NCBI GenBank assembly: GCA_965199715.1
Contig: OZ241322.1
Location: 992,001-1,056,000 of the forward strand
Source: Vicinamibacteria bacterium
GTDB taxonomy: Bacteria; Acidobacteriota; Vicinamibacteria; Marinacidobacterales; Marinacidobacteraceae
Direction: 5' to 3'
Length of the DNA stretch: 64,000 bases
Shown: positions 1 through 64,000 of the stretch, in pieces
Position numbering within the stretch: position 1 is the stretch's first letter
Layout: each line of letters begins with the position of its first letter
The notes under the pieces: generated by a model
The model's input: only the letters and a program-made list of their open reading frames with translations
Told to the model about the DNA's origin: nothing
Databases searched by the model: none
Program-made: the position numbers and the translations under genes

Positions 1-524
1 GCAACGTCACGCCGGACGAGGCGTCCGCGCACGTCGCCGGCTACACGATCGGCAACGACTTCGGGCTGCATGACTTCCGGGACGCCGACGCCGGCTCCAT
101 GCTCCGGGTGAAGGGCGCCGACACGCTCTGCCCGGTGCTCGACCGGGTCGTCCGCGACTGGGACGTCCGGGGCCGCCGCATCCGGACGCTCGTGAACGGC
201 GAGGTTCGTCAGGACGGCGACACCCGCGAGATGCAGTGGGATCCCTGCTACCTCGTCGCCGATCTGTCGCGGACCCACACGCTGCTGCCGGGCGACCTCG
301 TGTTCACCGGGACTCCGGCCGGTTCGCGCCCGGTCGCGCCGGGGGACCGGGTCACGGTCGAGGTGGAGGGGCTCGGCGCGCTGAGCAATCCGATTGTCGA
401 GGGCGAGACCGGGATTCCCGGGGAGTTCGGGGCGCAGCCCACCGAATCGGAGGAGGTCCGCTCGACCGCGCTCGGCGGCGACTGGGAGTTCCGGGGAGTC
501 CGGCCGCCGAGGGCGGCGCGATGA
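1..524 (+). CDS. Fumarylacetoacetate hydrolase family protein (5' partial)
   Basis: Frame is open from the window edge: VAGYTIGNDFG...KGADTLCP...LLPGDLVFTGTPAG, typical FAH-fold motifs. Confidence 0.9.
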   Translation, partial: NVTPDEASAHVAGYTIGNDFGLHDFRDADAGSMLRVKGADTLCPVLDRVVRDWDVRGRRIRTLVNGEVRQDGDTREMQWDPCYLVADLSRTHTLLPGDLVFTGTPAGSRPVAPGDRVTVEVEGLGALSNPIVEGETGIPGEFGAQPTESEEVRSTALGGDWEFRGVRPPRAAR

Positions 525-1270
525 GCCGTCCGCGCATCGGTCTCGGGGTGTGGAAGCGCCCGGTGCGCACGCCGGTCGGGGATCCCGAGGATCTCTACAC
601 GCTCGCGGTCGAGTACGTCGACGAAGTGCGCCAGGCCGGCGCGATTCCGCTGATGCTCCCCCCGATGGCCCCGGACCGGGCGCCCGAGGTCGTGGCGGCG
701 CTCGACGGGCTCGTGCTGACCGGCGGCGGAGACTTCGAGCCGTCGTCCTACACCGACGACGACGAGGGCGTGAGCGCGGACCTCGATCCAGAGCAGGACG
801 CCTGGGACCTGGCGCTCGCGCTCGCCGCGAAGGAGGCCCGGCTTCCGTTCTTCGGGATCTGCCGGGGCATGCAGGCGCTCAACATCGCCCTCGGCGGCGC
901 GCTGATCCAGGACATCCGCGGCAAGGGGGACGTCCACCCGCCGATCCACGAGAAGCCCGCGGACGCGGCGGCGTTCCGGCATCCGGTGCGCATCGCGCCC
1001 GGGAGCCGGCTCGCCGCCGTGCTCGGCTCGCTCGACCGGTCGGTGAACAGCATCCACCACCAGGCGGTCGGGACGCTGGGCGCCGGGCTGACCCCGGTGG
1101 CCTGGGCGCCGGACGGGGTCGTCGAGGGGATCGAATACGAGGGCGACTGGTCCGCCATCGCGGTCCAGTGGCATCCCGAGCGCACCGGACACACGCTCGA
1201 CCAGCTCCTGTTCGCCGATCTGGCGCGGCGGGCGCGGGAGCGCCGGGCGGCTACAGCAGGCCGAGCTTGA
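521..1270 (+). CDS. Gamma-glutamyl-gamma-aminobutyrate hydrolase family (peptidase C26) amidotransferase
   Basis: LDGLVLTGGGD, GICRGMQ nucleophile elbow, VNSIHHQ, VQWHPE; ATGA overlap with the upstream gene. Confidence 0.9.
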   Translation: MSRPRIGLGVWKRPVRTPVGDPEDLYTLAVEYVDEVRQAGAIPLMLPPMAPDRAPEVVAALDGLVLTGGGDFEPSSYTDDDEGVSADLDPEQDAWDLALALAAKEARLPFFGICRGMQALNIALGGALIQDIRGKGDVHPPIHEKPADAAAFRHPVRIAPGSRLAAVLGSLDRSVNSIHHQAVGTLGAGLTPVAWAPDGVVEGIEYEGDWSAIAVQWHPERTGHTLDQLLFADLARRARERRAATAGRA

Positions 1271-1568
1271 GCTTGGCCGCGTCCCCCATCATGTCGGGGT
1301 TCCACGGCGGCTCCCACACCAGATCCACCTTGACCTTCCTCACGCCGGAGACCCGGCCGACCTTCTGCTCCACCTCGGGCGGAAGGGTTCCCGCCACCGG
1401 GCAGGCGGGCGAGGTCAGCGTCATCTCGACGGCCACGTCGCCGCCGTCGGCCACGTCCACCTTGTACACGAGGCCGAGCTCGTAGATGTCCACCGGGATC
1501 TCGGGGTCGTAGCAGGTCTTCAGCGCATCCACCACGTCGGCGTGGATGCGTTCCTCGGTTTCGGTCAC
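1251..1568 (-). CDS. sufT: SUF-associated DUF59 Fe-S maturation protein
   Basis: DPEIPVDIYELGLVY, MTLTSPACP, VWEPPW motifs; last gene of the suf operon. Confidence 0.9.
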   Translation of the reverse strand: MTETEERIHADVVDALKTCYDPEIPVDIYELGLVYKVDVADGGDVAVEMTLTSPACPVAGTLPPEVEQKVGRVSGVRKVKVDLVWEPPWNPDMMGDAAKLKLGLL

Positions 1569-1578
1569 GGGCGCCCTC

Positions 1579-2037
1579 CTATTCGGTGCGGACCGTCTCG
1601 TCGCGCCGTTCGACGGCGGCGGCGAGCGTGTGCCAGGCCAGCGTCGCGCACTTGACCCGCGCCGGATAGTCCCGGACGCCGGCGAACACCACGAGCTTCC
1701 CCAGCTTCTCCTCGTCCGGCTCGGCCTCGCCGGAGACCATGCGCCGGAATTCCTCGACCAGCGCGAGCGCCTCGGCTTCGGGGAGCCCCTTCGCCGTTTC
1801 GGTCAGGAGCGACGCCGACGCGGTGGAGATCGCGCATCCGTCGCCGACGAAGGACGCGCCGACCACTCGCCCCTCCTCCACCTCGAGATAGAGCCGCAGC
1901 CGGTCTCCGCACAGCGGGTTGAACCCCGCCGCCTCCCGGTTGGAGCTTTCGAGCGAACCGAAATTCCGGGGCCGGCGGCCGTGGTCGAGGATGACCTCCC
2001 GGTAGAGATCGCGGACCGGGTCGGAGAAGCCGCTCAT
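1579..2037 (-). CDS. sufU: SUF system NifU-like sulfur-transfer/scaffold protein
   Basis: LYREVILDH, NPLCGD, GCAISTASAS, RVKCATLAW. Confidence 0.92.
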   Translation of the reverse strand: MSGFSDPVRDLYREVILDHGRRPRNFGSLESSNREAAGFNPLCGDRLRLYLEVEEGRVVGASFVGDGCAISTASASLLTETAKGLPEAEALALVEEFRRMVSGEAEPDEEKLGKLVVFAGVRDYPARVKCATLAWHTLAAAVERRDETVRTE

Positions 2038-3260
2038 CCGCGGAACACCCCGATCGCCGACCGCAGCCCGTCGGCGAGCCGCTCGACCTCGTCGTGGGTG
2101 TTGTAGAGGCCGAAGGAGGCGCGGGCGGTCGCGGGGACGCCGAACCGCTCCATGAGCGGCTGCGCGCAGTGGTGGCCGGTGCGCACCGCGATCCCCTGCT
2201 GGTCCAGCAGCGTCCCGAGGTCGTGGGGATGCACGTCCTCCACGACGAACGAGACGACCGCCCCCTTCTTCGCGGCCGTTCCCACGATCCGAAGCCCCTC
2301 TATTTCGGAGAGAAGCTCCTCGGCGCGCTCCCGCAGCCGGTCCTCGTGCGCCCCGATGGCCGGGAGCCCCAGCTCGTCGAGGTAGTCGGCGGCGGCGGCG
2401 AGTCCCACCGGGCCCACGATGTTCGGCGTGCCGGCCTCGAACCGCGCCGGCGGCTCGGCGTAGGTCGTCTCCTTGAAGCTGACGCTGCGGATCATCTCGC
2501 CGCCTCCCTGCCAGGGCGGCATCTCGCGGAGCAGCTCGCGGCGGCCCCACAGCGCACCGATCCCGGACGGACCGTACATCTTGTGGCCGGAGACCGCGTA
2601 GAAGTCGCAGCCGAGTTCGCCCACGTCGAGCGGGAGGTGGGGAGCGGCCTGGGCGCCGTCCACGACCACCAGCGCTCCGCGCTCCTTCGCCATGCGCGCG
2701 ATGCGGGCGACCGGATTGATGGTTCCGAGCGCGTTCGAGACGTGGACCACCGACACGATGCGGGTGCGATCGGAGAGGAGGTCGGCGAAGGCTTCCAGGT
2801 CCAGCTCGCCGGAGTCCGTCACCGGGATCACGCGAATCCGGGCGCCGGTCCGCTCGGCGACGAGCTGCCAGGGCACGATGTTGGAGTGGTGCTCCATGCC
2901 GGTCAGCAGCACCTCGTCCCCCGCCCCGAGCACCATGCTCCCGAGCGAGGAGGCGACGAGGTTCAGCCCCTCGGTGGCGCTGCGGACGAAGACGACCTCG
3001 TCGGCGACGGACGCGCCGATGAAGTGGGCCATCCGCTTCCGCGAGGCCTCGTAGGCCCCGGTGGCCCGCTCCGAGAGCAGGTGGACGCCCCGGTGCACGT
3101 TGGCGTAGCCGTGCCGATAGACCTCCTCCATCGCGTCGAGGACCTGGACCGGCTTCTGGGCGCTGGCGGCGTTGTCGAGGTAGGCCAGCGGCCGGCCCCG
3201 GACCGACTCGGCGAGGATCGGGAAGTCCGCCCGCGCCCGGGCCACGTCGTACCCGCTCAT
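2034..3260 (-). CDS. sufS: Cysteine desulfurase SufS
   Basis: YLDNAAS, SGHKMYGP (PLP Lys), RTGHHCAQPL. Confidence 0.95.
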   Translation of the reverse strand: MSGYDVARARADFPILAESVRGRPLAYLDNAASAQKPVQVLDAMEEVYRHGYANVHRGVHLLSERATGAYEASRKRMAHFIGASVADEVVFVRSATEGLNLVASSLGSMVLGAGDEVLLTGMEHHSNIVPWQLVAERTGARIRVIPVTDSGELDLEAFADLLSDRTRIVSVVHVSNALGTINPVARIARMAKERGALVVVDGAQAAPHLPLDVGELGCDFYAVSGHKMYGPSGIGALWGRRELLREMPPWQGGGEMIRSVSFKETTYAEPPARFEAGTPNIVGPVGLAAAADYLDELGLPAIGAHEDRLRERAEELLSEIEGLRIVGTAAKKGAVVSFVVEDVHPHDLGTLLDQQGIAVRTGHHCAQPLMERFGVPATARASFGLYNTHDEVERLADGLRSAIGVFRG

Positions 3261-4462
3261 GCGGCGCGTTCCAGGCTCGCGCGGACCCTGGCGAGCGCCG
3301 CGCCGGCGAGCGCGCGAATCGGCTCCTCGGGAATCTTGTCGACGAGCTCGCCGGCGAACGCCCGCACGAGCATCTCGCGGGAGTCGAGACGGCCGAGCCC
3401 CCGCGAGCGCAGGTAGAACAGCGCGTCCGGGTCCAGCTTGCCGATCGCCGCGCCGTGGGCGCACTTCACGTCGTCGGCGTGGATCTCGAGGCCCGGGTGG
3501 GTGTGGACGCGGGCGTCTCCGGAAAGCAGCAGGTTCCGGTTCGACTGGCTGGCGTCCGAGCCGATGGCTCCGTGGGCGACGACGACCTTGCCGTCGAACA
3601 CCGCGCTGGACTTGTCGGCGAGCACGTTCTTGAAGAGTTGCCGGCTCGTCGTGTGGCGCGCCTCGTGGACCGCGAGCGTGTGCTGGTCGGCCTTCGCCGC
3701 GCCGACTCCGAGGAAGAGCCCCTCGAGATCGATCTCCGCCCCCGCCTCGGCGAGCAGCGCGACGGCGTCGGTGCGCGACACGCCGCCGGTCAGCGACAGC
3801 GCCGTGGAGTGCGCCCGGGCGTCCCGGCCCAGTTGGAACGTGACCCGCCCGGTGTGGGCGATGGCGCCGGTCTCGAGCTCGACCCGCACGTAGCGGAGCC
3901 GGGCGTTGTCGCCGACCCGGCAGACCGTGGCGGCGTTCGTCCAGCCGGGATCGGCGCAGGCGCCGTCGTGCGCCTCGACGACCGTGAGGCTCGCGCCGGG
4001 CTCCACCTCGATGAGCGAACGCGGGTGCAGCATCGCCGAGCCGCCGGCGCTCCGGCGGGAGTACAGCAGCACCGGCCCCGCCTCCCGGCCCCGGGCGAGG
4101 CGGACCCGGAAACCGCAGTCGGAGAGCCCCTCGCCGAGCGCGTCGAGCGGACCGGGGGCGGGCGTCGCGGCCGGGTCCGACGCCGCGGCCGAGACGCTCA
4201 GCCCGTCCGCGTCGCGCTCCGGAGTGAGCGGAACGCCGTCGCCGAGGATCGCGCGGCGTTCGAAGCCCTCGGTCCACGCCGGCGGCGCGGCCGGCTCCGA
4301 GGGGAGGCGCGTCCATGCGACCTTGCCGAGCCCGTCGAGGCCGGAGAAGCGCCAATCCTCGCGCCGCGCGGTCGGGAATCCCCCGGCGGCGAAGAAGTCC
4401 CGCACGCGGGCGCGGCGCTCGGGGCTGCCCGCCGGGACCTGCCCGAGGTAGTGCGCTTCCAA
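3257..4462 (-). CDS. sufD: Fe-S cluster assembly protein SufD
   Basis: EDWRFS, LEIHADDVKCAHGAAIG, LFYLRSRG; TTG start estimated. Confidence 0.9.
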   Translation of the reverse strand: MEAHYLGQVPAGSPERRARVRDFFAAGGFPTARREDWRFSGLDGLGKVAWTRLPSEPAAPPAWTEGFERRAILGDGVPLTPERDADGLSVSAAASDPAATPAPGPLDALGEGLSDCGFRVRLARGREAGPVLLYSRRSAGGSAMLHPRSLIEVEPGASLTVVEAHDGACADPGWTNAATVCRVGDNARLRYVRVELETGAIAHTGRVTFQLGRDARAHSTALSLTGGVSRTDAVALLAEAGAEIDLEGLFLGVGAAKADQHTLAVHEARHTTSRQLFKNVLADKSSAVFDGKVVVAHGAIGSDASQSNRNLLLSGDARVHTHPGLEIHADDVKCAHGAAIGKLDPDALFYLRSRGLGRLDSREMLVRAFAGELVDKIPEEPIRALAGAALARVRASLERAA

Positions 4463-4469
4463 GGGGGTC

Positions 4470-5219
4470 TCAGGCGGCGGACTTCCCGTACCCCACCGAC
4501 TCGATCCGCAGCGCGAGGCCGGGACCGCCGGACTCGACGATCCGGCCGTCCTGGAGGATGTGGACTCGATCCGGAACGATGTGGTTCAAGAGGCGCTGGT
4601 AGTGGGTGATGACGAGGAAGCTCCGCTCCGGCGAGCGCATCCGGTTGACTCCGTCGGCGACCACGCGCAGCGCGTCCACGTCGAGGCCGGAATCGGTCTC
4701 GTCCAGAACCGCCAGCGTGGGTTCCAACACGCTCATCTGGAGGATCTCGTTCCGCTTCTTCTCGCCGCCGGAGAAGCCCTCGTTCACCGGCCGCTTGATG
4801 AGGTCGGGGCTCAGGTCGAGCCGCTTCACCCGTTCGCGAATCAGGCCGAGGAAATCCACGGCGTCCAGCTCCGGCTGGCCCCGGTGCTTGCGGACCTCGT
4901 TCACCGCGGCCTTCAGGAAGTACGTGTTGTTCACGCCGGGGATCTCGACCGGGTACTGGAAGGCGAGGAAGACGCCCTTCCGCGCCCGGGTCTCGGGTTC
5001 GAGGTCGCCGAGATCCTCGCCCCGGAACCGGATCGTCCCGGCGGTGACCTCGTAGCCCTCACGGCCGGCGATCACGTTGGCCAGCGTGCTCTTGCCCGAG
5101 CCGTTCGGGCCCATGACGGCGTGGACCTCGCCGGCGGGAACCTCGAGGTCCACGCCCAGGAGAATCTCCTTTCCGCCGACCGAGACGCGGAGGCCCTCGA
5201 TCTCGAGCAGGGCGCTCAT
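4470..5219 (-). CDS. sufC: Fe-S cluster assembly ABC ATPase SufC
   Basis: [39 protein letters not shown]. Confidence 0.96.
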
Positions 5220-6688
5220 CCGACCGCGCCCTCGAGGCTCACGCCGAGCAGCTTCTGCGCCTCGACCGCGAACTCCATCGGCAGCTCGGAAAGCACGTCG
5301 CGGGCGAACCCGTTCACGATCAGGGACACGGCTTCCTCCGGGTCGATGCCGCGCTGGCGGCAGTAGAAGAGCTGGTCCTCGCCGATTCGGGAGGTGGACG
5401 CCTCGTGCTCGAGCTGGGCCTCCGGGTTCGCCACGTCGATGTACGGGACGGTGTGCGCCCCCGAATCGGGCCCGATGAGGAGAGAGTCGCACTGCGAGAA
5501 ATTGCGCGCGCCCGACGCCGCGGGCGTCACCTTGACCTGGCCCCGGTAGGTGTTTTGTCCGTGTCCGGCGGAAATCCCCTTCGAGATGATCGTGCTGCGG
5601 GTGTTCTTCCCGATGTGGATCATCTTGGTTCCGGTGTCGGCCTGCTGGCGGTTCGCGGTGATCGCGATCGAATGGAACTCGCCGACCGTGTCGTCGCCGA
5701 GCAGGATGCAGCTCGGATACTTCCAGGTGATCGCGGAGCCGGTCTCGACCTGCGTCCACGAGATGCGCGAGCGGTCGCCGAGGCACTTGCCGCGTTTGGT
5801 CACGAAGTTGTAGACGCCGCCCTTGCCGTCCTTGTCGCCGGGGTACCAGTTCTGGACCGTGGAGTACTTGATGCGGGCGTCGTCGAGGGCCACCAGCTCG
5901 ACGACGGCGGCGTGAAGCTGGTTCTCGTCGCGCATCGGGGCGGTGCAGCCCTCGAGGTAGCTCACGTACGAGCCCTCGTCGGCCACGATGAGCGTCCGCT
6001 CGAACTGGCCGGTGTCGGAGGCGTTGATGCGGAAGTACGTCGAAAGCTCCATCGGGCAGCGCACGCCCTTCGGGATGTATACGAAGGAGCCGTCCGAGAA
6101 GACCGCCGAGTTGAGGCAGGCGAAGAAGTTGTCCGAGTGGGGCACCACCGAGCCGAGGTACTTGCGAACGAGATCGGGGTGCTCGCGGACGGCCTCCGAG
6201 AAACTGCAGAAGATGACCCCCATCTCCGCCAGCTTCTCCTTGAACGTCGTGGCCACGGAGACGCTGTCGAAGACGGCGTCGACGGCCACGCCGGCGAGGC
6301 GCTGCTGCTCGACGAGGGGGATTCCGAGCTTCTCGTAGGTGCGCCGCAGCTCCGGATCCACGTCGTCGAGGGTCTTCGGGCCGTCCTTGACCGCGCTCTT
6401 GGGAGCCGCGTAGTAGCTGATGGCGTCGTAGTCGATGGGCGGATACGAGACCCTGGCCCAGTTGGGCTCGGTCATCTCCTTCCAGATCCGGTACGCCCGG
6501 AGCCGCCATTCGAGCAGCCACTCCGGCTCCTCCTTCTTCGCCGAGATCAGCCGGACGACGTCCTCCGAGAGGCCGGGCGGGACGCGCTCGGTCTCGATGT
6601 CGGTGACGAAGCCGTAGGCGTACTCGCGCTCGACGAGTTCCTCCACCTCGGCCGCGCCGAGCGATCGCCGTTGGTCGGGCATGGTCAC
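5216..6688 (-). CDS. sufB: Fe-S cluster assembly protein SufB
   Basis: [39 protein letters not shown]; start is GTG 6688 or ATG 6682. Confidence 0.96.
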
Positions 6689-7131
6689 TGGAGCGCCGGA
6701 AGCTCGCGTCCGGGCGGGCGCGGCTCGAAGTCCTCGAGCAGGCCGGCGAGGGTCAGCCCGGACAGGGTCTCGAGCAGGCGTTCGTGGACCCGCGCCAGCG
6801 GCGTGCGCACCGAGCAGGTGGGCGTGAGCTCGCAGGCGCAGTCGTCGAGGAGGCACTCCACGAGGGCGAGCGGTCCCTCCACCGACTCGATCACTTCGCG
6901 GATGCGGATCTCGGCGGGGGGACGGGCGAGCCGGTAGCCGCCCCGCATCCCCTGTCGCGTGGCCAGAATCCCGCTCCGGCGCAGGCCCTGGAGCGTCTTG
7001 GCCGCGAGCTCGGGCGGAAGGCGGTGGCTCTCCGCCACCCTTCGGGCGCTCAGGGTCTCGCCTTCGGGGAGCATGGCGAGATCGGACAGGGCCATGAGGG
7101 CGTAGTCGGTGCTCCGGGAGAGGCGGATCAT
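6685..7131 (-). CDS. Rrf2 family (IscR/SufR-like) transcriptional regulator
   Basis: [26 protein letters not shown], Cys cluster [14 protein letters not shown]; first gene of the suf operon. Confidence 0.92.
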
Positions 7132-7200
7132 GTTGGGGGTCAACCGGCCTCGGCGAGGGGTCGGCGGCGCGCGGCCGCCGGACGGGAACTCGGCTTCGCT

Positions 7201-7229
7201 AAATCCGACTGATTGACTCGCACATTCTA
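7201..7229 (-). promoter_or_regulatory. suf promoter -10 (TAGAAT, 7224-7229) with overlapping IscR type-1-like operator (7201-7225)
   Basis: AAATCCGACTGATTGACTCGCACAT has the GAC-N6-ACTC core and spacing of IscR type-1 boxes; AT-rich patch ~70-95 nt upstream of the Rrf2 start. Confidence 0.55.
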
Positions 7230-8549
7230 GCGCACCCGCGGGCCGCGGCGGGGCGCGACCCGTCGCGCCGGCGCGATTTCCGCCAGGTACCGGGCCCGAA
7301 GCGCTTCGACCGCGATCCGCGTCGCCATCGCCAGCCGGGCGTTCGAGCCTCCCCCGCCCGTCGGCTCGCCGACGCGGAATTGCCCCTGCATCCACAGGTC
7401 CCCGAGCAGTCCGCCGGTGTCGGTGAGCGACAGCAAGCGCCGGTCCGACGCGAGCGACTCGCACCGGGAATGGCCGCTGTCGTCGCGCCAGAGCACCTGC
7501 ACTTCGGCGGGGCGCAGCGAGTTCAGGAAGGAGGGCGAGTGGGTCGTCGCGAGAACCTGGGTCGAACGGGCGGCCTCGCGGCATTCCTCGCCCAGGTCCT
7601 GAAGGAGCCGCGGATGGAGGAAGTTCTCCGGCTCCTCCATTCCGATGAACGGAGGCGGCGCCGGGTCGCGGAGCAGGATCAGGTACGCGAGCAGCTTCAG
7701 CGTGCCGTCCGACGCGAACCGGGCCATGATCGGCTCGGAGAAGGGCGCGTCCTTGAGCACGAGGAGAAGCCGCCCGGCCGCGGCGCGGCGCGCTTGGGCC
7801 GATTCGAGTCGGGGCACTCGCTCGCGGAGCGCGGACAGGAGGAGCCTCAGACGCTCCGGCTCCGCTTCCTGCAGATGCTGGATCACGTTCGCGAGGTTGT
7901 GGCCAGTTCGGCTGAGCCGGGGCTGCGGCCCCGCCTCGGGCTGGCCGCGCGCCTCGGCGGTGGAGAACGACGAGAGGTGCCAGCCCCTGATGAAGTCGCG
8001 CAGCGCCACGACGCGCGGGTTGTTCGCCAGTTGGCCGAACGCGCCGACGGCGAGCATGTCCGGGGAGCTGAGCTGGATGTGCGCCCGCGGGTGCGTGAAG
8101 TCGGGCAACTCCTCGGAGACGAGGCTCCCCTTGCCCTGCGCGTAGCTGAGGAAGTCGAGGGGCTGCGCGTGGGTCTCGCGGCGCCACCGGAGCCACTCGT
8201 TCACGACGATCGGACGCCCTTCGCGCTCGTCCACTTCGAGACGGTAGGTGATGAGCGGGAACTGCGGGCGCTCCCGATAGGCGAGCTCGATCCGGACCGG
8301 GCCCTCGGCGCCTCTCGTCTTCAGCGCCGCGTTTCGTCCGCGCCGCTCCCACGCGCGCGACAGGCCGTCGTCGAAACATTCCGACAGGAAGGCGAACACG
8401 TCCACGAGCGTGGACTTCCCGCTGCCGTTCGGCCCCACGAGCACCGTGAGGGGCTCGATGTCGCGGATCTCGAGGTCGTGGAGCGCACGGTAGTTCTGGA
8501 CTCGAATCGCCTCGATGCGGATGGGATCGGGGCGCGGAGGCGCGTTCAT
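7227..8549 (-). CDS. Predicted ABC/SMC-like ATPase (AAA_21-type)
   Basis: [18 protein letters not shown] Walker A, ASDGTLK signature, MEEPENFLHP Walker B, TTHSP. Confidence 0.85.
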   Translation of the reverse strand: MNAPPRPDPIRIEAIRVQNYRALHDLEIRDIEPLTVLVGPNGSGKSTLVDVFAFLSECFDDGLSRAWERRGRNAALKTRGAEGPVRIELAYRERPQFPLITYRLEVDEREGRPIVVNEWLRWRRETHAQPLDFLSYAQGKGSLVSEELPDFTHPRAHIQLSSPDMLAVGAFGQLANNPRVVALRDFIRGWHLSSFSTAEARGQPEAGPQPRLSRTGHNLANVIQHLQEAEPERLRLLLSALRERVPRLESAQARRAAAGRLLLVLKDAPFSEPIMARFASDGTLKLLAYLILLRDPAPPPFIGMEEPENFLHPRLLQDLGEECREAARSTQVLATTHSPSFLNSLRPAEVQVLWRDDSGHSRCESLASDRRLLSLTDTGGLLGDLWMQGQFRVGEPTGGGGSNARLAMATRIAVEALRARYLAEIAPARRVAPRRGPRVR

Positions 8550-8938
8550 CGCGAGACCGCCGCGGCGGATCCGCACGGCGCCGGCGCCGGCGCCGGCGCC
8601 GGGATTCGATTGGACGTCATCGGGTTGCTGAGAATACCGCGCCGGCGTCCGTCCTCGCGCACGTCGGGAACCCGCGCCAGGCCGCCGCACGCGAAATCGC
8701 GGCTCGCCGGAGCCGCGAACCGTCGAGCTTCGCGGCGGGTTCCGCCGCGCCACGGTGCGGCGCGCGCCTTCGGACCCTGCTGCTCGTCCTCGTCACGCCA
8801 TTCCGGCGTGCGGGCCGGCGTTCGCGTCCGTGCCGCCGGGGGGCGGCGGGGGTCGGCGCGAGCAGGCGGCGGTCACGCCGGTTCTCGAGGATCGGGACGA
8901 GGACGAGATCGCCGCCGGCTGCGGGAGCCGCTGCGCGC

Positions 8939-9322
8939 CTAGCGCACCGCGATCGCGTCGATCTCGACGAGGAAGCCCTCGCCGGGGAGGCGGCCCGGCT
9001 CGATCGTGGTCCGCGCCGGGCGGTGGCCGTCGAACATCCGCTCGTACACCGCGTTCATCTCGGCGAACCGGTCCATGTCGGCGACGAACACGCCGCAACG
9101 GACCACCTTGTCGAGGCCCGAACCGGCCGCTTCGAGGATCGCCTTGACGTTCTTGAGCACCTGCTCGGTCTGGGCGGCCACGCCTTCCGGGGTCTCGCCG
9201 GTGGCGGGATCCACGCCCACCTGACCGGATACGAAGACGAGTCCGCAGCCGGCCGCGCCGGGGCTGTACGGGCCCGCCGGCTTCGGGAGATGCGCGCCGG
9301 CGATGAGTTTCAGGTCGTTCAT
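8939..9322 (-). CDS. RidA/YjgF family imine deaminase
   Basis: PAGPYSPG, FVSGQVG, PARTT, VEIDAIA. Confidence 0.92.
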   Translation of the reverse strand: MNDLKLIAGAHLPKPAGPYSPGAAGCGLVFVSGQVGVDPATGETPEGVAAQTEQVLKNVKAILEAAGSGLDKVVRCGVFVADMDRFAEMNAVYERMFDGHRPARTTIEPGRLPGEGFLVEIDAIAVR

Positions 9323-9882
9323 GGGATTCCTCCGCGCCGGACGTGCCGGCGCCGGATGACGCCCGGATCGGTCGGGTCGGGCAGCGGCGGGCCGGCCCGC
9401 CAGCGGTTCGGATCCACCGCCGGGAACCGCGCGACCGCCTGCCCGGAAGCGACCGGGATCGGGTCGGGGATGTGGGTGACGTCAAGAAAGTCCGCGCGCT
9501 CCATGGCTTCGAGATAGACGCGCTCGCCGCCGAGGAACCAGACGTCGCCCTCGGCGGCGGCGATCGCGTCGGCGAGCGAGGCGAAGCAGCGGGCGCCGGG
9601 AAGCTCCCGGCTCGTCAGGACGAAGTTCGTCCGACCGGGCACGGGGCGGCGGGGGACGTCCTCCCACGAGAGCCGTCCGAGGATGATCGTGCTGGCCCGG
9701 GTGAGCCGCCAGAGCCGCTTCACGTCCTTCGGCCGCCGCCACGGAATCCGCCCGTCCACCGCGAGGATCCCGCCCGCGGCCACTGCTGCGATGCTGGCCC
9801 GGAACGGCGACGGCGGAAGCACGTCGGGATCGGCCAGAAACTCCGCCACCGAAGCGGCGCTCCGGGGCCGGGGCCGCGTCAC
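9319..9882 (-). CDS. folA: Dihydrofolate reductase (divergent)
   Basis: DGRIPW..PKD, IILGRLSW, PVPGRTNFVLT, WFLGGERVY; GTGA overlap with thyA. Confidence 0.85.
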   Translation of the reverse strand: MTRPRPRSAASVAEFLADPDVLPPSPFRASIAAVAAGGILAVDGRIPWRRPKDVKRLWRLTRASTIILGRLSWEDVPRRPVPGRTNFVLTSRELPGARCFASLADAIAAAEGDVWFLGGERVYLEAMERADFLDVTHIPDPIPVASGQAVARFPAVDPNRWRAGPPLPDPTDPGVIRRRHVRRGGIP

Positions 9883-10748
9883 ACCGCGACGCGGAAGCGG
9901 ATCTCGGGGTGCGGGTCGTAGCCCTCGATCCGGAAGTGGGAGAGGATCGTCGCGGCGTCCTCGTCGAGCACCGAGAGCGCCCCGTCGAGCGACTCCCGGA
10001 CCGTCTCCGAGAGGCGGAGGCGCGGCGGCCGACGCGGCTCCCGCAGAAGCTGCTTCCGCAGCCCGGGAACATGGTCGCCCCGCGCGCCCGACCCGTCGGC
10101 GGCGCTCGTGTAGATGTGGCCGTCCACGAGCGTGACGCCCAGCCGTCCCGGGCGCATCCCCGCCCACGCCGCGAACAGATGCAGCAGCAGCGAGTATCCC
10201 GCCACGTTGTAGGGCAGGCCGAGCGCGACGTCGCAGCTCCGCATCGTCAGGTGAAGATCGAGCCGCCAGCCGTCCGGCGCCGGCGTCCCGTGGAGGACGA
10301 ACGTGTAGTGGCAGGGCGGCAGCGCGCTCTCGTGGGCGTTCTCCGGCGCCCACGCGCTCACCACCAGGCGGCGCGACGCCGGATTGCGACGCAACTCGTC
10401 GATGACCCAGCGGATCTGGTCGCGCGGCCCCTCCGAGCCGGGATGCTCCCGCCAGAACTGGCCGTAGGCGCTCGGCACCCGCAGCGTCCGGGGATCGGCC
10501 CAAGGATCCCAGAAACGGCAGCCGTGGCGCCGCAGCAGCCCGATGTCGGACGCCCCGGACAGGAACCAGAGGTTCTCGACGACGATGTTCTTCCAGCTCA
10601 CTCGCTTGGTCGTGAGCAGCGGAAAGCCGTCGTCCATCGACGCGCCGAGGTGGACGTGGAAGCAGGAGAGGGTCTCGACCCCGGTGCGGTTCGGGCGGCG
10701 GACGCCTTCGTCGAGCACCTGGCGGACGAGGTCCAGGTACGCCCGCAT
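9879..10748 (-). CDS. thyA: Thymidylate synthase
   Basis: NRTG, FPLLTTK, SRRLVVSAW, ALPPCH, RSCD..LGLPYN, HIY. Confidence 0.95.
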   Translation of the reverse strand: MRAYLDLVRQVLDEGVRRPNRTGVETLSCFHVHLGASMDDGFPLLTTKRVSWKNIVVENLWFLSGASDIGLLRRHGCRFWDPWADPRTLRVPSAYGQFWREHPGSEGPRDQIRWVIDELRRNPASRRLVVSAWAPENAHESALPPCHYTFVLHGTPAPDGWRLDLHLTMRSCDVALGLPYNVAGYSLLLHLFAAWAGMRPGRLGVTLVDGHIYTSAADGSGARGDHVPGLRKQLLREPRRPPRLRLSETVRESLDGALSVLDEDAATILSHFRIEGYDPHPEIRFRVAV

Positions 10749-11879
10749 CTACGCCAGCAGGTCGGACAGCGCCTCGAGGAAGCGCGCTTCGTCGTCGAAG
10801 TCGTTGTAGAGGTGCGGCGTCACGCGCAGGGCGTCGCCCCGGACGCTGACGTGGACGTTCCGCGCGACGAGTCCGTCGCGCACCCGGACGGGGTCCGCCC
10901 CGCCTGGCAACGCGAGCGCGAGGTAGTGCGGAGCGCGGTTGCTCGCCGCGGCCGCGCAGCCAAGATCCCGGGCCGCCGCCTCGAGCCTCCCGGTCGTCGC
11001 TCCGACGGCGTCCGCGATGTTCGCCGGCCCCCATTCCAGAACCTGGCGGACCGCGGCGAGCGCCGCCGGGACCAGCGCGAAGTTGGAGCGTTCGCCGGCG
11101 TCAAGCCCGGCGCCGCCGGGAAGCCGCTCGCCGGTGTAATCGACGAGGCGCGCGAAGTTGCGGGCGTTCGCCCGCTGGATCCAGTTCTCCTCCAGCGGCT
11201 CGGCGCCCTCGGGGACGACGGCCCAGCCGAGCGAGTACGGCGCCATGAGCCACTTGTAGAACGCCCCGGCGGCGAAGTCCGGCCGCACGCGCGCCAGGTC
11301 CGGATCGAGGACCCCCGCCGACTGGGTGAGGTCCAGAACCAGCTTCGCCCCGACGGCGCGGACCGCCACGCCGATCCGCACGAGGTCGAACACGCCGCCG
11401 TCGGTCCAGTGGACCTGCGGCAGCGCCACGACCGCGACGCGCTCGTCGATCTCGCCGAGGACGGCTTCGGTCCAGTCGAGGTCGTCCGGCCGGGGCGCAA
11501 GAACGAGCTCGCCGCCGGTCCGCCGAGCGAGTTCCCGCCACGGATAGACGTTCGAGGGGAACTGGTCCTCGGCGACGAGGATGCGCTGACCGGGCGCCGG
11601 ATGGACGTTCCGGGCGGCGAGCGAGAGCCCGTAGCTGGCCGACGTGGTCAGCGCGATGCGCCCGGAGTCGATTCCGAGGAGCTCGCCCATGGACTCCCGC
11701 AGCGCCTCCGAGTCGTCGAAGAAGTCCGCGACCGAAATCTCCCACGGGCGCCGCTTCCGGGCGAGGGCGTCCATCCCCGCCCGCAGCACCCGGTCGGAGA
11801 GCGGGGACATGTAGGCGCAGTTCAGATAGGCGACCTCCCGCGGGACGTCGAACCGGCCTCGCTGCGAGCCGAGGATCAT
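10749..11879 (-). CDS. Class V PLP-dependent aminotransferase/lyase
   Basis: YLNCAYMSP, QFPSNVYPW, DLTQSAG, FYKWLMAP, LRVTPHLYN. Confidence 0.85.
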   Translation of the reverse strand: MILGSQRGRFDVPREVAYLNCAYMSPLSDRVLRAGMDALARKRRPWEISVADFFDDSEALRESMGELLGIDSGRIALTTSASYGLSLAARNVHPAPGQRILVAEDQFPSNVYPWRELARRTGGELVLAPRPDDLDWTEAVLGEIDERVAVVALPQVHWTDGGVFDLVRIGVAVRAVGAKLVLDLTQSAGVLDPDLARVRPDFAAGAFYKWLMAPYSLGWAVVPEGAEPLEENWIQRANARNFARLVDYTGERLPGGAGLDAGERSNFALVPAALAAVRQVLEWGPANIADAVGATTGRLEAAARDLGCAAAASNRAPHYLALALPGGADPVRVRDGLVARNVHVSVRGDALRVTPHLYNDFDDEARFLEALSDLLA

Positions 11880-12700
11880 CGCCGCGCTTCCAGCATCTCC
11901 CTCAGCTTCCGCACCGTGGTCTCCACCTTGAACCGCATCCCCTGCTCGCCGAGTTCGGGCGACGCGAGCGTCGGGTCGCCCCGGACGCCGGAGCCCTCGA
12001 ACCCGCCGTCCTTCACGCGCGCCTCGGGGCGGATCTGGTCCGGGTCCACGAACCAGAGCTGGCTCGTGTCGGTGATCCCGGCGTGGCTGCCGATGTCCTC
12101 GCGCGAAAACCCCTGCTCGGCGAGCCATTCGCCGAAGCCGTTCCCCCGGTAGTAGTCCGGCACGTACAGCACCCGCGCCGGATTCCCGGCGACCTCCCAC
12201 TCCGCGTTCAGCGTCTCGGCGACCTCGGCCATGCCGCGCTGGTTGCCGCCGCTGTCGCCGATGAAGACGACGTTCGTGAAGTCGTGGAGAGCGAAGCTGC
12301 GGGCGGTGTACTCGAGCAGCGCCTTGAAGTGCTCCTGCGGCAGGGTGATCGCGCCCGGATACCGCATGTGGCCGCTCGGCGGGTCGATTCCGCCTTCGGG
12401 GACGTAGGCGATCACCGGCGCGACGAGCGCGTTCCCGATCTCGCGCGCGATCCGCTCGGCGGCGTGGCGGATGATGAAGTTGTGCTTGCCGAGCACCATG
12501 TGGGGGCCGTTCTGCTCGGTGCCGCCGGTGGCCACGATGACGGTGTCCGTCCCGGCGCGCACCCGGGCGCCCACCTCGGTCCAGGTGAGTTCGGCGACGA
12601 AGACCGTGTCCGGACCGGGGCTCGCGCCCTCGGGGGCGGCCACGATCTGGGCGGAGGCCGGCGGGGCCAGCAGGAGGATGAGGGCGGCGATGCGGGTCAT
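11876..12700 (-). CDS. Creatininase-family amidohydrolase with N-terminal signal peptide
   Basis: ELTWTEV, GGTEQNGPHM..GKH, GDSGGNQ, HAG..DTS; MTRIAALILLLAPPASA|Q signal. Confidence 0.85.
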   Translation of the reverse strand: MTRIAALILLLAPPASAQIVAAPEGASPGPDTVFVAELTWTEVGARVRAGTDTVIVATGGTEQNGPHMVLGKHNFIIRHAAERIAREIGNALVAPVIAYVPEGGIDPPSGHMRYPGAITLPQEHFKALLEYTARSFALHDFTNVVFIGDSGGNQRGMAEVAETLNAEWEVAGNPARVLYVPDYYRGNGFGEWLAEQGFSREDIGSHAGITDTSQLWFVDPDQIRPEARVKDGGFEGSGVRGDPTLASPELGEQGMRFKVETTVRKLREMLEARR

Positions 12701-13197
12701 GACGTTCGGGGGGCGGCGCCGGCCGCGAGCTGGAAGGCTTCGATGAGGCGGTTCTGGCGCAGCAGGCCCAACCCGACCACGACGAAGGCGGCGAGCAGGA
12801 AGGCGAGCCCGAGCCAGGAGGCGCCCGAGTGTACCCACGGCGCGAAGAAGCGCGTGTGGGCGCCGCCGCCGAGGATGAAGGGGATCATCGGGAGGAACAT
12901 CCCGCCGAGCGCCCACCCGGCGACCGCGGCCTTGAGCTTGCGGCTGCGGGCGAGGATGTCCGCGCCCCGGGGGTCGTCCACGAGGACCGGCGGGCCGCTC
13001 TCGCCGGCGAGCGCCTTGCGGATGACGCTCGTCATCGCGACCAGGTAGAAATAGCTCATCACGTGGGCGAACACGACGAGCATCACCGCGACGAGCCCGA
13101 CCACGATGTGGGCGGCGAGATTCGCCGGATCGCGCAGGCAGGCGAAGACGTAGAAGCCGACGCCGACGAGGTGGACGGTCAGCAGGCCGAGGACCAC
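12697..13197 (-). CDS. Hypothetical four-TM membrane protein
   Basis: Four hydrophobic segments with His residues in or near TMs; overlaps the creatininase start; start estimated. Confidence 0.65.
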   Translation of the reverse strand: MVLGLLTVHLVGVGFYVFACLRDPANLAAHIVVGLVAVMLVVFAHVMSYFYLVAMTSVIRKALAGESGPPVLVDDPRGADILARSRKLKAAVAGWALGGMFLPMIPFILGGGAHTRFFAPWVHSGASWLGLAFLLAAFVVVGLGLLRQNRLIEAFQLAAGAAPRTS

Positions 13198-13201
13198 CTG
13201 C

Positions 13202-14521
13202 TCAGGCGTCGGCGGGTTCTTCGGGGTCGAAGTCGGGAACGACGAGCTCGCTGCGGCGGCGCACGAGATCCATGAAGTCGTGGAGCAGCGAGACGACCTC
13301 GTCGTGGGAGAGGCCGTGCGAGCGGGCCAGTCCATCGAGGTCGTCCGAATCCAGCTCGGCCCGGTGGGCGGCGATCCCCTCCATCCCCATCTTCCCGGCG
13401 AGGGCCTCGAGGAGCGGCTCGGCGATCCCGGCGGGGAGCGCGCCGATGATCGCGCGGGGCGGACGGCGTCCGGGCGGGGCGCCGCCCGGTTCGACGATCG
13501 CCGGCTGCGGCTCGGCCGCCCCGGCGATGGGGCCCCGGCTCCCGCCGCGCAGCCGGAGCTGCACCACGTCCCACCGGCTGTAGTGGCCCATGCAGTCGAA
13601 GACGTTCTTCGCGGCGATGCGGTCGGCGAGGTCGAGGTCGGCGATGACGAGGCCCTGCCGCCCGAAGAGCGGCTCGACCGCGTAGGTGCCGAACGGGGTC
13701 GCGATCGCGCTGCCGCCGCAGGCCCACGCCCAATTCGTGGTCTTCTTCCACGGGAAGTCGTCGGGAACGTCGTCGGGGGACAGGTACGCCGAGGCCGAGA
13801 CCACGAAGGTCTGGGTCTCGAAGGCGTACTCGCGCACCGCCGCGTCCTGGTCGGAGCGGTGGAGCGGCGCGACCCGGCCGGTCATGTCGCGCACCGTGTT
13901 CCCCGGGCCGCCGTAGGACCAGTACCCGGGCCAGCACGCCGCGTGGACCTCCTCGCCGAGCGAGGCCATGACCGCCTTGAGCATGGTCATGTGGTTCTCG
14001 AAGCAGATCAGGCCGCCCACCTTGCCGAAGGGCGCGTCGAACGTCCGCAGGTCGGAGGCGTCGCCCCGGCCCCAGAAGATGCGCTCCTGATGGGTGGGCA
14101 TGAGCTTCCGGTGGCGGCCGAGGATTTCGCCGTCGGGGCCGAGGAAGAGCATCGTGTTGTAGAGCGTCCGGGAGCCCTCGCGGTCGTCCTGCTCGTTCAG
14201 CCCCACGACCACGGTCATCCGAGCGGCGCGGGCGGCCTTGCCGAGCTCCTCGGTTTCCGGGCCGGGGATGCGCACGGCGTTGTCGTAGAACTGGACGACC
14301 GCCTCCTTCCACTGCTGCGCCGACTCGGGGGTCGTGTAGCCGAAGTTGTTGCGCCAGTATGGATACGCCGGAATGCCCGTCTCGGGGGTGACCATGAACT
14401 CGACGCCCTGGCGCCCGGCCTCGACGATGGTCTCGGCGTACTTCTGGACGCTCGCCCGCTTGTCCATGAAGACGGGGGAGATCTGGGCGGCGCAGACGCG
14501 CAGGGACCGCTTCGGGGGCAT
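13202..14521 (-). CDS. Nitrilase (carbon-nitrogen hydrolase) with C-terminal extension
   Basis: Glu-Lys-Cys triad VTPET / HRKLMPT / GGLICFEN; FDCMGHYSRWDV core end. Confidence 0.9.
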   Translation of the reverse strand: MPPKRSLRVCAAQISPVFMDKRASVQKYAETIVEAGRQGVEFMVTPETGIPAYPYWRNNFGYTTPESAQQWKEAVVQFYDNAVRIPGPETEELGKAARAARMTVVVGLNEQDDREGSRTLYNTMLFLGPDGEILGRHRKLMPTHQERIFWGRGDASDLRTFDAPFGKVGGLICFENHMTMLKAVMASLGEEVHAACWPGYWSYGGPGNTVRDMTGRVAPLHRSDQDAAVREYAFETQTFVVSASAYLSPDDVPDDFPWKKTTNWAWACGGSAIATPFGTYAVEPLFGRQGLVIADLDLADRIAAKNVFDCMGHYSRWDVVQLRLRGGSRGPIAGAAEPQPAIVEPGGAPPGRRPPRAIIGALPAGIAEPLLEALAGKMGMEGIAAHRAELDSDDLDGLARSHGLSHDEVVSLLHDFMDLVRRRSELVVPDFDPEEPADA

Positions 14522-14525
14522 CGGG

Positions 14526-17450
14526 TCAGGCGGGGTGGGGCTCGCGCCGATGGTGTTCGTGGTCGTGGTGCTCGTGCGTCCCGTGTTCGCCCGAGCGCCA
14601 ACTGTCCGGGCAACTGCACACGAGGTTCCGGTCGCCCCGGGCGTTGTCCACCCGCGCCACCGGCGGCCAGTACTTGTGGGTCTCGGTCCACGGCGCCGGG
14701 AACGCGCCCTCGGAGCGCGAGTAGGGCCGGTCCCACGTGTCGGCCACCACCGCCAGCGCGGAGTGCGGCGCCATCCGCAGCGGGTTCACCGCGCGGTCCA
14801 TGCGGCCTTCCTCGATCTCCCGGATCTCGGCGCGGATCATGATGAGAGCGTCGCACAGGCGGTCCATCTCCTCGCGCGCCTCGCTCTCGGTGGGCTCGAT
14901 CATGAGCGTGCCCGCGACGGGGAACGACATCGTGGGGGCGTGGAAGCCGTAGTCCATGAGCCGCTTGGCGATGTCGTTCACTTCCACGCCGGCCGATTTT
15001 CGGAACGGGCGGCAGTCGATGATGAACTCGTGCGCCACCCGGCCGCGCTCGCCGACGTACAGGAGCGGGTAGTGCTCGCCCAGGCGCCTCGCCATGTAAT
15101 TCGCCGAGAGGATGGCGACCTCGCTGGCCTCCTTGAGGCCAGAGGAGCCCATCATCCGGACGTAGGACCACGAGATCGGCAGGATCGCCGGGCTGCCGTA
15201 AGGCGCCGCGGCGATGGCCCCGATGCGGTCCTCGTCGCCGCCCCACGCGGCCGGGCCCTGCGGGTGGCCGGGGAGGAACGGGGCCAGCTCCCTCGTGGTC
15301 GCGACCGGACCCATGCCGGGACCGCCGCCGCCGTGCGGGATGCAGAACGTCTTGTGCAGATTGATGTGGCAGACGTCGGCGCCCGCCGCCGCCGGGCTCG
15401 TGAGCCCGACCTGGGCGTTCAGGTTGGCGCCGTCCATGTACACGAGGCCGCCCGCGTCGTGGACCATGCGGCAGACCCGGGCCACGCCCTCCTCGAACAC
15501 GCCGTGCGTCGAGGGGTAGGTGATCATGAGCGCCGCGACCCGCCCGTCGTGGTCGGCGATCCGCGCGGCGAGATCCTCCTCGTCCACGTCGCCGGCGGCG
15601 GTCGTCCGCACCGGCGCCACCCGGAGCCCGGCCATGCTCGCGCTGGCCGGATTCGTGCCGTGCGCCGAGACCGGGATCAAGCAGACGTTCCGGTCGGCGT
15701 CGCCCCGGCTCTCGTGCCAGCGGCGGATCATCAGGAGGCCGGCGAACTCGCCCTGCGAGCCGGCGTTCGGCTGGAGGCTGACCGCGTGGAATCCGGTGAT
15801 GGCGGCGAGCCACGCCTCGAGATCCTCGAAGATCCGGGCGTACCCCGCCTGCTGGTCCTCGGGGGCGAACGGGTGCATTCCGGCGAACTCGGGCCAGGTC
15901 ATCGGGATCATCTCGGCGGTCGCGTTCAGCTTCATGGTGCACGAGCCGAGCGGGATCATCGAGGTCGTGAGCGACAGGTCGCGCTCCTTCAGCCGGTGCA
16001 GGCACCGCAGCATCTCGTGCTCGGACCGGTTCGCGTGGAAGACGTGGTGGTCGAGGAACACGCTGGACCGGACGACGCGCGAAGGCAGCGGCTCCGGTTC
16101 GCCGTCGCAGTCGCGGGCGGCGAACGGCGGGGTCTCGCCGGCGAACGCGGCGAGGACGTCGTCCACGTCGCCGAGGCCCACGGTCTCGTCGAGCGCGACC
16201 CGGACCCCGCCGGAGTCGGAGCCGAGGTTGATCCCCCGCGCGCGCGCCGACGCGAGGACGCGATCCCGGTCCGCCGCCTCCATCGCCACGTGCAGCGTGT
16301 CGAAGATCGGTCCGTCTCCCGAGTCGAAGCCGAGGCGCCGGAGTCCACGGCGGAGCGTCCAGGCCATGCGGCGGCAGTGGCGGGCGATCCGGACCAGCCC
16401 CTCGGGGCCGTGCCACGCCGCGTAGGTCGCGGCGACGAGCGCGGGGAGCACCTGCGCGGTGCAGATGTTGCTCGTGGCCTTGTCCCGCCGGATGTGCTGC
16501 TCGCGGGTCTGGAGCGCGAGGCGGAAGGCCACGCGCCCGTCGGCGTCGCGCGAGACCCCGACCACCCGGCCCGGCGTGCGCCGGGCGAATCGGTCGCGGG
16601 TGGCGAGGAAGCCCGCGTGGGGGCCCCCGCCGCCCATGGGCATGCCGAAGCGCTGGGTGGAGCCGACTGCGACGTCGGCCCCGAACTCGCCCGGCGGCGT
16701 GAGCAGCGTGAGCGCGAGGAGGTCGGTCGCGACGACGAGGATCCCGCCGGCGGCGCGCACCCGCTCGGCGAGGCCGACCATCGGGCGGACGCCGCCTCTC
16801 GTGTCCGGGTACTGGACAAGGACTCCGGCGAGATCCCGCTTGAAGCGATCGTTCGCCGCCAGATCCCTGACCTCGATCCGAACGCCGGCGGCGTCGGCGC
16901 GGGTCCGGACCACCGCGAGCGTCTGCGGATGGACGTTCTCGTCCACGACGAACAGGTCGCGTCCCCGCCCCGAGCGGAAGCACATGCCCATCGCCTCGGC
17001 GGCGGCGGTGGCCTCGTCGAGGAGCGACGCGCCGGCCACCGGCAACTCGGTGAGGTCCGAGACCATCGTCTGGAAGTTGAGGAGAACTTCGAGCCGCCCC
17101 TGGGAGATCTCCGACTGGTAGGGCGTGTACTGGGTGTACCACCCCGGATCCTCGAGTATGTTGCGCTGCAGGACCGGCGGCGTGACCGTCCCGTGGTAGC
17201 CGCGGCCGATGTAGCTGCGCAGCACTCGGTTGCGGCCGGCGATCCCGCGCAGCTCCTCGAGAAGCCCGGCTTCGGAGAGCGGGGCCGGAAGCTCGGGCTG
17301 CCGGTCGAGGCGGATCGCCTCGGGAATCGTCTCCGCGATGAGCTCGTCCCGGCTCGAGAGCCCCAGATCGTGAAGCATCTCGAGCTGCTGGGTCGGGCTC
17401 GGCCCGACGTGACGGCGGACGAATGGCGCGGCGGCGTGGGTCAACGTCAA
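14526..17450 (-). CDS. gcvP: Glycine dehydrogenase (decarboxylating), P protein
   Basis: YTPYQSEISQGRLE, REQHIRRDKATSNICT, LGSCTMKLN, NLHKTFCIPHGGGGPG. Confidence 0.97.
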   Translation of the reverse strand: MTLTHAAAPFVRRHVGPSPTQQLEMLHDLGLSSRDELIAETIPEAIRLDRQPELPAPLSEAGLLEELRGIAGRNRVLRSYIGRGYHGTVTPPVLQRNILEDPGWYTQYTPYQSEISQGRLEVLLNFQTMVSDLTELPVAGASLLDEATAAAEAMGMCFRSGRGRDLFVVDENVHPQTLAVVRTRADAAGVRIEVRDLAANDRFKRDLAGVLVQYPDTRGGVRPMVGLAERVRAAGGILVVATDLLALTLLTPPGEFGADVAVGSTQRFGMPMGGGGPHAGFLATRDRFARRTPGRVVGVSRDADGRVAFRLALQTREQHIRRDKATSNICTAQVLPALVAATYAAWHGPEGLVRIARHCRRMAWTLRRGLRRLGFDSGDGPIFDTLHVAMEAADRDRVLASARARGINLGSDSGGVRVALDETVGLGDVDDVLAAFAGETPPFAARDCDGEPEPLPSRVVRSSVFLDHHVFHANRSEHEMLRCLHRLKERDLSLTTSMIPLGSCTMKLNATAEMIPMTWPEFAGMHPFAPEDQQAGYARIFEDLEAWLAAITGFHAVSLQPNAGSQGEFAGLLMIRRWHESRGDADRNVCLIPVSAHGTNPASASMAGLRVAPVRTTAAGDVDEEDLAARIADHDGRVAALMITYPSTHGVFEEGVARVCRMVHDAGGLVYMDGANLNAQVGLTSPAAAGADVCHINLHKTFCIPHGGGGPGMGPVATTRELAPFLPGHPQGPAAWGGDEDRIGAIAAAPYGSPAILPISWSYVRMMGSSGLKEASEVAILSANYMARRLGEHYPLLYVGERGRVAHEFIIDCRPFRKSAGVEVNDIAKRLMDYGFHAPTMSFPVAGTLMIEPTESEAREEMDRLCDALIMIRAEIREIEEGRMDRAVNPLRMAPHSALAVVADTWDRPYSRSEGAFPAPWTETHKYWPPVARVDNARGDRNLVCSCPDSWRSGEHGTHEHHDHEHHRREPHPA

Positions 17451-17501
17451 CGAACTGGAGTCAGGCGGCGGTTCCCGGAAGACCCAACCCCGAACCGGCG
17501 A

Positions 17502-17510
17502 ATTCTAGCA
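17502..17510 (-). promoter_or_regulatory. Putative extended -10 (TGcTAGAAT) upstream of gcvP
   Basis: Same TAGAAT hexamer also precedes the suf operon, the 19472 gene and the DUF1844 gene. Confidence 0.4.
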
Positions 17511-17535
17511 GTGCGGCCGGCCCCGAAACGGGCCG

Positions 17536-17928
17536 TCAATCGCCGGCCGATTCGGTGAGCGCCGCGTATTCGGCGGGTCCGAGCAGCCGCTTCCGCTCCG
17601 CTTCGGGGTCGCTCAGGCGCACCCGGACCATCCAGCCGGCGCCGTAGGGCTCCTCGTTCACCCGTTCGGGGGCGGACTCGAGGTCGGCGTTCGTCTCGAC
17701 CACCGCGCCCGAGACCGGAGAGTAGAGCTCGGAGACGGCCTTGACCGATTCGACGCCGCCGATGACGTCCCCCGCCGCGCACTCGTCCCCCTCGCCCGGA
17801 AGCTCGACGAACACGATGTCCCCCAGCTCCTGCTGGGCGTGGTCGGTGACGCCGACGCAGGCGACGCCGTCGTCCTCGAAGCGCACCCACTCGTGCTCCT
17901 CGCTGTAGAACAGGTCTTCGGGAATCAT
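17536..17928 (-). CDS. gcvH: Glycine cleavage system H protein
   Basis: HEWV, LGDIVFVELP, VESVKAVSE lipoyl-Lys, PYGAGW. Confidence 0.96.
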   Translation of the reverse strand: MIPEDLFYSEEHEWVRFEDDGVACVGVTDHAQQELGDIVFVELPGEGDECAAGDVIGGVESVKAVSELYSPVSGAVVETNADLESAPERVNEEPYGAGWMVRVRLSDPEAERKRLLGPAEYAALTESAGD

Positions 17929-19082
17929 GAGGACTCGGGCGGCTGGGGCCGCGGCTTGCCGGGCGCGCGCTTGCGCTTGCCCGGACGAACGTAGAAGGGA
18001 GTCGGGACGACCTCGGCGGCGACCGGACGCCCGCGGATCACGACCTCGAACGCCTGCCCCGGCTGGTCCCGCCCGGCGGGAAGGTAGGCGAGGCCGATGC
18101 TCTTCTTGAGGAAGGGAGCGTAGCCGCCGCTCGTCACCTCGCCGAAGGGGGCGCCCTCGATCCGGATCGGGTAGCCGTGGCGCGGGATTCCGCGCTCGCG
18201 CATCTCGAAGCCCACGAGCCGCCGGGAGACGCCCTCCTCGCGCTGGCGGACGAGCGCGTCGCGACCGACGAAGTCCCCCTTGTCGGGCTTCACGATCCAG
18301 CCGAGGTCCGCCTCCAGCACCGTCGTCCCGGCGTCGAGGTCCTGTCCATGAAGCGCCATCTTCGCCTCGAGGCGGAGGCTGTCGCGCGCGCCGAGGCCGG
18401 TGGGAATCAACCCGTCATCCTTGCCCGCCTCGAGGAGGCGGCGGGCGACGGCCTCGCCCCGGGCCGCCGGAACGAGGATCTCGAAGCCGTCCTCGCCGGT
18501 GTACCCCATGCGGGCGACGGTGGCCGCCTCGCCGGCCACCTCGCCGTCGGCGAAGCGGTAGTACCGGATGCGGCCGAGATCCAGATCGGTGAGCCGGGCG
18601 AGGATTTCGGGAGCGCGCGGCCCCTGGAGCGCCAGCAGGGCGAACTCGTCGCTGCGGTCGCGCACGAGGCTCCGCGCCGACGAGCCGCCCCGGTCGAGGA
18701 TCCAGTCGAGATCCGTCTGGGTGTTCGCGGCGTTCGCGATGACGAGGAACGACTCCTCGCCCCGGCGGTACACCACGAGGTCGTCAACGAACCCGCCCGC
18801 GTCGTTCGTGAGCGCCGTGTAGTGGGCGCGGCCCGGCCGGAGCCGGCCGACGTGGTTCGGGGTCAGGCCCTCGAGAAGCGCCAGCGCGCCGGGCCCCTCG
18901 ACCTCGATCTGGCCCATGTGGCTCACGTCGAAGAGCCCGCAGGCGGTGCGCACGGCGAGGTGCTCCGCCACCACGCCGGAGAACTGGACCGGCGTCTCCC
19001 AGCCGGCGAAGGGCGCGAGGCGGGCGCCGAGCTCCCGATGGAGCGCGTCGAGCGGGGTCTTGAGGGGAGTCTTCCGGAGCAA
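17925..19082 (-). CDS. gcvT: Glycine cleavage aminomethyltransferase T
   Basis: GLFDVSHMG, ALQGP, GYTGEDGFE, GLGARDSLRLEA. Confidence 0.96.
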   Translation of the reverse strand: MLRKTPLKTPLDALHRELGARLAPFAGWETPVQFSGVVAEHLAVRTACGLFDVSHMGQIEVEGPGALALLEGLTPNHVGRLRPGRAHYTALTNDAGGFVDDLVVYRRGEESFLVIANAANTQTDLDWILDRGGSSARSLVRDRSDEFALLALQGPRAPEILARLTDLDLGRIRYYRFADGEVAGEAATVARMGYTGEDGFEILVPAARGEAVARRLLEAGKDDGLIPTGLGARDSLRLEAKMALHGQDLDAGTTVLEADLGWIVKPDKGDFVGRDALVRQREEGVSRRLVGFEMRERGIPRHGYPIRIEGAPFGEVTSGGYAPFLKKSIGLAYLPAGRDQPGQAFEVVIRGRPVAAEVVPTPFYVRPGKRKRAPGKPRPQPPESS

Positions 19083-19136
19083 CGGCAGGCGACGAGCCGG
19101 CCCCGGGACGAAGCCCCGAGGCCGGGAGAAAGGCGA

Positions 19137-19472
19137 CTATTCCCTGGCCGCGATCGAGGTGACCTTGATCGTGTTGGTCGCCTCGTCGAGCGTGCCCATC
19201 ACCTTGACCTCGGAGGCGGCGTACTCGAGCGCCGTCTCGCCGTCGATGTCGAGCAGGTGGAAGCCGCCGTCCATGACGAGGGTCGCGTTGGCGCCGTTGT
19301 TGAAGCAGCCGGTGGCGCAGCCCTTGTGGTCGGCGGACATGGCCTTGGCGGCGTCCTTGGCGCAGTGCTCGTCGGCGACCCAGCCGGTGAACGTCACGTC
19401 CTCGGCGGCGGCGGCGCCGACGAAGGCGAACGCGATGAGCGCGATGGCGATGAGCGCGAGTGCTTTCTTCAT
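19137..19472 (-). CDS. Small secreted protein with Cys/His motif
   Basis: Sec signal MKKALA...AAAA|E, GGAG RBS, GWVADEHC..H.GCATGC motif, beta-rich C-terminus. Confidence 0.75.
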   Translation of the reverse strand: MKKALALIAIALIAFAFVGAAAAEDVTFTGWVADEHCAKDAAKAMSADHKGCATGCFNNGANATLVMDGGFHLLDIDGETALEYAASEVKVMGTLDEATNTIKVTSIAARE

Positions 19473-19519
19473 GGCATTTCCTCCAGCGGAAAAGGGGAAG
19501 ACGGGGATTCTAAGGCGAG

Positions 19520-22500
19520 TCAGGCGCTGCGATCCATCAGCCGATAGACGGCCGGGATCACGAGCAGCGTCAGGAGCGTGGAGAGGAGCAGTCCGCCGAT
19601 CACGGCGACGGCCATCGGCGAGCGGAGCTCGCTTCCTTCTCCGAGTCCGAGCGCCATGGGAAAGAGGCCCAACACCGTCGTGGCGGTGGTCATCAGGATC
19701 GGGCGGAGCCGGATGCGACCCGCCTGGCGGAGCGCGTCCACCTTGGGCACGCCGCTGCGGCGGAGGCGGTTCGTGGCGTCGAGCAGGAGGATCGCGTTGT
19801 TCACCACGATCCCCGCCAGCATGATGACCCCGATCAGCACCACCACGCTCACGGTGACGTCGAGCAGCCAGAGCGCGAGCACGACCCCGACGAGCGAGAA
19901 CGGGACCGAGAAGAGGATGACGAAGGGGTGGAGCAGCGACTCGAACTGCGAGGCCATCACCAGATAGACCATGAAGATTGCGAGCAGGATCGCGAAGCGC
20001 ATGCTGTCGAAGGAGGTCTCCATCTCCTCCTGCTGGCCGCCGAGGTTCCAGTCGAACCCGGCCGGCAGCGGGATCGTCATCATGGCCGCCTCGATGTCCG
20101 CCCCCACCGACGCCATGTCGCGCCCGACGACGTTCGCGGTGATGGTGGCGACCCGCTCGCCGTCGGCGCGGCGGATCTCGGCCGGGCCGTCCACCTCCTC
20201 GACTTCGGCGACCGCCGAAAGCGGCACCGCCTGCGCCGCGCCCTCGGCGACGTTCAGGTTGCCGAGGTCGGCCACGCTGTCGCGGAAGGACTCGCCGGCC
20301 CGCAGCCGGATGTCGATGGCCCGGTCCTCACGCTGGATCTCGGTGGCCACGTCGCCGAGCACCTTGGAGCGGATGAGATTCCCGAGCTGCCCCACGTTCA
20401 GGCCAAGCGTCGCGATCCGGTCGCGGTCGAACCGGATCTGGAGCTCCGGATTCCCGCCCTCGGTGGAGGACTCGATGTCGGTGAGGCCCGGAATCTCCTC
20501 CAGCAACGCCACCGCGTCCGAAGCGATTCCGTCCAGCAGGGTCAGGTTGAACCCCCGGATCTCCAGCTCCACCGGAGTGCGGAAGCTGAAGTAGGACGGC
20601 CGGCCGAATATGTACTGACGATCCTCCTCGGCGTCGAGCACCGGGCGCAGGGTCTCCATCGCCCGGTCCTCGCGCTCTCTGTCCACAGGTGGATCGAGCA
20701 CGACCAGCAACTGGCCGATGTTCTCACGCAGCTCCCCGGCGATGCCTCCCTGCTGCCCGCTCGCCCCGATCGAGGCATAGACCGTCCGGGCTCCGGGGAG
20801 CGCGGCGGCGGCGGCTTCAAGGCGCTGCATCCGGCGGGAGTTGAGGTCGAGGTGGGAACCCGGAGGGAGTTCGGTGTCCACGAAGAACTCGCCCTGAACG
20901 AGCTCCGGCACGAGCTCGGCCCCGAGCGACGGATAGAGCAGGATCGCCCCGGCGAAGAAAGAGACGGCGACCGCGCTGACCCGGAGCGGGTGGCGCAGTG
21001 CGGAGTCGAGGACCGGCGGATACGCCCGGACGACGGCGTTGTAGCCGATGCGGAAGATGCGGCTCGGAAGCCAGAGCACGGCTTGGACGAGCATCTGCGC
21101 GCCGGTGACGACCGCGCCGAGCACGATCCAGATCCCGCCCGCCACGAGTCCGGCGACCCGGCTGATCCAGCGCCCCAGTCCGGTCCGAACCGGCTCGCGC
21201 TCGGTCTCGGAGCGCCGCTTCAGGTCGCGGGAGGCAAGCATCGGGATCAGGGTCAGCGCCACGAGCAGCGACGTCACGAGCGAGAACGTGACGGTCAGGG
21301 CCTGATCTCCGAAGAGCTGGCCGGCGACGCCCTCGATGAAAACGATCGGCAGGAAGACCGAAACCGTGGTCATCGTGCTCGCGATGACCGCCTGCCCCAC
21401 CTCGGCGGCGCCGGCGCGGGCCGCCGCCACGAGTTCCAGTCCCTCCTGCCGCTTCCGCTTGATGGCCTCCAGCACCACGATGGAGTTGTCCACGAGGAGG
21501 CCGATGCCGAGCGTGATGCCGCCGAGCGACATGATGTTCAGCGAGACGCCGAACAGGTACATCAGGAAGAACGTCCCCACGACGGAGATCGGGATGGACA
21601 CGCCGATGATGAGCGTCGAGCGCAGTTCGCCGAGGAAGAGGATCAGCACGAGGACGGCGAGGACGCCGCCGTACATGGCGGTGGTGAGCACTTCCGAGAC
21701 GGACTGGCGGATGTAGCGCGACTGGTCGGTGATGAGGATCAGCGAGAGCCCGTCGCCGACCTGCGTCATCCGCTCCGTGAGCTCCTCCACCCGGCGGTGC
21801 ACCTCGTCGGCGACAGTGACCGTGTTGGCGCCGCCTTCCTTGTAGATGGCGATCTCGACCGCCTCCTCGCCGTCGATACGGGTGATGACCTCGCGTTCGC
21901 GGGTTCCCCGGCGGATCGTGGCCACGTCCTCAAGGCGGATCGAGGTTCGCTCGGCGTCCACGACGACGTCCCGCATGTCCTCGGGGCGCTCGAACTCGTT
22001 GATCGTGCGCACGAGGTACTCGGTGCCGCCGTCCAGCAGTTGCCCCGCGGCGAGGTTCACGTTCTCCTGCGCGAGCCGGTTCACGACCGCCGAGGTCGAG
22101 AGTCCAAGACCGGCGATCCGACGCTCGTCCAGCTCGACGTGGATCTCTTCCTCAAGCCCGCCGCTGACGAGCGCGGCGGCCACGCCGTCGGCGCGTTCGA
22201 GGCTGCGCTGGATCTCCTGCTCGGCGATCAGCCGCAGCCGCACCAGGTCCTCGTCGCCGGTGAGTCCGTAGCGGAGGATCGGGTCCAGCGACGGGTCGTA
22301 GCGCAGCAGCACCGGACGGGGCGCGTCCAGCGGAAGCTGCACGATGTCGAGGCGCTCCCGCACGTCAAGGGCGGCGATGTCCATGTCCGTGCCCCAGCCG
22401 AACTCGAGGGTGACCTCGCTCCGGTCGGGACGGGAGGACGACACGACCCGCACCACGTTGTTCACCACGCCGACGGCGTTCTCGATCGGCTTGGTGATGA

Positions 22501-22684
22501 GGTTTTCGATCTCACTCGGGGCGGCGCCCTCGTAGTCGGTGCGGACGCTCAGCGACGGATAGGTGATGTCCGGCAGCAGATCCACCGCAAGGCGACCGAA
22601 CCCGACCCAGCCGAACACCACGATGGCGATGAACATCACCAGCACGGTCACCGGCCGGCGGATCGAGAAGTTGACGATGCGCAC
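19520..22684 (-). CDS. RND efflux permease (AcrB/MdtBC-like), subunit 2
   Basis: SIRRPV, GLLVDNSIVVLE, GIVVNNAILL, RLRPILMT. Confidence 0.93.
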   Translation of the reverse strand: MRIVNFSIRRPVTVLVMFIAIVVFGWVGFGRLAVDLLPDITYPSLSVRTDYEGAAPSEIENLITKPIENAVGVVNNVVRVVSSSRPDRSEVTLEFGWGTDMDIAALDVRERLDIVQLPLDAPRPVLLRYDPSLDPILRYGLTGDEDLVRLRLIAEQEIQRSLERADGVAAALVSGGLEEEIHVELDERRIAGLGLSTSAVVNRLAQENVNLAAGQLLDGGTEYLVRTINEFERPEDMRDVVVDAERTSIRLEDVATIRRGTREREVITRIDGEEAVEIAIYKEGGANTVTVADEVHRRVEELTERMTQVGDGLSLILITDQSRYIRQSVSEVLTTAMYGGVLAVLVLILFLGELRSTLIIGVSIPISVVGTFFLMYLFGVSLNIMSLGGITLGIGLLVDNSIVVLEAIKRKRQEGLELVAAARAGAAEVGQAVIASTMTTVSVFLPIVFIEGVAGQLFGDQALTVTFSLVTSLLVALTLIPMLASRDLKRRSETEREPVRTGLGRWISRVAGLVAGGIWIVLGAVVTGAQMLVQAVLWLPSRIFRIGYNAVVRAYPPVLDSALRHPLRVSAVAVSFFAGAILLYPSLGAELVPELVQGEFFVDTELPPGSHLDLNSRRMQRLEAAAAALPGARTVYASIGASGQQGGIAGELRENIGQLLVVLDPPVDREREDRAMETLRPVLDAEEDRQYIFGRPSYFSFRTPVELEIRGFNLTLLDGIASDAVALLEEIPGLTDIESSTEGGNPELQIRFDRDRIATLGLNVGQLGNLIRSKVLGDVATEIQREDRAIDIRLRAGESFRDSVADLGNLNVAEGAAQAVPLSAVAEVEEVDGPAEIRRADGERVATITANVVGRDMASVGADIEAAMMTIPLPAGFDWNLGGQQEEMETSFDSMRFAILLAIFMVYLVMASQFESLLHPFVILFSVPFSLVGVVLALWLLDVTVSVVVLIGVIMLAGIVVNNAILLLDATNRLRRSGVPKVDALRQAGRIRLRPILMTTATTVLGLFPMALGLGEGSELRSPMAVAVIGGLLLSTLLTLLVIPAVYRLMDRSA

Positions 22685-22698
22685 GGGGAGTTACGCGG

Positions 22699-24225
22699 TC
22701 AGTCGCGCGGAATCCGGGCCATGAACTCCTCGATCTGCTCGTCGGAGAGCCCGTTGCGGCGCAGCCGCTCCCGCGCCTGCTCGAGCTCCTCCTCGGAGGC
22801 GCCCTCGAGCGACTGGGGGGTGATCGCGACCCCGTCGAGCGCCCGCAGGCGGCGGGCGATCTGCTCCTCGGTCATGCCGCGCCCACGCATGCGCTCGATC
22901 TCGGCGGCACGCTCCTCGGGCGACGTCTCGCGGGGCGTTTCCGCGGGCGCGTCCGGGGCGGACTCGTCCGTGCCCCGGCGGCGTCCGCCGCCGGGCGGGC
23001 GGCCGGGAGGACCGCCGCCGGCCGCCATGGCCTCGAGGCGCTCCTCGATCTGCTCGTCGGTCATGCCCCGCTGCCGCATCCGCGCCGTGATCGCCTCCCG
23101 GCGTTCCGCCGTGAGTTCCGGGCGCGCCGGAGCCGGAGCGGGCTCGGAGGCGCCCGGCCCGGCGAGAATCTGGACCGGCGTGGCGTCGGTGAGGCCGTCC
23201 TGCCCGATGACGATGACCCGGTCGCCGGCGCTCAGGCCCTCGGTCACTTCGACCACGTCCTCGTCGTCGTAGCCGAGAGTGACGTTGCGGCGAATGGCGA
23301 CCCCGTCCTCCACGACGAACACCGCGTCGGCCAGGCTCTCCAGCGAGAGCGCCCGGCGCGGCATGATGAGCGCGTTCTCGCGCACGTCGGTCACGAGCCG
23401 CACGTTCGCGAACATGCCCGGGCTGAGGCGCTCCTGACGGTTCACCTCGAGCGTCACCCGGACGGTTCCGGTGGCCGAGTCCACGACCGGACTGACCCGC
23501 AGCACCCGCCCCTCGAACTCCCGGTCCGGATACGCCTCCACCTCGATCCGGGCGAGCTGGCCGGGTGAGACCCGGGTCAGGTCGCGCTCGGGCACGGCGA
23601 TGTTGCACAGCAGCGGATCGAAGTCCGAGAGCCGGAAGAGGCGCTGGCCGTTCGTGACCGTCTCGCCGAACTTGACGGCCCGCTCGACGATGAGCCCGTC
23701 GAACGGGGCCAGGATCCGCGTGTAGTCGTAGAGGATCTGGTTGCCCTCGAGCTGGGCCGCGGCCGAATCGAGCGTGGACTTCGCGCTGTCGTACACCTCC
23801 TGGCTGACGACTTGCTGCTCGACCGACGCCTTCGCCCGGTCGTAGGCCACCTGCGCCTGCTCGAGCGCCACCCGTGAAATCTCCAACTGGCCGCGCGCCT
23901 CGGCGTCGTCGATGAGCGCGATCAGCTCGCCGGCCCGGACCATCCGCCCCTCCTCGGTGAGGATGCGGGTGATCGGACCCCCGGTCCGGGCCACGACGTC
24001 CACCTCGCGCTCCGCCTCGAGCGCTCCGTTGGTCTCGATGAACGCCGCGATCTCGCCGGGGACGATCTCCACGACCTCCACCGGAACCGCCGCTCCGCCG
24101 CCCGGACGCGCTCCGGGCGGACCGCCGAATCCGCCCGGGGGACCGCCGGGCGCGGCGTCCTCGCCGGATCCGCACGCGGCGGCGAGCGCGGCGATGATGC
24201 TGAGAAGGGAAAGCGTGCGGGTCAT
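22699..24225 (-). CDS. RND periplasmic adaptor (MFP) lipoprotein with repeated C-terminal tail
   Basis: Lipobox LAAAC, RILAPFDG, SPVVDSATGT, LSPGMF, GLSAGDRVIV. Confidence 0.9.
   Translation of the reverse strand: MTRTLSLLSIIAALAAACGSGEDAAPGGPPGGFGGPPGARPGGGAAVPVEVVEIVPGEIAAFIETNGALEAEREVDVVARTGGPITRILTEEGRMVRAGELIALIDDAEARGQLEISRVALEQAQVAYDRAKASVEQQVVSQEVYDSAKSTLDSAAAQLEGNQILYDYTRILAPFDGLIVERAVKFGETVTNGQRLFRLSDFDPLLCNIAVPERDLTRVSPGQLARIEVEAYPDREFEGRVLRVSPVVDSATGTVRVTLEVNRQERLSPGMFANVRLVTDVRENALIMPRRALSLESLADAVFVVEDGVAIRRNVTLGYDDEDVVEVTEGLSAGDRVIVIGQDGLTDATPVQILAGPGASEPAPAPARPELTAERREAITARMRQRGMTDEQIEERLEAMAAGGGPPGRPPGGGRRRGTDESAPDAPAETPRETSPEERAAEIERMRGRGMTEEQIARRLRALDGVAITPQSLEGASEEELEQARERLRRNGLSDEQIEEFMARIPRD
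22720..23079 (-). repeat. Three imperfect ~15-aa helical repeats in the MFP tail
   Basis: MRQRGMTDEQIEERL / MRGRGMTEEQIARRL / LRRNGLSDEQIEEFM. Confidence 0.85.
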
Positions 24226-27200
24226 CGGGCGTCGGCGGGGGCGGGAACCGAAGATTCCTCGGGAATGGCCTGCGGGGCGAACGGCCAGAACAGGGTCTTG
24301 AAGTCGTCCGCCACGGCGTAGAGGGTCGGAACCAGGAGCAGCGTGAGGAAGGTCGAGGTCGGGAGCCCGCCGGCGAGTACGAGCCCGATCGGGGCCCAGT
24401 TCCCGGCGCGGCCGTCGGCGGTTCCGAAAATGCCCGGCAGGAAGTAGGGCGCGGCCAGCGGCAAGAGGCCGCAGAACGTCGTGAGCGCGGTCATCAGGAC
24501 CGGGCGGAGCCGGTGTTCGCTGCCGATCACGAGCGCCTCGTCCCGGGAGTGCCCACGCTTGCGCAGCGCGTTCACGTGGGCGATGAGGACGATGGCGTTG
24601 TTCACCACGATCCCGGCGAGCAGCACGAGGCCGAGCATTGCGGTGCTGCCGAGCGTCTCGCCGGTCAGCTTCAGGGTCAGCCCGACCCCGATGAACGAGA
24701 ACGGCACCGCGAACATGATGACGGCCGGGTGCAGGAAGCTCTCGAACAACGCCACCATGATGAGGTAGATGAGCAGGAGAGCGAACGCGAACGCGAATCC
24801 GGCGGCGGAGAAGTCGGACTGCCCCATGCGGCTCCAGCGGTCGAAGCTCCACTCGTAGCCGGGCGGCAGCGGCACGTCCGCGAGGATTTCGCGCACTTGG
24901 TCCATGAGCCGGAAGGACGCGCCCGGAGTCGAGGTGTTGGCCGAGATCGAGAGCTTGGGACGGCGATCCTCCCGCTCGATGCTACGGGCCCCCCGGGCCA
25001 GATCGAAGTCCGCCATCGCCCCGATCGGGGTCTGGACGCCGGCGGCGAACACCGGCATGGAGTCGAGCTGGGTCATCCGCTCGCGCTCCGATTCCGGGTA
25101 CTGGACGACGACGTCCACCTCCCGCTCGTCGCTCTCGATATAGCCGACGGGGCGGGAGGTGAGGGCGCTTCGCACGCTCTGGGCCACCGCGCTCGTCGCG
25201 ATCCCGGTCTGGAGCGCCCGGTCCTGATCCACCCGTACGTGGACTTCCTCGGAGCCGCTTTCGAGCGAGGTGTCCACGTCCCGCACCGAGGGCAGCGTGC
25301 GGAGCCGCTCCACGACCCGGCCGGAGACCAGCTCCAGCACCTTGGTGTCGTCGCCCTTCAGGTCGATGTTGATCCCGGTGCCGCGCCCGGGCCCCCGGCC
25401 CCGGCTCTGGGCGATCCGGAACTGGACCCCGGGAACGACGGGGAGCAGCGCCCGGATGTCGTCCGTGATCTCGGCGACCGTGCGCTCGGCCTCGGCCTCC
25501 TCTTTCAGATAGATCTCGAAGCGCCGCCCGCCGCCGCCGAAGCCGCCCCGGGAGCGCCCGCCGCTGCGCCCGTATTCGTGGAGGACGTCGGCGATCTCGA
25601 GCTCCTCACGGTGCTCGTCGATGGTCGCGGCCAGATCCTCCATGACCGTCCGCGTCTCCTCCAGCGAGTAGTTCCGGGGGACGTCCACGTTGATCGTGAC
25701 CTCGCGCTCCGGCGTGTCGGTGAACCCGGAGCGCTCGATCCCCTGATAGAGCCACCACGCCACTCCCATCAGCCCGAACGCCACCATGAGCGAGACCATA
25801 CGGCGCCGCAAGGTGGCGCGGATGAGCCGGCCGTGAAGCCGGGCGAGAAGGCGCATCGTGGCCGAATACGCCCGCTTTTCGTTGCGAAGCACCACTCCGG
25901 CGGTCATCGGCACGACGGTCAGCGCGATCAGGAGCGACGCGACGATGACGACGCTGAGCGTGAACCCGAAGTCGGTGAACAGTCGGAAGAAGCCGCCGAG
26001 CGTCGATCCGAGGAAGACGAGGGGAACGAAGACGCACATGGTCGTCGCGGCCCCGGCGACGATCGGCATGGTCACCTCCGAGGCGCCGTGGACGGCGGCC
26101 TCTCGGGCGCTCTCGCCGTGCTCGGTGTAGTGGCGCGAGATCGCGTCGATCACCACGATCGCCGGATCGGCGAGCATCCCCACCGCCACCATCAACCCAA
26201 AGAGGCTCATCACGTTGAGCGTCGTGTCCACGAAGCCCGCTTCCCGGGCCACGTACATGATCACGAAGGTCGTGATGATCGAGAGCGGGATCGCGACGGC
26301 GACGAGCGCGGTCGTGCGGGCCTTCTGGAGGAAGAGCAGCAGGATCAGCACCGCGAGGCTGCCGCCGAAGACGCCCGCGACGGCGAGCTGCGAGAGCCCG
26401 TCCCGGACGTCCACGGAGGAGTCCATGATGTAGCGGACGGCCATGCCCTCGTAGCGGGGGATCGCGGCGATGGCCTCCAGCTCGGCGCGCACGCCGTCTG
26501 CGACCTGCAGCACGTTCGCCGTGGACGACTTGTAGATGCTGAACGTCACCGACTCCTCGCCGTTGAGGAAGTCGAAGGAGCGCTGGACCGGATAGTCGAA
26601 CTGCACGTCCGCCACGTCGGAGATCCGCAGGCCGGTCATCCCGATCGGCGTGTTGCGGATGTCCTCGGGCCGCTGGAACTCGCCCACGGTCCGCACCAGC
26701 AGCTTCCGTGGCCCCTCGGTGATCGGGCCGCCGGAGACGTTCACGTTGTCCTGCGCCAGCGCGGCGGCCACGTCCCGGACATCCACGCCGAGCGCGGCCA
26801 TGCGCTGCGGGTCCATGCTGACCTGAAGCTCCCGGCGGCGGACGCCGCGCACGTCGGCGCTGGCCACGCCCTCGATCCGCTCGAGCCGCCGCTGGACCAC
26901 GTCCTCGCTGAAGGCGAAGAGGCGGTCGCGATCCCACGGAGCTCCGACGACGAAACGGACGATCGGGATGTCGGAGCTCTGGAATCGCCGGATGCGGATG
27001 CGCTCGACGTCGTCGGGGAGGAGGTGGCGGACCCGATCCACCCGGTCCCGGGCCTCCACCATCATCATGTCCATGTCCGCGGTTTCCTCGAACTCGACGC
27101 TGACGTTGCCGCTGTTGGCCCGGGCGGTGGCGCTGAGCGCGGTGATCCCCGGGATCGTGCCGAGGCTCTCCTCAAGCGGGCGGACGATGAGCCGCTCGGT

Positions 27201-27443
27201 CTCCTCGGGAGAGCTGGACTCGTAGCTCACGTCCACCCAGAGGCTGTTCGAGCCGAACGACGGCAGGAACTCGAGCGGCAGTCGCGTGAGCGACACGTAC
27301 CCGAGCACCACCAGCCCGATCGCGATCATCGAGATCGTGACCCGGCGATCCACCGCGAATCGGGCCAGCGGACTCCCGCCTCTGGCCGGAACCGGAGCGT
27401 GATCGTGCTCGTGGTCGTGAAGCTGTTGGGATGGGGAAGTCAT
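24222..27443 (-). CDS. RND efflux permease, subunit 1
   Basis: FAVDRRV, GMLADPAIVVID, GIVVNNAIVL, RLRPVLMT; His-rich N-terminus. Confidence 0.92.
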   Translation of the reverse strand: MTSPSQQLHDHEHDHAPVPARGGSPLARFAVDRRVTISMIAIGLVVLGYVSLTRLPLEFLPSFGSNSLWVDVSYESSSPEETERLIVRPLEESLGTIPGITALSATARANSGNVSVEFEETADMDMMMVEARDRVDRVRHLLPDDVERIRIRRFQSSDIPIVRFVVGAPWDRDRLFAFSEDVVQRRLERIEGVASADVRGVRRRELQVSMDPQRMAALGVDVRDVAAALAQDNVNVSGGPITEGPRKLLVRTVGEFQRPEDIRNTPIGMTGLRISDVADVQFDYPVQRSFDFLNGEESVTFSIYKSSTANVLQVADGVRAELEAIAAIPRYEGMAVRYIMDSSVDVRDGLSQLAVAGVFGGSLAVLILLLFLQKARTTALVAVAIPLSIITTFVIMYVAREAGFVDTTLNVMSLFGLMVAVGMLADPAIVVIDAISRHYTEHGESAREAAVHGASEVTMPIVAGAATTMCVFVPLVFLGSTLGGFFRLFTDFGFTLSVVIVASLLIALTVVPMTAGVVLRNEKRAYSATMRLLARLHGRLIRATLRRRMVSLMVAFGLMGVAWWLYQGIERSGFTDTPEREVTINVDVPRNYSLEETRTVMEDLAATIDEHREELEIADVLHEYGRSGGRSRGGFGGGGRRFEIYLKEEAEAERTVAEITDDIRALLPVVPGVQFRIAQSRGRGPGRGTGINIDLKGDDTKVLELVSGRVVERLRTLPSVRDVDTSLESGSEEVHVRVDQDRALQTGIATSAVAQSVRSALTSRPVGYIESDEREVDVVVQYPESERERMTQLDSMPVFAAGVQTPIGAMADFDLARGARSIEREDRRPKLSISANTSTPGASFRLMDQVREILADVPLPPGYEWSFDRWSRMGQSDFSAAGFAFAFALLLIYLIMVALFESFLHPAVIMFAVPFSFIGVGLTLKLTGETLGSTAMLGLVLLAGIVVNNAIVLIAHVNALRKRGHSRDEALVIGSEHRLRPVLMTALTTFCGLLPLAAPYFLPGIFGTADGRAGNWAPIGLVLAGGLPTSTFLTLLLVPTLYAVADDFKTLFWPFAPQAIPEESSVPAPADAR

Positions 27444-27853
27444 GGACGCTCCTCCCGTCGGGGTCCGCTCCGGCGGCCTCGGTGGCGGTGGTCGGCCTCT
27501 CGGATCATCGAGTCGAATCGTTCGCGTTGCTCCGGAGTCAGGATCTCGCGAATCTGCTCCCGGAAACGGCGGCGCAGCTCCCGGTACCGAGCGATGGACG
27601 CCTCGCGGAACTCACTGGCTTCGGAATGGTTTGTTTCCACGATTACGTGGAGCGCGGCCGTTTGTTCCTCATTCAGGCCAAGATCGGTCGCTACGCGGCG
27701 CATCATGTCCTCGGGAGCGCCCCGGCCCGGGCTTCCGCCGGGGCCGATCCGGCCGAGCAGGAAACCCGCGGAACCGCCGAGCAGGAGCAGCAGCAGCGGA
27801 ATGGCCCGCCGCCAGCGGCGATTACGGGCGGTGGAACGAGGTTCAGGGCCCAT
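27440..27853 (-). CDS. Spy/CpxP-like (LTXXQ) periplasmic protein
   Basis: TM anchor, LGLNEEQ and ILTPEQ motifs; start estimated. Confidence 0.7.
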   Translation of the reverse strand: MGPEPRSTARNRRWRRAIPLLLLLLGGSAGFLLGRIGPGGSPGRGAPEDMMRRVATDLGLNEEQTAALHVIVETNHSEASEFREASIARYRELRRRFREQIREILTPEQRERFDSMIREADHRHRGRRSGPRREERP

Positions 27854-28226
27854 TTCCAACCCCTCCGCCGAGCGCGATGTGGAGCACCGGCTCGATCTCC
27901 GCCTCCGGATCCAGCCCGGGAAGCGGCGGCGGGTCAAACGCTTCGGATTCAAGGTCGGCGATCGCCGGCGCGGCCGGCTCGGGCCACGCGAGGAAGACCG
28001 TAATGCCGATGGCGAGCAGCGTCGCCGCGGCGAGCCGGAAGCCGAGCTCGCGGAAGGTCCAACGCGAGACCGGCGACAGCTCGTCCCGGCGCTGGCGGAA
28101 GCGGGCGACGAATCCCGGGTCCGGTTCGCAGCGAACGCTCAACAGCTCGTCGATCCGCCGCATCCGTTCCCGCTCCCGGAGCGCCGCTTCCTCGGCGGGA
28201 TTGAGGTCTCGGGAGCGGGATTTCAT
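27843..28226 (-). CDS. Putative single-pass anti-sigma factor
   Basis: Directly downstream of the ECF sigma (ATGA overlap); PDPGFVARF motif then one TM. Confidence 0.6.
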   Translation of the reverse strand: MKSRSRDLNPAEEAALRERERMRRIDELLSVRCEPDPGFVARFRQRRDELSPVSRWTFRELGFRLAAATLLAIGITVFLAWPEPAAPAIADLESEAFDPPPLPGLDPEAEIEPVLHIALGGGVGNGP

Positions 28227-28792
28227 GGCGCGGTCACGAGCGCGAGCAGCTTCTTCCGGGCTCGGTGGACGCGGGTCTGGATCGTGCCCGCGGGGACTCC
28301 GGCGGCTTCGGCGATTTCACGGTACGTCATTCCGACCACCACTTTGAGAAGGAGCGGTTCGCTCTCTTCCGCCGCAAGCGAGCGCATCGCCCGGGCGAGG
28401 TCGGCGCGCTCGCGAAGCCGGTCGTCGGGGTCGGGCGAGACGACTCCGAGGCGGCGCGCCAGCCGCTCGCGCCGAGCCGCCCGGCGCAGCGCGTCGTGAG
28501 CGACGCGGACGGCGATGCGGCACAGCCACGCGGCCACCGGCCCCTCGCCCCGGAAGTCGGCGGCCCGTCGGAACGCCCGCAGGAACGTCTCCTGCGCCGC
28601 GTCCTCGGCCGAAGCGGGATCGCTGAGCACCGAGAGCGCGACGGCCCGGACCCTTGCTTCGGTGCGCCGCACGAGCTCGTCGAACGCGGCCTCGTCCCCC
28701 GAGACCCGAAATCGCTCCAGCAGCGCCCGCTCCTCGGCGTTTTCGCGGGCTCGGTCACGGGCGGGCTCCTTCCTGGAAACGGGACGGGTCAT
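28223..28792 (-). CDS. ECF RNA polymerase sigma factor
   Basis: GDEAAFDELV, AEDAAQETFLRA, AWLCRIA, GMTYREIA..GTIQTRVHRAR; start could be 28864. Confidence 0.9.
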   Translation of the reverse strand: MTRPVSRKEPARDRARENAEERALLERFRVSGDEAAFDELVRRTEARVRAVALSVLSDPASAEDAAQETFLRAFRRAADFRGEGPVAAWLCRIAVRVAHDALRRAARRERLARRLGVVSPDPDDRLRERADLARAMRSLAAEESEPLLLKVVVGMTYREIAEAAGVPAGTIQTRVHRARKKLLALVTAP

Positions 28793-28877
28793 CGCGTGGG
28801 TCGCCGGCGCGACTTCCTCAGGAGCAAGACGCGCCGGGCCCTCGGAATTGTTTTCCGGCCGCATAGAGTGCCCCGCC

Positions 28878-29999
28878 ATGAGCGTCCACCGGATCGAGAC
28901 CAGAAGCATCCATGCGGGCCCCCGGGATCCGGGCGGATCGGTCGCGCCGCCGATCCATCTCTCGACGACGTTCGAGCGCGACGAGGCGGGCGAGCTGCGT
29001 TCGGGATACCTCTACAGCCGGACCGCCAACCCGGATCGGGAGGCGCTCGAGACCGTTGTCGCCGATCTTGAGGGAGGCGCGTCGGCGTTCGCCTTCGCCT
29101 CGGGACTGGCCGCGCTGCATTCGCTCTTCCTCGCCCTGAACCCCGGCGATCTGGTGCTCGCGCCGCAGGATGCGTACCACGGCACGACCCACCAGTTGCG
29201 GGGCTCGCTCCGGCGGTGGGGGCTGCGAACGCGGCCCACCGACTTCCTCGATCCGGCCGATCTCGAAGCGGGGCTGGCGGAGCGCCCGGCGCTCATGCTG
29301 CTGGAGACCCCGTCCAACCCGATGCTGCGCGTCACGCCGATCGAGAACACGGCGCGGCGAGCCCGGGAGGCCGGGGCGCTCGTCGCCGTGGACAACACGT
29401 GGATGACTCCGGTGCTCCAACGGCCGCTGGAGCTCGGCGCGGACATCGTCGTCCACGCAACCACCAAGTACTTCGGCGGCCACAGCGACGTCACCGGGGG
29501 CGCGGTCGTGCTGAAGGAGGACGGGGCGCTCGGAGAACGGCTGCGAGACATTCAGACCGGAGACGGAGCGGTGCCCGCGCCGTTCGACTGCTGGCTGCTC
29601 CGCCGCGGGATCCGAACGTTGCCGCTGCGGGTCCGCGCCCAGTCGGAGAACGCCGGCAAGGTAGCCCGGTTTCTGGACGGCCATCCGGTGGTGCTCGCGA
29701 CGTTCTACCCGGGGCTTCCGGATGACCCCGGCCACAAGACCCAGAGGGATCAGGCCGAGGGGTTCGGGGCGATGCTCTCGTTCCGGGTGCGGGGCGGCGA
29801 AGAGCGTGCGCGGCGAACGCTTTCCCGGGTGCGGCTCTTCGTGCGGGCGACGAGCCTCGGCGGGGTGGAGAGCCTGATCGAGCACCGCGCTCCGGTGGAG
29901 GGGCCGCACACGAAGACGCCGCGGGATCTGGTTCGGATGTCGGTGGGACTCGAGAACGCCGAGGATCTGATCGCGGATCTCGCGCAAGCGCTCGAGTGA
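28878..29999 (+). CDS. Cys/Met metabolism PLP enzyme (cystathionine gamma-synthase/lyase family)
   Basis: PPIHLSTTF, YSRTANP, ETPSNP, VDNT, HATTKYFGGHSD, SLGGVESL. Confidence 0.92.
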   Translation: MSVHRIETRSIHAGPRDPGGSVAPPIHLSTTFERDEAGELRSGYLYSRTANPDREALETVVADLEGGASAFAFASGLAALHSLFLALNPGDLVLAPQDAYHGTTHQLRGSLRRWGLRTRPTDFLDPADLEAGLAERPALMLLETPSNPMLRVTPIENTARRAREAGALVAVDNTWMTPVLQRPLELGADIVVHATTKYFGGHSDVTGGAVVLKEDGALGERLRDIQTGDGAVPAPFDCWLLRRGIRTLPLRVRAQSENAGKVARFLDGHPVVLATFYPGLPDDPGHKTQRDQAEGFGAMLSFRVRGGEERARRTLSRVRLFVRATSLGGVESLIEHRAPVEGPHTKTPRDLVRMSVGLENAEDLIADLAQALE

Positions 30000-30209
30000 A
30001 CCCCGGGAGGGCTGCGGATTTCCGTCCTACGCATGCGTAGGTGGGCGTCGCGAATATCCGACTCGGGCTTCCCGCCGGACGCCGGAGCGCCCGGAACGAG
30101 CTTGCGCTTCCCGCCGGTCAGCGGTGACTCCCTTTCGGTTCCATAAGCCGGAAAACCGTCTGGACGCCCCGCCGGGGATTCGTTTCGAGTGTACTACGGC
30201 GGGAGGTGG

Positions 30210-30269
30210 CTACCAGTCCGCGGAGTCCTCGTCGTACGCCGAGGTCGGCAGCCGGTGCGAGTGTTCCCA
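30210..30269 (-). pseudogene. Relic 3' end of a second MpaB-like oxygenase gene
   Basis: Translates WEHSHRLPTSAYDEDSADW*, versus WEHSYRLPTNIYDEHSQDW* at the end of the intact gene (14/19 identical); upstream part degenerate. Confidence 0.8.
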
Positions 30270-30335
30270 GACCCGGGCGAGGCCGAAGCGGCGGCCGAAA
30301 CTTCAGGCCAGCATGAGTGCATTGCGGGCGATCGG

Positions 30336-30420
30336 TGCCGGGAGCGGGACTCGAACCCGCACGCCCCCGCTGGGGCCGGAGGTTTTAAGCCTCCCGCGTC
30401 TGCCTTTCCGCCATCCCGGC
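30336..30420 (-). tRNA. tRNA-Leu(TAA)
   Basis: GCCGGGA acceptor stem, GGAGG-CT TAA AA-CCTCC anticodon arm, long variable arm, GGTTCGAGTCC; followed by CCG, so CCA is not encoded. Confidence 0.95.
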
Positions 30421-30434
30421 CGCCGCCTCGCTCG

Positions 30435-31610
30435 TTACCAGTCCTGCGAATGCTCGTCGTAAATGTTCGTCGGCAGACGGTACGAATGTTCCCAGTCGCC
30501 CAGATTCGCCACATCAAGCAGCGACTTGAATTGCTTTTGGGCGCGGGAAGCACCCCACTGCGGCACGGCGACTCTCAGGATGCGATCCCCAAACTTCTGC
30601 AGACGTAGTTTCGGCAACTCCAGCTTCAACCGGCCCTTCGGAAATTCGAGCCGCTCCGCGGTCTCGTCGCCGATCAATTCCCGCGCCACCTGATAGAGGA
30701 AGGCGGCGTACTTCCGGCGCACCTTGGGCTCGCCGAAGCCGAGCACGATCGGAGCGCTGTTGATGATGCTGTGCGCCATGATGATGGCGTCATCGTCCGG
30801 GTGCGGCTCGCAGGTCGTCGCCGTCCGAAACGCCCGGAGCGACGACTCGAAGTCGGAGAAGTGGATCCGCTCCGGGATACCCATGACGAGCGCCGTGTAG
30901 CGCCAGACGTGCACGAACCCCTCGATCTCCCGGCGGGTCATGTCGCCGCCGAGGCTCGCGCAGTGCTGCATCAGCCGCCCCGAGAAGGCCACCGACCCGA
31001 GAAGCATGTGCGCGGCGCTCAGCGGCATCCCGTACTCCGACTCGTCCCACTTTCCGGACTGCCGGATCAGGAGCCGCGACTGGGCGTGCACGAGGCGGAT
31101 GCGCAGGCTCAGTTTCCAGCCGTCGCCGCCCGGAAGGATGCCGCCGGGAAGATATTGGTTCACGAGCTGCAGGAGGTTCTGCTTCAGTCGCCGGACGCCG
31201 TTGTCCATGATCCGGCCGCGGATCCGGAAGGACTTGCTGATGAGGGTCGAGAAACCCTCAATGATCGCCCCGGCGACGAGCGCCCCGAGCACCAGCTCCG
31301 AGTTCCGGAGGAACCCTCGGGTCGCGTCCCGCGCCAGTTCGCGATCGAACCAGACCGGAAGCTCCCGGGAAGCCTCGATCAGCTCCCGGAGCGACGGTAG
31401 CGTGTCCGGTGGAAGCGCGTCGTAGTGATCCACGGCGCCGGCGATGGTCTGGTGCACTTCGTGCGGGGACCGCTTTTCGGCGAGTTCCGCCACAACCGCG
31501 TCCGCGAGCGGATCTCCGATCTGCGTGTGCCGGACGTACTCCTCCGCCCACCGCTCATCTACCTTGCGGGCGGCGGCGTAGCCGTCCACGTACTTCGTCG
31601 GAATGTTCAT
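30435..31610 (-). CDS. MpaB/Lcp-like heme-dependent oxygenase (DUF2236 family)
   Basis: GDPLADAVV, RIRLVHAQSR (heme His motif), WD..YGMP, HVWRY...MGI. Confidence 0.82.
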   Translation of the reverse strand: MNIPTKYVDGYAAARKVDERWAEEYVRHTQIGDPLADAVVAELAEKRSPHEVHQTIAGAVDHYDALPPDTLPSLRELIEASRELPVWFDRELARDATRGFLRNSELVLGALVAGAIIEGFSTLISKSFRIRGRIMDNGVRRLKQNLLQLVNQYLPGGILPGGDGWKLSLRIRLVHAQSRLLIRQSGKWDESEYGMPLSAAHMLLGSVAFSGRLMQHCASLGGDMTRREIEGFVHVWRYTALVMGIPERIHFSDFESSLRAFRTATTCEPHPDDDAIIMAHSIINSAPIVLGFGEPKVRRKYAAFLYQVARELIGDETAERLEFPKGRLKLELPKLRLQKFGDRILRVAVPQWGASRAQKQFKSLLDVANLGDWEHSYRLPTNIYDEHSQDW

Positions 31611-32079
31611 GACACTTCTCTGGGCCGCGCCGTCACCGTCGCGGGAACCGTCTCCTTGAGGCCCAAGCCGAAGCTTTTCGTCTCAAGAGAGGTCTCCGGG
31701 GAAAATTCGAATCGCCGGTCCTGAGCGAGCGCGGCGTGCGCAAACACGAACATCCGCTCCACGAATCCGCCCCACGGACAGGTGCGCTGCAAATGACCGA
31801 ACGGAGAGTACGCGTGCACCGGGCAACTCGGATGGGTCGGCTGCAGCCAGCGCTCGGGGCGGAAATCGGCGGCGTCGTCCCCCCAGTAGTCGCTGCGATA
31901 GTGGATCTGGAGCGTGCCCACATTGACGATCGTGTCCTTCGGAATGCGGAATCCGCCCAGTTCGCAGTCCGCGAAGGCAATGCGCGGCAGCAACACGTAC
32001 GGAGGCGCCGCTTCAGGAGGCCGAACTGGCCGCCCCGGGGACCCGGGGGCAGCGGCAGCGACTGGATCGCAGGTCTCAA
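31607..32079 (-). pseudogene. Internally deleted cytochrome P450 copy A
   Basis: GGAGG RBS and TTG start, LPPGPRGGQFGLLKRR joined out of frame to PYVLLPR...FRPERW...PFGHLQRTCPW...TVTARP; stop overlaps the oxygenase ATG. Confidence 0.85.
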
Positions 32080-32101
32080 ACAGGCGCCTCCGTTCATTGT
32101 C

Positions 32102-33475
32102 TCATGCCCGCGGCCGCGCCGTCACCGTCGCGGGAACCATACTCGTGAGGCCCACGCCGAAGCTGCGCATCTCGACCGGCGTGTCCGGGGCGAATTCGAA
32201 TCGCGAGTCCTGCGCGAGTTCCGCAAGCCCGTACACGAACATCCGCTCGGCGAATCCGCGCCACGGACAGATGCGGTGCTCGTAGCCGAAAGGAGTGAAC
32301 GCGTGCGCCGGGCAACCCGGATGGGCCTGCTGCAGCCATCGCTCGGGGCGGAAATCGGCGGCGTCGTCTCCCCAGTAGTCCTTGCGGACGTGCATCGGCA
32401 GCGCACCCACATGCACCACGGTGCCCTTCGGAATGCGGAAGCCGCCCAATTCGCACTCCTCGGTGGTCCGGCGCGGCAGCAACACGTAGGCGGGCGACGT
32501 GATCCGCAGCGTTTCGGCGCACACGGCGCGCAGGTACGGCAACCGGGCGAAGTCCTCCACTTCCACCGGGCGTCCGCCGAGCTGCCGATCCACTTCGGCC
32601 TCGACCTTCGCCCGAGCCTCGGGATGCCTCGCCAGATGGTGTGCGCCGCAGACCAGAGCGGCCACCGGCGCGTCGGAAAACCCCGTGATGAGGACGACCA
32701 GTTCATCGCGGATGTCCTTGTCGGACTTCCACTCCCAGTCCACGACCCCCTCGTCGTGGGCCCGCACCATGAAGGTGGCCACGTCCTCTCCGCTCCACTC
32801 GGGGTCCCGCGCCCGCTCGATGGCGTGGTACACCGGGCGGTCGAGGTTCGCGACGAAGCGCTTGACCCTCCGGTTGTGGGGAAGCGGCAGCTTGGCGAGG
32901 AGCTTGCTGCCCGGCAGGACCGACATCAGGATGTCCTGCCGCAGGCAGATCAGGAAGTTCTTGCCGTCCTCGGAGGCCACCTTCAGCTCGGGACCGAGGA
33001 TGGAGTCGAGCAGCCCCCGCCACATGAACTCTTCCATCTCGTACCGGAGCTGCACCTCCGCGCCCGGTCGGCATCGCTCCTTCAGGGAGCGGGCGCTGCG
33101 GACGATATGCGCGGAGTATTGCTTCAGCTTCTCGTCCGTGACCGCCGCCTCCATCAGGATGCGCCGCTCGGCGTGTTCCTCGCCCCGGCACGCCGGCAGG
33201 CACCCGTCGAGGAGGTGGTACACCGAAGGCGGGTTGGCCCACTCGAACGTGGGCTCGCGCTGGTACACCTCAAGCGATAGATCCGCCTCGAACACGAGGA
33301 GGTTCTTCATCCCGGGGATCTCGAAGTACACGAGGTCGCCGTATTCCTTGTGCAGATCCACGACGAGTCCGGGGAAGTCGGAACTGCGCCGCCACATGAG
33401 ACCGAACTTGCCGCCCCGGGGGCCCGGGGGCAGCGACAGCGACTTGATGTCCACACTCATCTCCTGTGTCTCCAA
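32102..33475 (-). CDS. Cytochrome P450, non-canonical
   Basis: PPGP N-terminal motif, ETLR (ExxR), FRPERW, heme loop PFGYEHRICPW; I-helix GFSDAP; start may be 33460. Confidence 0.92.
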   Translation of the reverse strand: METQEMSVDIKSLSLPPGPRGGKFGLMWRRSSDFPGLVVDLHKEYGDLVYFEIPGMKNLLVFEADLSLEVYQREPTFEWANPPSVYHLLDGCLPACRGEEHAERRILMEAAVTDEKLKQYSAHIVRSARSLKERCRPGAEVQLRYEMEEFMWRGLLDSILGPELKVASEDGKNFLICLRQDILMSVLPGSKLLAKLPLPHNRRVKRFVANLDRPVYHAIERARDPEWSGEDVATFMVRAHDEGVVDWEWKSDKDIRDELVVLITGFSDAPVAALVCGAHHLARHPEARAKVEAEVDRQLGGRPVEVEDFARLPYLRAVCAETLRITSPAYVLLPRRTTEECELGGFRIPKGTVVHVGALPMHVRKDYWGDDAADFRPERWLQQAHPGCPAHAFTPFGYEHRICPWRGFAERMFVYGLAELAQDSRFEFAPDTPVEMRSFGVGLTSMVPATVTARPRA

Positions 33476-33479
33476 TGTC

Positions 33480-33936
33480 TCACCCCGCGGGCCTCGCCGT
33501 AACGGTCGCCGCCAGCATCCCCTTCAGACCGTTCCCGAAGTTGACCTTCTCGATCGAGGCGCCCGGAGCCAACTCCAGACGCGAATCCTGCGCGAGCGAC
33601 GCGAGCCCGTCCACGAACATCCGCTCCGAGAACCCGCCCCACGAACAGCCCCGGGGCTCGAGACCGAACGGCAGGAACGCGTGCACCGGACAACTCGGAT
33701 GCGCCTGCCGCAGCCAGCGCTCCGGGCGGAACTCGGCGGCGTCCGCCCCCCGGTTGTCCCTGCGAGAGTGGGTCGGGGGCGCCGCGATGACGACAATGGC
33801 GCCCTCGGGGATGCGGCAGCCGCCCAGTTCGCAGTCCGCCACGGTCCGCCGCATCGGTCATGCGGCGCTTCAGCAGGCGGAGTCCTCCGAGTTTCGGCCT
33901 CGGCGGCAGGGGCGGCGACTGGATGTCCGTCCGCAT
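33480..33936 (-). pseudogene. Internally deleted cytochrome P450 copy B
   Basis: GGAG RBS and ATG, DIQSPPLPPRPKLGGLRLLKRRMTD joined out of frame to RRTVADCELGG...FRPERW...PFGLEPRGCSW...TVTARP. Confidence 0.85.
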
Positions 33937-33958
33937 GGTCACACTCCGAAAGGCCCGC

Positions 33959-36900
33959 TCACCCACGCGATGCGCGCAACTGGACCGACGTCAAGGCGGG
34001 CACGATGAGCATCAGAACGAAGGTGGCGAAGAGAACCCCGAATCCGATCGACGCCGCATAGGCGACAAGGAACTGGGCTTGGATCGACGGTTCCAGAAGC
34101 AGCGGAACGAAGGCCAGAAACGTCGTGATCGACGTGAGAAGAATGGGGCGGAAGCGGCTCTTCGCGCCCTCGACGATCGCGGTTCGGGGAGCTTCGCCCG
34201 CCTTCAGGCGGCGGTTGACGGCGTCAATCATGACGAGCGAATCGTTCACGACGATCCCGGTGAGCCCGAGCATCGCTGTAATGGAGGTCGTATCAAGGTC
34301 CAAGCCGAGGACGAGGTGGCCAAGAATCGCCCCCACGATCCCGAACGGGATCGCGGCCATCACGATCAGCGGCTTGGTGTATGAGCCGAGCGGGATGGCC
34401 AGCAACGCGTAGATCACGAGCAGCGCCATCATAAATCCCCGGTTGAGCGCCCCGAAAGACTCCGCCTGTTGTTCCTGTTGACCGGCGACTGACCAGCGGA
34501 GATCCGGGTCCCGTTCCAGCACGTCGGCCAGTGCGCCGCCCTCGAGCGCTTCGATGACCGCTGCGCCCGAGACGACGGCGAAATCCACGTCGGCGGAGAC
34601 GGTCACGATCCGCTCGCCGTCGCGCCGCCGGATGGTGGCGGGCCCCTGGTCCACCCCCAGCGAGGCCACGCGCTCCAGCGGCACGACCGCGCCGCCCGGA
34701 GCCTGAACGAGGAAGTTCTCAATATCGGCGATAGCGTCCCTCTCGGCCTCGGGAAGCCGGGCGAGCACCGGCACGTCCTCGCGATCGCGGGGAACCCGGA
34801 GCGCCTCCTCTCCGTACACCATCGACCGCAACTGAGAGGAGAGGTCGCCGAGCGTCAGCCCGAGGGTGCGGGCCTCCGGTTTCAGCGCGAGCTGGACCTC
34901 TTGGTACCCGCCAACGTGATCGGAGCGGATGTCGAAGACGCCCTCCAGCGAGTTCAACCCCGCGACCACCCCGTCCCCGATCGGGGCCAACCGATCCGGG
35001 TCCGGGTGCGAGATGGCGATCTCGACGGGGCGCCCCAACTCCATGAGCTCCGAACTGAAAGTGAGCCCCGTAGCCTGCGGCAGCGGACCCGCTTCCTCTC
35101 GCCATCGCCGCGCCAGCTCGTCAGCGTTCATCTCCCGCTGCTCAACGTTGACCAACTTGATCTCCACGGCGGCGATGTGCGACTGCGGATTCACGCTCGG
35201 TTCCCGCTGGACGCCGCCGCCGGGGGCCCGCGTGGGCACGCCGAGCGTGATCACGGTCCCCACCAGCTCCGACGGACGGCCCTCGTTGAGCGCCCTGAGC
35301 GCACGGCGACCAGCGGCGTCCAGTTCCTCGGCGATCGCCAGCGTGGTCGCCGCCGGGGTCCCCTCGGGCATCTCGAGACGAGCGCTCACGATGTCTCCGG
35401 TCGCTGGCGGCGCGAGCCGGATATTGATGACGCCGGCGGGGATCAAGCCGATGGTCACGATGCTGACGCCGACGGCGGTGGCGAGCGCCACGGTCGGCTG
35501 CCGGGTGACGGCTTCAAGCGCGGCGTTCAGGGGACCGTCGCGGAACCACGCCAGTCTCCGGTCCGCGCCGCGCTGCACCCGCAGGACGGCGCTCTCAAGG
35601 CGGTTCGTGACCGTTCTCCCCGGATCCGGGAGGTGCGAAAGATGGTTCGGCAGCACCAGCAGCGACTCGACCAGCGAAATCAGCAGCATCGCGATCATGA
35701 TCACCGGGACGGCGCTGAGGATGTCGCCGATGCCGGTGGGCATGAAGATCATCGGGAAGAACGCCGCCACCGAGGTCAGAACCGCGAAGATGACGGGGGT
35801 CCGCACCCTGAGCGCGCCCCGGATCGCAGCCGTGGCGCCCGGCAGCCCGCGACGGCGCTCGCGATAAATGCTTTCGGACACGACGATGGCGTCGTCCACG
35901 ACGACGCCGATCGCCAACACGAAAGCGAACAGCGAAATGATGTTGAGGGAGTGCCCGGCGAGGAGCAGCGCCGCGAGCGCCCCGATCCCGGACACCAGGA
36001 TCCCGACCGAGGCCCAGAACGCGAGTCGGATCTCGAGAAACAGCCCGAGCGCGAGCACCACCAACATGAGACCGAGCGCACCGTTCTTCAACAGCAGGTT
36101 GAGCCGCTCCCGGTACGACAGAGCGTCGTTGTTCAGCACACTGATCGAGACGCCCGGCGGCAAGGACGCCCGCACTTCATCCACGTGGGAAAGCACGACT
36201 GCCGCGATCTCAAGGACGCTTTCGTCCGAAGTTCTCCAGACCTCGACGAAGGCGGCGGGCTCCCCGTTGTAGCGGGCCACCATGTCCACGTCCTTGAACC
36301 CGTCGCGCACCTCGGCGATGTCCCCGAGCCGAACCACGGTGCCGTCGCTGCGACTCAGGACCACGACGTCCTCGAATTCCTGCTGCGTCAGGCTGCGGCC
36401 CAGCGTCCGTACCCGGAGGCGGGCGTCGCTCGTGTCCATGGCTCCCGCCGAAGCCTCAAGCGAGCCGGCGCGGACCGCGCCCGCGAGATCGGCGAGCGTC
36501 AGGCCGAGCGCCCGCAGCCGGGCCCGGGGAACCTCGATCGAGATCTCGTCATCCCGGATGCCGGCGACAGTGACGAAGGAGACCTCAGGAAGCGCCGTGA
36601 GCGAATCTTCGACGCGAAGCGCGAGCGTCTTGAGGATGCGCTCGGGGACGTCTCCGTGAAGGACCAGCCGAACCGCGCTCTGGCGGTTGGTCATTTCCCG
36701 AACGCGGGGACGTTCGGAGTCAGCCGGAAGTCCTTCGATGCCGCTGACGGCGGACTCGATGTCGTCGAGCGCCCGCTGCATATCGCCGTCCGCGTCCACT
36801 TCGACAATGACCGAGGCGACGCCTTCGGCCGCAATCGAGCTGACTTCCCAAACCTGATCGACTCCGCTTACGGCCTCCTCGACGCGGGAGACGATGGAGT

Positions 36901-37114
36901 CGTCCACCTCGCTCGGCGTCGCCCCCGGCCACGGAACGCTGACCTCAACGGCGTCGAAGGACAGGCTCGGAAAACCCTCCTCAACCAGCCCCGGGCAGGA
37001 AACGAGGCCCATCAGGAGGAGCGCCGCCATGAGCAGGTTCGCCGCGACGCCGTTCTTCGCCATGTAGGCGATGGCGCCGCGTTCTTCCCGAGGCGGGTGG
37101 TCTTCCGGAGTCAC
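33959..37114 (-). CDS. RND efflux permease
   Basis: NGVAANLLM, GVVVDDAIVVSE, GIVVNDSLV, RFRPILLT. Confidence 0.93.
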   Translation of the reverse strand: MTPEDHPPREERGAIAYMAKNGVAANLLMAALLLMGLVSCPGLVEEGFPSLSFDAVEVSVPWPGATPSEVDDSIVSRVEEAVSGVDQVWEVSSIAAEGVASVIVEVDADGDMQRALDDIESAVSGIEGLPADSERPRVREMTNRQSAVRLVLHGDVPERILKTLALRVEDSLTALPEVSFVTVAGIRDDEISIEVPRARLRALGLTLADLAGAVRAGSLEASAGAMDTSDARLRVRTLGRSLTQQEFEDVVVLSRSDGTVVRLGDIAEVRDGFKDVDMVARYNGEPAAFVEVWRTSDESVLEIAAVVLSHVDEVRASLPPGVSISVLNNDALSYRERLNLLLKNGALGLMLVVLALGLFLEIRLAFWASVGILVSGIGALAALLLAGHSLNIISLFAFVLAIGVVVDDAIVVSESIYRERRRGLPGATAAIRGALRVRTPVIFAVLTSVAAFFPMIFMPTGIGDILSAVPVIMIAMLLISLVESLLVLPNHLSHLPDPGRTVTNRLESAVLRVQRGADRRLAWFRDGPLNAALEAVTRQPTVALATAVGVSIVTIGLIPAGVINIRLAPPATGDIVSARLEMPEGTPAATTLAIAEELDAAGRRALRALNEGRPSELVGTVITLGVPTRAPGGGVQREPSVNPQSHIAAVEIKLVNVEQREMNADELARRWREEAGPLPQATGLTFSSELMELGRPVEIAISHPDPDRLAPIGDGVVAGLNSLEGVFDIRSDHVGGYQEVQLALKPEARTLGLTLGDLSSQLRSMVYGEEALRVPRDREDVPVLARLPEAERDAIADIENFLVQAPGGAVVPLERVASLGVDQGPATIRRRDGERIVTVSADVDFAVVSGAAVIEALEGGALADVLERDPDLRWSVAGQQEQQAESFGALNRGFMMALLVIYALLAIPLGSYTKPLIVMAAIPFGIVGAILGHLVLGLDLDTTSITAMLGLTGIVVNDSLVMIDAVNRRLKAGEAPRTAIVEGAKSRFRPILLTSITTFLAFVPLLLEPSIQAQFLVAYAASIGFGVLFATFVLMLIVPALTSVQLRASRG

Positions 37115-38283
37115 CGGTCTCCCTCACCACCGGACCGCACGGCCATGCCCTCGACGCCCGCCTCGACGCCACCGACCACGAGCATCTGGCCGGCGGTCAG
37201 CTCGCCGGTCACGAGCAGGTCGTCCTCGAGGCGCTCCAGCACCCGCACCGGCACCATCCTGAGCCTTCCGTCGTCCACGACCCATACCTCGTCGCCCGGA
37301 CGGAGCGCGGCTCGCCGGATGCGGAAGTAGGCGTCGGGCGTCACCCCCTCCAACTCCACGTCCACGAATTTCCCGACGAGAAGCGGCGGCCCGTCGTTCG
37401 GGAACGGATTCGGCACGTGCACCACCACATCGATCGTGCGCGTCGCCTCGTCCAGAGTCGTCTCGGCCCGATCCACCCAACCGGTCCACGTATGGCGACT
37501 CCCGCCGTAGTCGGCGACCACCCGGGCGCGGATGCGCCGGTCGGCGGTTCCGGCCCGGAGTCCCCAAAGGCGCGGCAAGAGCGCCGCCGCCTGATCCGAG
37601 AGCGGAACCACGACCTCGACCGAGCCGGCGGCGTGCAGCACGCCGACTCGTTCCCCGGCAGCGACCAGACGCCCGATGTCCACGGACGCCGAGCTCACCA
37701 CCGAGTCGAACGGCGCGACCACCTCGGTGAGGGCGAGATCGAGCTCGGCTTCCGCAAGCGCGGCCCGTTCCCGCTCCACGGCGGCTTCGGCCGCCTTGAT
37801 CTGCGGCTCCCAGAGCGCGAGCGCTCCGGCGTCCGGGGCGTCGCCCCCGGCTCGATTCCGAAAAGACTCGTACTGACCTTCCGCAATGCGGGCTTCTTCC
37901 CGAGTTCGCAGCAGCTCGACTTCGTGGACCGCGACCCCGGCCCGAGCCCGCTCCACCCGGTGGCGGTAGAGGGCGTCGTCAAGGCGGAAGAGGGTCTCCC
38001 CCGCCGCGATGCGGCCGCCGCTGCGGAAAGCCGGACTCACGTAGTCCACGAAACCGCCGACTCCGGGAGCCACGTCAATTCGAGCGCTCGGGCGCACCGT
38101 CCCGGATCCCTGCACCGGGATGGCCCCCTCGCCGATAACCACGGCCTCGGTCATGGCGAACGGGATCGCAGGCGGCGGGTCCCTTCGGGCCGGCTCCGGC
38201 CGCGAGGTCACCATCACGACGGTGACCACGACAGCGCCGGCGACGATCCCCACGGCGATCAGCCAGCTCATCCATCGACTCAT
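37111..38283 (-). CDS. RND periplasmic adaptor (MFP)
   Basis: N-terminal TM, GTVRP, VVAPFD, LDEATRT, LLVGKFV. Confidence 0.9.
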   Translation of the reverse strand: MSRWMSWLIAVGIVAGAVVVTVVMVTSRPEPARRDPPPAIPFAMTEAVVIGEGAIPVQGSGTVRPSARIDVAPGVGGFVDYVSPAFRSGGRIAAGETLFRLDDALYRHRVERARAGVAVHEVELLRTREEARIAEGQYESFRNRAGGDAPDAGALALWEPQIKAAEAAVERERAALAEAELDLALTEVVAPFDSVVSSASVDIGRLVAAGERVGVLHAAGSVEVVVPLSDQAAALLPRLWGLRAGTADRRIRARVVADYGGSRHTWTGWVDRAETTLDEATRTIDVVVHVPNPFPNDGPPLLVGKFVDVELEGVTPDAYFRIRRAALRPGDEVWVVDDGRLRMVPVRVLERLEDDLLVTGELTAGQMLVVGGVEAGVEGMAVRSGGEGDR

Positions 38284-39743
38284 GGGAGGTCCGCTCCTTC
38301 CAGGGCTTCGTCGCCCGTCCACGCTCCGCCGAGCGCCCGGTGCACTCGGAGCCGGGCGAGGTTCAGGTTCCGCTCCGCCCCGGCGAGCGCGGACTCCACG
38401 TCAAGCACCGTACGCGAGGCGTCGAGGTAATCGGCGTAGCCGCCGAGCCCGGAGGCGTAGCGTTCGGCTCGGGTCTCCATCGTGGACTCCGCGTCGCCCC
38501 GGCGGGCCGCGAGGAGCTCGTAGCGGCGGCGTTCGTGGCGGAGCGCCGCAAGCGCCGCCTCCACCTCGTTCACCGCCGTCACGACCGTGCGTCCGAAGCC
38601 GGCCGCGAGCTCGTCGAAGCGCGCCTCGGCGAGCGCCTGCTCGCCCTTGAGCCGGCCGGCGTCGAAGACCGGATGGAGGAGGTTGCCCATGAGGTTGCCG
38701 AACCACTGCTTCACGTCGAAGAGGTCGCCGGCCTCGACGGCCTGGAGGCCGATCGTCCCGGCGAGCGAGAGCCGCGGCAGGAGCGCGGCGCGCCGCGCTT
38801 CGACTTCGTGCCCGGCCGCTTCCAGCCGGCTCCACGCGGCCTGCACGTCGGGGCGCTGGCGCAGCAGGTCGGCGGGAACGCCGGCCGGCACGGGCGCCCC
38901 GGCGGGCGCCGGACGGAGCTCGTCGGGAAGGATCGCCGCGAGGTCCCGCCGGTGGCCGCCGAGCAGGATCGCGAGGCGGCTTTCCGCCGCGGCCAGCCGG
39001 CTCTCGAGTTGCGGGACGCCGGCCTCGGTGGCGCGGGAGTCCTGGCGCACGCGCTGCAGCGAGAGCGAGGCCGCGAGGCCGCGCGCGTAGCGCAGCTCCG
39101 CCAGCTCCTCCCGCTCCCGGAGCACTCCGGAGGTTTCGCGGGCGAGCGCGATCCGGCGGCGCAGGTCCACGACGTCGAAGTAGGCGGCGATGGTCTCCGA
39201 AAGGACCCCGATCCGCGCCGCGCGGAGGTCCGACTCGGAGGCCATGAGCTGCGCTCCGGCCGCCCGGGAGGAATGGGCCAGCCGGCCCCAGAGGTCGATC
39301 TCCCAGGACACGTCCGCGGCGAGCGAGTACGTCGTGAGGCCGAGCCGCTCGGGCAGCGTGAACCCGGCCGCGCCGAGCGTGTCCTCGAGCCCCAGGTCCC
39401 GGAACTGGGCGCCGATCCCGGCGTTCACCGGCGTGTCGAACGTGTCCCCCGCGGCGCGGGCGCGGACGACCGGAAGGATCGCGGCGTCGGCGAGGCGCGC
39501 CCGGACCCGCGCCTGCTGGACCCGGGCGACGGACTCGGCGAGGTCGAAGTTCTGTTCGAGCGCCCGCTCCACGACCGCGTCGAGCGCCGGATCCTCGAAG
39601 ACGCGCCACCACGCCCGCGGCTCGGCGCCTCCGGACCCGGCCTCCTCCGCGTATGTCTGCGGCAGCTCGGGCGGAGCCGGCTCCGGCGCCCGGGCGGCCG
39701 AGCAGCCGGCGAGCGCGACCGGAATCAGCAGCCGCAGGCTCAT
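38280..39743 (-). CDS. NodT/TolC-family outer membrane efflux lipoprotein
   Basis: Lipobox LAGC, WWRVFEDPAL, SWEIDLWG, LLRQRPDV, RALGGAW. Confidence 0.92.
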   Translation of the reverse strand: MSLRLLIPVALAGCSAARAPEPAPPELPQTYAEEAGSGGAEPRAWWRVFEDPALDAVVERALEQNFDLAESVARVQQARVRARLADAAILPVVRARAAGDTFDTPVNAGIGAQFRDLGLEDTLGAAGFTLPERLGLTTYSLAADVSWEIDLWGRLAHSSRAAGAQLMASESDLRAARIGVLSETIAAYFDVVDLRRRIALARETSGVLREREELAELRYARGLAASLSLQRVRQDSRATEAGVPQLESRLAAAESRLAILLGGHRRDLAAILPDELRPAPAGAPVPAGVPADLLRQRPDVQAAWSRLEAAGHEVEARRAALLPRLSLAGTIGLQAVEAGDLFDVKQWFGNLMGNLLHPVFDAGRLKGEQALAEARFDELAAGFGRTVVTAVNEVEAALAALRHERRRYELLAARRGDAESTMETRAERYASGLGGYADYLDASRTVLDVESALAGAERNLNLARLRVHRALGGAWTGDEALEGADLP

Positions 39744-40270
39744 GCGGGGAGACGTCGCTCGGCCAACCCGTCGAGCGCGAGACCGAACCAAGCGGTGAAC
39801 GACTCCGGCGCCTCGGCCATGCGGGCGCGGACCGCCGCGAGCCCCTCCCACTTCCAGTCCATCGCCTCGGCGGGATTCGGGGACGCGGATCCGTCGAACC
39901 GACCGAGAAGGACATGGTCGTATTCGTGCTCGATCATTCCGTGGTCGAGCTCGGCCCGGTAGCGGAAGGCGAACGCCGGCTCCAGCGGGCAATCGAACCC
40001 CATCTCGTGGCGCAGCCGGCGGTGGGCGGCGTCCAGCAGCGCCTCTCCGGCCAGCGGATGGCTGCAGCACGCGTTCGTCCACAGCCCGCCCGAGTGGTAC
40101 TTGCCGAGCGCGCGGCGCTGCAGCAGCGTCCGCCCGGATGCGTCGAACACGAAGATGGAGAAGGCCCGATGAAGGATCCCCTCGCGGTGGGCGGCCATCT
40201 TCTCCACGACTCCGACGGGGCGATCCTCAGCGTCCACGGCGACCAACATGTCCCCCGACTCGCTTCGCAT
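39740..40270 (-). CDS. idi: Isopentenyl-diphosphate delta-isomerase, type 1
   Basis: LHRAFSIFVF, LLQRRA..KYH..GLWTNACCSHP, EHEYDHV. Confidence 0.95.
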   Translation of the reverse strand: MRSESGDMLVAVDAEDRPVGVVEKMAAHREGILHRAFSIFVFDASGRTLLQRRALGKYHSGGLWTNACCSHPLAGEALLDAAHRRLRHEMGFDCPLEPAFAFRYRAELDHGMIEHEYDHVLLGRFDGSASPNPAEAMDWKWEGLAAVRARMAEAPESFTAWFGLALDGLAERRLPA

Positions 40271-40290
40271 GGCGCCGCCTGCCCGCCCGC

Positions 40291-40299
40291 ACTCTATCA
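40291..40299 (-). promoter_or_regulatory. Putative extended -10 (TGaTAGAGT) upstream of idi
   Basis: Motif lies ~20 nt upstream of the idi ATG, just downstream of tRNA-Cys. Confidence 0.35.
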
Positions 40300-40327
40300 G
40301 CCCGCACGCAGCCGGAATCAGCTCGGG

Positions 40328-40400
40328 AGGCGGCGGGCGGATTCGAACCGCCGAATAGAGGTTTTGCAGACCTCCGCCTTGGCCACTTGGCTACGCCGCC
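40328..40400 (-). tRNA. tRNA-Cys(GCA)
   Basis: GGCGGCG acceptor, GAGGT-CT GCA AA-ACCTC, GGTTCGAATCC, U discriminator. Confidence 0.95.
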
Positions 40401-40413
40401 ACGGCCCGGCGCC

Positions 40414-40488
<75 letters not shown>

Positions 40489-40530
40489 CCTCGGGCCGCC
40501 GAAGCGACCGGAAATCATAGCGGGAGCGGG

Positions 40531-40974
40531 TCAGAACGCGTCCCGGCGGATACGGATCTCCGGTCGGGCGAGAACGCGCGCCCACCCGCTCGCCGCCGCC
40601 GGGAACTGCACCTCGACGACGTCCATCCGCAGCCGCGAACCCGCCGGAATCCGGCCCCGCGCCGACTCCCGGGCCCACATGCGCCGCGCCGCCCGGCGGA
40701 TCCGGCGGCGCTTGGCCGCGTCCACCTTCTCGATCGGCCGCCCGAAGCCGCCGCGTCGGGTCTTGACCTCGACGACCGCGAGCGCGCCCCCCTCCCACGC
40801 CACCACGTCCAGCTCGGCGTCGGCGGAGGCGGGGCCGCCGCGGTAGTTGCGGGCGACGACCCGGTATCCGGCGCGGCGCAGCGCCCGGACCGCGATCCGC
40901 TCCCCGCGCGCGCCGAGCCGCAGGTGGGGCGCGGTCCGGAACCGGCGGATCAGCGATCGGAAGCGCGTCGCCAG
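40531..40974 (-). CDS. YraN family nuclease-fold protein
   Basis: LGARGERIA, GYRVVARNY, ELDVVA, VEVKTR, RMDVV; start uncertain. Confidence 0.85.
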   Translation of the reverse strand: MATRFRSLIRRFRTAPHLRLGARGERIAVRALRRAGYRVVARNYRGGPASADAELDVVAWEGGALAVVEVKTRRGGFGRPIEKVDAAKRRRIRRAARRMWARESARGRIPAGSRLRMDVVEVQFPAAASGWARVLARPEIRIRRDAF

Positions 40975-42323
40975 GAGGTTCCGGTCGGGGAGTCCTCGAG
41001 CTGGATCCCCCGCCCCGCGAGTTCGTCGCGGATGCGGTCGGCCTCGGCCCAGTCGCGGTTCGCCCGGGCCTCGGTCCGCTGGCGGACGAGTTCGACGATC
41101 TCGGGGTCGCCCCGCTCCGTCGCGCCGAGGCCGAACACCCCGAGCGCGTCGTTCATCCGGACGATCGCCCCGGCCCAGCCGGGGGCCTCGCCGGTCGCTT
41201 CGGCGAGCGCCCGGTTCCCCTCCCGCAGCGCGTGGAAGACCTCGGCGAGCGCCCGCGAGACGTTCAGGTCGTCGTCGAGGGCCGCCTCGAACCGGGCGAG
41301 GGTTTCGGCCGCGAAGGGAGCGCCGGCCGCGGGAGCGCCGGCCCGGCGGAGGAAGTCCTCGACCCGGCGGACGGCCGTCTCCGCCTGCCTGAGGCCCGCG
41401 AGCGTGAAGTTGAGCTGCTGGCGGTAATGGACCGAGAGCAGCAGGTAGCGGATCGCCCCGGGCGAGTGCCCGGCGTCCAGCAGCTCGCGCACGGTGTACT
41501 GGTTGCCGAGCGACTTGGACATCTTCCGGCCCTCCACCAGCAGGTGCTCCGAGTGGAACCAGTGCCCCGCGAAGGGCGCTCCGGTCGCGGCCTCGCTCTG
41601 CGCGATCTCGTTCTCGTGGTGGGGGAAGACCAGGTCCACGCCGCCGCAGTGGACGTCGAGGCTCTCGCCGAGAAGCTCCATGGCCATCGCCGAGCATTCG
41701 AGGTGCCAGCCCGGCCGCCCCCTCCCGAAGGGCGCGTCCCACGACGGCTCGTCCGGCTTCGCGCCCTTCCAGAGCACGAAGTCGTGGGCGTCCTCCTTGT
41801 CGTACTCGTCCGCGTCCACCCGCGCCCCGGCGACGCGGTCGGAGGCCGCGGCGCCGGAGAGCCGCCCGTAGCCGGGAAAGCCCGCGACGCGGAAGTACAC
41901 CGAGCCGCCGGCGGCGTAGGCGCGGCCCGACTCGAGCAGCCGCGAGACGAGACGGATCATCGCGGCGATGAAGCGGTCGTCGGTGGCCCTGGGGTAGTGC
42001 TCCACCCGCTCGATGGCCAGCGCGTCGGCGTCCTCGAAGTACTGCTCGATGAACCGGGTCGTGTACTCCCGCAGCGGCTCTCCCGCCTCCCGGGCGCCGC
42101 GGATCGTCTTGTCGTCCACGTCGGTGAAGTTCATCGCCTGCTCGATCCGGTAGCCCTGGTAGCGCAGGTAGCGGCGGAGCAGGTCCTGGGCCACGAAGGT
42201 GCGGAAGTTGCCGATGTGCCCGCGCCCATAGACGGTGAGCCCGCAGGTGTACATCCGCACCTCGCCGGGCCGGCGCGGCGCGAACTCCTCGACCTTCCCC
42301 CCGAGGGAGTTGCGCAGCCTCAC
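40950..42323 (-). CDS. cysS: Cysteine--tRNA ligase
   Basis: MYTCGLTVY..HIGN, GRPGWHLECS, FPHHENE, KMSKS. Confidence 0.97.
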   Translation of the reverse strand: MRLRNSLGGKVEEFAPRRPGEVRMYTCGLTVYGRGHIGNFRTFVAQDLLRRYLRYQGYRIEQAMNFTDVDDKTIRGAREAGEPLREYTTRFIEQYFEDADALAIERVEHYPRATDDRFIAAMIRLVSRLLESGRAYAAGGSVYFRVAGFPGYGRLSGAAASDRVAGARVDADEYDKEDAHDFVLWKGAKPDEPSWDAPFGRGRPGWHLECSAMAMELLGESLDVHCGGVDLVFPHHENEIAQSEAATGAPFAGHWFHSEHLLVEGRKMSKSLGNQYTVRELLDAGHSPGAIRYLLLSVHYRQQLNFTLAGLRQAETAVRRVEDFLRRAGAPAAGAPFAAETLARFEAALDDDLNVSRALAEVFHALREGNRALAEATGEAPGWAGAIVRMNDALGVFGLGATERGDPEIVELVRQRTEARANRDWAEADRIRDELAGRGIQLEDSPTGTSWRRASDR

Positions 42324-43975
42324 GCTCCCTCCCGCCGGACCACGACGACGGTGAGATCGTCGGCGAGCGGGTTCGGGCCGGCGAACGCCCGAGCCCCGGC
42401 GACCAGCTCGCCGCAGATCTCGCGGGCGGTCCGAGCCCGGAACTCGCGGACGACGTCGCGGATGCGCTCCTCGAACTGCCGCCCCCCGGCGTCCTCGGTC
42501 TCGCTGAGCCCGTCGGTGAACAGCACGAGCACGTCCCCGGGGGCGACCTCCACCCGGCCCGCGTCGACGAGGATTTCGGGGAACAGGCCGAGCACGGTGG
42601 AGCCGTCGCCGAGCTCGTCGGTGGAGCCGTCGCCGTGGGCGAGGATCGGGCGGACGTGCCCGGAGTTCACGTACTGGAGCGACCCCGAGCCGGGCTCGAT
42701 CAGCGCGAACACCCCGGTCATGTAGCGGTTGGCCTCGGTGTTCGAGTGGAGGAAGCGGTTCAGCTCGAGCGCGGCGTCGCGCAGGTCCCGGCCCCCGTGG
42801 GTGAAGAACGCCCGCAGCGACGCCGTCACCGAGGCCATGATGATGGCCGGGCCGGTCCCCTTGCCCGAGACGTCGGAGATGGAGACGAAGAGACCGCCGG
42901 GCAGGTCGAGGTAGTCGAAGTGGTCGCCGCCGACTGCGAGGCACGGGATGTTGACGCCCCACACGTCCCAGCCGGGAAGGCGCGGCGGATCGTCGGGAAG
43001 GAAGCGGGACTGGATGCTCCGGGCCAGCTTCTGCTCCTTCTCCTTCTCGATGGAGGACCGGGTGAGACGCAGCGCCTCGACCACCGCCGCCGCCTGCGCG
43101 GCGAGCGAATCGAGCAGCGCGCGGTCGTCGGGGGACAGCTCGCGCCCGAGGCCGGGATCCCCGACGAAGACGACGCCGCGCAGCCCGGCCCCGGCGAAGG
43201 CCGCGGCCGCGCCGAAGCGCAGCCGGCGAAGCGCCTCCGCGATCTCGGGATCGGCGGCGGCTCCGGCCACCGTGACTCCGGGCGCGCCCTCGAGCCGCCG
43301 GGCGGCGCGCAGCAGCAGCGCGCCCTCCTCCGGCGACCGGCGCGGCCCCTTGCTCGCGAGCACCCGCCCGCCGACGACGACCGCCGCGCGGCTCGCGAGC
43401 ACCTGCCCCATCGCCCCGTGGAGCAGCAGGTCCCAGACCCGGGACTCCGACGTCGCCCGGTGAAGCCCGGCGGTCAGGTCCATGAGCGACTGGAGCTGAT
43501 AGACCTTGAGCGCGAGGCCGCGGTTCCGCGACCGGAGTTCGTCGTCCTTGCGCCGGTGCGCGAGCTCGGCGGCGGCCGCCGCCGCGACCCCGCGCAGGAA
43601 CGGGCCGCGCTCCGGCTCGCCGCCCAGAACCAGCGCGCCGAGCCGCTCGCCCCGGTCCCGGAGCGGCGCCCGCGCGAACTCGTCGCGGTCTTCCCAGCCG
43701 GCGGGCGGATCCCCGCTGGCGCCGGCCGGTTCGAGCGCATCCCCCCGCCGCAGCAGGACGCCCGCCCACGGAGCCCCGGCGCGCTCCCGCACGCACGCGA
43801 GCACCGCCGCCACGACCTCGTCGATTCCGTCGCAGGCGCGCAGCGAGTCGCGGAGCCGGTCCAGCGCGACGAGCTCCGAAATCCGCGCCCGCAGCGCGGG
43901 ATCCTCGATGTCCGGAAGCCCCGGAACGAGATGTTCGGAAAAGTCGGCGAGCCGCTCCACCGGGACGACCGCCAT
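42320..43975 (-). CDS. PP2C/SpoIIE (RsbU-like) phosphatase with GAF-like N-terminal domains
   Basis: VGGDHFD, DVSGKG, NSGH, LFTDGL.E, DDLTVV. Confidence 0.9.
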   Translation of the reverse strand: MAVVPVERLADFSEHLVPGLPDIEDPALRARISELVALDRLRDSLRACDGIDEVVAAVLACVRERAGAPWAGVLLRRGDALEPAGASGDPPAGWEDRDEFARAPLRDRGERLGALVLGGEPERGPFLRGVAAAAAAELAHRRKDDELRSRNRGLALKVYQLQSLMDLTAGLHRATSESRVWDLLLHGAMGQVLASRAAVVVGGRVLASKGPRRSPEEGALLLRAARRLEGAPGVTVAGAAADPEIAEALRRLRFGAAAAFAGAGLRGVVFVGDPGLGRELSPDDRALLDSLAAQAAAVVEALRLTRSSIEKEKEQKLARSIQSRFLPDDPPRLPGWDVWGVNIPCLAVGGDHFDYLDLPGGLFVSISDVSGKGTGPAIIMASVTASLRAFFTHGGRDLRDAALELNRFLHSNTEANRYMTGVFALIEPGSGSLQYVNSGHVRPILAHGDGSTDELGDGSTVLGLFPEILVDAGRVEVAPGDVLVLFTDGLSETEDAGGRQFEERIRDVVREFRARTAREICGELVAGARAFAGPNPLADDLTVVVVRREGA

Positions 43976-44439
43976 CACCCGGCGCCCTCGGTCTTCGGCC
44001 GGCGGCTGCGGGCGCGTTCCAGCACCCACCGGCACGCCCCGCGGGGCAGGCGCTCGTGCGACACCACGTCCATCAGCCGCCGCATCAGGTGGACCCCGAG
44101 ACCGCCCCGCCGCCCCTCGGCCGCGAGCCGCTGCAGGTCTGGCTCCGGGGGCATTGCGGCGAGCGCCTGTCCGTGGTGCTCGATCTCGAAGCGGACCCGC
44201 GCCCGGCTCGGCACGAAACGCAGCACGACCGCCGGACCGGGCTTGCCCCGATAGGCGTGCTCGAGGACGTTCGCGAACGCCTCGCCGACCGAAAGCGCCA
44301 TCTCGTCGGCGGCCCGGGGCTCGAAGCCGGCCGCGATCGCGAGCCGCCGGGCGGTGTCGTGGGCGACGCGGAGCGACGCGCCGGCGGCCGGCAGCGACAC
44401 CTCGTAGGGCCGCGGCGGGACTTCCTGGGACCCGGCCAA
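43975..44439 (-). CDS. RsbW-like anti-sigma factor/Ser kinase
   Basis: EAFANVLEHAY, GGLGVHLMRRLMD. Confidence 0.88.
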   Translation of the reverse strand: MAGSQEVPPRPYEVSLPAAGASLRVAHDTARRLAIAAGFEPRAADEMALSVGEAFANVLEHAYRGKPGPAVVLRFVPSRARVRFEIEHHGQALAAMPPEPDLQRLAAEGRRGGLGVHLMRRLMDVVSHERLPRGACRWVLERARSRRPKTEGAG

Positions 44440-44443
44440 CGGG

Positions 44444-44794
44444 TCAGCTCCCCTCGAAGCTCCGGACGGCCTCGCCTTCCGAGTCGAAGGTCCGGCACAG
44501 CAGGTCGAACCCCAGAACCCGGTAGATGTGCCCGACCGAACCGGTCAGGTCGGCGACCCGGATGTCGCCGCCGCGGGCGCGCACTTCCTCGATGAGCCCC
44601 ATGATCGCGCCGAATCCGGCGCTCGCCACGTAGGCGAGGTGGAGGCCGCTGATGACGATGCGGAGCTCGCCGGTCTCGACGAGGCGATTCAGCTCGCCCT
44701 CGAACTCGGGCACGGTGTGGGCGTTGATGAAGCCGCGGGGCTCGACCACCACGACCGCGCCGACGCGCCTGCGGGTGACCTCGAGATTCGCCAT
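44444..44794 (-). CDS. STAS anti-anti-sigma factor (RsbV-like)
   Basis: GFINAHT, YVASAGFG phospho-Ser motif. Confidence 0.88.
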   Translation of the reverse strand: MANLEVTRRRVGAVVVVEPRGFINAHTVPEFEGELNRLVETGELRIVISGLHLAYVASAGFGAIMGLIEEVRARGGDIRVADLTGSVGHIYRVLGFDLLCRTFDSEGEAVRSFEGS

Positions 44795-44796
44795 CC

Positions 44797-45720
44797 TCAG
44801 TCCGGGCGGCCGTCGAGCGCCCGGGCCACGTCGCGGTCGATCTGCCGCATGAGCGCCGCCGCGTCCTCGAACGCCTGGATCGGCCGCAGGTACGAGTGGA
44901 AGCGAACCCGGAGGTAGCTCGGCGCCGCCCTGGCGCCGATCAGGTGCGCCTCCAGCGTGGGGGAGTCGCCGAACGTGGGGCGGGGGCCCTTGTGCACCAC
45001 CGCCGGCAGGAGTCCGCCGCGCACCCGCGCGTCCCCCACGTATGCGCCGTCGGGAATGAGGACCTCTCCGTCGGCGTCCACGTTCGCGGTCGGGAAGCCG
45101 AGATCGTGTCCCCGGCCGGCGCCCTGGACGACCTCGCCGCCGACCTCGTAGGGCCGGCCCAGCATTTCCTTGGCGACCTCCACCTCGCCCCGGGCGAGCT
45201 CTTCCCGGATCCGGGTGGACGAGATGATCCGGCCCTCGAAGTCGGCGTCGGCCGCCTCGAGCACCTCGAATCCGCGTTCGGCGCCGAGCCGGCGCAGGAG
45301 CGCGACGTCGCCCGACCGGTCGCGTCCGAAGCGGAAGTTCGCCCCCTGCACGACGGCGCGGGCGCCGAGCCGGCCGACGAGCCGGTCCACGAAGTCCTCG
45401 GGGGACCACGCGGCGAAGCGCTCGGTGAACTCGACGACGGTGAGCCGCTCGACTCCGGCGCTCTCGAGGAATTCGGCCTTGAGCGCGAGCGGCGTGATGC
45501 ACCCGGGCGCCTCCTTGGGGCGGAGCAGTCGGGCCGGATGGGGTTCGAAGGTGACCGCCCCGAACGCGATCCCCCGGCGCTGCGCTTCCTTCCGGGCGAG
45601 CTCGAGCCCGCGCTGGTGGCCGAGATGGACGCCGTCGAAGTTGCCGACGGCGAGCACCGTCGGCTCCGGCCGTCCCGGCGGGGCCGGGGTTTCCGGCTCC
45701 CGACGCCGCTCGAGCTTCAA
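44797..45720 (-). CDS. ribF: Bifunctional riboflavin kinase/FAD synthetase
   Basis: GNFDGVHLGHQ, ISSTRIR, GFPTAN, RPT...LEAH. Confidence 0.93.
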   Translation of the reverse strand: MKLERRREPETPAPPGRPEPTVLAVGNFDGVHLGHQRGLELARKEAQRRGIAFGAVTFEPHPARLLRPKEAPGCITPLALKAEFLESAGVERLTVVEFTERFAAWSPEDFVDRLVGRLGARAVVQGANFRFGRDRSGDVALLRRLGAERGFEVLEAADADFEGRIISSTRIREELARGEVEVAKEMLGRPYEVGGEVVQGAGRGHDLGFPTANVDADGEVLIPDGAYVGDARVRGGLLPAVVHKGPRPTFGDSPTLEAHLIGARAAPSYLRVRFHSYLRPIQAFEDAAALMRQIDRDVARALDGRPD

Positions 45721-46154
45721 GAGGCGGGAGCCGGCGGACGCCGGCGCTCCATGAACGCCATCCGCAACTGGTAGAGCGCCCGCTCCAGCAGCCGCTCGTC
45801 TCCGGGACCGAGGCGCCCCTTCGACTTCTCCTGCAGGACCTCCAGCATGTCGATGAGCGCCTGGAGCCCCGAGAGGGCTTCCCGCGCCGTTTCCGGCTTG
45901 GCTCCCGGCGGAACCTGCTCCACGATCATCGCCGCTTGGTTGAACAGGAGCGTGACGAGCTGCTGGACGCGGGGCTCGTCCTTGGGCGTCTTTCCTCCGC
46001 GCTTCGGGCGTTCGCGCTTCGCCGCGGCCTCGGGATCGATGACGGGCGGCCGACTCGAGGACGCCGCCGGCGCGTCGGGCCGGCGCTCCCCCGCCTCGGT
46101 GAAGGCGCGCCGATCCCGAACCACGATCCGGGGGGCATGTTCCTCGTTGCTCAC
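45717..46154 (-). CDS. DUF1844-like conserved protein
   Basis: VRDRR, IDMLEVLQEKSKGRL...E..LL...LYQLRMAF; TAGAAT at 46177-46182; start estimated. Confidence 0.7.
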   Translation of the reverse strand: MSNEEHAPRIVVRDRRAFTEAGERRPDAPAASSSRPPVIDPEAAAKRERPKRGGKTPKDEPRVQQLVTLLFNQAAMIVEQVPPGAKPETAREALSGLQALIDMLEVLQEKSKGRLGPGDERLLERALYQLRMAFMERRRPPAPAS

Positions 46155-46227
46155 GTTCCGGTCGGCGCGGCCGGGCATTCTAGCGACCGGCTGGCGCCGG
46201 CCCCGGCCTCCCGCGAGAATCCGGGGC

Positions 46228-46854
46228 ATGCCGGACCCCGCCGACCTCGCCGAGCTGGGGCGGCTCCTCGACACGATGGCCGCGCTGCGGGCGCCGGACG
46301 GGTGCCCGTGGGACCGGGAGCAGACGTTCCGGTCGCTGCGTCCGCACGTGATCGAGGAGGCGCACGAGCTCGCCGCCGCGATCGATTCGGGCGATCCCGA
46401 AGCGGTGTGCGAGGAATCCGGCGACCTCCTGCTGCAGGTCGTGTTCCTCGCGCGGATCGCTCTCGAGGAGGGGCGCTTCGGCATGGCGGACGTGGCGCGG
46501 GGGATCGCCGACAAGCTCGTCCGCCGCCACCCGCACGTGTTCGGGGACGCGGCGCGGGCGGAGGACCCGGCCGAGGCGCTGCGGAGCTGGGAGGCGATGA
46601 AGGCGAAGGAGAAGCCCGGGCGGAAGAAGGACGGGCTCCCGCCGACGCTCCCGGCGCTGCTGCTCGCCCCGCTCGCGCTGGCGCGGGGCGGCGGCGAGCC
46701 GGGGCCGGTCGGCGAGGCGCTCGCCGAGTTCGAGGCGGAAGGCGGCGAGCGGGCGCTCGGCGAGCTGCTGTTCCGGATCGCGGCGGCGGCGGGGCGCGCG
46801 GGGCTCGATCCCGAGGCCGCGCTGCGCTTGCGGGCGCTCGGCGGTCAGCGGTAG
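46228..46854 (+). CDS. mazG: MazG nucleoside triphosphate pyrophosphohydrolase
   Basis: LRAPDGCPWDREQT, EEAHEL, EESGDLL, KLVRRHPHVF; second domain shortened. Confidence 0.92.
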   Translation: MPDPADLAELGRLLDTMAALRAPDGCPWDREQTFRSLRPHVIEEAHELAAAIDSGDPEAVCEESGDLLLQVVFLARIALEEGRFGMADVARGIADKLVRRHPHVFGDAARAEDPAEALRSWEAMKAKEKPGRKKDGLPPTLPALLLAPLALARGGGEPGPVGEALAEFEAEGGERALGELLFRIAAAAGRAGLDPEAALRLRALGGQR

Positions 46855-49199
46855 CCCCGCACGTCGAGCGAGCCGTCGGAGCCGACGAGGACCTCGATCG
46901 CACCCGCCCGGTCGGTCCGAAACGTCTGGACCCCGGCGCGTTCGAGCCGCTCCAGCACCGAGGGCGCGGGAAGCCGGCGGCGCGGGTCCTCGCGGGTCGA
47001 GACGAGCGCGAACCGGGGCGCGACCGCGTCGAGGAACGCGGGCGAGGTGGAGGAGCGGCTGCCGTGGTGGCCGACCTTGAGCACGTCGGCGCGGAGTTCG
47101 TCGCCGTAGCGCTCGAGCAGCAGCCGCTCGGTGGGTTCGCCGGCGTCGCCGGTGAGCAGCAGCTTGACCCCGGCGTACTCGACCATGAGCACGAGCGAAC
47201 CCTCGTTCGCGCCTTCGAGCGCCGCCGGCGGGTCGGCGAAGAGGACGTGGAACGAGGCCCCGCCGAACGCGAACCGCTCCCCGGTCCGCAGCAGCCTGGT
47301 CGGAACGCCCCGGCGCTCGAGGTCGCGGCGGAGGAAGCGGACCGCGGCGCGGTCGTCGGCCTCGAGCGCGGCGCCGGCCCAGAACGCCTCCGGCGCGAAC
47401 TCCCGGAAGAGCCCGGAGAAGCCGCCGATGTGATCGAGATCCCCGTGGGTCGCGACCGCGGCCCGGATCGGGAAGCCGCCGGCGGCGAGGAGGAACGGGA
47501 CGACCACGCGCTCGCCGGCGCTGTAACCGCCAAACGCGGCGCCGGCGTCCACGACCAGCGTCCCGCCGGCGGGCAGCCCGAGCACGACCGCGTCGCCCAT
47601 CCCGACGTCGAGAGCGGTCGCCCGGAGCGTCCCGTCCGGCGGGGCGGCGCGGGGGAGCAGGAGGACCGCGAGCCCGGCGAGCGCGAGGCCGGGAAGCCAC
47701 CGGAGGCGCCCGCGCACGAACACGACGGCGACCGCGAGGACGAGCCACGCGGCGAGGAAATCCCAGCCGGGGGCTGGAATTCCCGAGGTCGCGAGCGGCA
47801 GCGACGCGCCCCGTTCGCTGATCGCGACCAGCGCCCCGGCGGACCAGCCGGCGGAAGCGAGAAGCAGCGGTCCCACGAGCGGAACGCCGCCCAGCGCGAG
47901 CCAGCCGAAGCCGGTCGCGAGGATCGGCCCGGCGAGGAGCGTCGCCGGAACCGAGACCGGGATCGCCGCGAGCACGACCCGGTGGAAGCGCCACGCCAGC
48001 ACCGGAAAGGCCCCGAGCTGCGCGGCCAGCGTGACCGCGACGAGGCCAAGCGCCCAGGCGCGGACTCGCCCGGGGTCCCAGGACTCGGCGGCGCGATCGC
48101 GCCGTCCGAGCACGGCGACGATCGCGAGCGTGGCCGCGAAACTGAGCTGGAAGCCGACGTCCAGCGCGTTCCACGGGTTCCAGCCGAGGAGCAGGAGGCC
48201 GGCGAGGCCGATCCCGTTGAGCGCCGAACCGGCGATTCCGAGCCGGATCGCGAGGATGACCGCCGCCGCCATGAGCGCGGCGCGCAGCACCGAGGGGCTT
48301 CCGCCCGACAGCGCGACGTAGATCGGAAGCGCGGCCAGCACCCACGCGAGGGCGGCGCTCCGGCGGACGCCGAAGAACGCGAGCAGGCCGTAGAGCATGA
48401 GGCTCACGACCCCGACGTGAAGGCCGCTGACGGCCATGACGTGCAGGGTTCCGGCGTCGCGGAAGGAGCGGATCACCCCGCCGTCGGCGAGGGCGCGGTC
48501 GCCGATCAGGATCGCGACCATGACCGCGACCGCCTCGGGTTCCAGCCCGGACCGCTCCCAGCGTTCGCGGACGGCGAGCCGCAGCCGGCGGATCAAGCGG
48601 AAGAACGGCGAGGCCGGGTCGATCTCCCGGACCAGCAGCGCGCTCTTCGTCCCCCCGAAGGCGCCGAGCGGGCCGCTCGCGTCCCGGCCGCCGGGGTTGC
48701 TCGAGGGCCGGGGCAGCGAGGCCCGCGTCCAGACCTCGATCCGGGAGCCCCGGGCGAGCCGGTGGAGCGCCTCGCGGCCGTCGCCCTCGACGCGGACGCC
48801 CGCGAGGCCGGGCGCGTCCCAACGCCGGCGGTTCGCGGAGACGGACTCGACCCGAAGCCGGAGTTCGGTCCGGTCGGCGTACTCCGAAGGCGAGCGGACG
48901 AGCCGTCCCTCGAGCCGGACCGGGCGGCGCAGCCGCTCCCCGCCCAGTTCCCGGAGGACGCCGGCGAGCGGTCCCTCGGACGCCGGGGTCGGACGGCTGG
49001 CGGCGCCCGCGGCGAAGGCGGCGAGCAGCAGCAGGAGGGTCCCCGTCCGTTCGCGACCGAACCGGACGCACATCCCGACGAGGAGGGCGGCGGCGAGCGC
49101 CGCCCACGCTGCCCCCGGGACCGGGCGCTCGGGAAGCGCGATCCCGACGAAGAACGCGGCGGCGAGCGCGAGGAGCGGCGCGGCCCGGAGTCCGGCCAA
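46845..49199 (-). CDS. comEC: DNA internalization competence protein ComEC/Rec2
   Basis: HVMAVSGLHV, SVLRA, GFQLSF, DVGMGDA, THGDLDHIGG, KVGHHGS. Confidence 0.93.
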   Translation of the reverse strand: MAGLRAAPLLALAAAFFVGIALPERPVPGAAWAALAAALLVGMCVRFGRERTGTLLLLLAAFAAGAASRPTPASEGPLAGVLRELGGERLRRPVRLEGRLVRSPSEYADRTELRLRVESVSANRRRWDAPGLAGVRVEGDGREALHRLARGSRIEVWTRASLPRPSSNPGGRDASGPLGAFGGTKSALLVREIDPASPFFRLIRRLRLAVRERWERSGLEPEAVAVMVAILIGDRALADGGVIRSFRDAGTLHVMAVSGLHVGVVSLMLYGLLAFFGVRRSAALAWVLAALPIYVALSGGSPSVLRAALMAAAVILAIRLGIAGSALNGIGLAGLLLLGWNPWNALDVGFQLSFAATLAIVAVLGRRDRAAESWDPGRVRAWALGLVAVTLAAQLGAFPVLAWRFHRVVLAAIPVSVPATLLAGPILATGFGWLALGGVPLVGPLLLASAGWSAGALVAISERGASLPLATSGIPAPGWDFLAAWLVLAVAVVFVRGRLRWLPGLALAGLAVLLLPRAAPPDGTLRATALDVGMGDAVVLGLPAGGTLVVDAGAAFGGYSAGERVVVPFLLAAGGFPIRAAVATHGDLDHIGGFSGLFREFAPEAFWAGAALEADDRAAVRFLRRDLERRGVPTRLLRTGERFAFGGASFHVLFADPPAALEGANEGSLVLMVEYAGVKLLLTGDAGEPTERLLLERYGDELRADVLKVGHHGSRSSTSPAFLDAVAPRFALVSTREDPRRRLPAPSVLERLERAGVQTFRTDRAGAIEVLVGSDGSLDVRGYR

Positions 49200-49203
49200 G
49201 GGC

Positions 49204-49704
49204 TCAGGAAACGGGCAGGCCGAGCGCCCGCGCCGCCTCGCGGCGGGAAGCGTCGCGCTTCAGCCGCTCGAAGGCGTCCGCCGGCATCCGCGACCGGTAT
49301 CCCTCGAGCGAGCGCGCCGCCCCGGCGGAGTGCGGGAGGGCGTCGAGGAAGGCGCGGAAGGCTCCGGAGTCGCCGGCCTCGAGCCGCTCGGCGGCCGTCC
49401 CGGCGCCCTCGAGGAGCCGCTCCCGAAGATCCGCCGGGAGGTCGGCAGGCGGCTCCCACTCCCGAAGGCGGCGCGGCAGCGGCGCCGGCCCCGCCTTGGC
49501 CGCCGCTCGGACGTGCGCGGCGCAATGGCGCAGGCCCCGGCGGCGGCCGCCGGCGGCGAGCGCCCGCCGGATTCCGGCGACCGCGGCTTCGAGCGGAACT
49601 CCCTCGGACTCCCAGCCGCGGGCGACCTCCCAGTCGGCGGGCGCGAGGAAGGGACCGCCGCCCTCGGAGACGAAGACCCGCTCGATCTCGCGCAGGTAGT
49701 CCAC
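49204..49704 (-). CDS. Conserved hypothetical protein
   Basis: YLREIERVF...LAPADW...W..EGVPLEAAVAGI; fills the gap between birA and comEC. Confidence 0.6.
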   Translation of the reverse strand: MDYLREIERVFVSEGGGPFLAPADWEVARGWESEGVPLEAAVAGIRRALAAGGRRRGLRHCAAHVRAAAKAGPAPLPRRLREWEPPADLPADLRERLLEGAGTAAERLEAGDSGAFRAFLDALPHSAGAARSLEGYRSRMPADAFERLKRDASRREAARALGLPVS

Positions 49705-49712
49705 GGCCGCCG

Positions 49713-50480
49713 TCAGACGGCGCGATGGCGGATGACCACCGCGTCGCTCGCGTGGACGATCCGGACGCTGCCCCCGGCGCGCACCCGGATGGCCCCGGTC
49801 CGGTCGAGGCCGACCGTCTCGCCGACGAGCTCGACGCCGTCCCGCAGGCGCACCGCGCACCGGCAGCCGCGCCCGCTCGGGCTGAGCCGGTCCCAACGCG
49901 CCGCGATGTCCCCGGCGGAGAGCCGCCGCGTCCGCTCGAACGCGCGGAAGATGGCCGCCGCCGCCGCTTCCCGGCTGACGTCGCCGGGCAGCGCGTCGGG
50001 CGGAATCCGGGCGTCCGCGACCGGCGGCGGCCGGCCGACGTTGATCCCGAAACCGGCGACCGCGAGCTCGGGGCGGCCGGGAGCGAACCCCGCTTCGACG
50101 AGGACTCCGCCCACCTTGCCGCGCGCTCCGTCGAGGTCGTTCGGCCAGCGCAGCGAGACCGGCGTCCCCGAGACCTCCCGCAGCGCTTCGGCCGCGGCCA
50201 CGCCGGCGGCGATGGGGACGAGGCCGAGCCGGACCGGATCGTCGGGCGCATCCAGCGCGAAGAGGATCGAGACGTAGATCCCGCCCGGCGGGGAGGCCCA
50301 GACCCGTTCGCCCCGCCCGCGGCCGCCGGTCTGCTCGTCGGCGACGAAGACGCCGCTGACGGCCCCGACCTCGCGCGCCAGCTCCTTCGCGAGCGCGTTC
50401 GTGGAGCGCACCCGGTCCCGCGCCACGATCAGCGGCGGGCGGCCGCCGAGGAACGCGGCCGCGAGGCGTTCTCCGTTCAC
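49713..50480 (-). CDS. birA: Biotin--protein ligase (no HTH)
   Basis: STN, QTGGRGRGERVW, RWPND, KVGGVLVE, GFGINV. Confidence 0.92.
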   Translation of the reverse strand: MNGERLAAAFLGGRPPLIVARDRVRSTNALAKELAREVGAVSGVFVADEQTGGRGRGERVWASPPGGIYVSILFALDAPDDPVRLGLVPIAAGVAAAEALREVSGTPVSLRWPNDLDGARGKVGGVLVEAGFAPGRPELAVAGFGINVGRPPPVADARIPPDALPGDVSREAAAAAIFRAFERTRRLSAGDIAARWDRLSPSGRGCRCAVRLRDGVELVGETVGLDRTGAIRVRAGGSVRIVHASDAVVIRHRAV

Positions 50481-50908
50481 CAGCGATCGTCCCCCCGTTC
50501 CTTCCGCAAACGACGCAGGCGCTCCCGCAGTTCGGAGGCGATCGCGGCCATGGGGCTCCCCGGGCCGAACACCTGCGCGACGCCCAGCTCCCGCAGCGCC
50601 GGGAGGTCGCGTTCGGGGATGAGGCCGCCGACGAAGACCGGGACGTCGTCGAGCCCCCGTTCGCGGAGCTGGCTCATCAGCCGGGCGAGGAGCGGCAGGT
50701 GCGCGCCCGAGAGGATGGACACGCCGACCGCCTCCACGTCCTCCTGCGCGGCGGCCTCCGCGATCTCCGCCGGACTGCGGCGCAGCCCGGTGTAGATGAC
50801 CTCGAAGCCCTCGTCCCGCAGCGACCGGGCGACCAGGAGCGCCCCCCGGTCGTGCCCGTCGAGCCCGGGCTTGCCGATGAGGATCCGGAACGGAGGCTCC
50901 GCGCTCAC
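50477..50908 (-). CDS. Stand-alone acyl-CoA mutase cobalamin-binding subunit
   Basis: KPGLDGHDRG (DxHxxG), GVSILSGAH, VGGLIP. Confidence 0.9.
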   Translation of the reverse strand: MSAEPPFRILIGKPGLDGHDRGALLVARSLRDEGFEVIYTGLRRSPAEIAEAAAQEDVEAVGVSILSGAHLPLLARLMSQLRERGLDDVPVFVGGLIPERDLPALRELGVAQVFGPGSPMAAIASELRERLRRLRKERGDDRW

Positions 50909-53900
50909 ATCGCCCGCCGGTACCGGCCGCCGACCTCGTGGAGGGCGCGGGTCACCTGGCCGAGGCTCGCGACCTCGACCGTGCGCATCAACTCCTCGAA
51001 GACGTTGCCGCCCGAACGCGCCACGTCCTTCAGGCGGGCCAGCGCCGCCGGGGCCGCGTCCCGGTGCCGCGACTGGAACTCCTCGACGCGCCGCACCCGC
51101 TCCTCCTTCTCGTCGTCGGTCGCGCGCGAGAGCGGGTGGGCGACTTGGGCCGCCTCGCCGGGGGCGCGGAACGTGTTCACCCCGATGATCGGGATCTCGC
51201 CGGAGTCCTTCTTCATCTCGTGCAGGATGGACTCTTCCTGGATGCGGTTGCGCTGGTACTGCCGCTCCATCGCGGCGAGGACGCCGCCCCGCGCCTGGAG
51301 CCGGTCGAACTCGACGAGCACGGCCTCCTCGACGAGGTCGGTGAGCTCCCTGAGGATGAACGAGCCGGAGAGCGGGTTCTCGTTCCACGCGAGGCCGAAC
51401 TCGGCGGTCAGGATCTTCTGGATGGCGATGGCGCGGCGGACCGACGCCTCGGTGGGCGTGGTGATCGCCTCGTCGAAGGCGTTCGTGTGGAGCGAGTTGC
51501 AGCTGTCGTTGATCGCCAGCAGCGCCTGGAGCGTGGTCCGGATGTCGTTGAACTGGACTTCCTGCGCGTGCAGCGACCGGCCCGAGGTCTGGATGTGGAC
51601 CTTGAACTTCTGGCTGCGCTCGGAGGCCCCGTAGCGCAGCTTCATGGCGCGCGCCCAGATCCGCCGCGCCACCCGCGCCATGACCGCGTACTCGGCGTCG
51701 AGGCCGTTGCTGAAGAAGAACGAGAGGTTCCTCGCGAAATCGTCCACCGGGAAGCCCCGGGCGCGGTAGCACTCGACGTACGTGAACGCGTTCGCGAGGG
51801 TGAAGGCGAGCTGGGTGATCGGGTTCGCCCCGGCTTCGGCGATGTGGTACCCCGAGATCGAGACCGAGTAGAAGTTCCGCACGCGCCGGCGGATGAACTG
51901 CTCCTGCACGTCGCCCATCAGCCGGATGGCGAAGGGCACCGAGAAGATGCAGGTGTTCTGCGCCTGATCCTCCTTCAGGATGTCGGCCTGCACCGTGCCC
52001 CGGACGGTCGCGAGCGTCCGCCCGGCGATCTCCTCGCGCTCCGCCGCGCCCGGTTCGCGGCCGGTCTCTTCGGAGAAGCGCGCGACCTCCTGGCGGATCG
52101 CGGCGTTCAGGAACATCGCGAGGATCGCCGGCGCCGGACCGTTGATCGTCATCGAGACGCTCGTCGCGGGATCCGCGAGGCGGAAACCCGAGAACAGCGC
52201 CTCCATGTCCTCGACGGTCGCGATGGACACCCCGCCCTCGCCGATCTTCCCGAAGACGTCCGGGCGGCGAGCCGGATCCTCGCCGTACAGCGTCACGCTG
52301 TCGAAGGCGGTCGAAAGCCGCGTGCTCCCGTCGGCCTCGGTCAGGAGCCGGAACCGGCGGTTCGTCCGGTCGGGGCCCCCCTCGCCCGCGAACTGGCGGC
52401 GCGGGTTCTCCTCGTCGCGGCGGAACGGAAACACCCCCGCGGTGAACGGGTAGCGTCCGGGCAGGTTCTCCTCCAGCAGGAAGCGCAGCGTGTCGGCCGA
52501 CGACGCGAACCGGGGCAGCGCGACCCGCGGGATCCGGGTTCCGGAGGGGGTCTCCCGGAACGTCGCGACCTCGCGCTCGCCGCCGCGCACCCGGAACGAG
52601 ACGGCGTCCCGGCGGTACGCCCGACTCCGCTCCGGCCAGTCGTGGAGGAGTTCCCGGCTGTCCTCGTCGAGCGCGGAGCGGGCCGCCTCGAGCCGCTCGC
52701 CGAGCGCCCGGCGGACTTCGGGTTCGTCGCCGAACTCGCCGAGGACTCCCTCGAGCCGCTCGACGCGCGCGGCGCGCGCGGCCTGCTGGTCCACCCGGTT
52801 CCGTTCGGCGCGCAGCGTCTCGGCGATCTCGGCGAGGTACGCGCTGCGCGCCGGCGGCAGGAGGCGTGTCCGGACGAGGTCGCGGCGCGGCGCGGCCGGC
52901 TCCGGAATCGCGCCGTCGAGCCCGCCCCGGACCAGCCGGAACAGCTCGTCCACGCCCTCGTCTCCGACGCGGCTCGCGACGGTGGGCACGACCGGGACCG
53001 CCGCCGTTCGGGGAAGCCCGCGCGCCCGCTGGAACGCCCGGCGGACTCCGAGCGCCGCGTCCTCGGCGTCGGGGCGGTCCGCCTTGTTCACCGCGACCAT
53101 GTCGGCGAGGTCCAGCATGTCGATCTTCTCGAGCTGGCTGTCCGCCCCGTACTCCCCGGTCATGACGTAGAGCGCCACGTCGGACACGTCCACCACCGCC
53201 GAATCGCCCTGGCCGATTCCGCCGGTCTCCACGATCACGAGATCGCAGCCCGAAGCCCGGTACGCGACGATCGCGTCCTCGATCACCGAGGCCAGCTCGC
53301 TCCCCGAGCGGCGGGTGGCGAGGCTGCGGACGAAGACTTCCGGCCCCTCGACGGCGTTCAGCCGGATGCGGTCCCCGAGCAGCGCCCCGCCGGTGACCCG
53401 CTTCGTGGGGTCCACCGCGAGGACGCCGATGCGCAGGCCGGGCCGGTCGGCGCGGAAGCGCAGCACGAGCTCGTCCAGCACCGAGCTCTTCCCGGCGCCG
53501 CCGGGCCCGGTGATCCCGAGCGTCGGCGCGCGCCGGTCCGCCCGCTCGCGCAGCGCCGCCCGGTCGGCGCCGGACAGGCCCCGGGTCTCGGCGAGGGTGA
53601 TCAGCCGGGCGACCGCCGCCGGGTCGGGAAGCCTCGCCACCAGCGCCTCGAAGGAGTCCTCCTCGCGTCCCCGGCGCCCCTCGCCGGCGGCGCGGATCAT
53701 GTCCTCGATCACCTCGTTCAGGCCGAGCCCGTCCTCGGGGGAGTAGATGCGGGCGACCCCGTAGTCCTGAAGCGCCGCGCCCTCCTCGGGACGGATGACC
53801 CCGCCGCCGCCGCCGAACACCCGGACGTGGCCTCCGCCGCCGCCCCGCAGCAGGTCCACGAGGTAGCGGAAGAACTCGTTGTGGCCGCCCTGGTAGGAGG

Positions 53901-54147
53901 ACACCGCGACCGCGTCGGCGTCCTCCTCGATCGCGGCGGACGCGATCTCCGCCGCGGACCGGTTGTGGCCGAGGTGGACCACCTCCGCGCCCGCCCGCTG
54001 GATCAGCCGGCGGAAGACGTGGATCGAGGCGTCGTGACCGTCGAAGAGCGCGGTCGCGGTCACGAACCGCAGCGGCGCCCGGAGGTCGGCCTCCAAGTCC
54101 CGGCCGGACCCGATCCCCCGCGTCGTGAGACCCACGGGCACGGTCAA
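50905..54147 (-). CDS. icmF: Fused isobutyryl-CoA mutase/GTPase chaperone
   Basis: FDGHDAS B12 domain, GPGGAGKSS..LLGDRIR..ETGGIGQ MeaB-like GTPase, RQFAGEG, QADILKEDQAQNTCIFS mutase. Confidence 0.93.
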   Translation of the reverse strand: MTVPVGLTTRGIGSGRDLEADLRAPLRFVTATALFDGHDASIHVFRRLIQRAGAEVVHLGHNRSAAEIASAAIEEDADAVAVSSYQGGHNEFFRYLVDLLRGGGGGHVRVFGGGGGVIRPEEGAALQDYGVARIYSPEDGLGLNEVIEDMIRAAGEGRRGREEDSFEALVARLPDPAAVARLITLAETRGLSGADRAALRERADRRAPTLGITGPGGAGKSSVLDELVLRFRADRPGLRIGVLAVDPTKRVTGGALLGDRIRLNAVEGPEVFVRSLATRRSGSELASVIEDAIVAYRASGCDLVIVETGGIGQGDSAVVDVSDVALYVMTGEYGADSQLEKIDMLDLADMVAVNKADRPDAEDAALGVRRAFQRARGLPRTAAVPVVPTVASRVGDEGVDELFRLVRGGLDGAIPEPAAPRRDLVRTRLLPPARSAYLAEIAETLRAERNRVDQQAARAARVERLEGVLGEFGDEPEVRRALGERLEAARSALDEDSRELLHDWPERSRAYRRDAVSFRVRGGEREVATFRETPSGTRIPRVALPRFASSADTLRFLLEENLPGRYPFTAGVFPFRRDEENPRRQFAGEGGPDRTNRRFRLLTEADGSTRLSTAFDSVTLYGEDPARRPDVFGKIGEGGVSIATVEDMEALFSGFRLADPATSVSMTINGPAPAILAMFLNAAIRQEVARFSEETGREPGAAEREEIAGRTLATVRGTVQADILKEDQAQNTCIFSVPFAIRLMGDVQEQFIRRRVRNFYSVSISGYHIAEAGANPITQLAFTLANAFTYVECYRARGFPVDDFARNLSFFFSNGLDAEYAVMARVARRIWARAMKLRYGASERSQKFKVHIQTSGRSLHAQEVQFNDIRTTLQALLAINDSCNSLHTNAFDEAITTPTEASVRRAIAIQKILTAEFGLAWNENPLSGSFILRELTDLVEEAVLVEFDRLQARGGVLAAMERQYQRNRIQEESILHEMKKDSGEIPIIGVNTFRAPGEAAQVAHPLSRATDDEKEERVRRVEEFQSRHRDAAPAALARLKDVARSGGNVFEELMRTVEVASLGQVTRALHEVGGRYRRAM

Positions 54148-54428
54148 TCCTCCCCGGAGTTCACCCGGTCCCGCAGCGCCCTGCCGGGGCGGAAGAAGGG
54201 GATGCTCCGCTCCCGCACCTCGACCGACTCGCCGGTGCGCGGGTTGCGGGCGCGATGGGCCCGGCGCGTCCGCAGCCGAAAACTCCCGAACCCGCGGATC
54301 TCCACTTCCTCGCCGGAGCGAAGCGCCTCGCCCATCGCGGCGAAGACGGTCTCGACGATCCGGTCGGCGTCCCGGCGGCTCACTCCGGAGGAGGCGGCGA
54401 CCTCCGCCGCGAGGCGGGCGCGGGTCAT
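54144..54428 (-). CDS. ihfB: Integration host factor beta/HU family protein
   Basis: VEIRGFGSF, ARNPRTGE, PFFRPG; follows rpsA. Confidence 0.82.
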   Translation of the reverse strand: MTRARLAAEVAASSGVSRRDADRIVETVFAAMGEALRSGEEVEIRGFGSFRLRTRRAHRARNPRTGESVEVRERSIPFFRPGRALRDRVNSGED

Positions 54429-54442
54429 GACCGGGGACCGGG

Positions 54443-56338
54443 TCACCGCTTCCAGATGTCTCCGATCTTCACCGAACCCATGGAGGAGCTGGAATCGGCG
54501 GGGCGCCGATCGTCGTCCACGGCGCGAAGCGAGAGGCCGACCTTGCGGTCGTCGCGGCTGAGCCGAACGATGCGCAGGCGCAGCGGCTGCCCGAGGTGCA
54601 GCCCGTCCTCCGCCTTGCTCGGCGGCGGCTCGCTGATCTCGTTGAGCCGGAGGAGGCCCTGGATGCCCTCCTCGATCTCGATGAAGGCCCCGAAGTCCGC
54701 GAACCGGACGACGGTGCCGTCCACGAGGTCGCCTTCCTGGTGCCGGCTGAAGAAGCCCTCCCAGGCGTCCTCGGACAACTGCTTCAGGCCGAGCGAGAGA
54801 CGGCGGTTCTCGGGGTCGATCGAAAGCACGACGGTCTCGATCTCGTCGGCGACCTTGAGGACCTCCGACGGGTGCCCGACGCGCTTGTTCCAGCTCATGT
54901 CGGAAATGTGGATGAGCCCGTCGATCGAGGAGTCCACCTCGACGAAGGCGCCGAAGTCGGTGAACTTGCGAACCACGCCCTTGAGCCGCGATCCGATGGG
55001 ATAGCGCTCGGCGAGGCGGGGCCACGGGTTCGGCTCGACCTGCTTCAGCCCGAGGCTGATCCGCCGCGACTTGAAGTCGCGCCGGAGCACCATGGCCTCG
55101 ACGTAGTCGCCCTTGGCGAGCAGCTTGGAGGGGTGCTTGCTGCGGCTGCTCCAGCTCATCTCGCTGACGTGGATCAGCCCCTCGATGCCCGGCTCCATCT
55201 CGATGAAGGCGCCGTAGTCGGTGAGGCTCACCACCTTGCCCCGGACCCGCGTCCCGACGTCGTACCGCTCGTGGGCGGTCGTCCACGGATCCACGTTCAA
55301 CTGCTTGTAGCCGAGCGAGACGCGCTCGGCCTCGGCGTCGAACCGGAGGATGACGACCTCGATCTGGTCGCCCGGCTTCATCAGCTCGGACGGATGCTCG
55401 AGCCGCCGGAAGGACATCTCGCGGATGTGCAGCAGGCCGCAGATGCCGCCGATGTCCACGAACGCGCCGTAGTCGGTGAGGTCGCGGACCTCGCCCCGGA
55501 ACACCCGGCCCACCTCGAGGGCGGTCAGCGTCTTCTGCTTCTCCTCCTCGAGCAGGACCCGGCGGGAAAGCACGATGTTGCCGCGGCGCTTGTTGAGCTT
55601 GATGACCCGCAGGTCGAGGTCGCGCCCCTTGTAGCTGCCGAGGTTCCGCACCGGGCGGAGGTCCACCTGCGAGCCGGGCAGGAAGCCGCGGACGCCGATG
55701 TCGCCGATCTCGACCTCGAGGCCGCCGCGGATCCGCTCCACGACCCGCGCCCGGACCGGGATCTGGTTCTCGAAGGCGTCCTCGATCTGGTTCCAGACCT
55801 TCATCTTCTCGGCCTTGCGGTGCGAGAGGACGATGTGGCCGCGCTTGGTGTCGGCCCGCTGCACGAGGACGTCGATCTCGTCGCCCTGCTGGACCCGGAC
55901 GTTGCCGTCCATGTCGCGGAATTCCTCGAGCTGGATCATCCCCTCCGACTTGTGGCCGACGTCGACGATCACGTCGTTGTCGCCCATCTGGAGGACGGTG
56001 CCGCTGACGATCTCTCCCTCGTCGAACTCGGGGTCGAACTCGGACTCGAGGAAGTTCGCGAACTCGGCCGCGTCGGCGTCCTTCGGGTCGAGGGATTCCG
56101 GATCGAGGGATTCCGGGTCGAGAGCCTCCGAGTCGAGAGCCTCCAAGTCGAGGGCCTCCGAGTCGAGGGCCTCCGAGTCGAGGGCCTCCGAGTCGAGGGC
56201 CTCCGGGGCGGCGGCGGCGCCGCCGCCGTCGAGCGGGGACGGCTCTTCGGCCTCCGCAACCGCGGCGGGAGCCGGGATCTCGGGCGCCGCGGTCGCGACG
56301 CCCTCCTCTTGGGTGGTTTCGGGCACGCGCAGCCTCAT
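54443..56338 (-). CDS. rpsA: 30S ribosomal protein S1 with acidic N-terminal extension
   Basis: Tandem S1 domains (GFLPGSQVD, DYGAFV, GLIHVSEMSW, RISLGLKQ). Confidence 0.96.
   Translation of the reverse strand: MRLRVPETTQEEGVATAAPEIPAPAAVAEAEEPSPLDGGGAAAAPEALDSEALDSEALDSEALDLEALDSEALDPESLDPESLDPKDADAAEFANFLESEFDPEFDEGEIVSGTVLQMGDNDVIVDVGHKSEGMIQLEEFRDMDGNVRVQQGDEIDVLVQRADTKRGHIVLSHRKAEKMKVWNQIEDAFENQIPVRARVVERIRGGLEVEIGDIGVRGFLPGSQVDLRPVRNLGSYKGRDLDLRVIKLNKRRGNIVLSRRVLLEEEKQKTLTALEVGRVFRGEVRDLTDYGAFVDIGGICGLLHIREMSFRRLEHPSELMKPGDQIEVVILRFDAEAERVSLGYKQLNVDPWTTAHERYDVGTRVRGKVVSLTDYGAFIEMEPGIEGLIHVSEMSWSSRSKHPSKLLAKGDYVEAMVLRRDFKSRRISLGLKQVEPNPWPRLAERYPIGSRLKGVVRKFTDFGAFVEVDSSIDGLIHISDMSWNKRVGHPSEVLKVADEIETVVLSIDPENRRLSLGLKQLSEDAWEGFFSRHQEGDLVDGTVVRFADFGAFIEIEEGIQGLLRLNEISEPPPSKAEDGLHLGQPLRLRIVRLSRDDRKVGLSLRAVDDDRRPADSSSSMGSVKIGDIWKR
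56085..56204 (-). repeat. Eight tandem 15-nt repeats encoding E(A/S)LD(S/L/P)
   Basis: EALDS-EALDS-EALDS-EALDL-EALDS-EALDP-ESLDP-ESLDP in the rpsA N-terminus. Confidence 0.9.
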
Positions 56339-56616
56339 GGACGATGTTTGGGAAAAACCTCTTTGCGGGGGAGGCGCCGATAGCGCCGGCCTCGTCCCCT
56401 CTCTCCGTCCGCCGGCTGATAACGCATGGTTCCGCTGCGGCGGGGAGGGAGCATGGTATGCCGCCCGCCGTTTGGCGTCAACGAAGGCTCCGGGGCCGGG
56501 TGGTAAGATTTCGGGCCGCGCGCTGTCCGGTCAGCGCGCGTCCCCCGGTTCCCGGAGACCGATCCGGCGCCCGGGGACGACTCGCCGAGGAAGGCTCGCT
56601 CACGGTTCACGCATCC

Positions 56617-58401
56617 ATGTCCAACGGTTTCGACTACAGCATCTCGATCGGAGGAGCCGCCGGGCAAGGCATCGCCACCCCCGGCAACATCCTCGCCCGG
56701 ATGATCGTCCGGCGGGGCCTCCACCTGAACGCGTACAACGCCTACCAGTCCATCATCCGGGGCGGCCACATCTTCCTGACGATGCGGATCGGCGACAACG
56801 AGGCGCCCTCGCACGGCGACTCCATCGACCTGATGCTGTGCCTCAACCAGGACACGATGACCCGGCACCTGCGGCACCTCGGCCCGGGCGCCCACGCCGT
56901 GTACAACTCGGACACGATCACGCCGGGCGACCACCAGGACGGGGTGCAGCTCTGCGGGATGCCGGTCGAGGAGCTCACCGGAACCAACAAGAACCGCCTC
57001 GCCCAGAACACGGCGGCGCTCGGAGTCATCGCCCACCTGATGGGCCTTCCCTTCGAGTTCCTCGAGTCGGCGCTCAGCCTCCAGTTCCAGCGCAAGGGCG
57101 ACGAGGTCGTGAAGACCAACGTGGACGTGGCGCGGGCCGGCTTCGACCACTCGTCCGCGAACTTCACGCCGAACCCGGCCCCGATGCCGAAGAACGACTC
57201 CCCGCTCGCGGTCTGGACCGGCAACGACGCGCTCGCCATGGGCGGGGCCGCCGCCGGCGTCAAGTTCTACTGCGCCTACCCGATGAGTCCCTCGACCGGC
57301 GTCCTCCACTGGATGGCGCGGCACTGCCGGGATCTCGGCATCATGGTGCGTCAGGTCGAGGACGAGATCGGCGTCGCCAACATGGCGGTCGGCGCGGCGC
57401 ACACCGGCGCCCGCACGATGTGCGCCACCTCGGGCGGCGGCTTCGCGCTCATGACCGAGGCGGTCGGATCGGCGGCCATGATGGAGATCCCGGTGGTCTT
57501 CATCAACGTGATGCGCGCCGGCCCGTCCACCGGGGTGCCCACGAAGACCGAGCAGGGAGACCTCTGGCAGGCGCTCGGCGCGAGCCAGGGCGACTTCGAG
57601 CGGGTGGTGGTGGCGCCGACCGACGCGACCGACGCCTTCCACACGATAGGCGAGGTGTTCAACCTCGTGGATCGCTACCAGTGCCCGGCGATCGTGCTTT
57701 CGGACCTGCTCATCTCGGAGGGCACCTTCAGCGTCGCCCCCGACGGGATCGACATGTTCCCGCCGATCGAGCGAGGCAAGCTCATCCAGGACGCGAACGG
57801 CGAGGACGCGCCGTACCAGCGCTACCTCGACACCGAGGACGGAATCTCGCCGCGGGCGGTGCCCGGAACGCCGGGCCACGTCCACGTGGTGGCCACCGAC
57901 GAGCACGACGAGGACGGCGTGCTCATCTCGGACGAGTTCACGAACCCGATCAAGCGCCGCCAGATGGTCGAAAAGCGCGCCCGCAAGCTCGCCGACTTCG
58001 AGGCCCGGGTGCCCGCTCCCGAACTCGAGGGCGACGAGGACGCCGAGGTCACGCTCGTCGGCTGGGGCTCCACCCTGGGCGTCATCCACGAAGCCATGGA
58101 GCAGCTCCGCGCCGACGGGGTCCGGGTGAACCGGCTCCACGTGAAGTGGCTCGCGCCCTTCCACCGCGACGCGGTCGCGGCGGCGCTCGGCAAGGCGAAG
58201 CGGACGCTCATCGTCGAGAACAACCACTCGGGGCAGTTCCACCGGTACCTGCGCGGCGAGACCGGAATCACGGTGGACGGCCACATCCGCAAGTACGACG
58301 GCGAGCCGTTCATGCCGCACCATGTCGCCGACGGCGTGAAGGCCCACCTCGCCGGCGAGTCCCCGAGCGTATTCGTCCCCGAACAGGAACTCCTCGTTTG
58401 A
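56617..58401 (+). CDS. 2-oxoacid:ferredoxin oxidoreductase subunit alpha
   Basis: IGGAAGQG, IRGGH, YPMSPS, QVEDE, TSGGGFALM, GPSTGVPTKTEQGD. Confidence 0.94.
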   Translation: MSNGFDYSISIGGAAGQGIATPGNILARMIVRRGLHLNAYNAYQSIIRGGHIFLTMRIGDNEAPSHGDSIDLMLCLNQDTMTRHLRHLGPGAHAVYNSDTITPGDHQDGVQLCGMPVEELTGTNKNRLAQNTAALGVIAHLMGLPFEFLESALSLQFQRKGDEVVKTNVDVARAGFDHSSANFTPNPAPMPKNDSPLAVWTGNDALAMGGAAAGVKFYCAYPMSPSTGVLHWMARHCRDLGIMVRQVEDEIGVANMAVGAAHTGARTMCATSGGGFALMTEAVGSAAMMEIPVVFINVMRAGPSTGVPTKTEQGDLWQALGASQGDFERVVVAPTDATDAFHTIGEVFNLVDRYQCPAIVLSDLLISEGTFSVAPDGIDMFPPIERGKLIQDANGEDAPYQRYLDTEDGISPRAVPGTPGHVHVVATDEHDEDGVLISDEFTNPIKRRQMVEKRARKLADFEARVPAPELEGDEDAEVTLVGWGSTLGVIHEAMEQLRADGVRVNRLHVKWLAPFHRDAVAAALGKAKRTLIVENNHSGQFHRYLRGETGITVDGHIRKYDGEPFMPHHVADGVKAHLAGESPSVFVPEQELLV

Positions 58402-58441
58402 AGACCGCTGCGGAACGCTCCCCCATCCCGGAGGAATCTCC

Positions 58442-59338
58442 ATGACGATTGAACTCGCGGCGAAGCCGCTGACCGCCAAGGACTTCAAGGGGAAGGTCGA
58501 TCCCGACTGGTGTCCCGGCTGCGGCGACTTCGGCCTGCTGCGGGCGACGCAGACCGCGGCGGCCCAGAACGGTCTCCGGCCCGAGGAGATCGTCTGCGTG
58601 AGCGGAATCGGCTGCTCGTCGAACTTCCCCGGGTACTTCAACTCCTACGGGATGCACACGCTCCACGGCCGGGCGCTCGCGGTGGCCACCGGAGTCAAGA
58701 TGGCGAACCACGAGCTCACCGTGCTCGTGACCGGCGGGGACGGCGACGGCTACGGAATCGGCGGCAACCACTTCACCCACACCGCCCGGCGCAACGTGGA
58801 CCTCACGTATCTCGTGATGAACAACCAGATCTACGGGCTCACCACCGGGCAGATCTCGCCGAGCAGCAGCGTGGGGATGAAGACCAAGAGCACGCCGTTC
58901 GGCAACGTCGAGCGGCCGGTGAACCCGATCGCGTCGGCGATCGTGAACGGGGCCACCTACGTGGGCCGCGGCTTCTCCGGCGCGCCGAAGCAGCTCGTGG
59001 AGCTCATCAAGGGGGCGCTGGCGCACCCCGGATTCGCGGTGGTGGACGTGTTCAGCCCCTGCGTCACCTTCAACCGGGACAACACCTACCAGTTCTTCCG
59101 GGAGCGGGTCACGCCGCTCGAGAAGGAAGGGCACGACCCCGGCGACTGGCGCGCCGCCTGCGAGAAGTCGATGGATTGGGAGGACCGGATCCACACCGGC
59201 CTCTTCTTCCGCAACGAGTCCGTCCCGGCGCTGCACGCGCTGGAGCCGATTCTCGACGACGGCGCCCCTCCGGTGTCCCGCGTCCCCGAGTCGCTGACCA
59301 AGGAGCAGGCCGACCGGATCATCCGCGGGATGATGTGA
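58442..59338 (+). CDS. 2-oxoacid:ferredoxin oxidoreductase subunit beta
   Basis: WCPGCG, SGIGCS, HGRA, GDGD..IGGNH, NN.IYGLT.GQ, SPCVTFN. Confidence 0.95.
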
Positions 59339-59360
59339 GTCCGCCGAGGAGCAACCGCCA

Positions 59361-60239
59361 ATGACCGCCGAATTCCGCCTCAAGACCGGCCTCGCCGACA
59401 TGCTCAAGGGCGGCGCCATCATGGACGTGACGAACGCCGAGCAGGCGCGGATCGCCGAGGACGCCGGCGCGGTGAGCGTCATGGCGCTCGAGCGGGTGCC
59501 GGCGGACATCCGCCGGGACGGCGGCGTGGCGCGGATGTCCGCGGTGGAGGTCATCCAGGAGATCCTCGACACCGTCAGCATCCCGGTCATGGCCAAGGTC
59601 CGCATCGGCCACTTCGTCGAGGCGCAGCTTCTCCAGCAACTGGGCGTGGACTACATCGACGAGAGCGAGGTCCTCACCCCGGCGGACGAGGAGAACCACA
59701 TCGACAAGCACGAGTTCAACGTGCCGTTCGTGTGCGGCTGCCGGAACCTCGGCGAGGCGCTGCGGCGGGTCGGCGAGGGCGCGGCGCTGATCCGCACCAA
59801 GGGCGAGGCCGGATCCGGCAACATCGTCGAGGCCGTCCGCCACCTCCGCCGGATCAACGGCGAGATGCGCCGGCTCACGGTGCTTCGCGGCGACGAGCTG
59901 ATGTCCGAGGCCAAGCGCCTCCAGGCACCGTACCAGATCGTCCGGATGGTGGCCGAGACCGGCAAGCTGCCGGTGCCCAACTTCGCGGCGGGCGGCGTGG
60001 CCACTCCCGCGGACGCGGCGCTTTGCATGCAGCTCGGCGCCGAATCGGTCTTCGTCGGCTCGGGCATCTTCAAGTCGGCGGACCCGGCCCCCCGAGCGCG
60101 GGCGATCGTGAAGGCGGTCACCCACTACAAGGACCCGGCGATGCTGGTCGAGGTTTCCCGCGGCCTCGGCGACCCGATGCGCGGACTCGACACCTCCTCG
60201 ATGCCGGAGGAGGAGCTCCTCCAGACCCGCGGCAACTGA
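59361..60239 (+). CDS. pdxS: Pyridoxal 5'-phosphate synthase lyase subunit
   Basis: [36 protein letters not shown]. Confidence 0.97.
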
Positions 60240-60249
60240 GGCGGAGCGC

Positions 60250-60834
60250 ATGACGCGCCGGCCCGCCATCGGAGTGCTCGCGCTCCAGGGCAGCTTCGCG
60301 CTGCACGCGGACATGCTCCGAAGCCTCGGACTCGAGCCGATCGAGGTGCGCAAGCGCAGCGAGTTCGAGGGGCTCGACGGGCTCATCGTCCCCGGCGGCG
60401 AGAGCTCCACGATGCTCAAGTTCCTCGACGAGGAATCGCTGTCCGAGCCGATCCGCAACATGCATGCGGAGGGCCGGGCGCTCTACGGAACCTGCGCGGG
60501 GGCCATCCTGCTGGCGCGCGCGGTCGAGAACCCGCCGCAGGACGCGCTCGGCCTGATCGACGTGACCGTCCGGCGCAACGGCTACGGGCGGCAGGTGGAC
60601 AGCCACATCGCGAGCGCCCCCTGCCCCGCGCTCGGCGAGCCCGAGCTTCCGGTCGTGATGATCCGGGGGCCGGTCATCACCGAGGTCGGGCCGGACGTGG
60701 AAGTGCTGGCCGAGCACCGGGGCCACCCGGCGCTCGTGCGCGAGGGCCGGGTTCTCGCGAGCACCTTCCACCCGGAACTCACCGAGGACACGCGCGTCCA
60801 CGAGTGCTTCGTCCGCCTCGCGGCGAACGACTGA
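60250..60834 (+). CDS. pdxT: PLP synthase glutaminase subunit
   Basis: GVLALQG, PGGESS, GTCAG, RN.YGRQ, FHPEL. Confidence 0.95.
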   Translation: MTRRPAIGVLALQGSFALHADMLRSLGLEPIEVRKRSEFEGLDGLIVPGGESSTMLKFLDEESLSEPIRNMHAEGRALYGTCAGAILLARAVENPPQDALGLIDVTVRRNGYGRQVDSHIASAPCPALGEPELPVVMIRGPVITEVGPDVEVLAEHRGHPALVREGRVLASTFHPELTEDTRVHECFVRLAAND

Positions 60835-60854
60835 CGAAGCCGGCTTAACGAAAC

Positions 60855-60886
60855 CCGGCCGCCGCGGCTTGCACCGCGGCGGCCGG
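60855..60886. terminator. GC-rich hairpin between convergent pdxT and pal
   Basis: 13-bp perfect stem CCGGCCGCCGCGG/CCGCGGCGGCCGG with 6-nt loop; T-rich run follows on the minus strand. Confidence 0.7.
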
Positions 60887-60906
60887 TCGCCGGAGCGGGG
60901 TTCGCT

Positions 60907-61476
60907 CTAGCGGCGGGTGATCTTGAAGTGCGCCCGGCGGTTGCGCATCCAGCAGGCCTCGTCGCTATCCATGCACTGAGGCTGCTCCTTGCCGTAGCTG
61001 ATCATCTCCAGCCGTCCCTCGGGAACGCCGAGCGAGGCCAGGTAGTCATGGGCGGCGCGGGCCCGGCGCTCGCCGAGCGCCTGGTTGTACTCCACGGTGC
61101 CGCGCTCGTCGCAGTGTCCCTCGACCACGATCCTCGCCGTCACCTCGGGCGCCTTGAGCCAGTCCGCGTTGGCGCGGAGCGTCGCCATGGCGGCTTCCGT
61201 GAGATCGGACTGGTCGTACTCGAAGTGCACGTCCGCGAGGTTCTCCTGCAGCTCGGCGATATCCGTCTCGATGTACGTATTGCGCACCGTCAACGGCGGC
61301 TCCTCCGGCGGCGGCGGCGGCGGGGGCGGCGGCGGCGGGGGCGGCGGCGGGGGCGGCGGATCCTCCGGCGGCGGGGGCGGGGGCGGCGGCGGGGACGACG
61401 AACAAGCTGCGGCTACCAGACCGAGACCCAGCGTCGCCAGACTCAGCAGCAGCAACGTGGCGATAGTTTTTCTCAC
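60907..61476 (-). CDS. pal: Peptidoglycan-associated lipoprotein with polyproline linker
   Basis: Lipobox AAAC, VHFEYDQS, EGHCDERGT.EYN.ALGERRA, SYGKE, NRRA. Confidence 0.92.
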   Translation of the reverse strand: MRKTIATLLLLSLATLGLGLVAAACSSSPPPPPPPPPEDPPPPPPPPPPPPPPPPPPEEPPLTVRNTYIETDIAELQENLADVHFEYDQSDLTEAAMATLRANADWLKAPEVTARIVVEGHCDERGTVEYNQALGERRARAAHDYLASLGVPEGRLEMISYGKEQPQCMDSDEACWMRNRRAHFKITRR

Positions 61477-61599
61477 CGAGAACCTCCGTACGGGAATTGC
61501 TAGGGATGAGGGTATCCGAAAACGCGGAAACCGGTCAACGGGCGCTCCGCGCACGCGCCCTGAGAGCAAAGCAATCGTAACCGGGAAAAGGGGGCACTT

Positions 61600-62310
61600 T
61601 CACTCAAGTTCCGCGCGCACCCGAAGCGCGGCCGCGCGGGGGTCGGCGCTGCGCGCAATCGCCCGGCCCATCACGACGTAGTTGGCCCCCCGCTCGGCGG
61701 CCTCGACCGGCGTCGCGATCCGCCGCTGGTCGTGCGCCGCCGCCGCCCACGCCGGACGCACGCCGGGAACGAGCGCCGCCGGCTCGTCCCCGAGCTCCTC
61801 GCGGATCGCCGCCAGCTCATGGGCCGACGCAACGACGCCGCCGGCGCCGGCCTCGGTCGCGAGGCGGGCGAGGCGCAGCGCGCGTTCGGTGACGCCGCCG
61901 TCGCCGAACACTTCGGCCGCGGCGGCGGAATCGAGACTGGTCAGGACGGTGACCGCGAGCAGGAGCGCGTCCCGGTCCCGCGCGGCGTCGGCGGCCGCCC
62001 GAACCATGGCCCGCCCGCCCGAGGCGTGCACGTCCACGATGCTCGCGCCGGTGCGGACCGCGGCGCGGACCGCTCCGGCCGCGGTCGCCGGGATGTCGTG
62101 GAACTTGAGGTCGAGGAAGACCCGTCCCGCGGCGGCGAACTCGGCGACCGCGGCGGGTCCGGCGGCGGTGAACAGCTCCTTGCCGATCTTGAAGAACGAG
62201 ACCGCGCCGGCGAGCCGGTCGCGCAGCCGCAGCGCCTCGTCGAGCGACGGCGTATCGACCGCGACGACGAGCTCCGGCCGCCCGGGGGCGGGGATCCAGT
62301 CCGGCTTCAC
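61600..62310 (-). CDS. pyrF: Orotidine-5'-phosphate decarboxylase
   Basis: FLDLKFHDIPAT, VTVLTS, PGVR, DQRR, VMGR. Confidence 0.95.
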   Translation of the reverse strand: MKPDWIPAPGRPELVVAVDTPSLDEALRLRDRLAGAVSFFKIGKELFTAAGPAAVAEFAAAGRVFLDLKFHDIPATAAGAVRAAVRTGASIVDVHASGGRAMVRAAADAARDRDALLLAVTVLTSLDSAAAAEVFGDGGVTERALRLARLATEAGAGGVVASAHELAAIREELGDEPAALVPGVRPAWAAAAHDQRRIATPVEAAERGANYVVMGRAIARSADPRAAALRVRAELE

Positions 62311-63224
62311 GCGGCCATCGCTCCCACGAGGTCGTGGACCCGGGCCACCCGATGGCGGCGGCAGTAGGCGGCGAGGTCGTCGAGCGTGCGCCGCCAGATC
62401 CCGGGATCCACGAAGTTCATGGTGCCGATCTGGACCGCCGTCGCGCCCGCCAGCAGGAACTCCACGACGTCCGCCGCGCCCGCGATTCCTCCCATCCCGA
62501 TCACCGGGATGGAGCAGCCGCGGGCCGCCTCCCAGACCATGCGCACCGCGATGGGCCGGATCGCCGGCCCGGAGAGGCCGCCGATGACGTTCGCGAGGCG
62601 CGGCCGGCGAGTCTCCACGTCCACCGCCATCGCCGGGATCGTGTTGATGAGCGAGACCGCGTCGGCGCCGGCTTCCTCGACCCGCCGCGCCGCCGCGCCG
62701 ACGTCGGGGGCGCTCGGGCTGAGCTTCGGGATGACCGGGAGCCGCGTGGCCGCCCGGACGACTTCGGTGACGCGGGCGGCGCTGTCCGGGTCGCGCCCGA
62801 ACTCGATGCCCCCTTCCTTCACGTTCGGGCAGGAGATGTTGATCTCGATTCCCGCGACGCCCTCCGCTTCGTCGAGGATCCGGGCGAGCTCGCTGTACTC
62901 GCCGATCGAGCTGCCGCAAATGTTCGCGATCACGACCGGGTGGCGGCGGCGCACCGCCGGGAGCTTCTCCTCGAGGAACCGGCGGATCCCCACTTCCTGG
63001 AGGCCGATCGCGTTGAGCATCCCCGACGGGGTCTCCCAGATGCGCGGCGGGGGGCAGCCGGGCCGGGGGTCCAGATAGAGACCCTTGGCCGAGATCGCCC
63101 CGATTGCGTCGTAATCGGCCACGTCCGCGTATTCGCCGCCGTACCCGAAGGTGCCGCTCGCGGCGATCAGCGGGGTCTTCAGGCGCAGTCCGGCGACCTC
63201 GACCGCGAGATCGGGAGCCGTCAC
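62307..63224 (-). CDS. pyrD: Dihydroorotate dehydrogenase class 1B catalytic subunit
   Basis: AASGTFG, GMLNAIGL, EINISCPN, KLSP, INT, GGLSG. Confidence 0.95.
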   Translation of the reverse strand: MTAPDLAVEVAGLRLKTPLIAASGTFGYGGEYADVADYDAIGAISAKGLYLDPRPGCPPPRIWETPSGMLNAIGLQEVGIRRFLEEKLPAVRRRHPVVIANICGSSIGEYSELARILDEAEGVAGIEINISCPNVKEGGIEFGRDPDSAARVTEVVRAATRLPVIPKLSPSAPDVGAAARRVEEAGADAVSLINTIPAMAVDVETRRPRLANVIGGLSGPAIRPIAVRMVWEAARGCSIPVIGMGGIAGAADVVEFLLAGATAVQIGTMNFVDPGIWRRTLDDLAAYCRRHRVARVHDLVGAMAA

Positions 63225-64000
63225 AGCGGATGCGGATCGCGGTCCCACGCGATCCGGCCGGCGTCGAAGACCGGCCCCTCGGAGCAACTCCGCAGGTATT
63301 CGGGCGGGCCTCCGCCGGGCGGCGCGGCCCAGACCACGCAGCCGAGGCAGCAGCCCATCCCGCATCCCATCCGCCGCTCGATGGAGACCTGGTGGGGGAG
63401 GCCCGCCGCGTCCGCGAGCTGCGCGACCCGCACGAGCATCGGCGTGGGGCCGCAGGAATAGACGACGGCGGGCGCGGCGTCCTCGAGCGCGTCCGCGAAC
63501 AGCTCGGTCACGTACCCCCGGCGGCCCGCGCTTCCGTCCTCGGTCGCGCAGCGCACGTCCATGCCGAAGGCGCGGAAGGCGTCGCGCAGGTAGAGGTCGC
63601 GCTCGCGGCGGCCGCCGAGCAGCACGACGGCGCTGCGTCCGGCCTCGGCGAGCTCTCTCGCAAACGCCACGAAGGGCGCGATCCCGACCCCGCCCGCGAC
63701 CACGAGCGGCGTGACTCCCACGGGCGGCGCGGCGAACGAGGTTCCGAGCGGGCCGAGGCAATCGGCCTCCCCGCCGATCGGAAGCCGGGCGAGCGCCCCG
63801 GTGCCGGATCCCACGACCTTGACGAGCAGGGTGAACCCGCCGCCCTCGGGCCGGTCGCAGTAGGAGTAGGGGCGCCGCAGGAGGCCCGCTCCGGGGACGC
63901 GCAGCATCGCGAACTGCCCGGCGCGGAAGGACCCCGGCGCGCCCTCGAAGCGCAGCGCCTGCGCGTCCTCGGCGAGGACGTCGCGCTCGACGAGCCGGAC
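63221..64000 (-). CDS. pyrK: Dihydroorotate dehydrogenase electron-transfer subunit (5' partial)
   Basis: RRPYS, GPLG, GGVGIAP, CGPTPM, MGCGMGCCLGC...C..GP 2Fe-2S motif. Confidence 0.93.
   Translation of the reverse strand, partial: VRLVERDVLAEDAQALRFEGAPGSFRAGQFAMLRVPGAGLLRRPYSYCDRPEGGGFTLLVKVVGSGTGALARLPIGGEADCLGPLGTSFAAPPVGVTPLVVAGGVGIAPFVAFARELAEAGRSAVVLLGGRRERDLYLRDAFRAFGMDVRCATEDGSAGRRGYVTELFADALEDAAPAVVYSCGPTPMLVRVAQLADAAGLPHQVSIERRMGCGMGCCLGCVVWAAPPGGGPPEYLRSCSEGPVFDAGRIAWDRDPHPL

Follow-up and report, generated by a model that had tools for sequence, protein, structure and literature searches.

A tandem P450 triplet with two internally deleted outer copies, most likely recent gene wreckage, in a sponge-associated bacterium

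What are two short pieces of a cytochrome P450 gene doing on either side of the complete gene? The locus lies in a window of 64,000 nucleotides, the whole stretch of DNA that was analysed, from a sponge-associated bacterium with a 2.66-Mb genome obtained from sponge metagenomes. A preliminary description had reported a full-length P450 flanked by two mini-copies (A and B), and every element was found at the position noted there, correct to the base. The genes form an operon-like row on the minus strand in the order HlyD-type adaptor, RND pump, mini-copy B, intact P450, mini-copy A, and MpaB/Lcp-like oxygenase. From the pump to the oxygenase, no promoter-like or terminator-like sites were found in this row except for one weak terminator-like site within the pump gene. 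RNA-library contigs span the whole locus, which is a weak hint only because DNA carry-over is possible. The features are collected in Table 1.

Table 1. Features of the P450 locus and its surroundings (positions in the window)
Feature	Position	Strand	Details
tRNA-Leu(TAA)	30334..30420	-	just past the end of the row
MpaB/Lcp-like oxygenase	30435..31610	-	PF09995, E 7.6e-16; last gene of the row
Mini-copy A, C-terminal third	31607..32010	-	129-aa ORF at 31607-31996; homology begins at ~32010
Frame opened by mini-copy A start	31633..32097	-	154 aa; out of frame past codon 31; no Pfam match
Mini-copy A, N-terminal stub	32005..32097	-	TTG at 32079, in-frame ATG at 32097; 25 codons ending KRR
Intact cytochrome P450	32102-33475	-	457 aa from TTG 33475; 452 aa from ATG 33460; PF00067, E 1.5e-46
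Frame opened by mini-copy B start	33457..33936 (ORF 33457..33966)	-	159 aa; P450-unrelated past codon 25; no Pfam match
Mini-copy B, C-terminal third	33480..33854	-	open 124-aa frame from post-ExxR to the end; out of frame with the stub
Mini-copy B, junction	33835..33885	-	~10 nt of other sequence between stub and C-part; hairpin with 8-bp stem
Mini-copy B, N-terminal stub	33862..33936	-	GGAG, 7 nt, ATG at 33936; 25 codons ending KRR
RND efflux transporter (AcrB family)	33959..37114	-	PF00873, E 6.1e-138; directly upstream of mini-copy B
HlyD-type membrane-fusion (adaptor) protein	37111..38322	-	PF13437 HlyD_3, E 2e-09; first gene of the row examined
tRNA-Cys + tRNA-Gly	40326-40488		bound the opposite side of the row

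The product of the intact copy matches PF00067 with 159.6 bits against a cut-off of 22.8, and residues 27-440 correspond to profile positions 14-448 of 462. It aligns over its full length with 25 homologues, in which Cys403 is nearly invariant. The segments ETLR, FRPERW, and F..R.C are all in register in this alignment and correspond to the ExxR motif, the PERF/W-type motif, and the heme-ligand Cys loop, respectively. Judged by its full-length profile match and these motifs, the intact copy is a member of the cytochrome P450 family PF00067. The ATG at 33460 is the likely start and gives the 452 aa of database entry P0001.

All three copies have FRPERW, the heme Cys, and the ATVTARP end; ExxR is missing from both mini-copies. 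The lost core, about 65% of the fold, begins near codon 31 and ends shortly after ExxR, and so takes in both the I-helix and the K-helix. Repeat offsets place it at about 32500-33385 of the intact copy, in agreement with the earlier estimate of about 32498-33385. The stub of mini-copy A, which is preceded by GGAGG and a 7-nt spacer, is identical to the intact copy at 55 of 63 positions (blastn, E 1e-18). The stub of mini-copy B is identical at 27 of 33 positions (E 6e-4; 44/63 ungapped), belongs to the 63-nt repeat family D2 with 70% identity to the stub of A, and carries PPRP in place of PPGP. For the C-terminal parts, 310 of 388 (A) and 281 of 381 (B) positions are identical to the intact copy by blastn, and both align without any gap or stop. 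The 129-aa ORF of A matches PF00067 at profile positions 340-447 (E 3.4e-15). The 124-aa ORF of B matches the same family with an E of 1.4e-09 and has 63% amino acid identity to the intact copy. Together, the mini-copies cover only profile positions 340-448.

The two junctions are separate. Relative to the intact copy, the repeat offsets give a deletion of 892 nt (3n+1) in A and 902 nt (3n+2) in B, which bears out the earlier observation that the junctions differ in frame offset. The N-side ends of the two deletions are 0-10 nt apart and the C-side ends about 25 nt apart. The junction of A is clean, with a 6-nt overlap, and has no hairpin. The RNA fold at the junction of B has an energy of -26.4 kcal/mol (z of -3.28), and 0 of 200 shuffles are as stable. 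The out-of-frame ORF of A ends 23 nt before the ATG of the MpaB-like gene, whereas the stop of its C-terminal ORF overlaps that ATG. In B, the TGA of the out-of-frame ORF overlaps the ATG of the intact P450 at 33460 (ATGA), and the ATG of the C-terminal ORF falls exactly at the junction. No Shine-Dalgarno motif (GGAG/GAGG/AGGA) was found within 14 nt upstream of the start of either C-terminal ORF. With the core gone and the stub and tail in different frames, neither mini-copy would encode a complete P450 enzyme. Their homology to the intact copy (E of 5e-100 for the C-part of A and 3e-64 for that of B), combined with core loss and a disrupted frame, would class both as pseudogenes.

Two routes by which the tail might be translated were considered and rejected. 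A programmed ribosomal frameshift that joins the stub to the tail would have to run in opposite directions in A and B. Inspection of either junction revealed no homopolymeric or X XXY YYZ motif, and the hairpin occurs at the junction of B only. Stop read-through into the C-terminal frame of A was suggested by a frame of 164 codons that is open from the TGA of the intact gene; it has no parallel in B and was judged to be a chance occurrence.

The locus is present in the genome as assembled. Contigs of runs X1 and X4 span 30400-34400 in one piece with 0 and 1 differences, respectively. Contigs of run X2 cover the same interval as three overlapping pieces, whose breaks coincide with a stretch of about 30 nt that is identical in A and the intact copy. 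The architecture is the same in 4/4 runs from two studies, comprising three DNA runs and RNA-library contigs that were assembled separately. Since separately assembled contigs of two studies agree, an assembly artefact, in which full-length genes were collapsed or chimerically joined into the mini-copies, is practically excluded. Such a collapse is also countered by the identity of the copies, which at only 72-80% are too far apart. The contigs of the four runs differ at a single letter in 4 kb, at 32694, which is in the P450 core and not in the C-terminal third. No recombinant or alternative joints occur in the P450 region of these contigs, which drop rare variants.

The three copies form one clade with 100/100 support and a stem of 0.52 in a tree of 66 rows. 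On this sequence evidence, the trio is the product of a tandem triplication, specific to this lineage, of a single P450 gene. The closest P450 relatives, including the best full-length homologue among 5.8 billion proteins, are at most 49% identical to the intact copy, and 21 of the 25 closest loci carry 2-5 tandem P450s that are full-length. Locus L031 has three intact P450s beside an MpaB-like gene (391-aa homologue). The preliminary description had proposed a search for the same deletion architecture in other genomes, and the search was negative. Across 73 genome-contig loci, 0 of 107 P450 matches covers the C-terminal third alone. When the intact P450 served as the query, no match limited to the last third was found in 60 relatives; its own genome has two, A and B. 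A search of the 5.8 billion proteins for short stand-alone relatives of the C-terminal ORFs gave 12 candidates, among which only the window's own two are such proteins.

The three genomes of the same genus are of limited help for dating the deletions. Of their matches to the intact P450, the best has 31% identity, in G002, and no match at E <= 1e-10 was found in G001 or G003. The RND orthologues of G001 and G002 are 51-53% identical, and no match to the intact P450 (E <= 1e-5) lies within the 17.5-kb stretches around them. The genome studied here is the smallest among the relatives listed; 26 of 27 listed family members have 2.9-4.9 Mb, and the rest of the order has 2.8-10.2 Mb. Within this genome, self-blastn (237 local HSPs) detected the split-collinear signature of an internal deletion of at least 300 nt between local paralogues only at this locus, in a count that left out the giant internal-repeat gene at C1:160-186 kb. 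The other candidate is a plain four-copy array on contig 2, and tandem paralogues are many.

The history of the copies was read from their substitutions. The amino acid tip branch of the intact copy is 0.10, compared with 0.27 and 0.43 for the mini-copies. In its site patterns, A shares more with the intact copy than with B, and the unique third-position changes number 15, 14, and 27 for the intact copy, A, and B, respectively. Together, the site patterns and third-position changes argue against a shared mini ancestor of A and B. Outgroup-polarised characters are divided 2/2/2 over the three possible pairings of the trio.

Codon models provided omega values of 0.21 for the intact copy, 0.48 (0.18 to >2.5) for A, and 0.17 (95% profile interval of about 0.085-0.32) for B, each of which mixes the time before and after the deletions. 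An omega of 1 is rejected on the B branch (2dlnL of 25.9) and not on the A branch, and a single omega across the three branches is not rejected (p 0.21). The intact copy, A, and B depart from 6/7/6 of the 31 family-conserved columns with at least 80% consensus, and from 2/3/3 of the 19 with at least 90%; the mini-copies thus depart no more than the intact copy does. The preliminary description had associated simple pseudogenisation with fragments that evolve neutrally and relatives that have three intact P450s. Intact arrays are indeed present in the relatives, but over the full length of their branches the fragments do not appear neutral. The low omega, the lack of gaps and stops, and the retention of conserved residues would also be expected of coding sequence that is still under selection, and they count against the mini-copies being remnants.

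The preferred explanation, which is considered probable, is that two separate, late, and illegitimate deletions turned the outer copies into pseudogene remnants. One P450 gene would have been triplicated in tandem within the row of efflux pump, P450, and MpaB-like oxygenase. All three copies would have been full-length and under selection for most of their divergence. Later, the core would have been lost separately from each outer copy, with 892 nt removed from A at a clean junction with an overlap of about 6 nt, and a net 902 nt removed from B at a junction that was remodelled. Because both deletions shift the frame, ribosomes that begin at the retained starts would make P450-unrelated polypeptides of 154-159 aa, and the C-terminal thirds would be remnants without function. 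If they are remnants, their gene-like state means that the deletions must be late, that is, young in comparison with the 20-26% by which the copies have diverged.

Parallel decay at a deletion hotspot had been suggested earlier. Of the three options given there, the decay is the best supported, by the monophyletic trio, the intact-only arrays in relatives, the frameshifts, and the loss of most of the fold. The hotspot is not supported, as the endpoint regions of the intact copy have neither unusual complementarity nor unusual shared words. Duplex energies for 50-nt windows at the N- and C-side endpoints of the intact gene are -17.5, -14.5, and -15.9 kcal/mol, compared with a control mean of -16.9 (sd 4.0), and rank at the 40th-71st percentile among 20,706 control window pairs. 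The longest direct word common to the endpoint windows is 6 nt, compared with a control mean of 5.8. The near-identical ends of two separate deletions are therefore a puzzle. By a rough estimate, two late and separate deletions with ends that match this closely would arise by chance with a probability of 1e-3, which speaks against the remnant explanation.

The matching endpoints would need no hotspot if the core had been deleted only once and the deletion had then reached a second full-length paralogue, either through unequal exchange or through ectopic gene conversion that spanned the heterology. The junction of B would later have been remodelled, with about 24 nt lost and about 10 nt of filler gained, and both copies would still be pseudogenes. 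This is an unlikely course of events. The stubs of A and B do end at the same KRR codons if the 10 extra nt of B are filler, and the junction of B is unclean and palindromic. A and B also agree with each other and differ from the intact copy at 8 sites in 41 nt by the junction, where about 3.4 would be predicted from a total of 35 across 429 aligned nt (Poisson estimate of about 0.02, for a window picked after the data had been seen). However, the similarity of A and B beside the junction is nothing out of the ordinary (N side 15/18, C side 23/30). Over the stub (87%) and the C-part (80%) as a whole, A resembles the intact copy more than it does B, and the polarised characters favour no pairing. 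An old mini ancestor shared by A and B conflicts with the omega on the B branch, unless the mini-copies are functional.

Retention by selection is quite unlikely. The C-terminal thirds could be translated as proteins of 124-129 aa. They could also serve as silent donor cassettes, or recombinable alternative 3' ends, that would vary the substrate-contact, heme-loop, and C-terminal segments of the intact P450. The matching architecture of A and B, for which no hotspot was detected, would then reflect what must be kept and not where the DNA breaks, an idea with an equally small chance of being correct. The rejection of neutrality on the B branch, the C-parts without gaps or stops and with no excess loss of conserved residues, the ATG exactly at the junction of B, and, weakly, the RNA-library contigs all fit such retention. 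The omega of A is compatible with 1, however, and the I-helix, ExxR, and the greater part of the heme pocket are missing from the fragment, which is not known to be an autonomous domain of the P450 fold. Short proteins of this kind are also missing elsewhere among the 5.8 billion proteins, and partial matches are missing from the relatives searched. The evidence on the earlier proposal of separately translated fragments is divided: neither ORF is preceded by a ribosome-binding motif, yet neutrality is rejected on the branch of B. Nothing was found in favour of silent cassettes for gene conversion. The intact C-terminal third is identical in the contigs of all four runs, recombinant joints are absent from these contigs, and the identity between copies is spread evenly, the longest identical tract being about 29 nt over the FRPERW motif. 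A role for the translated stubs is very unlikely. The retained Shine-Dalgarno sequences and starts, which occupy homologous positions in all three copies, would keep the mRNA occupied by ribosomes, so that translation is coupled to the gene that follows, and the remnants would be spacers or leader ORFs. The ATGA overlap at the intact P450, the stop of the out-of-frame ORF shortly before the MpaB-like ATG, and the row nearly devoid of promoter-like and terminator-like sites are in line with coupling. Out-of-frame ORFs are nevertheless open by chance in DNA of 66-69% GC (alternative frames within the intact P450 gene are open over 142-194 codons), and the chance of an ATGA overlap is estimated at about 10%. 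A few tens of bases would suffice for coupling, which leaves 380 retained nt and an omega below 1 unexplained.

The mini-copies are thus most likely recent gene wreckage and not a new device, and this was compared with known systems. In silent-cassette gene-conversion systems of the pilE/pilS, vlsE, and msp2 type, one full-length gene is likewise flanked by partial paralogues that differ mainly in variable segments. Here, in contrast, an enzyme takes the place of the surface antigen as the target, the cassettes number only two and have start signals of their own, and no mosaicism, joints, or conversion tracts were seen. The locus is not assigned to this family, for which mosaics and conversion tracts are the distinguishing marks. 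Some bacterial pseudogenes arise by illegitimate or slipped-strand deletion between short repeats during genome reduction. The clean junction of A with its short overlap and the small genome resemble this process. The junction of B is not a simple repeat-mediated join, the intact copy has no hotspot signal, and internal deletions of this type occur genome-wide only at this locus, all of which differ from it.

Birth-and-death evolution of tandem P450 arrays with remnants is a concept that is reported for bee P450s (PMC8670302). Local duplication, divergence of paralogues, and copy loss that leaves fragments beside intact genes are common to both cases, and relatives of the present subfamily also occur in arrays of 2-5 copies. 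The present case is bacterial and differs in that both lost copies share almost the same internal deletion, with start and tail kept, in place of truncations at random or disruptions by point changes. In sponge symbionts, GPP34-P450 fusion proteins (PMC11706023) provide another case of sponge-associated bacteria in which P450 genes are conspicuously expanded or rearranged. Such fusions are encoded in L031 not far from this P450 subfamily, and in G001 next to the RND orthologue. They belong to another P450 lineage, unmatched by the window P450 at E <= 1e-3 in L031, and are fusions and not internal deletions. Literature searches turned up no account of a bacterial P450 array with paired internal deletions, nor of P450 C-terminal fragments that are functional.

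Should selection in fact keep the remnants, the locus would be the first case of a bacterial enzyme diversified in a cassette-like manner, which is considered unlikely on present evidence. As ordinary remnants, the mini-copies would be a clean and well-dated case of how genes die within a tandem array of enzyme genes in a sponge symbiont. Gene callers and Pfam label such wreckage as small P450 proteins, and both C-terminal ORFs are public with a P450 domain.

The three cytochrome P450 copies are located in a tight gene row on the minus strand, which runs from the adaptor and the pump through mini-copy B, the intact P450, mini-copy A and the oxygenase to a tRNA-Leu. The coordinates are presented in the table below. 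A consensus scan detected no promoter-like sites in the row and no terminator-like sites between its genes, which weakly suggests that the row may be co-transcribed.

Members of the gene row and start codons of the three P450 copies, in window coordinates
Feature	Position	Strand	Remark
HlyD-type adaptor	37111-38322	-	row member
RND transporter	33959-37114	-	row member
Mini-copy B	between RND transporter and intact P450	-	
Intact cytochrome P450, 457 aa	32102-33475	-	PF00067, E 1.5e-46
Mini-copy A	between intact P450 and MpaB/Lcp-like oxygenase	-	
MpaB/Lcp-like oxygenase	30435-31610	-	PF09995
tRNA-Leu	after oxygenase, end of row		
Start codon, B	33936	-	ATG
Start codon, intact copy	33460	-	ATG
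Start codon, A	32079	-	TTG

The start positions are homologous in all three copies. Each start codon appears four codons ahead of an I-K/Q-S motif and is preceded by a GGAG-type site 7-9 nt upstream. Copies A and B retain 25 codons, which include the proline-rich hinge LPPGP (PPRP in B) and end in KRR, after which both continue with the last ~125 P450 codons in another frame. From the ungapped repeat offsets, A lacks a net 892 nt (3n+1) of the intact copy and B a net 902 nt (3n+2). The A junction is clean, with 6 nt compatible with both sides, and the B junction contains about 10 nt of uncertain origin. The preliminary description of the copies was confirmed in every detail (starts, 25 codons, frame jump and differing junctions). 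The B junction (33835-33885, minus strand) is a near-perfect palindrome (8-bp stem, 5-nt loop, outer stem) with a folding energy of -26.4 kcal/mol and a z of -3.28 (0 of 200 shuffles equally stable), and no comparable structure is present at the A junction (z 0.42). This palindrome could be a template-switching footprint at the deletion, or Arg-codon hexamers may simply pair by chance.

Seven public runs from two studies each contain 98% or more of the words sampled from 31400-34200. The contigs of four of these runs (X1, X2, X4 and the RNA library X6) were compared with the locus. One 24.4-kb contig of X1 extends across 30400-34400 with 0 differences, and one 10.5-kb contig of X4 spans the same interval and differs at one base only, 32694 (A>G), which lies in the intact gene's core. 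Three overlapping contigs of X2 cover the locus, with breaks at about 30 bases that are identical between A and the intact copy; short-read assemblies of the locus can therefore fragment. The X2 break sites, 31850-31879 in A and 32340-32369 in the intact copy, are homologous and lie over the FRPERW motif. Two contigs of X6 cover the locus and show presence and architecture, not transcription. No joints or indels inside the P450 region were reported in the contigs of the four runs, which do not show rare variants. X4, which may be the source sample of the window DNA, belongs to a different study from X1 and X2. The assembly artefact that the preliminary description had set against its own reading is excluded for practical purposes by the same architecture in separately assembled contigs from two studies.

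Among 5.8 billion proteins, even the nearest full-length homologues do not exceed 49% identity, and among three same-genus genomes a match was obtained in one only (G002, 31% identity). A scan at one genome per species provided 73 loci with 107 P450 matches by tblastn, and 2-5 tandem paralogues are present in 21 of the 25 closest loci. None of the 107 matches begins beyond query residue 103 or ends before residue 417; no partial P450 copies were found among them. A 66-row tree of C-terminal thirds was constructed with loci L030-L059 in and L060-L102 out. All three copies of the window group in a single clade (support 100/100, stem 0.52), with tip lengths of 0.10 for the intact copy, 0.27 for A and 0.43 for B, and no branching order within the trio is resolved by this tree. 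Since the trio is monophyletic, the array is a lineage-specific triplication, distinct from the conserved trio of the relative's locus L031, where three intact P450s are followed by a 391-aa MpaB-like gene. Unique third-position changes number 15 in the intact copy, 14 in A and 27 in B, and unique synonymous codons number 7, 3 and 16, respectively, among the 63 codons with the same amino acid in all three. These site patterns suggest that A and the intact copy are the closer pair, which speaks against a mini ancestor common to A and B.

This small genome (G000) is rich in tandem gene duplications, such as the arrays of ~2-kb units with 73-91% identity at G000:C2:150622-159804, C1:597187-601663, C1:185407-189296 and C1:2120160-2131587.

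Pairwise dN/dS is 0.39-0.52. A majority-rule count, in which 93 of 122 codons were used and the 29 where all three copies differ were skipped, gave pN/pS values of 0.27, 1.17 and 0.22 for the intact copy, A and B, respectively. A codon likelihood model on a three-branch tree, whose branches mix time before and after the deletions, gave an omega of 0.205 for the intact branch (95% profile interval about 0.085-0.72), 0.476 for A (0.18 to >2.5) and 0.167 for B (0.085-0.32). A single omega for all three branches was not rejected (p 0.21); omega = 1 was rejected on the B branch (2dlnL 25.9), and the A branch is compatible with it (2dlnL 1.1). Compared with 56 outgroup sequences, the intact copy, A and B depart at 6, 7 and 6 of 31 columns with at least 80% consensus, and at 2, 3 and 3 of 19 columns with at least 90%. 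No gaps or stops are found in the C-terminal part of A or B relative to the intact copy. These values argue that a P450-like protein was under purifying selection during most of the divergence, especially that of B. Either the deletions would then be recent compared with the nucleotide divergence of 20-26%, or selection would still act on the fragments.

The probable explanation is that A and B are two paralogues gutted separately and recently. A lineage-specific P450 triplication in this small genome from sponge metagenomes would have been followed by the loss of the cores of two paralogues, leaving pseudogene remnants. The locus is a fresh instance of an already known kind of event, and the near-coincident endpoints are its one truly odd feature. 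If the 10 extra nt of B are filler, the stubs of A and B both end at the same KRR codons, and the C-side ends of the deletions are about 8 codons apart. By a rough estimate, the chance of such agreement for random internal deletions would be of the order of 1e-3. A deletion hotspot had been proposed in the preliminary description, and a simple test of the intact copy gave it no support: complementarity of the endpoint windows is unremarkable (40th-71st percentile of 20,706 control pairs), and their longest common word is 6 nt versus a control mean of 5.8. Despite the many tandem paralogues in the genome, internal deletions of at least 300 nt have left a split-collinear signature at this locus only. 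Alternatively, gene conversion may have transferred a single deletion to the second paralogue, with the B junction remodelled later. Eight sites where A and B agree against the intact copy occur in 41 nt beside the junction versus about 3.4 expected, which in a window chosen post hoc points only weakly to such copying, and A and B are not especially alike at the junction.

Retention of the C-terminal thirds by selection, as cassettes or small proteins, is quite improbable. No mosaics, joints (in the contigs of the four runs) or conversion tracts were found, which argues against gene-conversion cassettes. Separate translation of the fragments is disfavoured by the absence of a ribosome-binding site, with no Shine-Dalgarno motif within 14 nt upstream of the 129-aa (A) or 124-aa (B) C-terminal ORF. 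There are also no stand-alone relatives, the window's own two ORFs being the sole scorers among 12 candidates of 70-226 aa, and such a fragment has neither the I-helix nor ExxR. The frames from the retained starts encode products of 154 aa (A) and 159 aa (B), without a Pfam match. The TGA stop of the B frame overlaps the ATG of the intact P450, and the ATG of the MpaB-like gene is overlapped by the stop of the C-terminal frame of A. The ATGA overlap is compatible with spacer ORFs that preserve translational coupling; however, even the intact gene contains alternative frames that stay open for 142-194 codons, and open frames therefore carry little weight here. Programmed frameshifting was rejected, as no slippery site is present and A and B would need opposite shifts.

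The pump/P450/oxygenase row (window 30334-40488) is bounded by tRNA-Leu(TAA) and by tRNA-Cys and tRNA-Gly. The G+C content of most of the row (up to about 38 kb) is 0.655-0.71 versus 0.70-0.76 in the flanks, and the P450 subfamily is found in MAGs labelled as at least five phyla. The row could be an acquired island. In the ORF at window 28515-29999 (plus strand), the Cys/Met-metabolism PLP enzyme domain begins only at residue 128; translation probably starts at an internal Met, and the listed ORF would be over-extended.

Locus L031 also contains a 702-aa fusion ORF (2047-4155, minus strand) in which Pfam places a GPP34 domain ahead of a P450 domain. PMC11706023 reports the GPP34-P450 fusion architecture as exclusive to sponge symbionts. 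In L110, a stretch of the same-genus genome G001, a 675-aa ORF (8183-10210, plus strand) has a GPP34-like N-terminus as judged by eye, gives weak tblastn matches to P450 C-terminal parts and is convergent to the RND orthologue. In the window's own genome, about 25 kb at G000:C1:160578-185231 matches itself in a great many registers (identity about 71%) and resembles a giant gene built of short tandem repeats. A 7.8-kb inverted repeat with 98% identity (G000:C2:1-7847 and 14796-22642) begins right at the end of contig 2 and encloses a second pair (85%). It may represent a genuine inverted duplication or a contig-end fold-back.

Follow-up and report, generated by a model that had tools for sequence, protein, structure and literature searches.

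What could join an isopentenyl-diphosphate isomerase, a tripartite pump, several copies of a cytochrome P450 and a relative of rubber-cleaving oxygenases in a single run of genes? The question is posed by a co-directional group on the minus strand of the window, by which we mean the whole 64,000-nucleotide stretch of DNA that was analysed. From position 40270 to 30435 the order is idi, genes for a NodT-type outer-membrane factor (OMF), a membrane-fusion protein (MFP) and an RND permease, then an array of P450 copies, and lastly the gene for an MpaB/Lcp-family (DUF2236) oxygenase (Table 1). We propose, with a probability of about 0.5, that this run is an instance of a conserved module that is shared horizontally and serves the intracellular oxidative tailoring of an isoprenoid lipid, the product of which is pumped out.

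Organisation of the gene run

Table 1. Features of the gene run and of its boundaries, in window positions.
Feature	Positions	Strand	Details
tRNA-Cys(gca) and tRNA-Gly(gcc)	40326..40488 (tRNA-Cys 40326-40400)	-	Upstream boundary of the run; ARAGORN
idi, type 1 isopentenyl-diphosphate isomerase, 176 aa	39740..40270	-	NUDIX domain; stop overlaps OMF start
Outer-membrane factor, NodT-type lipoprotein, 487 aa	38280..39743	-	TIGR01845, 252.8 bits (cut-off 210.05); PF02321
Membrane-fusion (periplasmic adaptor) protein	37111..38283	-	Start ATG at 38283; TIGR01730, 137.9 bits (cut-off 94.9)
RND permease, 1051 aa	33959..37114	-	PF00873, 461.7 bits
P450 remnant 1	33480..33936	-	N-terminal piece of about 25 codons (ATG 33936), frameshift, then C-terminal 124-aa ORF (33480-33854)
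Intact cytochrome P450, 457 aa from TTG	32102..33475	-	PF00067, 159.6 bits
P450 remnant 2	31607..32097	-	N-terminal piece of about 30 codons (ATG 32097), frameshift, then C-terminal 129-aa ORF (31607-31996)
MpaB/Lcp-family (DUF2236) haem oxygenase (predicted), 391 aa	30435..31610	-	PF09995, 59.3 bits (cut-off 23)
tRNA-Leu(taa)	30334..30420	-	Downstream boundary of the run; ARAGORN

The first-pass annotation described a tightly coupled run, and the four overlaps of four nucleotides that it listed can all be read directly from the sequence: ATGA joins idi to the OMF gene (39743-39740), the OMF gene to the MFP gene (38283-38280) and a P450 copy to the oxygenase gene (31610-31607), and GTGA joins the MFP and RND genes (37114-37111). 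That description has to be amended at one point, since the P450 copy that overlaps the oxygenase gene is a frameshifted remnant (remnant 2). The G+C content of the cluster (0.66-0.69) is below that of its flanks (0.71-0.74). No att-like flanking repeat was found between 29900 and 40700, and the scanned ORFs, namely those of the cluster and 38 others in the window, include none with an integrase domain. As the first-pass annotation had also stated, a domain scan of the cluster gave no ferredoxin, reductase, terpene cyclase or prenyltransferase; the 38 other window ORFs, which were picked crudely so that small genes could escape, contained none of these four domain kinds either.

The isomerase scores above both NCBIfam equivalog cut-offs (NF002995, 168.4 bits against 127; TIGR02150, 116.4 against 105.8), and the N-terminus of the OMF, MSLRLLIPVALAGCSA, contains a lipobox-like LAGC. 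The genes for OMF, MFP and RND permease lie together with their frames overlapping, which is the make-up of a tripartite RND efflux system. The best PDB matches of the permease are efflux pumps (E 2e-60), and it falls below the cut-offs of the named multidrug subfamilies (NF033617, 395 against 1250; NF000282, 309 against 1250; TIGR00915, 263 against 940).

The oxygenase and the P450 copies

The PF09995 domain that places the oxygenase in its family is present in all 120 of the homologues listed. Similarity to the rubber oxygenase Lcp K30 is detectable with the single sequence (phmmer, E 1.1e-10) and with a profile (E 1.1e-17), and in both alignments R172, H175 and R179 fall on R195, H198 and R202 of Lcp; the R-x2-H-x3-R pattern is invariant in 44 relatives. 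Lcp K30 H198 is described as the residue that serves as proximal axial ligand to the haem, conserved in 100% of 495 homologues, and R164 and T168 of Lcp, conserved at 98.8% and 99.6%, as essential or nearly so for its activity. Opposite Lcp R164, K167 and T168 the window protein has N145, Q and L149 in both alignments, where identity is about 18% and a local shift is possible. The replacement of R164 and T168 by N145 and L149 suggests that the chemistry of the enzyme may differ from that of Lcp. An AF2 model (pLDDT 82, pTM 0.83) has the all-helical fold of the Lcp type (Foldseek E 3.5e-8, TM 0.63-0.66 to 5o1l/5o1m), and t-anethole oxygenase is its next-best fold match. We found no signal peptide: on inspection the N-terminus, MNIPTKYVDGYAAARKVDERW, has neither a hydrophobic stretch nor a twin-Arg motif, and a helix begins at residue 5 of the model, so the enzyme is predicted to be intracellular. 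The best reading is a putative cytoplasmic, alkene-cleaving haem oxygenase.

The P450 array consists of one intact gene between two decayed paralogues, as the internal deletions and frameshifts of the latter indicate. The database form of the intact protein has 452 aa, which fits a start at the ATG at 33460. Remnant 1, to whose region the repeat families D1 and D2 link in the repeat analysis, covers PF00067 profile positions 344-448 only and shares 77 of 121 residues with positions 335-455 in the intact P450; remnant 2 covers positions 340-447 only and shares 86 of 126 residues with positions 331-456, and its 5' piece has 91% DNA identity to the intact gene. Counted on the intact copy, both lack about residues 30-330. 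The first-pass annotation had listed the copy that overlaps the oxygenase gene as a P450, a description that has to be corrected: ORF 31607-31996 encodes only the C-terminal portion of about 126 residues, and the N-terminal piece lies in another frame.

The intact P450 retains its ExxR (AETLRI), PERW (FRPERW) and Cys-loop (FGYEHRIC) motifs. In the I-helix, GFSDAP aligns with PGSETI of CYP170A1, placing D-A where the acid-alcohol pair E-T would stand. The loss of this Thr, pointed out earlier from the window alone, proves to be a trait of most of the clade: its 66 members mostly have D or E followed by A, S, G or P, and E-T is kept only by the ISYET group. The haem loop reads C-P-W, with Trp two residues past the Cys ligand; of the 62 other P450s spanning this stretch, 60 have Gly or Ala at that position. 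Taken with the death of two of the three copies, this suggests that the P450 step may be impaired, or not needed, in this copy of the module. The best PDB matches are 7wzl (a putative P450, E 5.3e-34) and then 3dbg, CYP170A1 (E 4.6e-31). Among NCBIfam models terpene monooxygenases come out best, with scores far under their cut-offs: albaflavenone monooxygenase (CYP170A1) at 139.9 against 700 and pentalenene oxygenase at 115.9 against 800. Bacterial P450s usually have no redox partner nearby, so that the lack of one in this cluster proves little.

Recurrence in other genomes

The first-pass annotation had named beforehand, as a check on its proposal, whether these genes occur together elsewhere. 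An oxygenase profile led to 77 genomic loci, in which we sought partners within 10 kb by tblastn with the window proteins. An RND of the same clade accompanies the oxygenase in 46 of the loci, a P450 of the window clade in 38, an MFP in 32, an OMF in 31 and idi in 8, where it takes three different positions. RND or P450 is present in 59 of the 77 loci and RND, P450, OMF and MFP together in 17; nine loci lack all four, some of them cut by contig ends (L054 has a partial RND at its edge). Clustering all neighbours blindly returned the same families at the top, namely RND (48 loci), P450 (36), MFP (34), the squalene/phytoene-synthase family SQS_PSY (33) and OMF (29). Many of the loci are close relatives, and the raw counts therefore overstate independence; when oxygenases at least 90% identical were merged, 32 groups remained, of which 23 have RND, 22 P450 and 13 SQS_PSY, and 29 have at least one of these. 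Represented among the loci are Acidobacteriota, Gemmatimonadota, Pseudomonadota and Rhodothermota. Gene order differs between the loci, the oxygenase tree shows no separation by class or phylum but a mixture of them, and several genomes gave two oxygenase loci each. Co-occurrence on this scale, far beyond chance and in several phyla, bears out the earlier suggestion that the genes form a functional unit. The P450 is missing from 39 of the 77 loci and present in up to four copies in others, so that it forms no fixed one-to-one pair with the oxygenase. We found no published description of an oxygenase-P450-RND module in the literature.

The window RND is 47-57% identical to the RNDs beside MpaB genes in the 46 loci and 25-27% identical to the two other RNDs of the same window, and the window OMF is 54-66% identical to those in the 31 loci that have one. 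By sequence, the permease is AcrB/MexB-like but stands in a separate clade.

A neighbour that the first-pass annotation had not predicted is the SQS_PSY gene found near the oxygenase in 35 of the 77 loci. These genes fall into two subtypes that share about 33% identity, occur in several gene orders, and have squalene synthase as their best NCBIfam model (78-141 bits). CrtI-like, SQS_PSY and polyprenyl synthase genes occur in L044 and L072; besides oxygenase and RND, the loci L055, L058 and L060 each have a KshA/SdmA-like Rieske protein and a sterol methyltransferase. In some loci an aldehyde dehydrogenase (L006, L041) or an acyl-CoA dehydrogenase adjoins the oxygenase, as expected after alkene cleavage. 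The 64-kb window has no SQS_PSY, prenyltransferase or cyclase gene, and no cyclase, oxidosqualene cyclase included, was seen in the annotated loci. An isoprenoid link, proposed at first from the window, is thus strengthened by SQS_PSY, by idi and, in a few loci, by polyprenyl synthase, CrtI-like and sterol-methyltransferase genes. The same context speaks against the earlier caution that idi could be a bystander: it is kept at different positions in its eight loci, SQS_PSY stands beside the oxygenase in many more, and idi is probably not a bystander.

Proposed route, competing explanations and known systems

Recurrence in several phyla and the frequency of squalene-synthase-like neighbours make an oxidised isoprenoid lipid the probable product, which the module probably makes or remodels and then exports. 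Idi, the family of which is clear, would balance IPP and DMAPP for isoprenoid supply. In many relatives, the adjacent squalene-synthase-like enzyme may make a chain of the C30/C40 type. The cytoplasmic MpaB/Lcp-type haem b oxygenase would then use O2 to cleave a trisubstituted C=C bond of that chain, leaving one aldehyde and one ketone in the manner of Lcp and MpaB'. What the model and the alignments show of this enzyme is its fold and its haem ligand, and we infer its activity and substrate. The P450s, of which one copy is intact here and two are decayed, may add further oxygen functions, and the OMF-MFP-RND pump, tripartite in its make-up, would export an amphipathic cargo across both membranes.

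The combination of an efflux pump with P450s is just as characteristic of detoxification, which counts against this proposal. In that case the pump would expel a toxic lipophile, the P450s and oxygenase would degrade what enters, foreign terpenoids or sterols being detoxified or catabolised, and idi and the squalene-synthase-like genes would be unrelated neighbours. An AcrB/MexB-like permease with a standard OMF and MFP fits such a role; the paired loci of several genomes and the P450 number of 0 to 4 resemble expanding xenobiotic-defence families, and the intermixed oxygenase tree agrees with them. Sterol-modifying-type neighbours in some loci (KshA-like Rieske, EcKL-type kinase, sterol methyltransferase, sulfotransferase, GST) point the same way, and the ALDH and ACAD neighbours are compatible with degradation. 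We nevertheless consider it somewhat unlikely, as the commonest non-pump neighbours are biosynthetic (SQS_PSY, in two subtypes and several orders, and idi), the pump genes in the window are linked to idi by translational coupling, and the window cluster has neither an uptake system nor a typical drug-pump regulator. It is doubtful, too, that the genes serve the cell's own envelope by modifying a triterpenoid-type lipid that the RND delivers to the outer membrane, as HpnN does for hopanoids. Loci of the Gemmatimonadota type, in which the clade RND lies beside the oxygenase with no OMF or MFP of the window kind within 10 kb (a different HlyD/OEP pair is found farther off in some), would suit it, as would the ACP and lipid A-type acyltransferase in Holophagales and Multivorans-type loci, the adjacent squalene-synthase-like genes and weak HpnN and MMPL similarities. 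The full OMF and MFP in the window and in 31-32 of the 77 loci, however, point to export across the outer membrane, the HpnN models give the permease 20-27 bits against cut-offs of 752-1100, and the annotated loci lack a visible cyclase.

A scheme like those of LOX/CYP74 or Ppo, in which a hydroperoxide or endoperoxide made by the oxygenase would be rearranged by the Thr-less P450 with no reductase, strikes us as very improbable. It draws on the I-helix pattern of most of the P450 clade and on the absence of ferredoxin and reductase domains from the window and from the ORFs scanned in eight representative loci (three other loci have one FAD-monooxygenase-like family). Thr-less P450s that act as ordinary monooxygenases exist, P450eryF being an example, and the best models of this P450 are classical terpene monooxygenases; no allene oxide, prostacyclin or thromboxane synthase name (CYP74, CYP8A, CYP5A) is among the 60 listed of its 250 PDB matches. 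The variable number of P450s and the remnant state of the copy abutting the oxygenase count further against this scheme, and the characterised MpaB/Lcp enzymes are described as releasing cleaved carbonyl products (aldehyde or ketone), not hydroperoxides. A fortuitous grouping of unrelated genes between the tRNA genes would account for the position of the run, its lower G+C and its decayed P450 copies, but is hardly credible in the face of the co-occurrence counts and four translational overlaps.

Known systems resemble parts of the module. The LOX/CYP74 and fungal Ppo pairs share with the window an oxygenase encoded beside a P450 without the I-helix Thr, but the window oxygenase belongs to a family unrelated to theirs, its association with the P450 is not constant, and that P450 has no special similarity to theirs among the PDB matches listed. 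CYP170A1 and pentalenene oxygenase are the best NCBIfam matches of the window P450, CYP170A1 (3dbg) being second only to 7wzl among solved structures, and in the alignment the haem loop of CYP170A1 likewise has no Gly two residues past the Cys ligand; the differences are the sub-threshold scores, the missing I-helix Thr and the lack of a terpene cyclase nearby. Sterol and triterpenoid clusters with sterol methyltransferase, SdmA/B and squalene synthase have been described from sponge-associated and marine bacteria (PMC10070321). The portion of that article available to us mentions neither MpaB/DUF2236 nor an RND pump ('RND', 'cytochrome P450' and 'Rieske' give 0 matches), but L055, L058 and L060, through their sterol methyltransferase and Rieske protein, resemble those clusters, as do the common squalene-synthase-like neighbours. 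Lcp K30 (5o1l, 5o1m), of a family described as secreted enzymes that cleave the C=C bonds of polyisoprene, shares PF09995, the all-helical fold and the proximal haem His with its flanking Arg residues, and by analogy O2-dependent cleavage of isoprenoid C=C bonds may be expected of the window enzyme. Identity is only about 17-18%, the N, Q and L substitutions set the two apart, and the window enzyme, in contrast to Lcps, has no secretion signal and has a pump, P450s and isoprenoid genes as neighbours. Fungal MpaB' of mycophenolic acid biosynthesis is eukaryotic, ER-bound and acts on a meroterpenoid, the farnesyl chain of which it is described as cleaving at the terminal C19=C20 bond before the product is oxidised and shortened. 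Compared by description, it is like the window oxygenase in its superfamily, its intracellular location and a biosynthetic role, and the ALDH or ACAD genes that adjoin the oxygenase in some relatives of the window locus extend the likeness.

The gene run and its P450 copies

The gene run is read in one direction and without interruption on the minus strand, between tRNA-Cys/tRNA-Gly and tRNA-Leu, which are on that strand too, in a window of about 70% G+C. Four 4-nt overlaps reported in the first-pass annotation are all present on direct reading of the sequence: ATGA at idi/OMF and at OMF/MFP, GTGA at MFP/RND, and ATGA where the last P450 ORF meets the oxygenase. No gene of the squalene/phytoene-synthase family (SQS_PSY) was found in the 64-kb window by tblastn with two SQS_PSY subtypes, and no prenyltransferase, cyclase or ferredoxin domain among the 38 other window ORFs scanned. 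The table also lists loci elsewhere in the window, including a second efflux locus that is unrelated to the gene run.

Positions of the gene run, its boundaries and other loci in the window
Feature	Position	Strand	Assignment
tRNA-Cys/tRNA-Gly	40326-40488		boundary of the gene run
idi	39740-40270	-	Pfam/NCBIfam; exceeds curated cut-off
OMF, NodT-type	38280-39743	-	Pfam/NCBIfam; exceeds curated cut-off; lipoprotein-like N-terminus
MFP	37111-38283	-	Pfam/NCBIfam; exceeds curated cut-off
RND permease	33959-37114	-	PF00873, 461.7 bits; below every named subfamily cut-off
P450 array	31607-33936	-	Pfam/NCBIfam; three related copies
P450 remnant 3' of the RND gene	33480-33936	-	internal deletion and frameshift
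Middle P450 copy	32102-33475	-	full length
P450 remnant abutting the oxygenase	31607-32097	-	internal deletion and frameshift
MpaB/Lcp (DUF2236) protein	30435-31610	-	Pfam/NCBIfam
tRNA-Leu	30334-30420		boundary of the gene run
Second efflux locus	19520-28909	-	MdtABC-like arrangement: ECF sigma factor, putative anti-sigma, LTXXQ (Spy/CpxP-like) protein, RND, MFP, second RND
Single multidomain ORF	50905-54147	-	B12-binding domain, MeaB GTPase and methylmalonyl-CoA-mutase domain; IcmF-like architecture
AAA_21/AAA_15 ATPase gene	7227-8753	-	adjoins the suf genes
suf iron-sulfur assembly genes	1251-6856

The tRNA-flanked position of the run and its lower G+C suggested a genomic island, a candidate that we rejected. 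Recent transfer of the run appears unsupported, because no flanking direct repeat was found in 29900-40700 beyond generic tRNA-arm similarity, no integrase domain was found among the window ORFs scanned, and the oxygenase groups with Vicinamibacteria, as does the window's CysS (closest named matches Acidobacteria/Vicinamibacteria, 60-70% identity). The sequences with which it groups are from Vicinamibacterales loci of the order OMF-MFP-RND-P450-P450-oxygenase, with or without idi, and locus L050 has the same gene order as the window.

Only the middle P450 copy is intact. The ORF next to the oxygenase had been taken for a P450 overlapping it; the 4-nt overlap stands, and the ORF is the C-terminal remnant of a decayed paralogue. 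A remnant of the same build follows the RND gene. Each consists of about 25-30 N-terminal codons with a PPGP-type start, a frame change and, up to the end of the gene, ~125 codons that hold the PERW motif and Cys loop, so that roughly residues 30-330 are missing from both. A repeat finder returned the two segments that the remnants have in common (repeat families D1 and D2). The C-terminal part is 64% (77/121) identical to the intact protein in the remnant after the RND gene and 68% (86/126) in the one abutting the oxygenase. The two remnants, one on either side of the intact copy, have both lost ~900 nt, and in each the 'KRR' codons of the N-terminal piece stand just before the junction. This points to a recombination hotspot or to one deletion that was then duplicated. 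Relatives such as L050, L001, L004 and L056 have two intact P450s at the corresponding place.

The best solved relatives of the P450 are 7wzl and CYP170A1, and its best NCBIfam models, albaflavenone monooxygenase and pentalenene oxygenase, both score far below their cut-offs. In an alignment of 66 P450s of this clade, all taken from the loci, the ExxR and PERW motifs are conserved, and the acid-alcohol pair of the I-helix is D or E followed by A, S, G or P, usually with Pro next; E-T is kept in one subgroup only. The I-helix without Thr that had been noted in the window is thus a property of most of the clade. The window's copies have Trp two residues after the Cys ligand, a position at which 60 of the 62 other P450s covering the stretch have Gly or Ala. 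The ORFs scanned in eight representative loci gave no ferredoxin or reductase domain; bacterial P450s commonly lack a nearby redox partner, and such a missing neighbour does not show reductase independence.

Recurrence of the genes in other bacteria

A first hint of linkage came from the match lists. The oxygenase had 120 homologues among the matches listed, 56-68% identical to it, and its list and that of the P450 apparently had nine contigs in common, eight of them besides the window's own. Profile A1, built from 44 oxygenases, was then run against species-representative genomes, and 80 of the 168 confirmed relatives were taken, giving 77 loci, each with flanks of up to 10 kb. Genes were counted by tblastn with the window's proteins, the GC3-based gene picker being crude enough to miss idi and cysS in the window itself. 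The co-occurrence that the first-pass annotation had proposed as a check is found in other genomes: an RND of the same clade is present in 46 of the 77 loci (47-57% identity to the window's protein), a P450 of the window's clade in 38 (30-44%), MFP in 32, OMF in 31 and idi in 8 (60-70%). RND or P450 occurs in 59 loci, and RND, P450, OMF and MFP occur all together in 17. Nine have none of these four genes, several of them ending at contig edges, where L054 has a partial RND. Blind clustering of neighbouring ORFs gave, after the oxygenase, RND (48 loci), P450 (36) and MFP (34) as the largest families, followed by a 318-aa family that is not in the window (33) and OMF (29). Many loci are closely related, and merging oxygenases at least 90% identical leaves 32 groups: RND is found in 23, P450 in 22, and at least one of RND, P450 and SQS_PSY in 29. 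Gene order varies by lineage. The association of this RND with the oxygenase is specific and not a matter of general pump abundance, since the gene-run RND is only 25-27% identical to the window's two other RNDs, far less than to its counterparts in the loci.

The 318-aa family is PF00494, squalene/phytoene synthase. By tblastn it is present in 35 of the 77 loci as two subtypes with ~33% mutual identity and differing gene orders, and L044 adds one more by clustering with the copy of L072. The NCBIfam model that fits it best is the squalene synthase of eukaryote type, on which it scores 78-141 bits, below the cut-off (286.75). The idi gene had been considered a possible bystander; it is kept through rearrangement, lying upstream of OMF, between OMF and MFP, downstream of the oxygenase or beside SQS_PSY, and this argues that it is not one. 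The other recurrent neighbours are lipid- or isoprenoid-related: SRPBCC/START-like proteins (8 loci), KshA-like Rieske oxygenases (6), EcKL/APH-type kinases (5), GPP34-P450 fusions (5), sterol methyltransferase (3), a CrtI-like oxidase with SQS_PSY (L044, L072), polyprenyl synthase (L044, L056), aldehyde dehydrogenase (L006, L041) and acyl-CoA dehydrogenase, which in Thermoanaerobaculia-type loci is the next gene downstream of the oxygenase.

Several loci depart from the common plan. In L055, L058 and L060, from Gammaproteobacteria and Gemmatimonadetes MAGs, the oxygenase and RND lie beside sterol-type genes (~8-19 kb in L060) for a KshA/SdmA-like Rieske oxygenase, a Spondin_N protein, a GPP34-P450 fusion and a sterol methyltransferase (Sterol_MT_C); these may represent a sterol-modifying variant of the module. 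Carotenoid-type genes, a CrtI-like oxidase and a phytoene-synthase-like gene, replace pump and P450 near the oxygenase in L044 (Paracoccaceae) and L072 (Rhodothermaceae), at 5-9 kb and 13-14 kb. Holophagales-type loci (L009-L012, L018, L023 and others; 12-18 kb) have OMF, then two MFPs with a GH16-like gene between them, and after these ACP and an acyltransferase of the lipid A type; they showed no RND within 10 kb. A 494-aa family precedes the oxygenase in 20 Holophagales and Multivorans-type loci (for example L010:7140-8624, minus strand), its sole match being Haem_bd below threshold (22.8 bits, cut-off 27).

The carriers are assigned to Acidobacteriota (Vicinamibacterales, Holophagales, Thermoanaerobaculia including Ca. 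Multivorans, and Bryobacterales), Gemmatimonadota (Ca. Palauibacter, Longimicrobiales), Gamma- and Alphaproteobacteria and Rhodothermaceae. Classes are mixed in the FastTree tree of the oxygenases, with 18 label changes against a minimum of 8 and some long branches, a pattern that fits horizontal spread. Mobile-element and defence genes (TIR/ThsB-like proteins, CcdAB, group II intron reverse transcriptase, phage-type integrases) occur near L013:15030-16199, L024:18842-19425, L043 and L046 (L046:7401-8627), L003, L005 and L053 (L053:11603-12814), and they too agree with horizontal movement of the module. Several genomes contribute two loci apiece; L004 and L005 are near-identical RND-P450-P450-oxygenase stretches located terminally on two contigs from the same assembly, either a true duplication or an assembly repeat. 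Gemmatimonadota habitats are reported to include marine sediments, sponges and corals, and sterol gene clusters are reported from sponge-associated bacteria (PMC10070321); we treat the sponge and marine link as a lead only.

The oxygenase

The oxygenase matches Lcp K30 at E 1.1e-10 as a single sequence and E 1.1e-17 as a profile. In both alignments R172, H175 and R179, all invariant in profile A1, stand at Lcp R195, H198 and R202, of which H198 is described as the proximal haem ligand, 100% conserved in 495 homologues (PMC6311187). The same two alignments place N145, Q148 and L149 at Lcp R164, K167 and T168. Since R164 and T168 are reported as near-invariant and functionally needed in Lcps (PMC6311187), these residues place the protein outside the Lcps proper. 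An AlphaFold2 model made from A1 (pLDDT 82, pTM 0.83) matches Lcp structures at TM 0.63-0.66, with t-anethole oxygenase, by its name also an alkene-cleaving enzyme, as the next match. Lcps are secreted, whereas the N-terminus of the window's protein has, by inspection only, no export signal. Within the wider family, MpaB' is reported to cut a farnesyl side chain at its terminal C19=C20 bond, and C=C cleavage in nitrile rubber has been proposed for a Gordonia enzyme. A reasonable inference is that the enzyme acts inside the cell and uses haem to cleave a double bond of an isoprenoid.

The subfamily is unusually conserved, about as well as the housekeeping CysS within the class, with 52-68% identity to the window's protein in loci of different phyla. 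A search of all representatives returned 2196 relatives at E<=1e-3, only one representative being at least 50% identical, and look-alikes in the ESM Atlas were generic MpaB clusters only.

Possible roles of the module

The best-supported reading is that the module modifies a squalene- or polyprenyl-type lipid of the cell's own by oxidation and then exports it. The data show which families the genes belong to, how they are coupled and that they occur together, as well as the haem ligand and fold of the oxygenase, while its substrate, the cleavage, what the P450 does and what the pump carries are inferred. In the main rival reading the module detoxifies or breaks down terpenoids or sterols from outside. 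This agrees with the pump, the expanded P450s and the neighbours of sterol type, but biosynthetic genes adjoin the module too often to fit it. A role in envelope lipids is a third possibility. The first-pass annotation had the oxygenase form a peroxide or cleavage product that the Thr-less P450 would rearrange. Rearrangement of a peroxide is possible for the Thr-less P450s, but nothing in the data supports it directly, and the variable pairing of oxygenase and P450 argues against it.

Oxidative tailoring of an endogenous lipid could take the more specific form of an apo-triterpenoid cleavage pathway with a secreted product, horizontally shared among marine and partly sponge-associated bacteria, to which we give roughly one chance in six. 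The neighbouring squalene-synthase-like enzyme would supply squalene, or a sterol or triterpenoid with a side chain; the cytoplasmic Lcp/MpaB-type haem dioxygenase would cut a double bond of the squalene or the side chain; Thr-less P450s would complete the molecule; and the dedicated RND pump would secrete it as a signal or defence compound.

Each part belongs to a known family. The combination of an MpaB/Lcp-type putative alkene-cleaving oxygenase with an RND clade of its own and a P450 clade lacking the I-helix Thr, often adjoining squalene-synthase-like genes and idi, is not described in the searched literature: we found no account of a cluster that joins MpaB/DUF2236, RND and P450, whether or not squalene synthase is part of it (subscription journals and supplements lie outside that literature), no paper combining MpaB, P450 and RND among the matches listed, and no literature on 'Candidatus Multivorans'. 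Should the product prove to be a triterpenoid or polyprenoid that is cleaved and secreted, it would represent a new class of bacterial isoprenoid metabolites, give the large bacterial DUF2236 family its first physiological role beyond rubber degradation, and provide a dedicated RND pump with a natural substrate. The sterol methyltransferase links in three related loci bear on the debate over the bacterial share in sterol biomarkers. An apo-triterpenoid pathway of this kind would give bacteria an equivalent of apocarotenoid signalling that uses a different cleavage enzyme.
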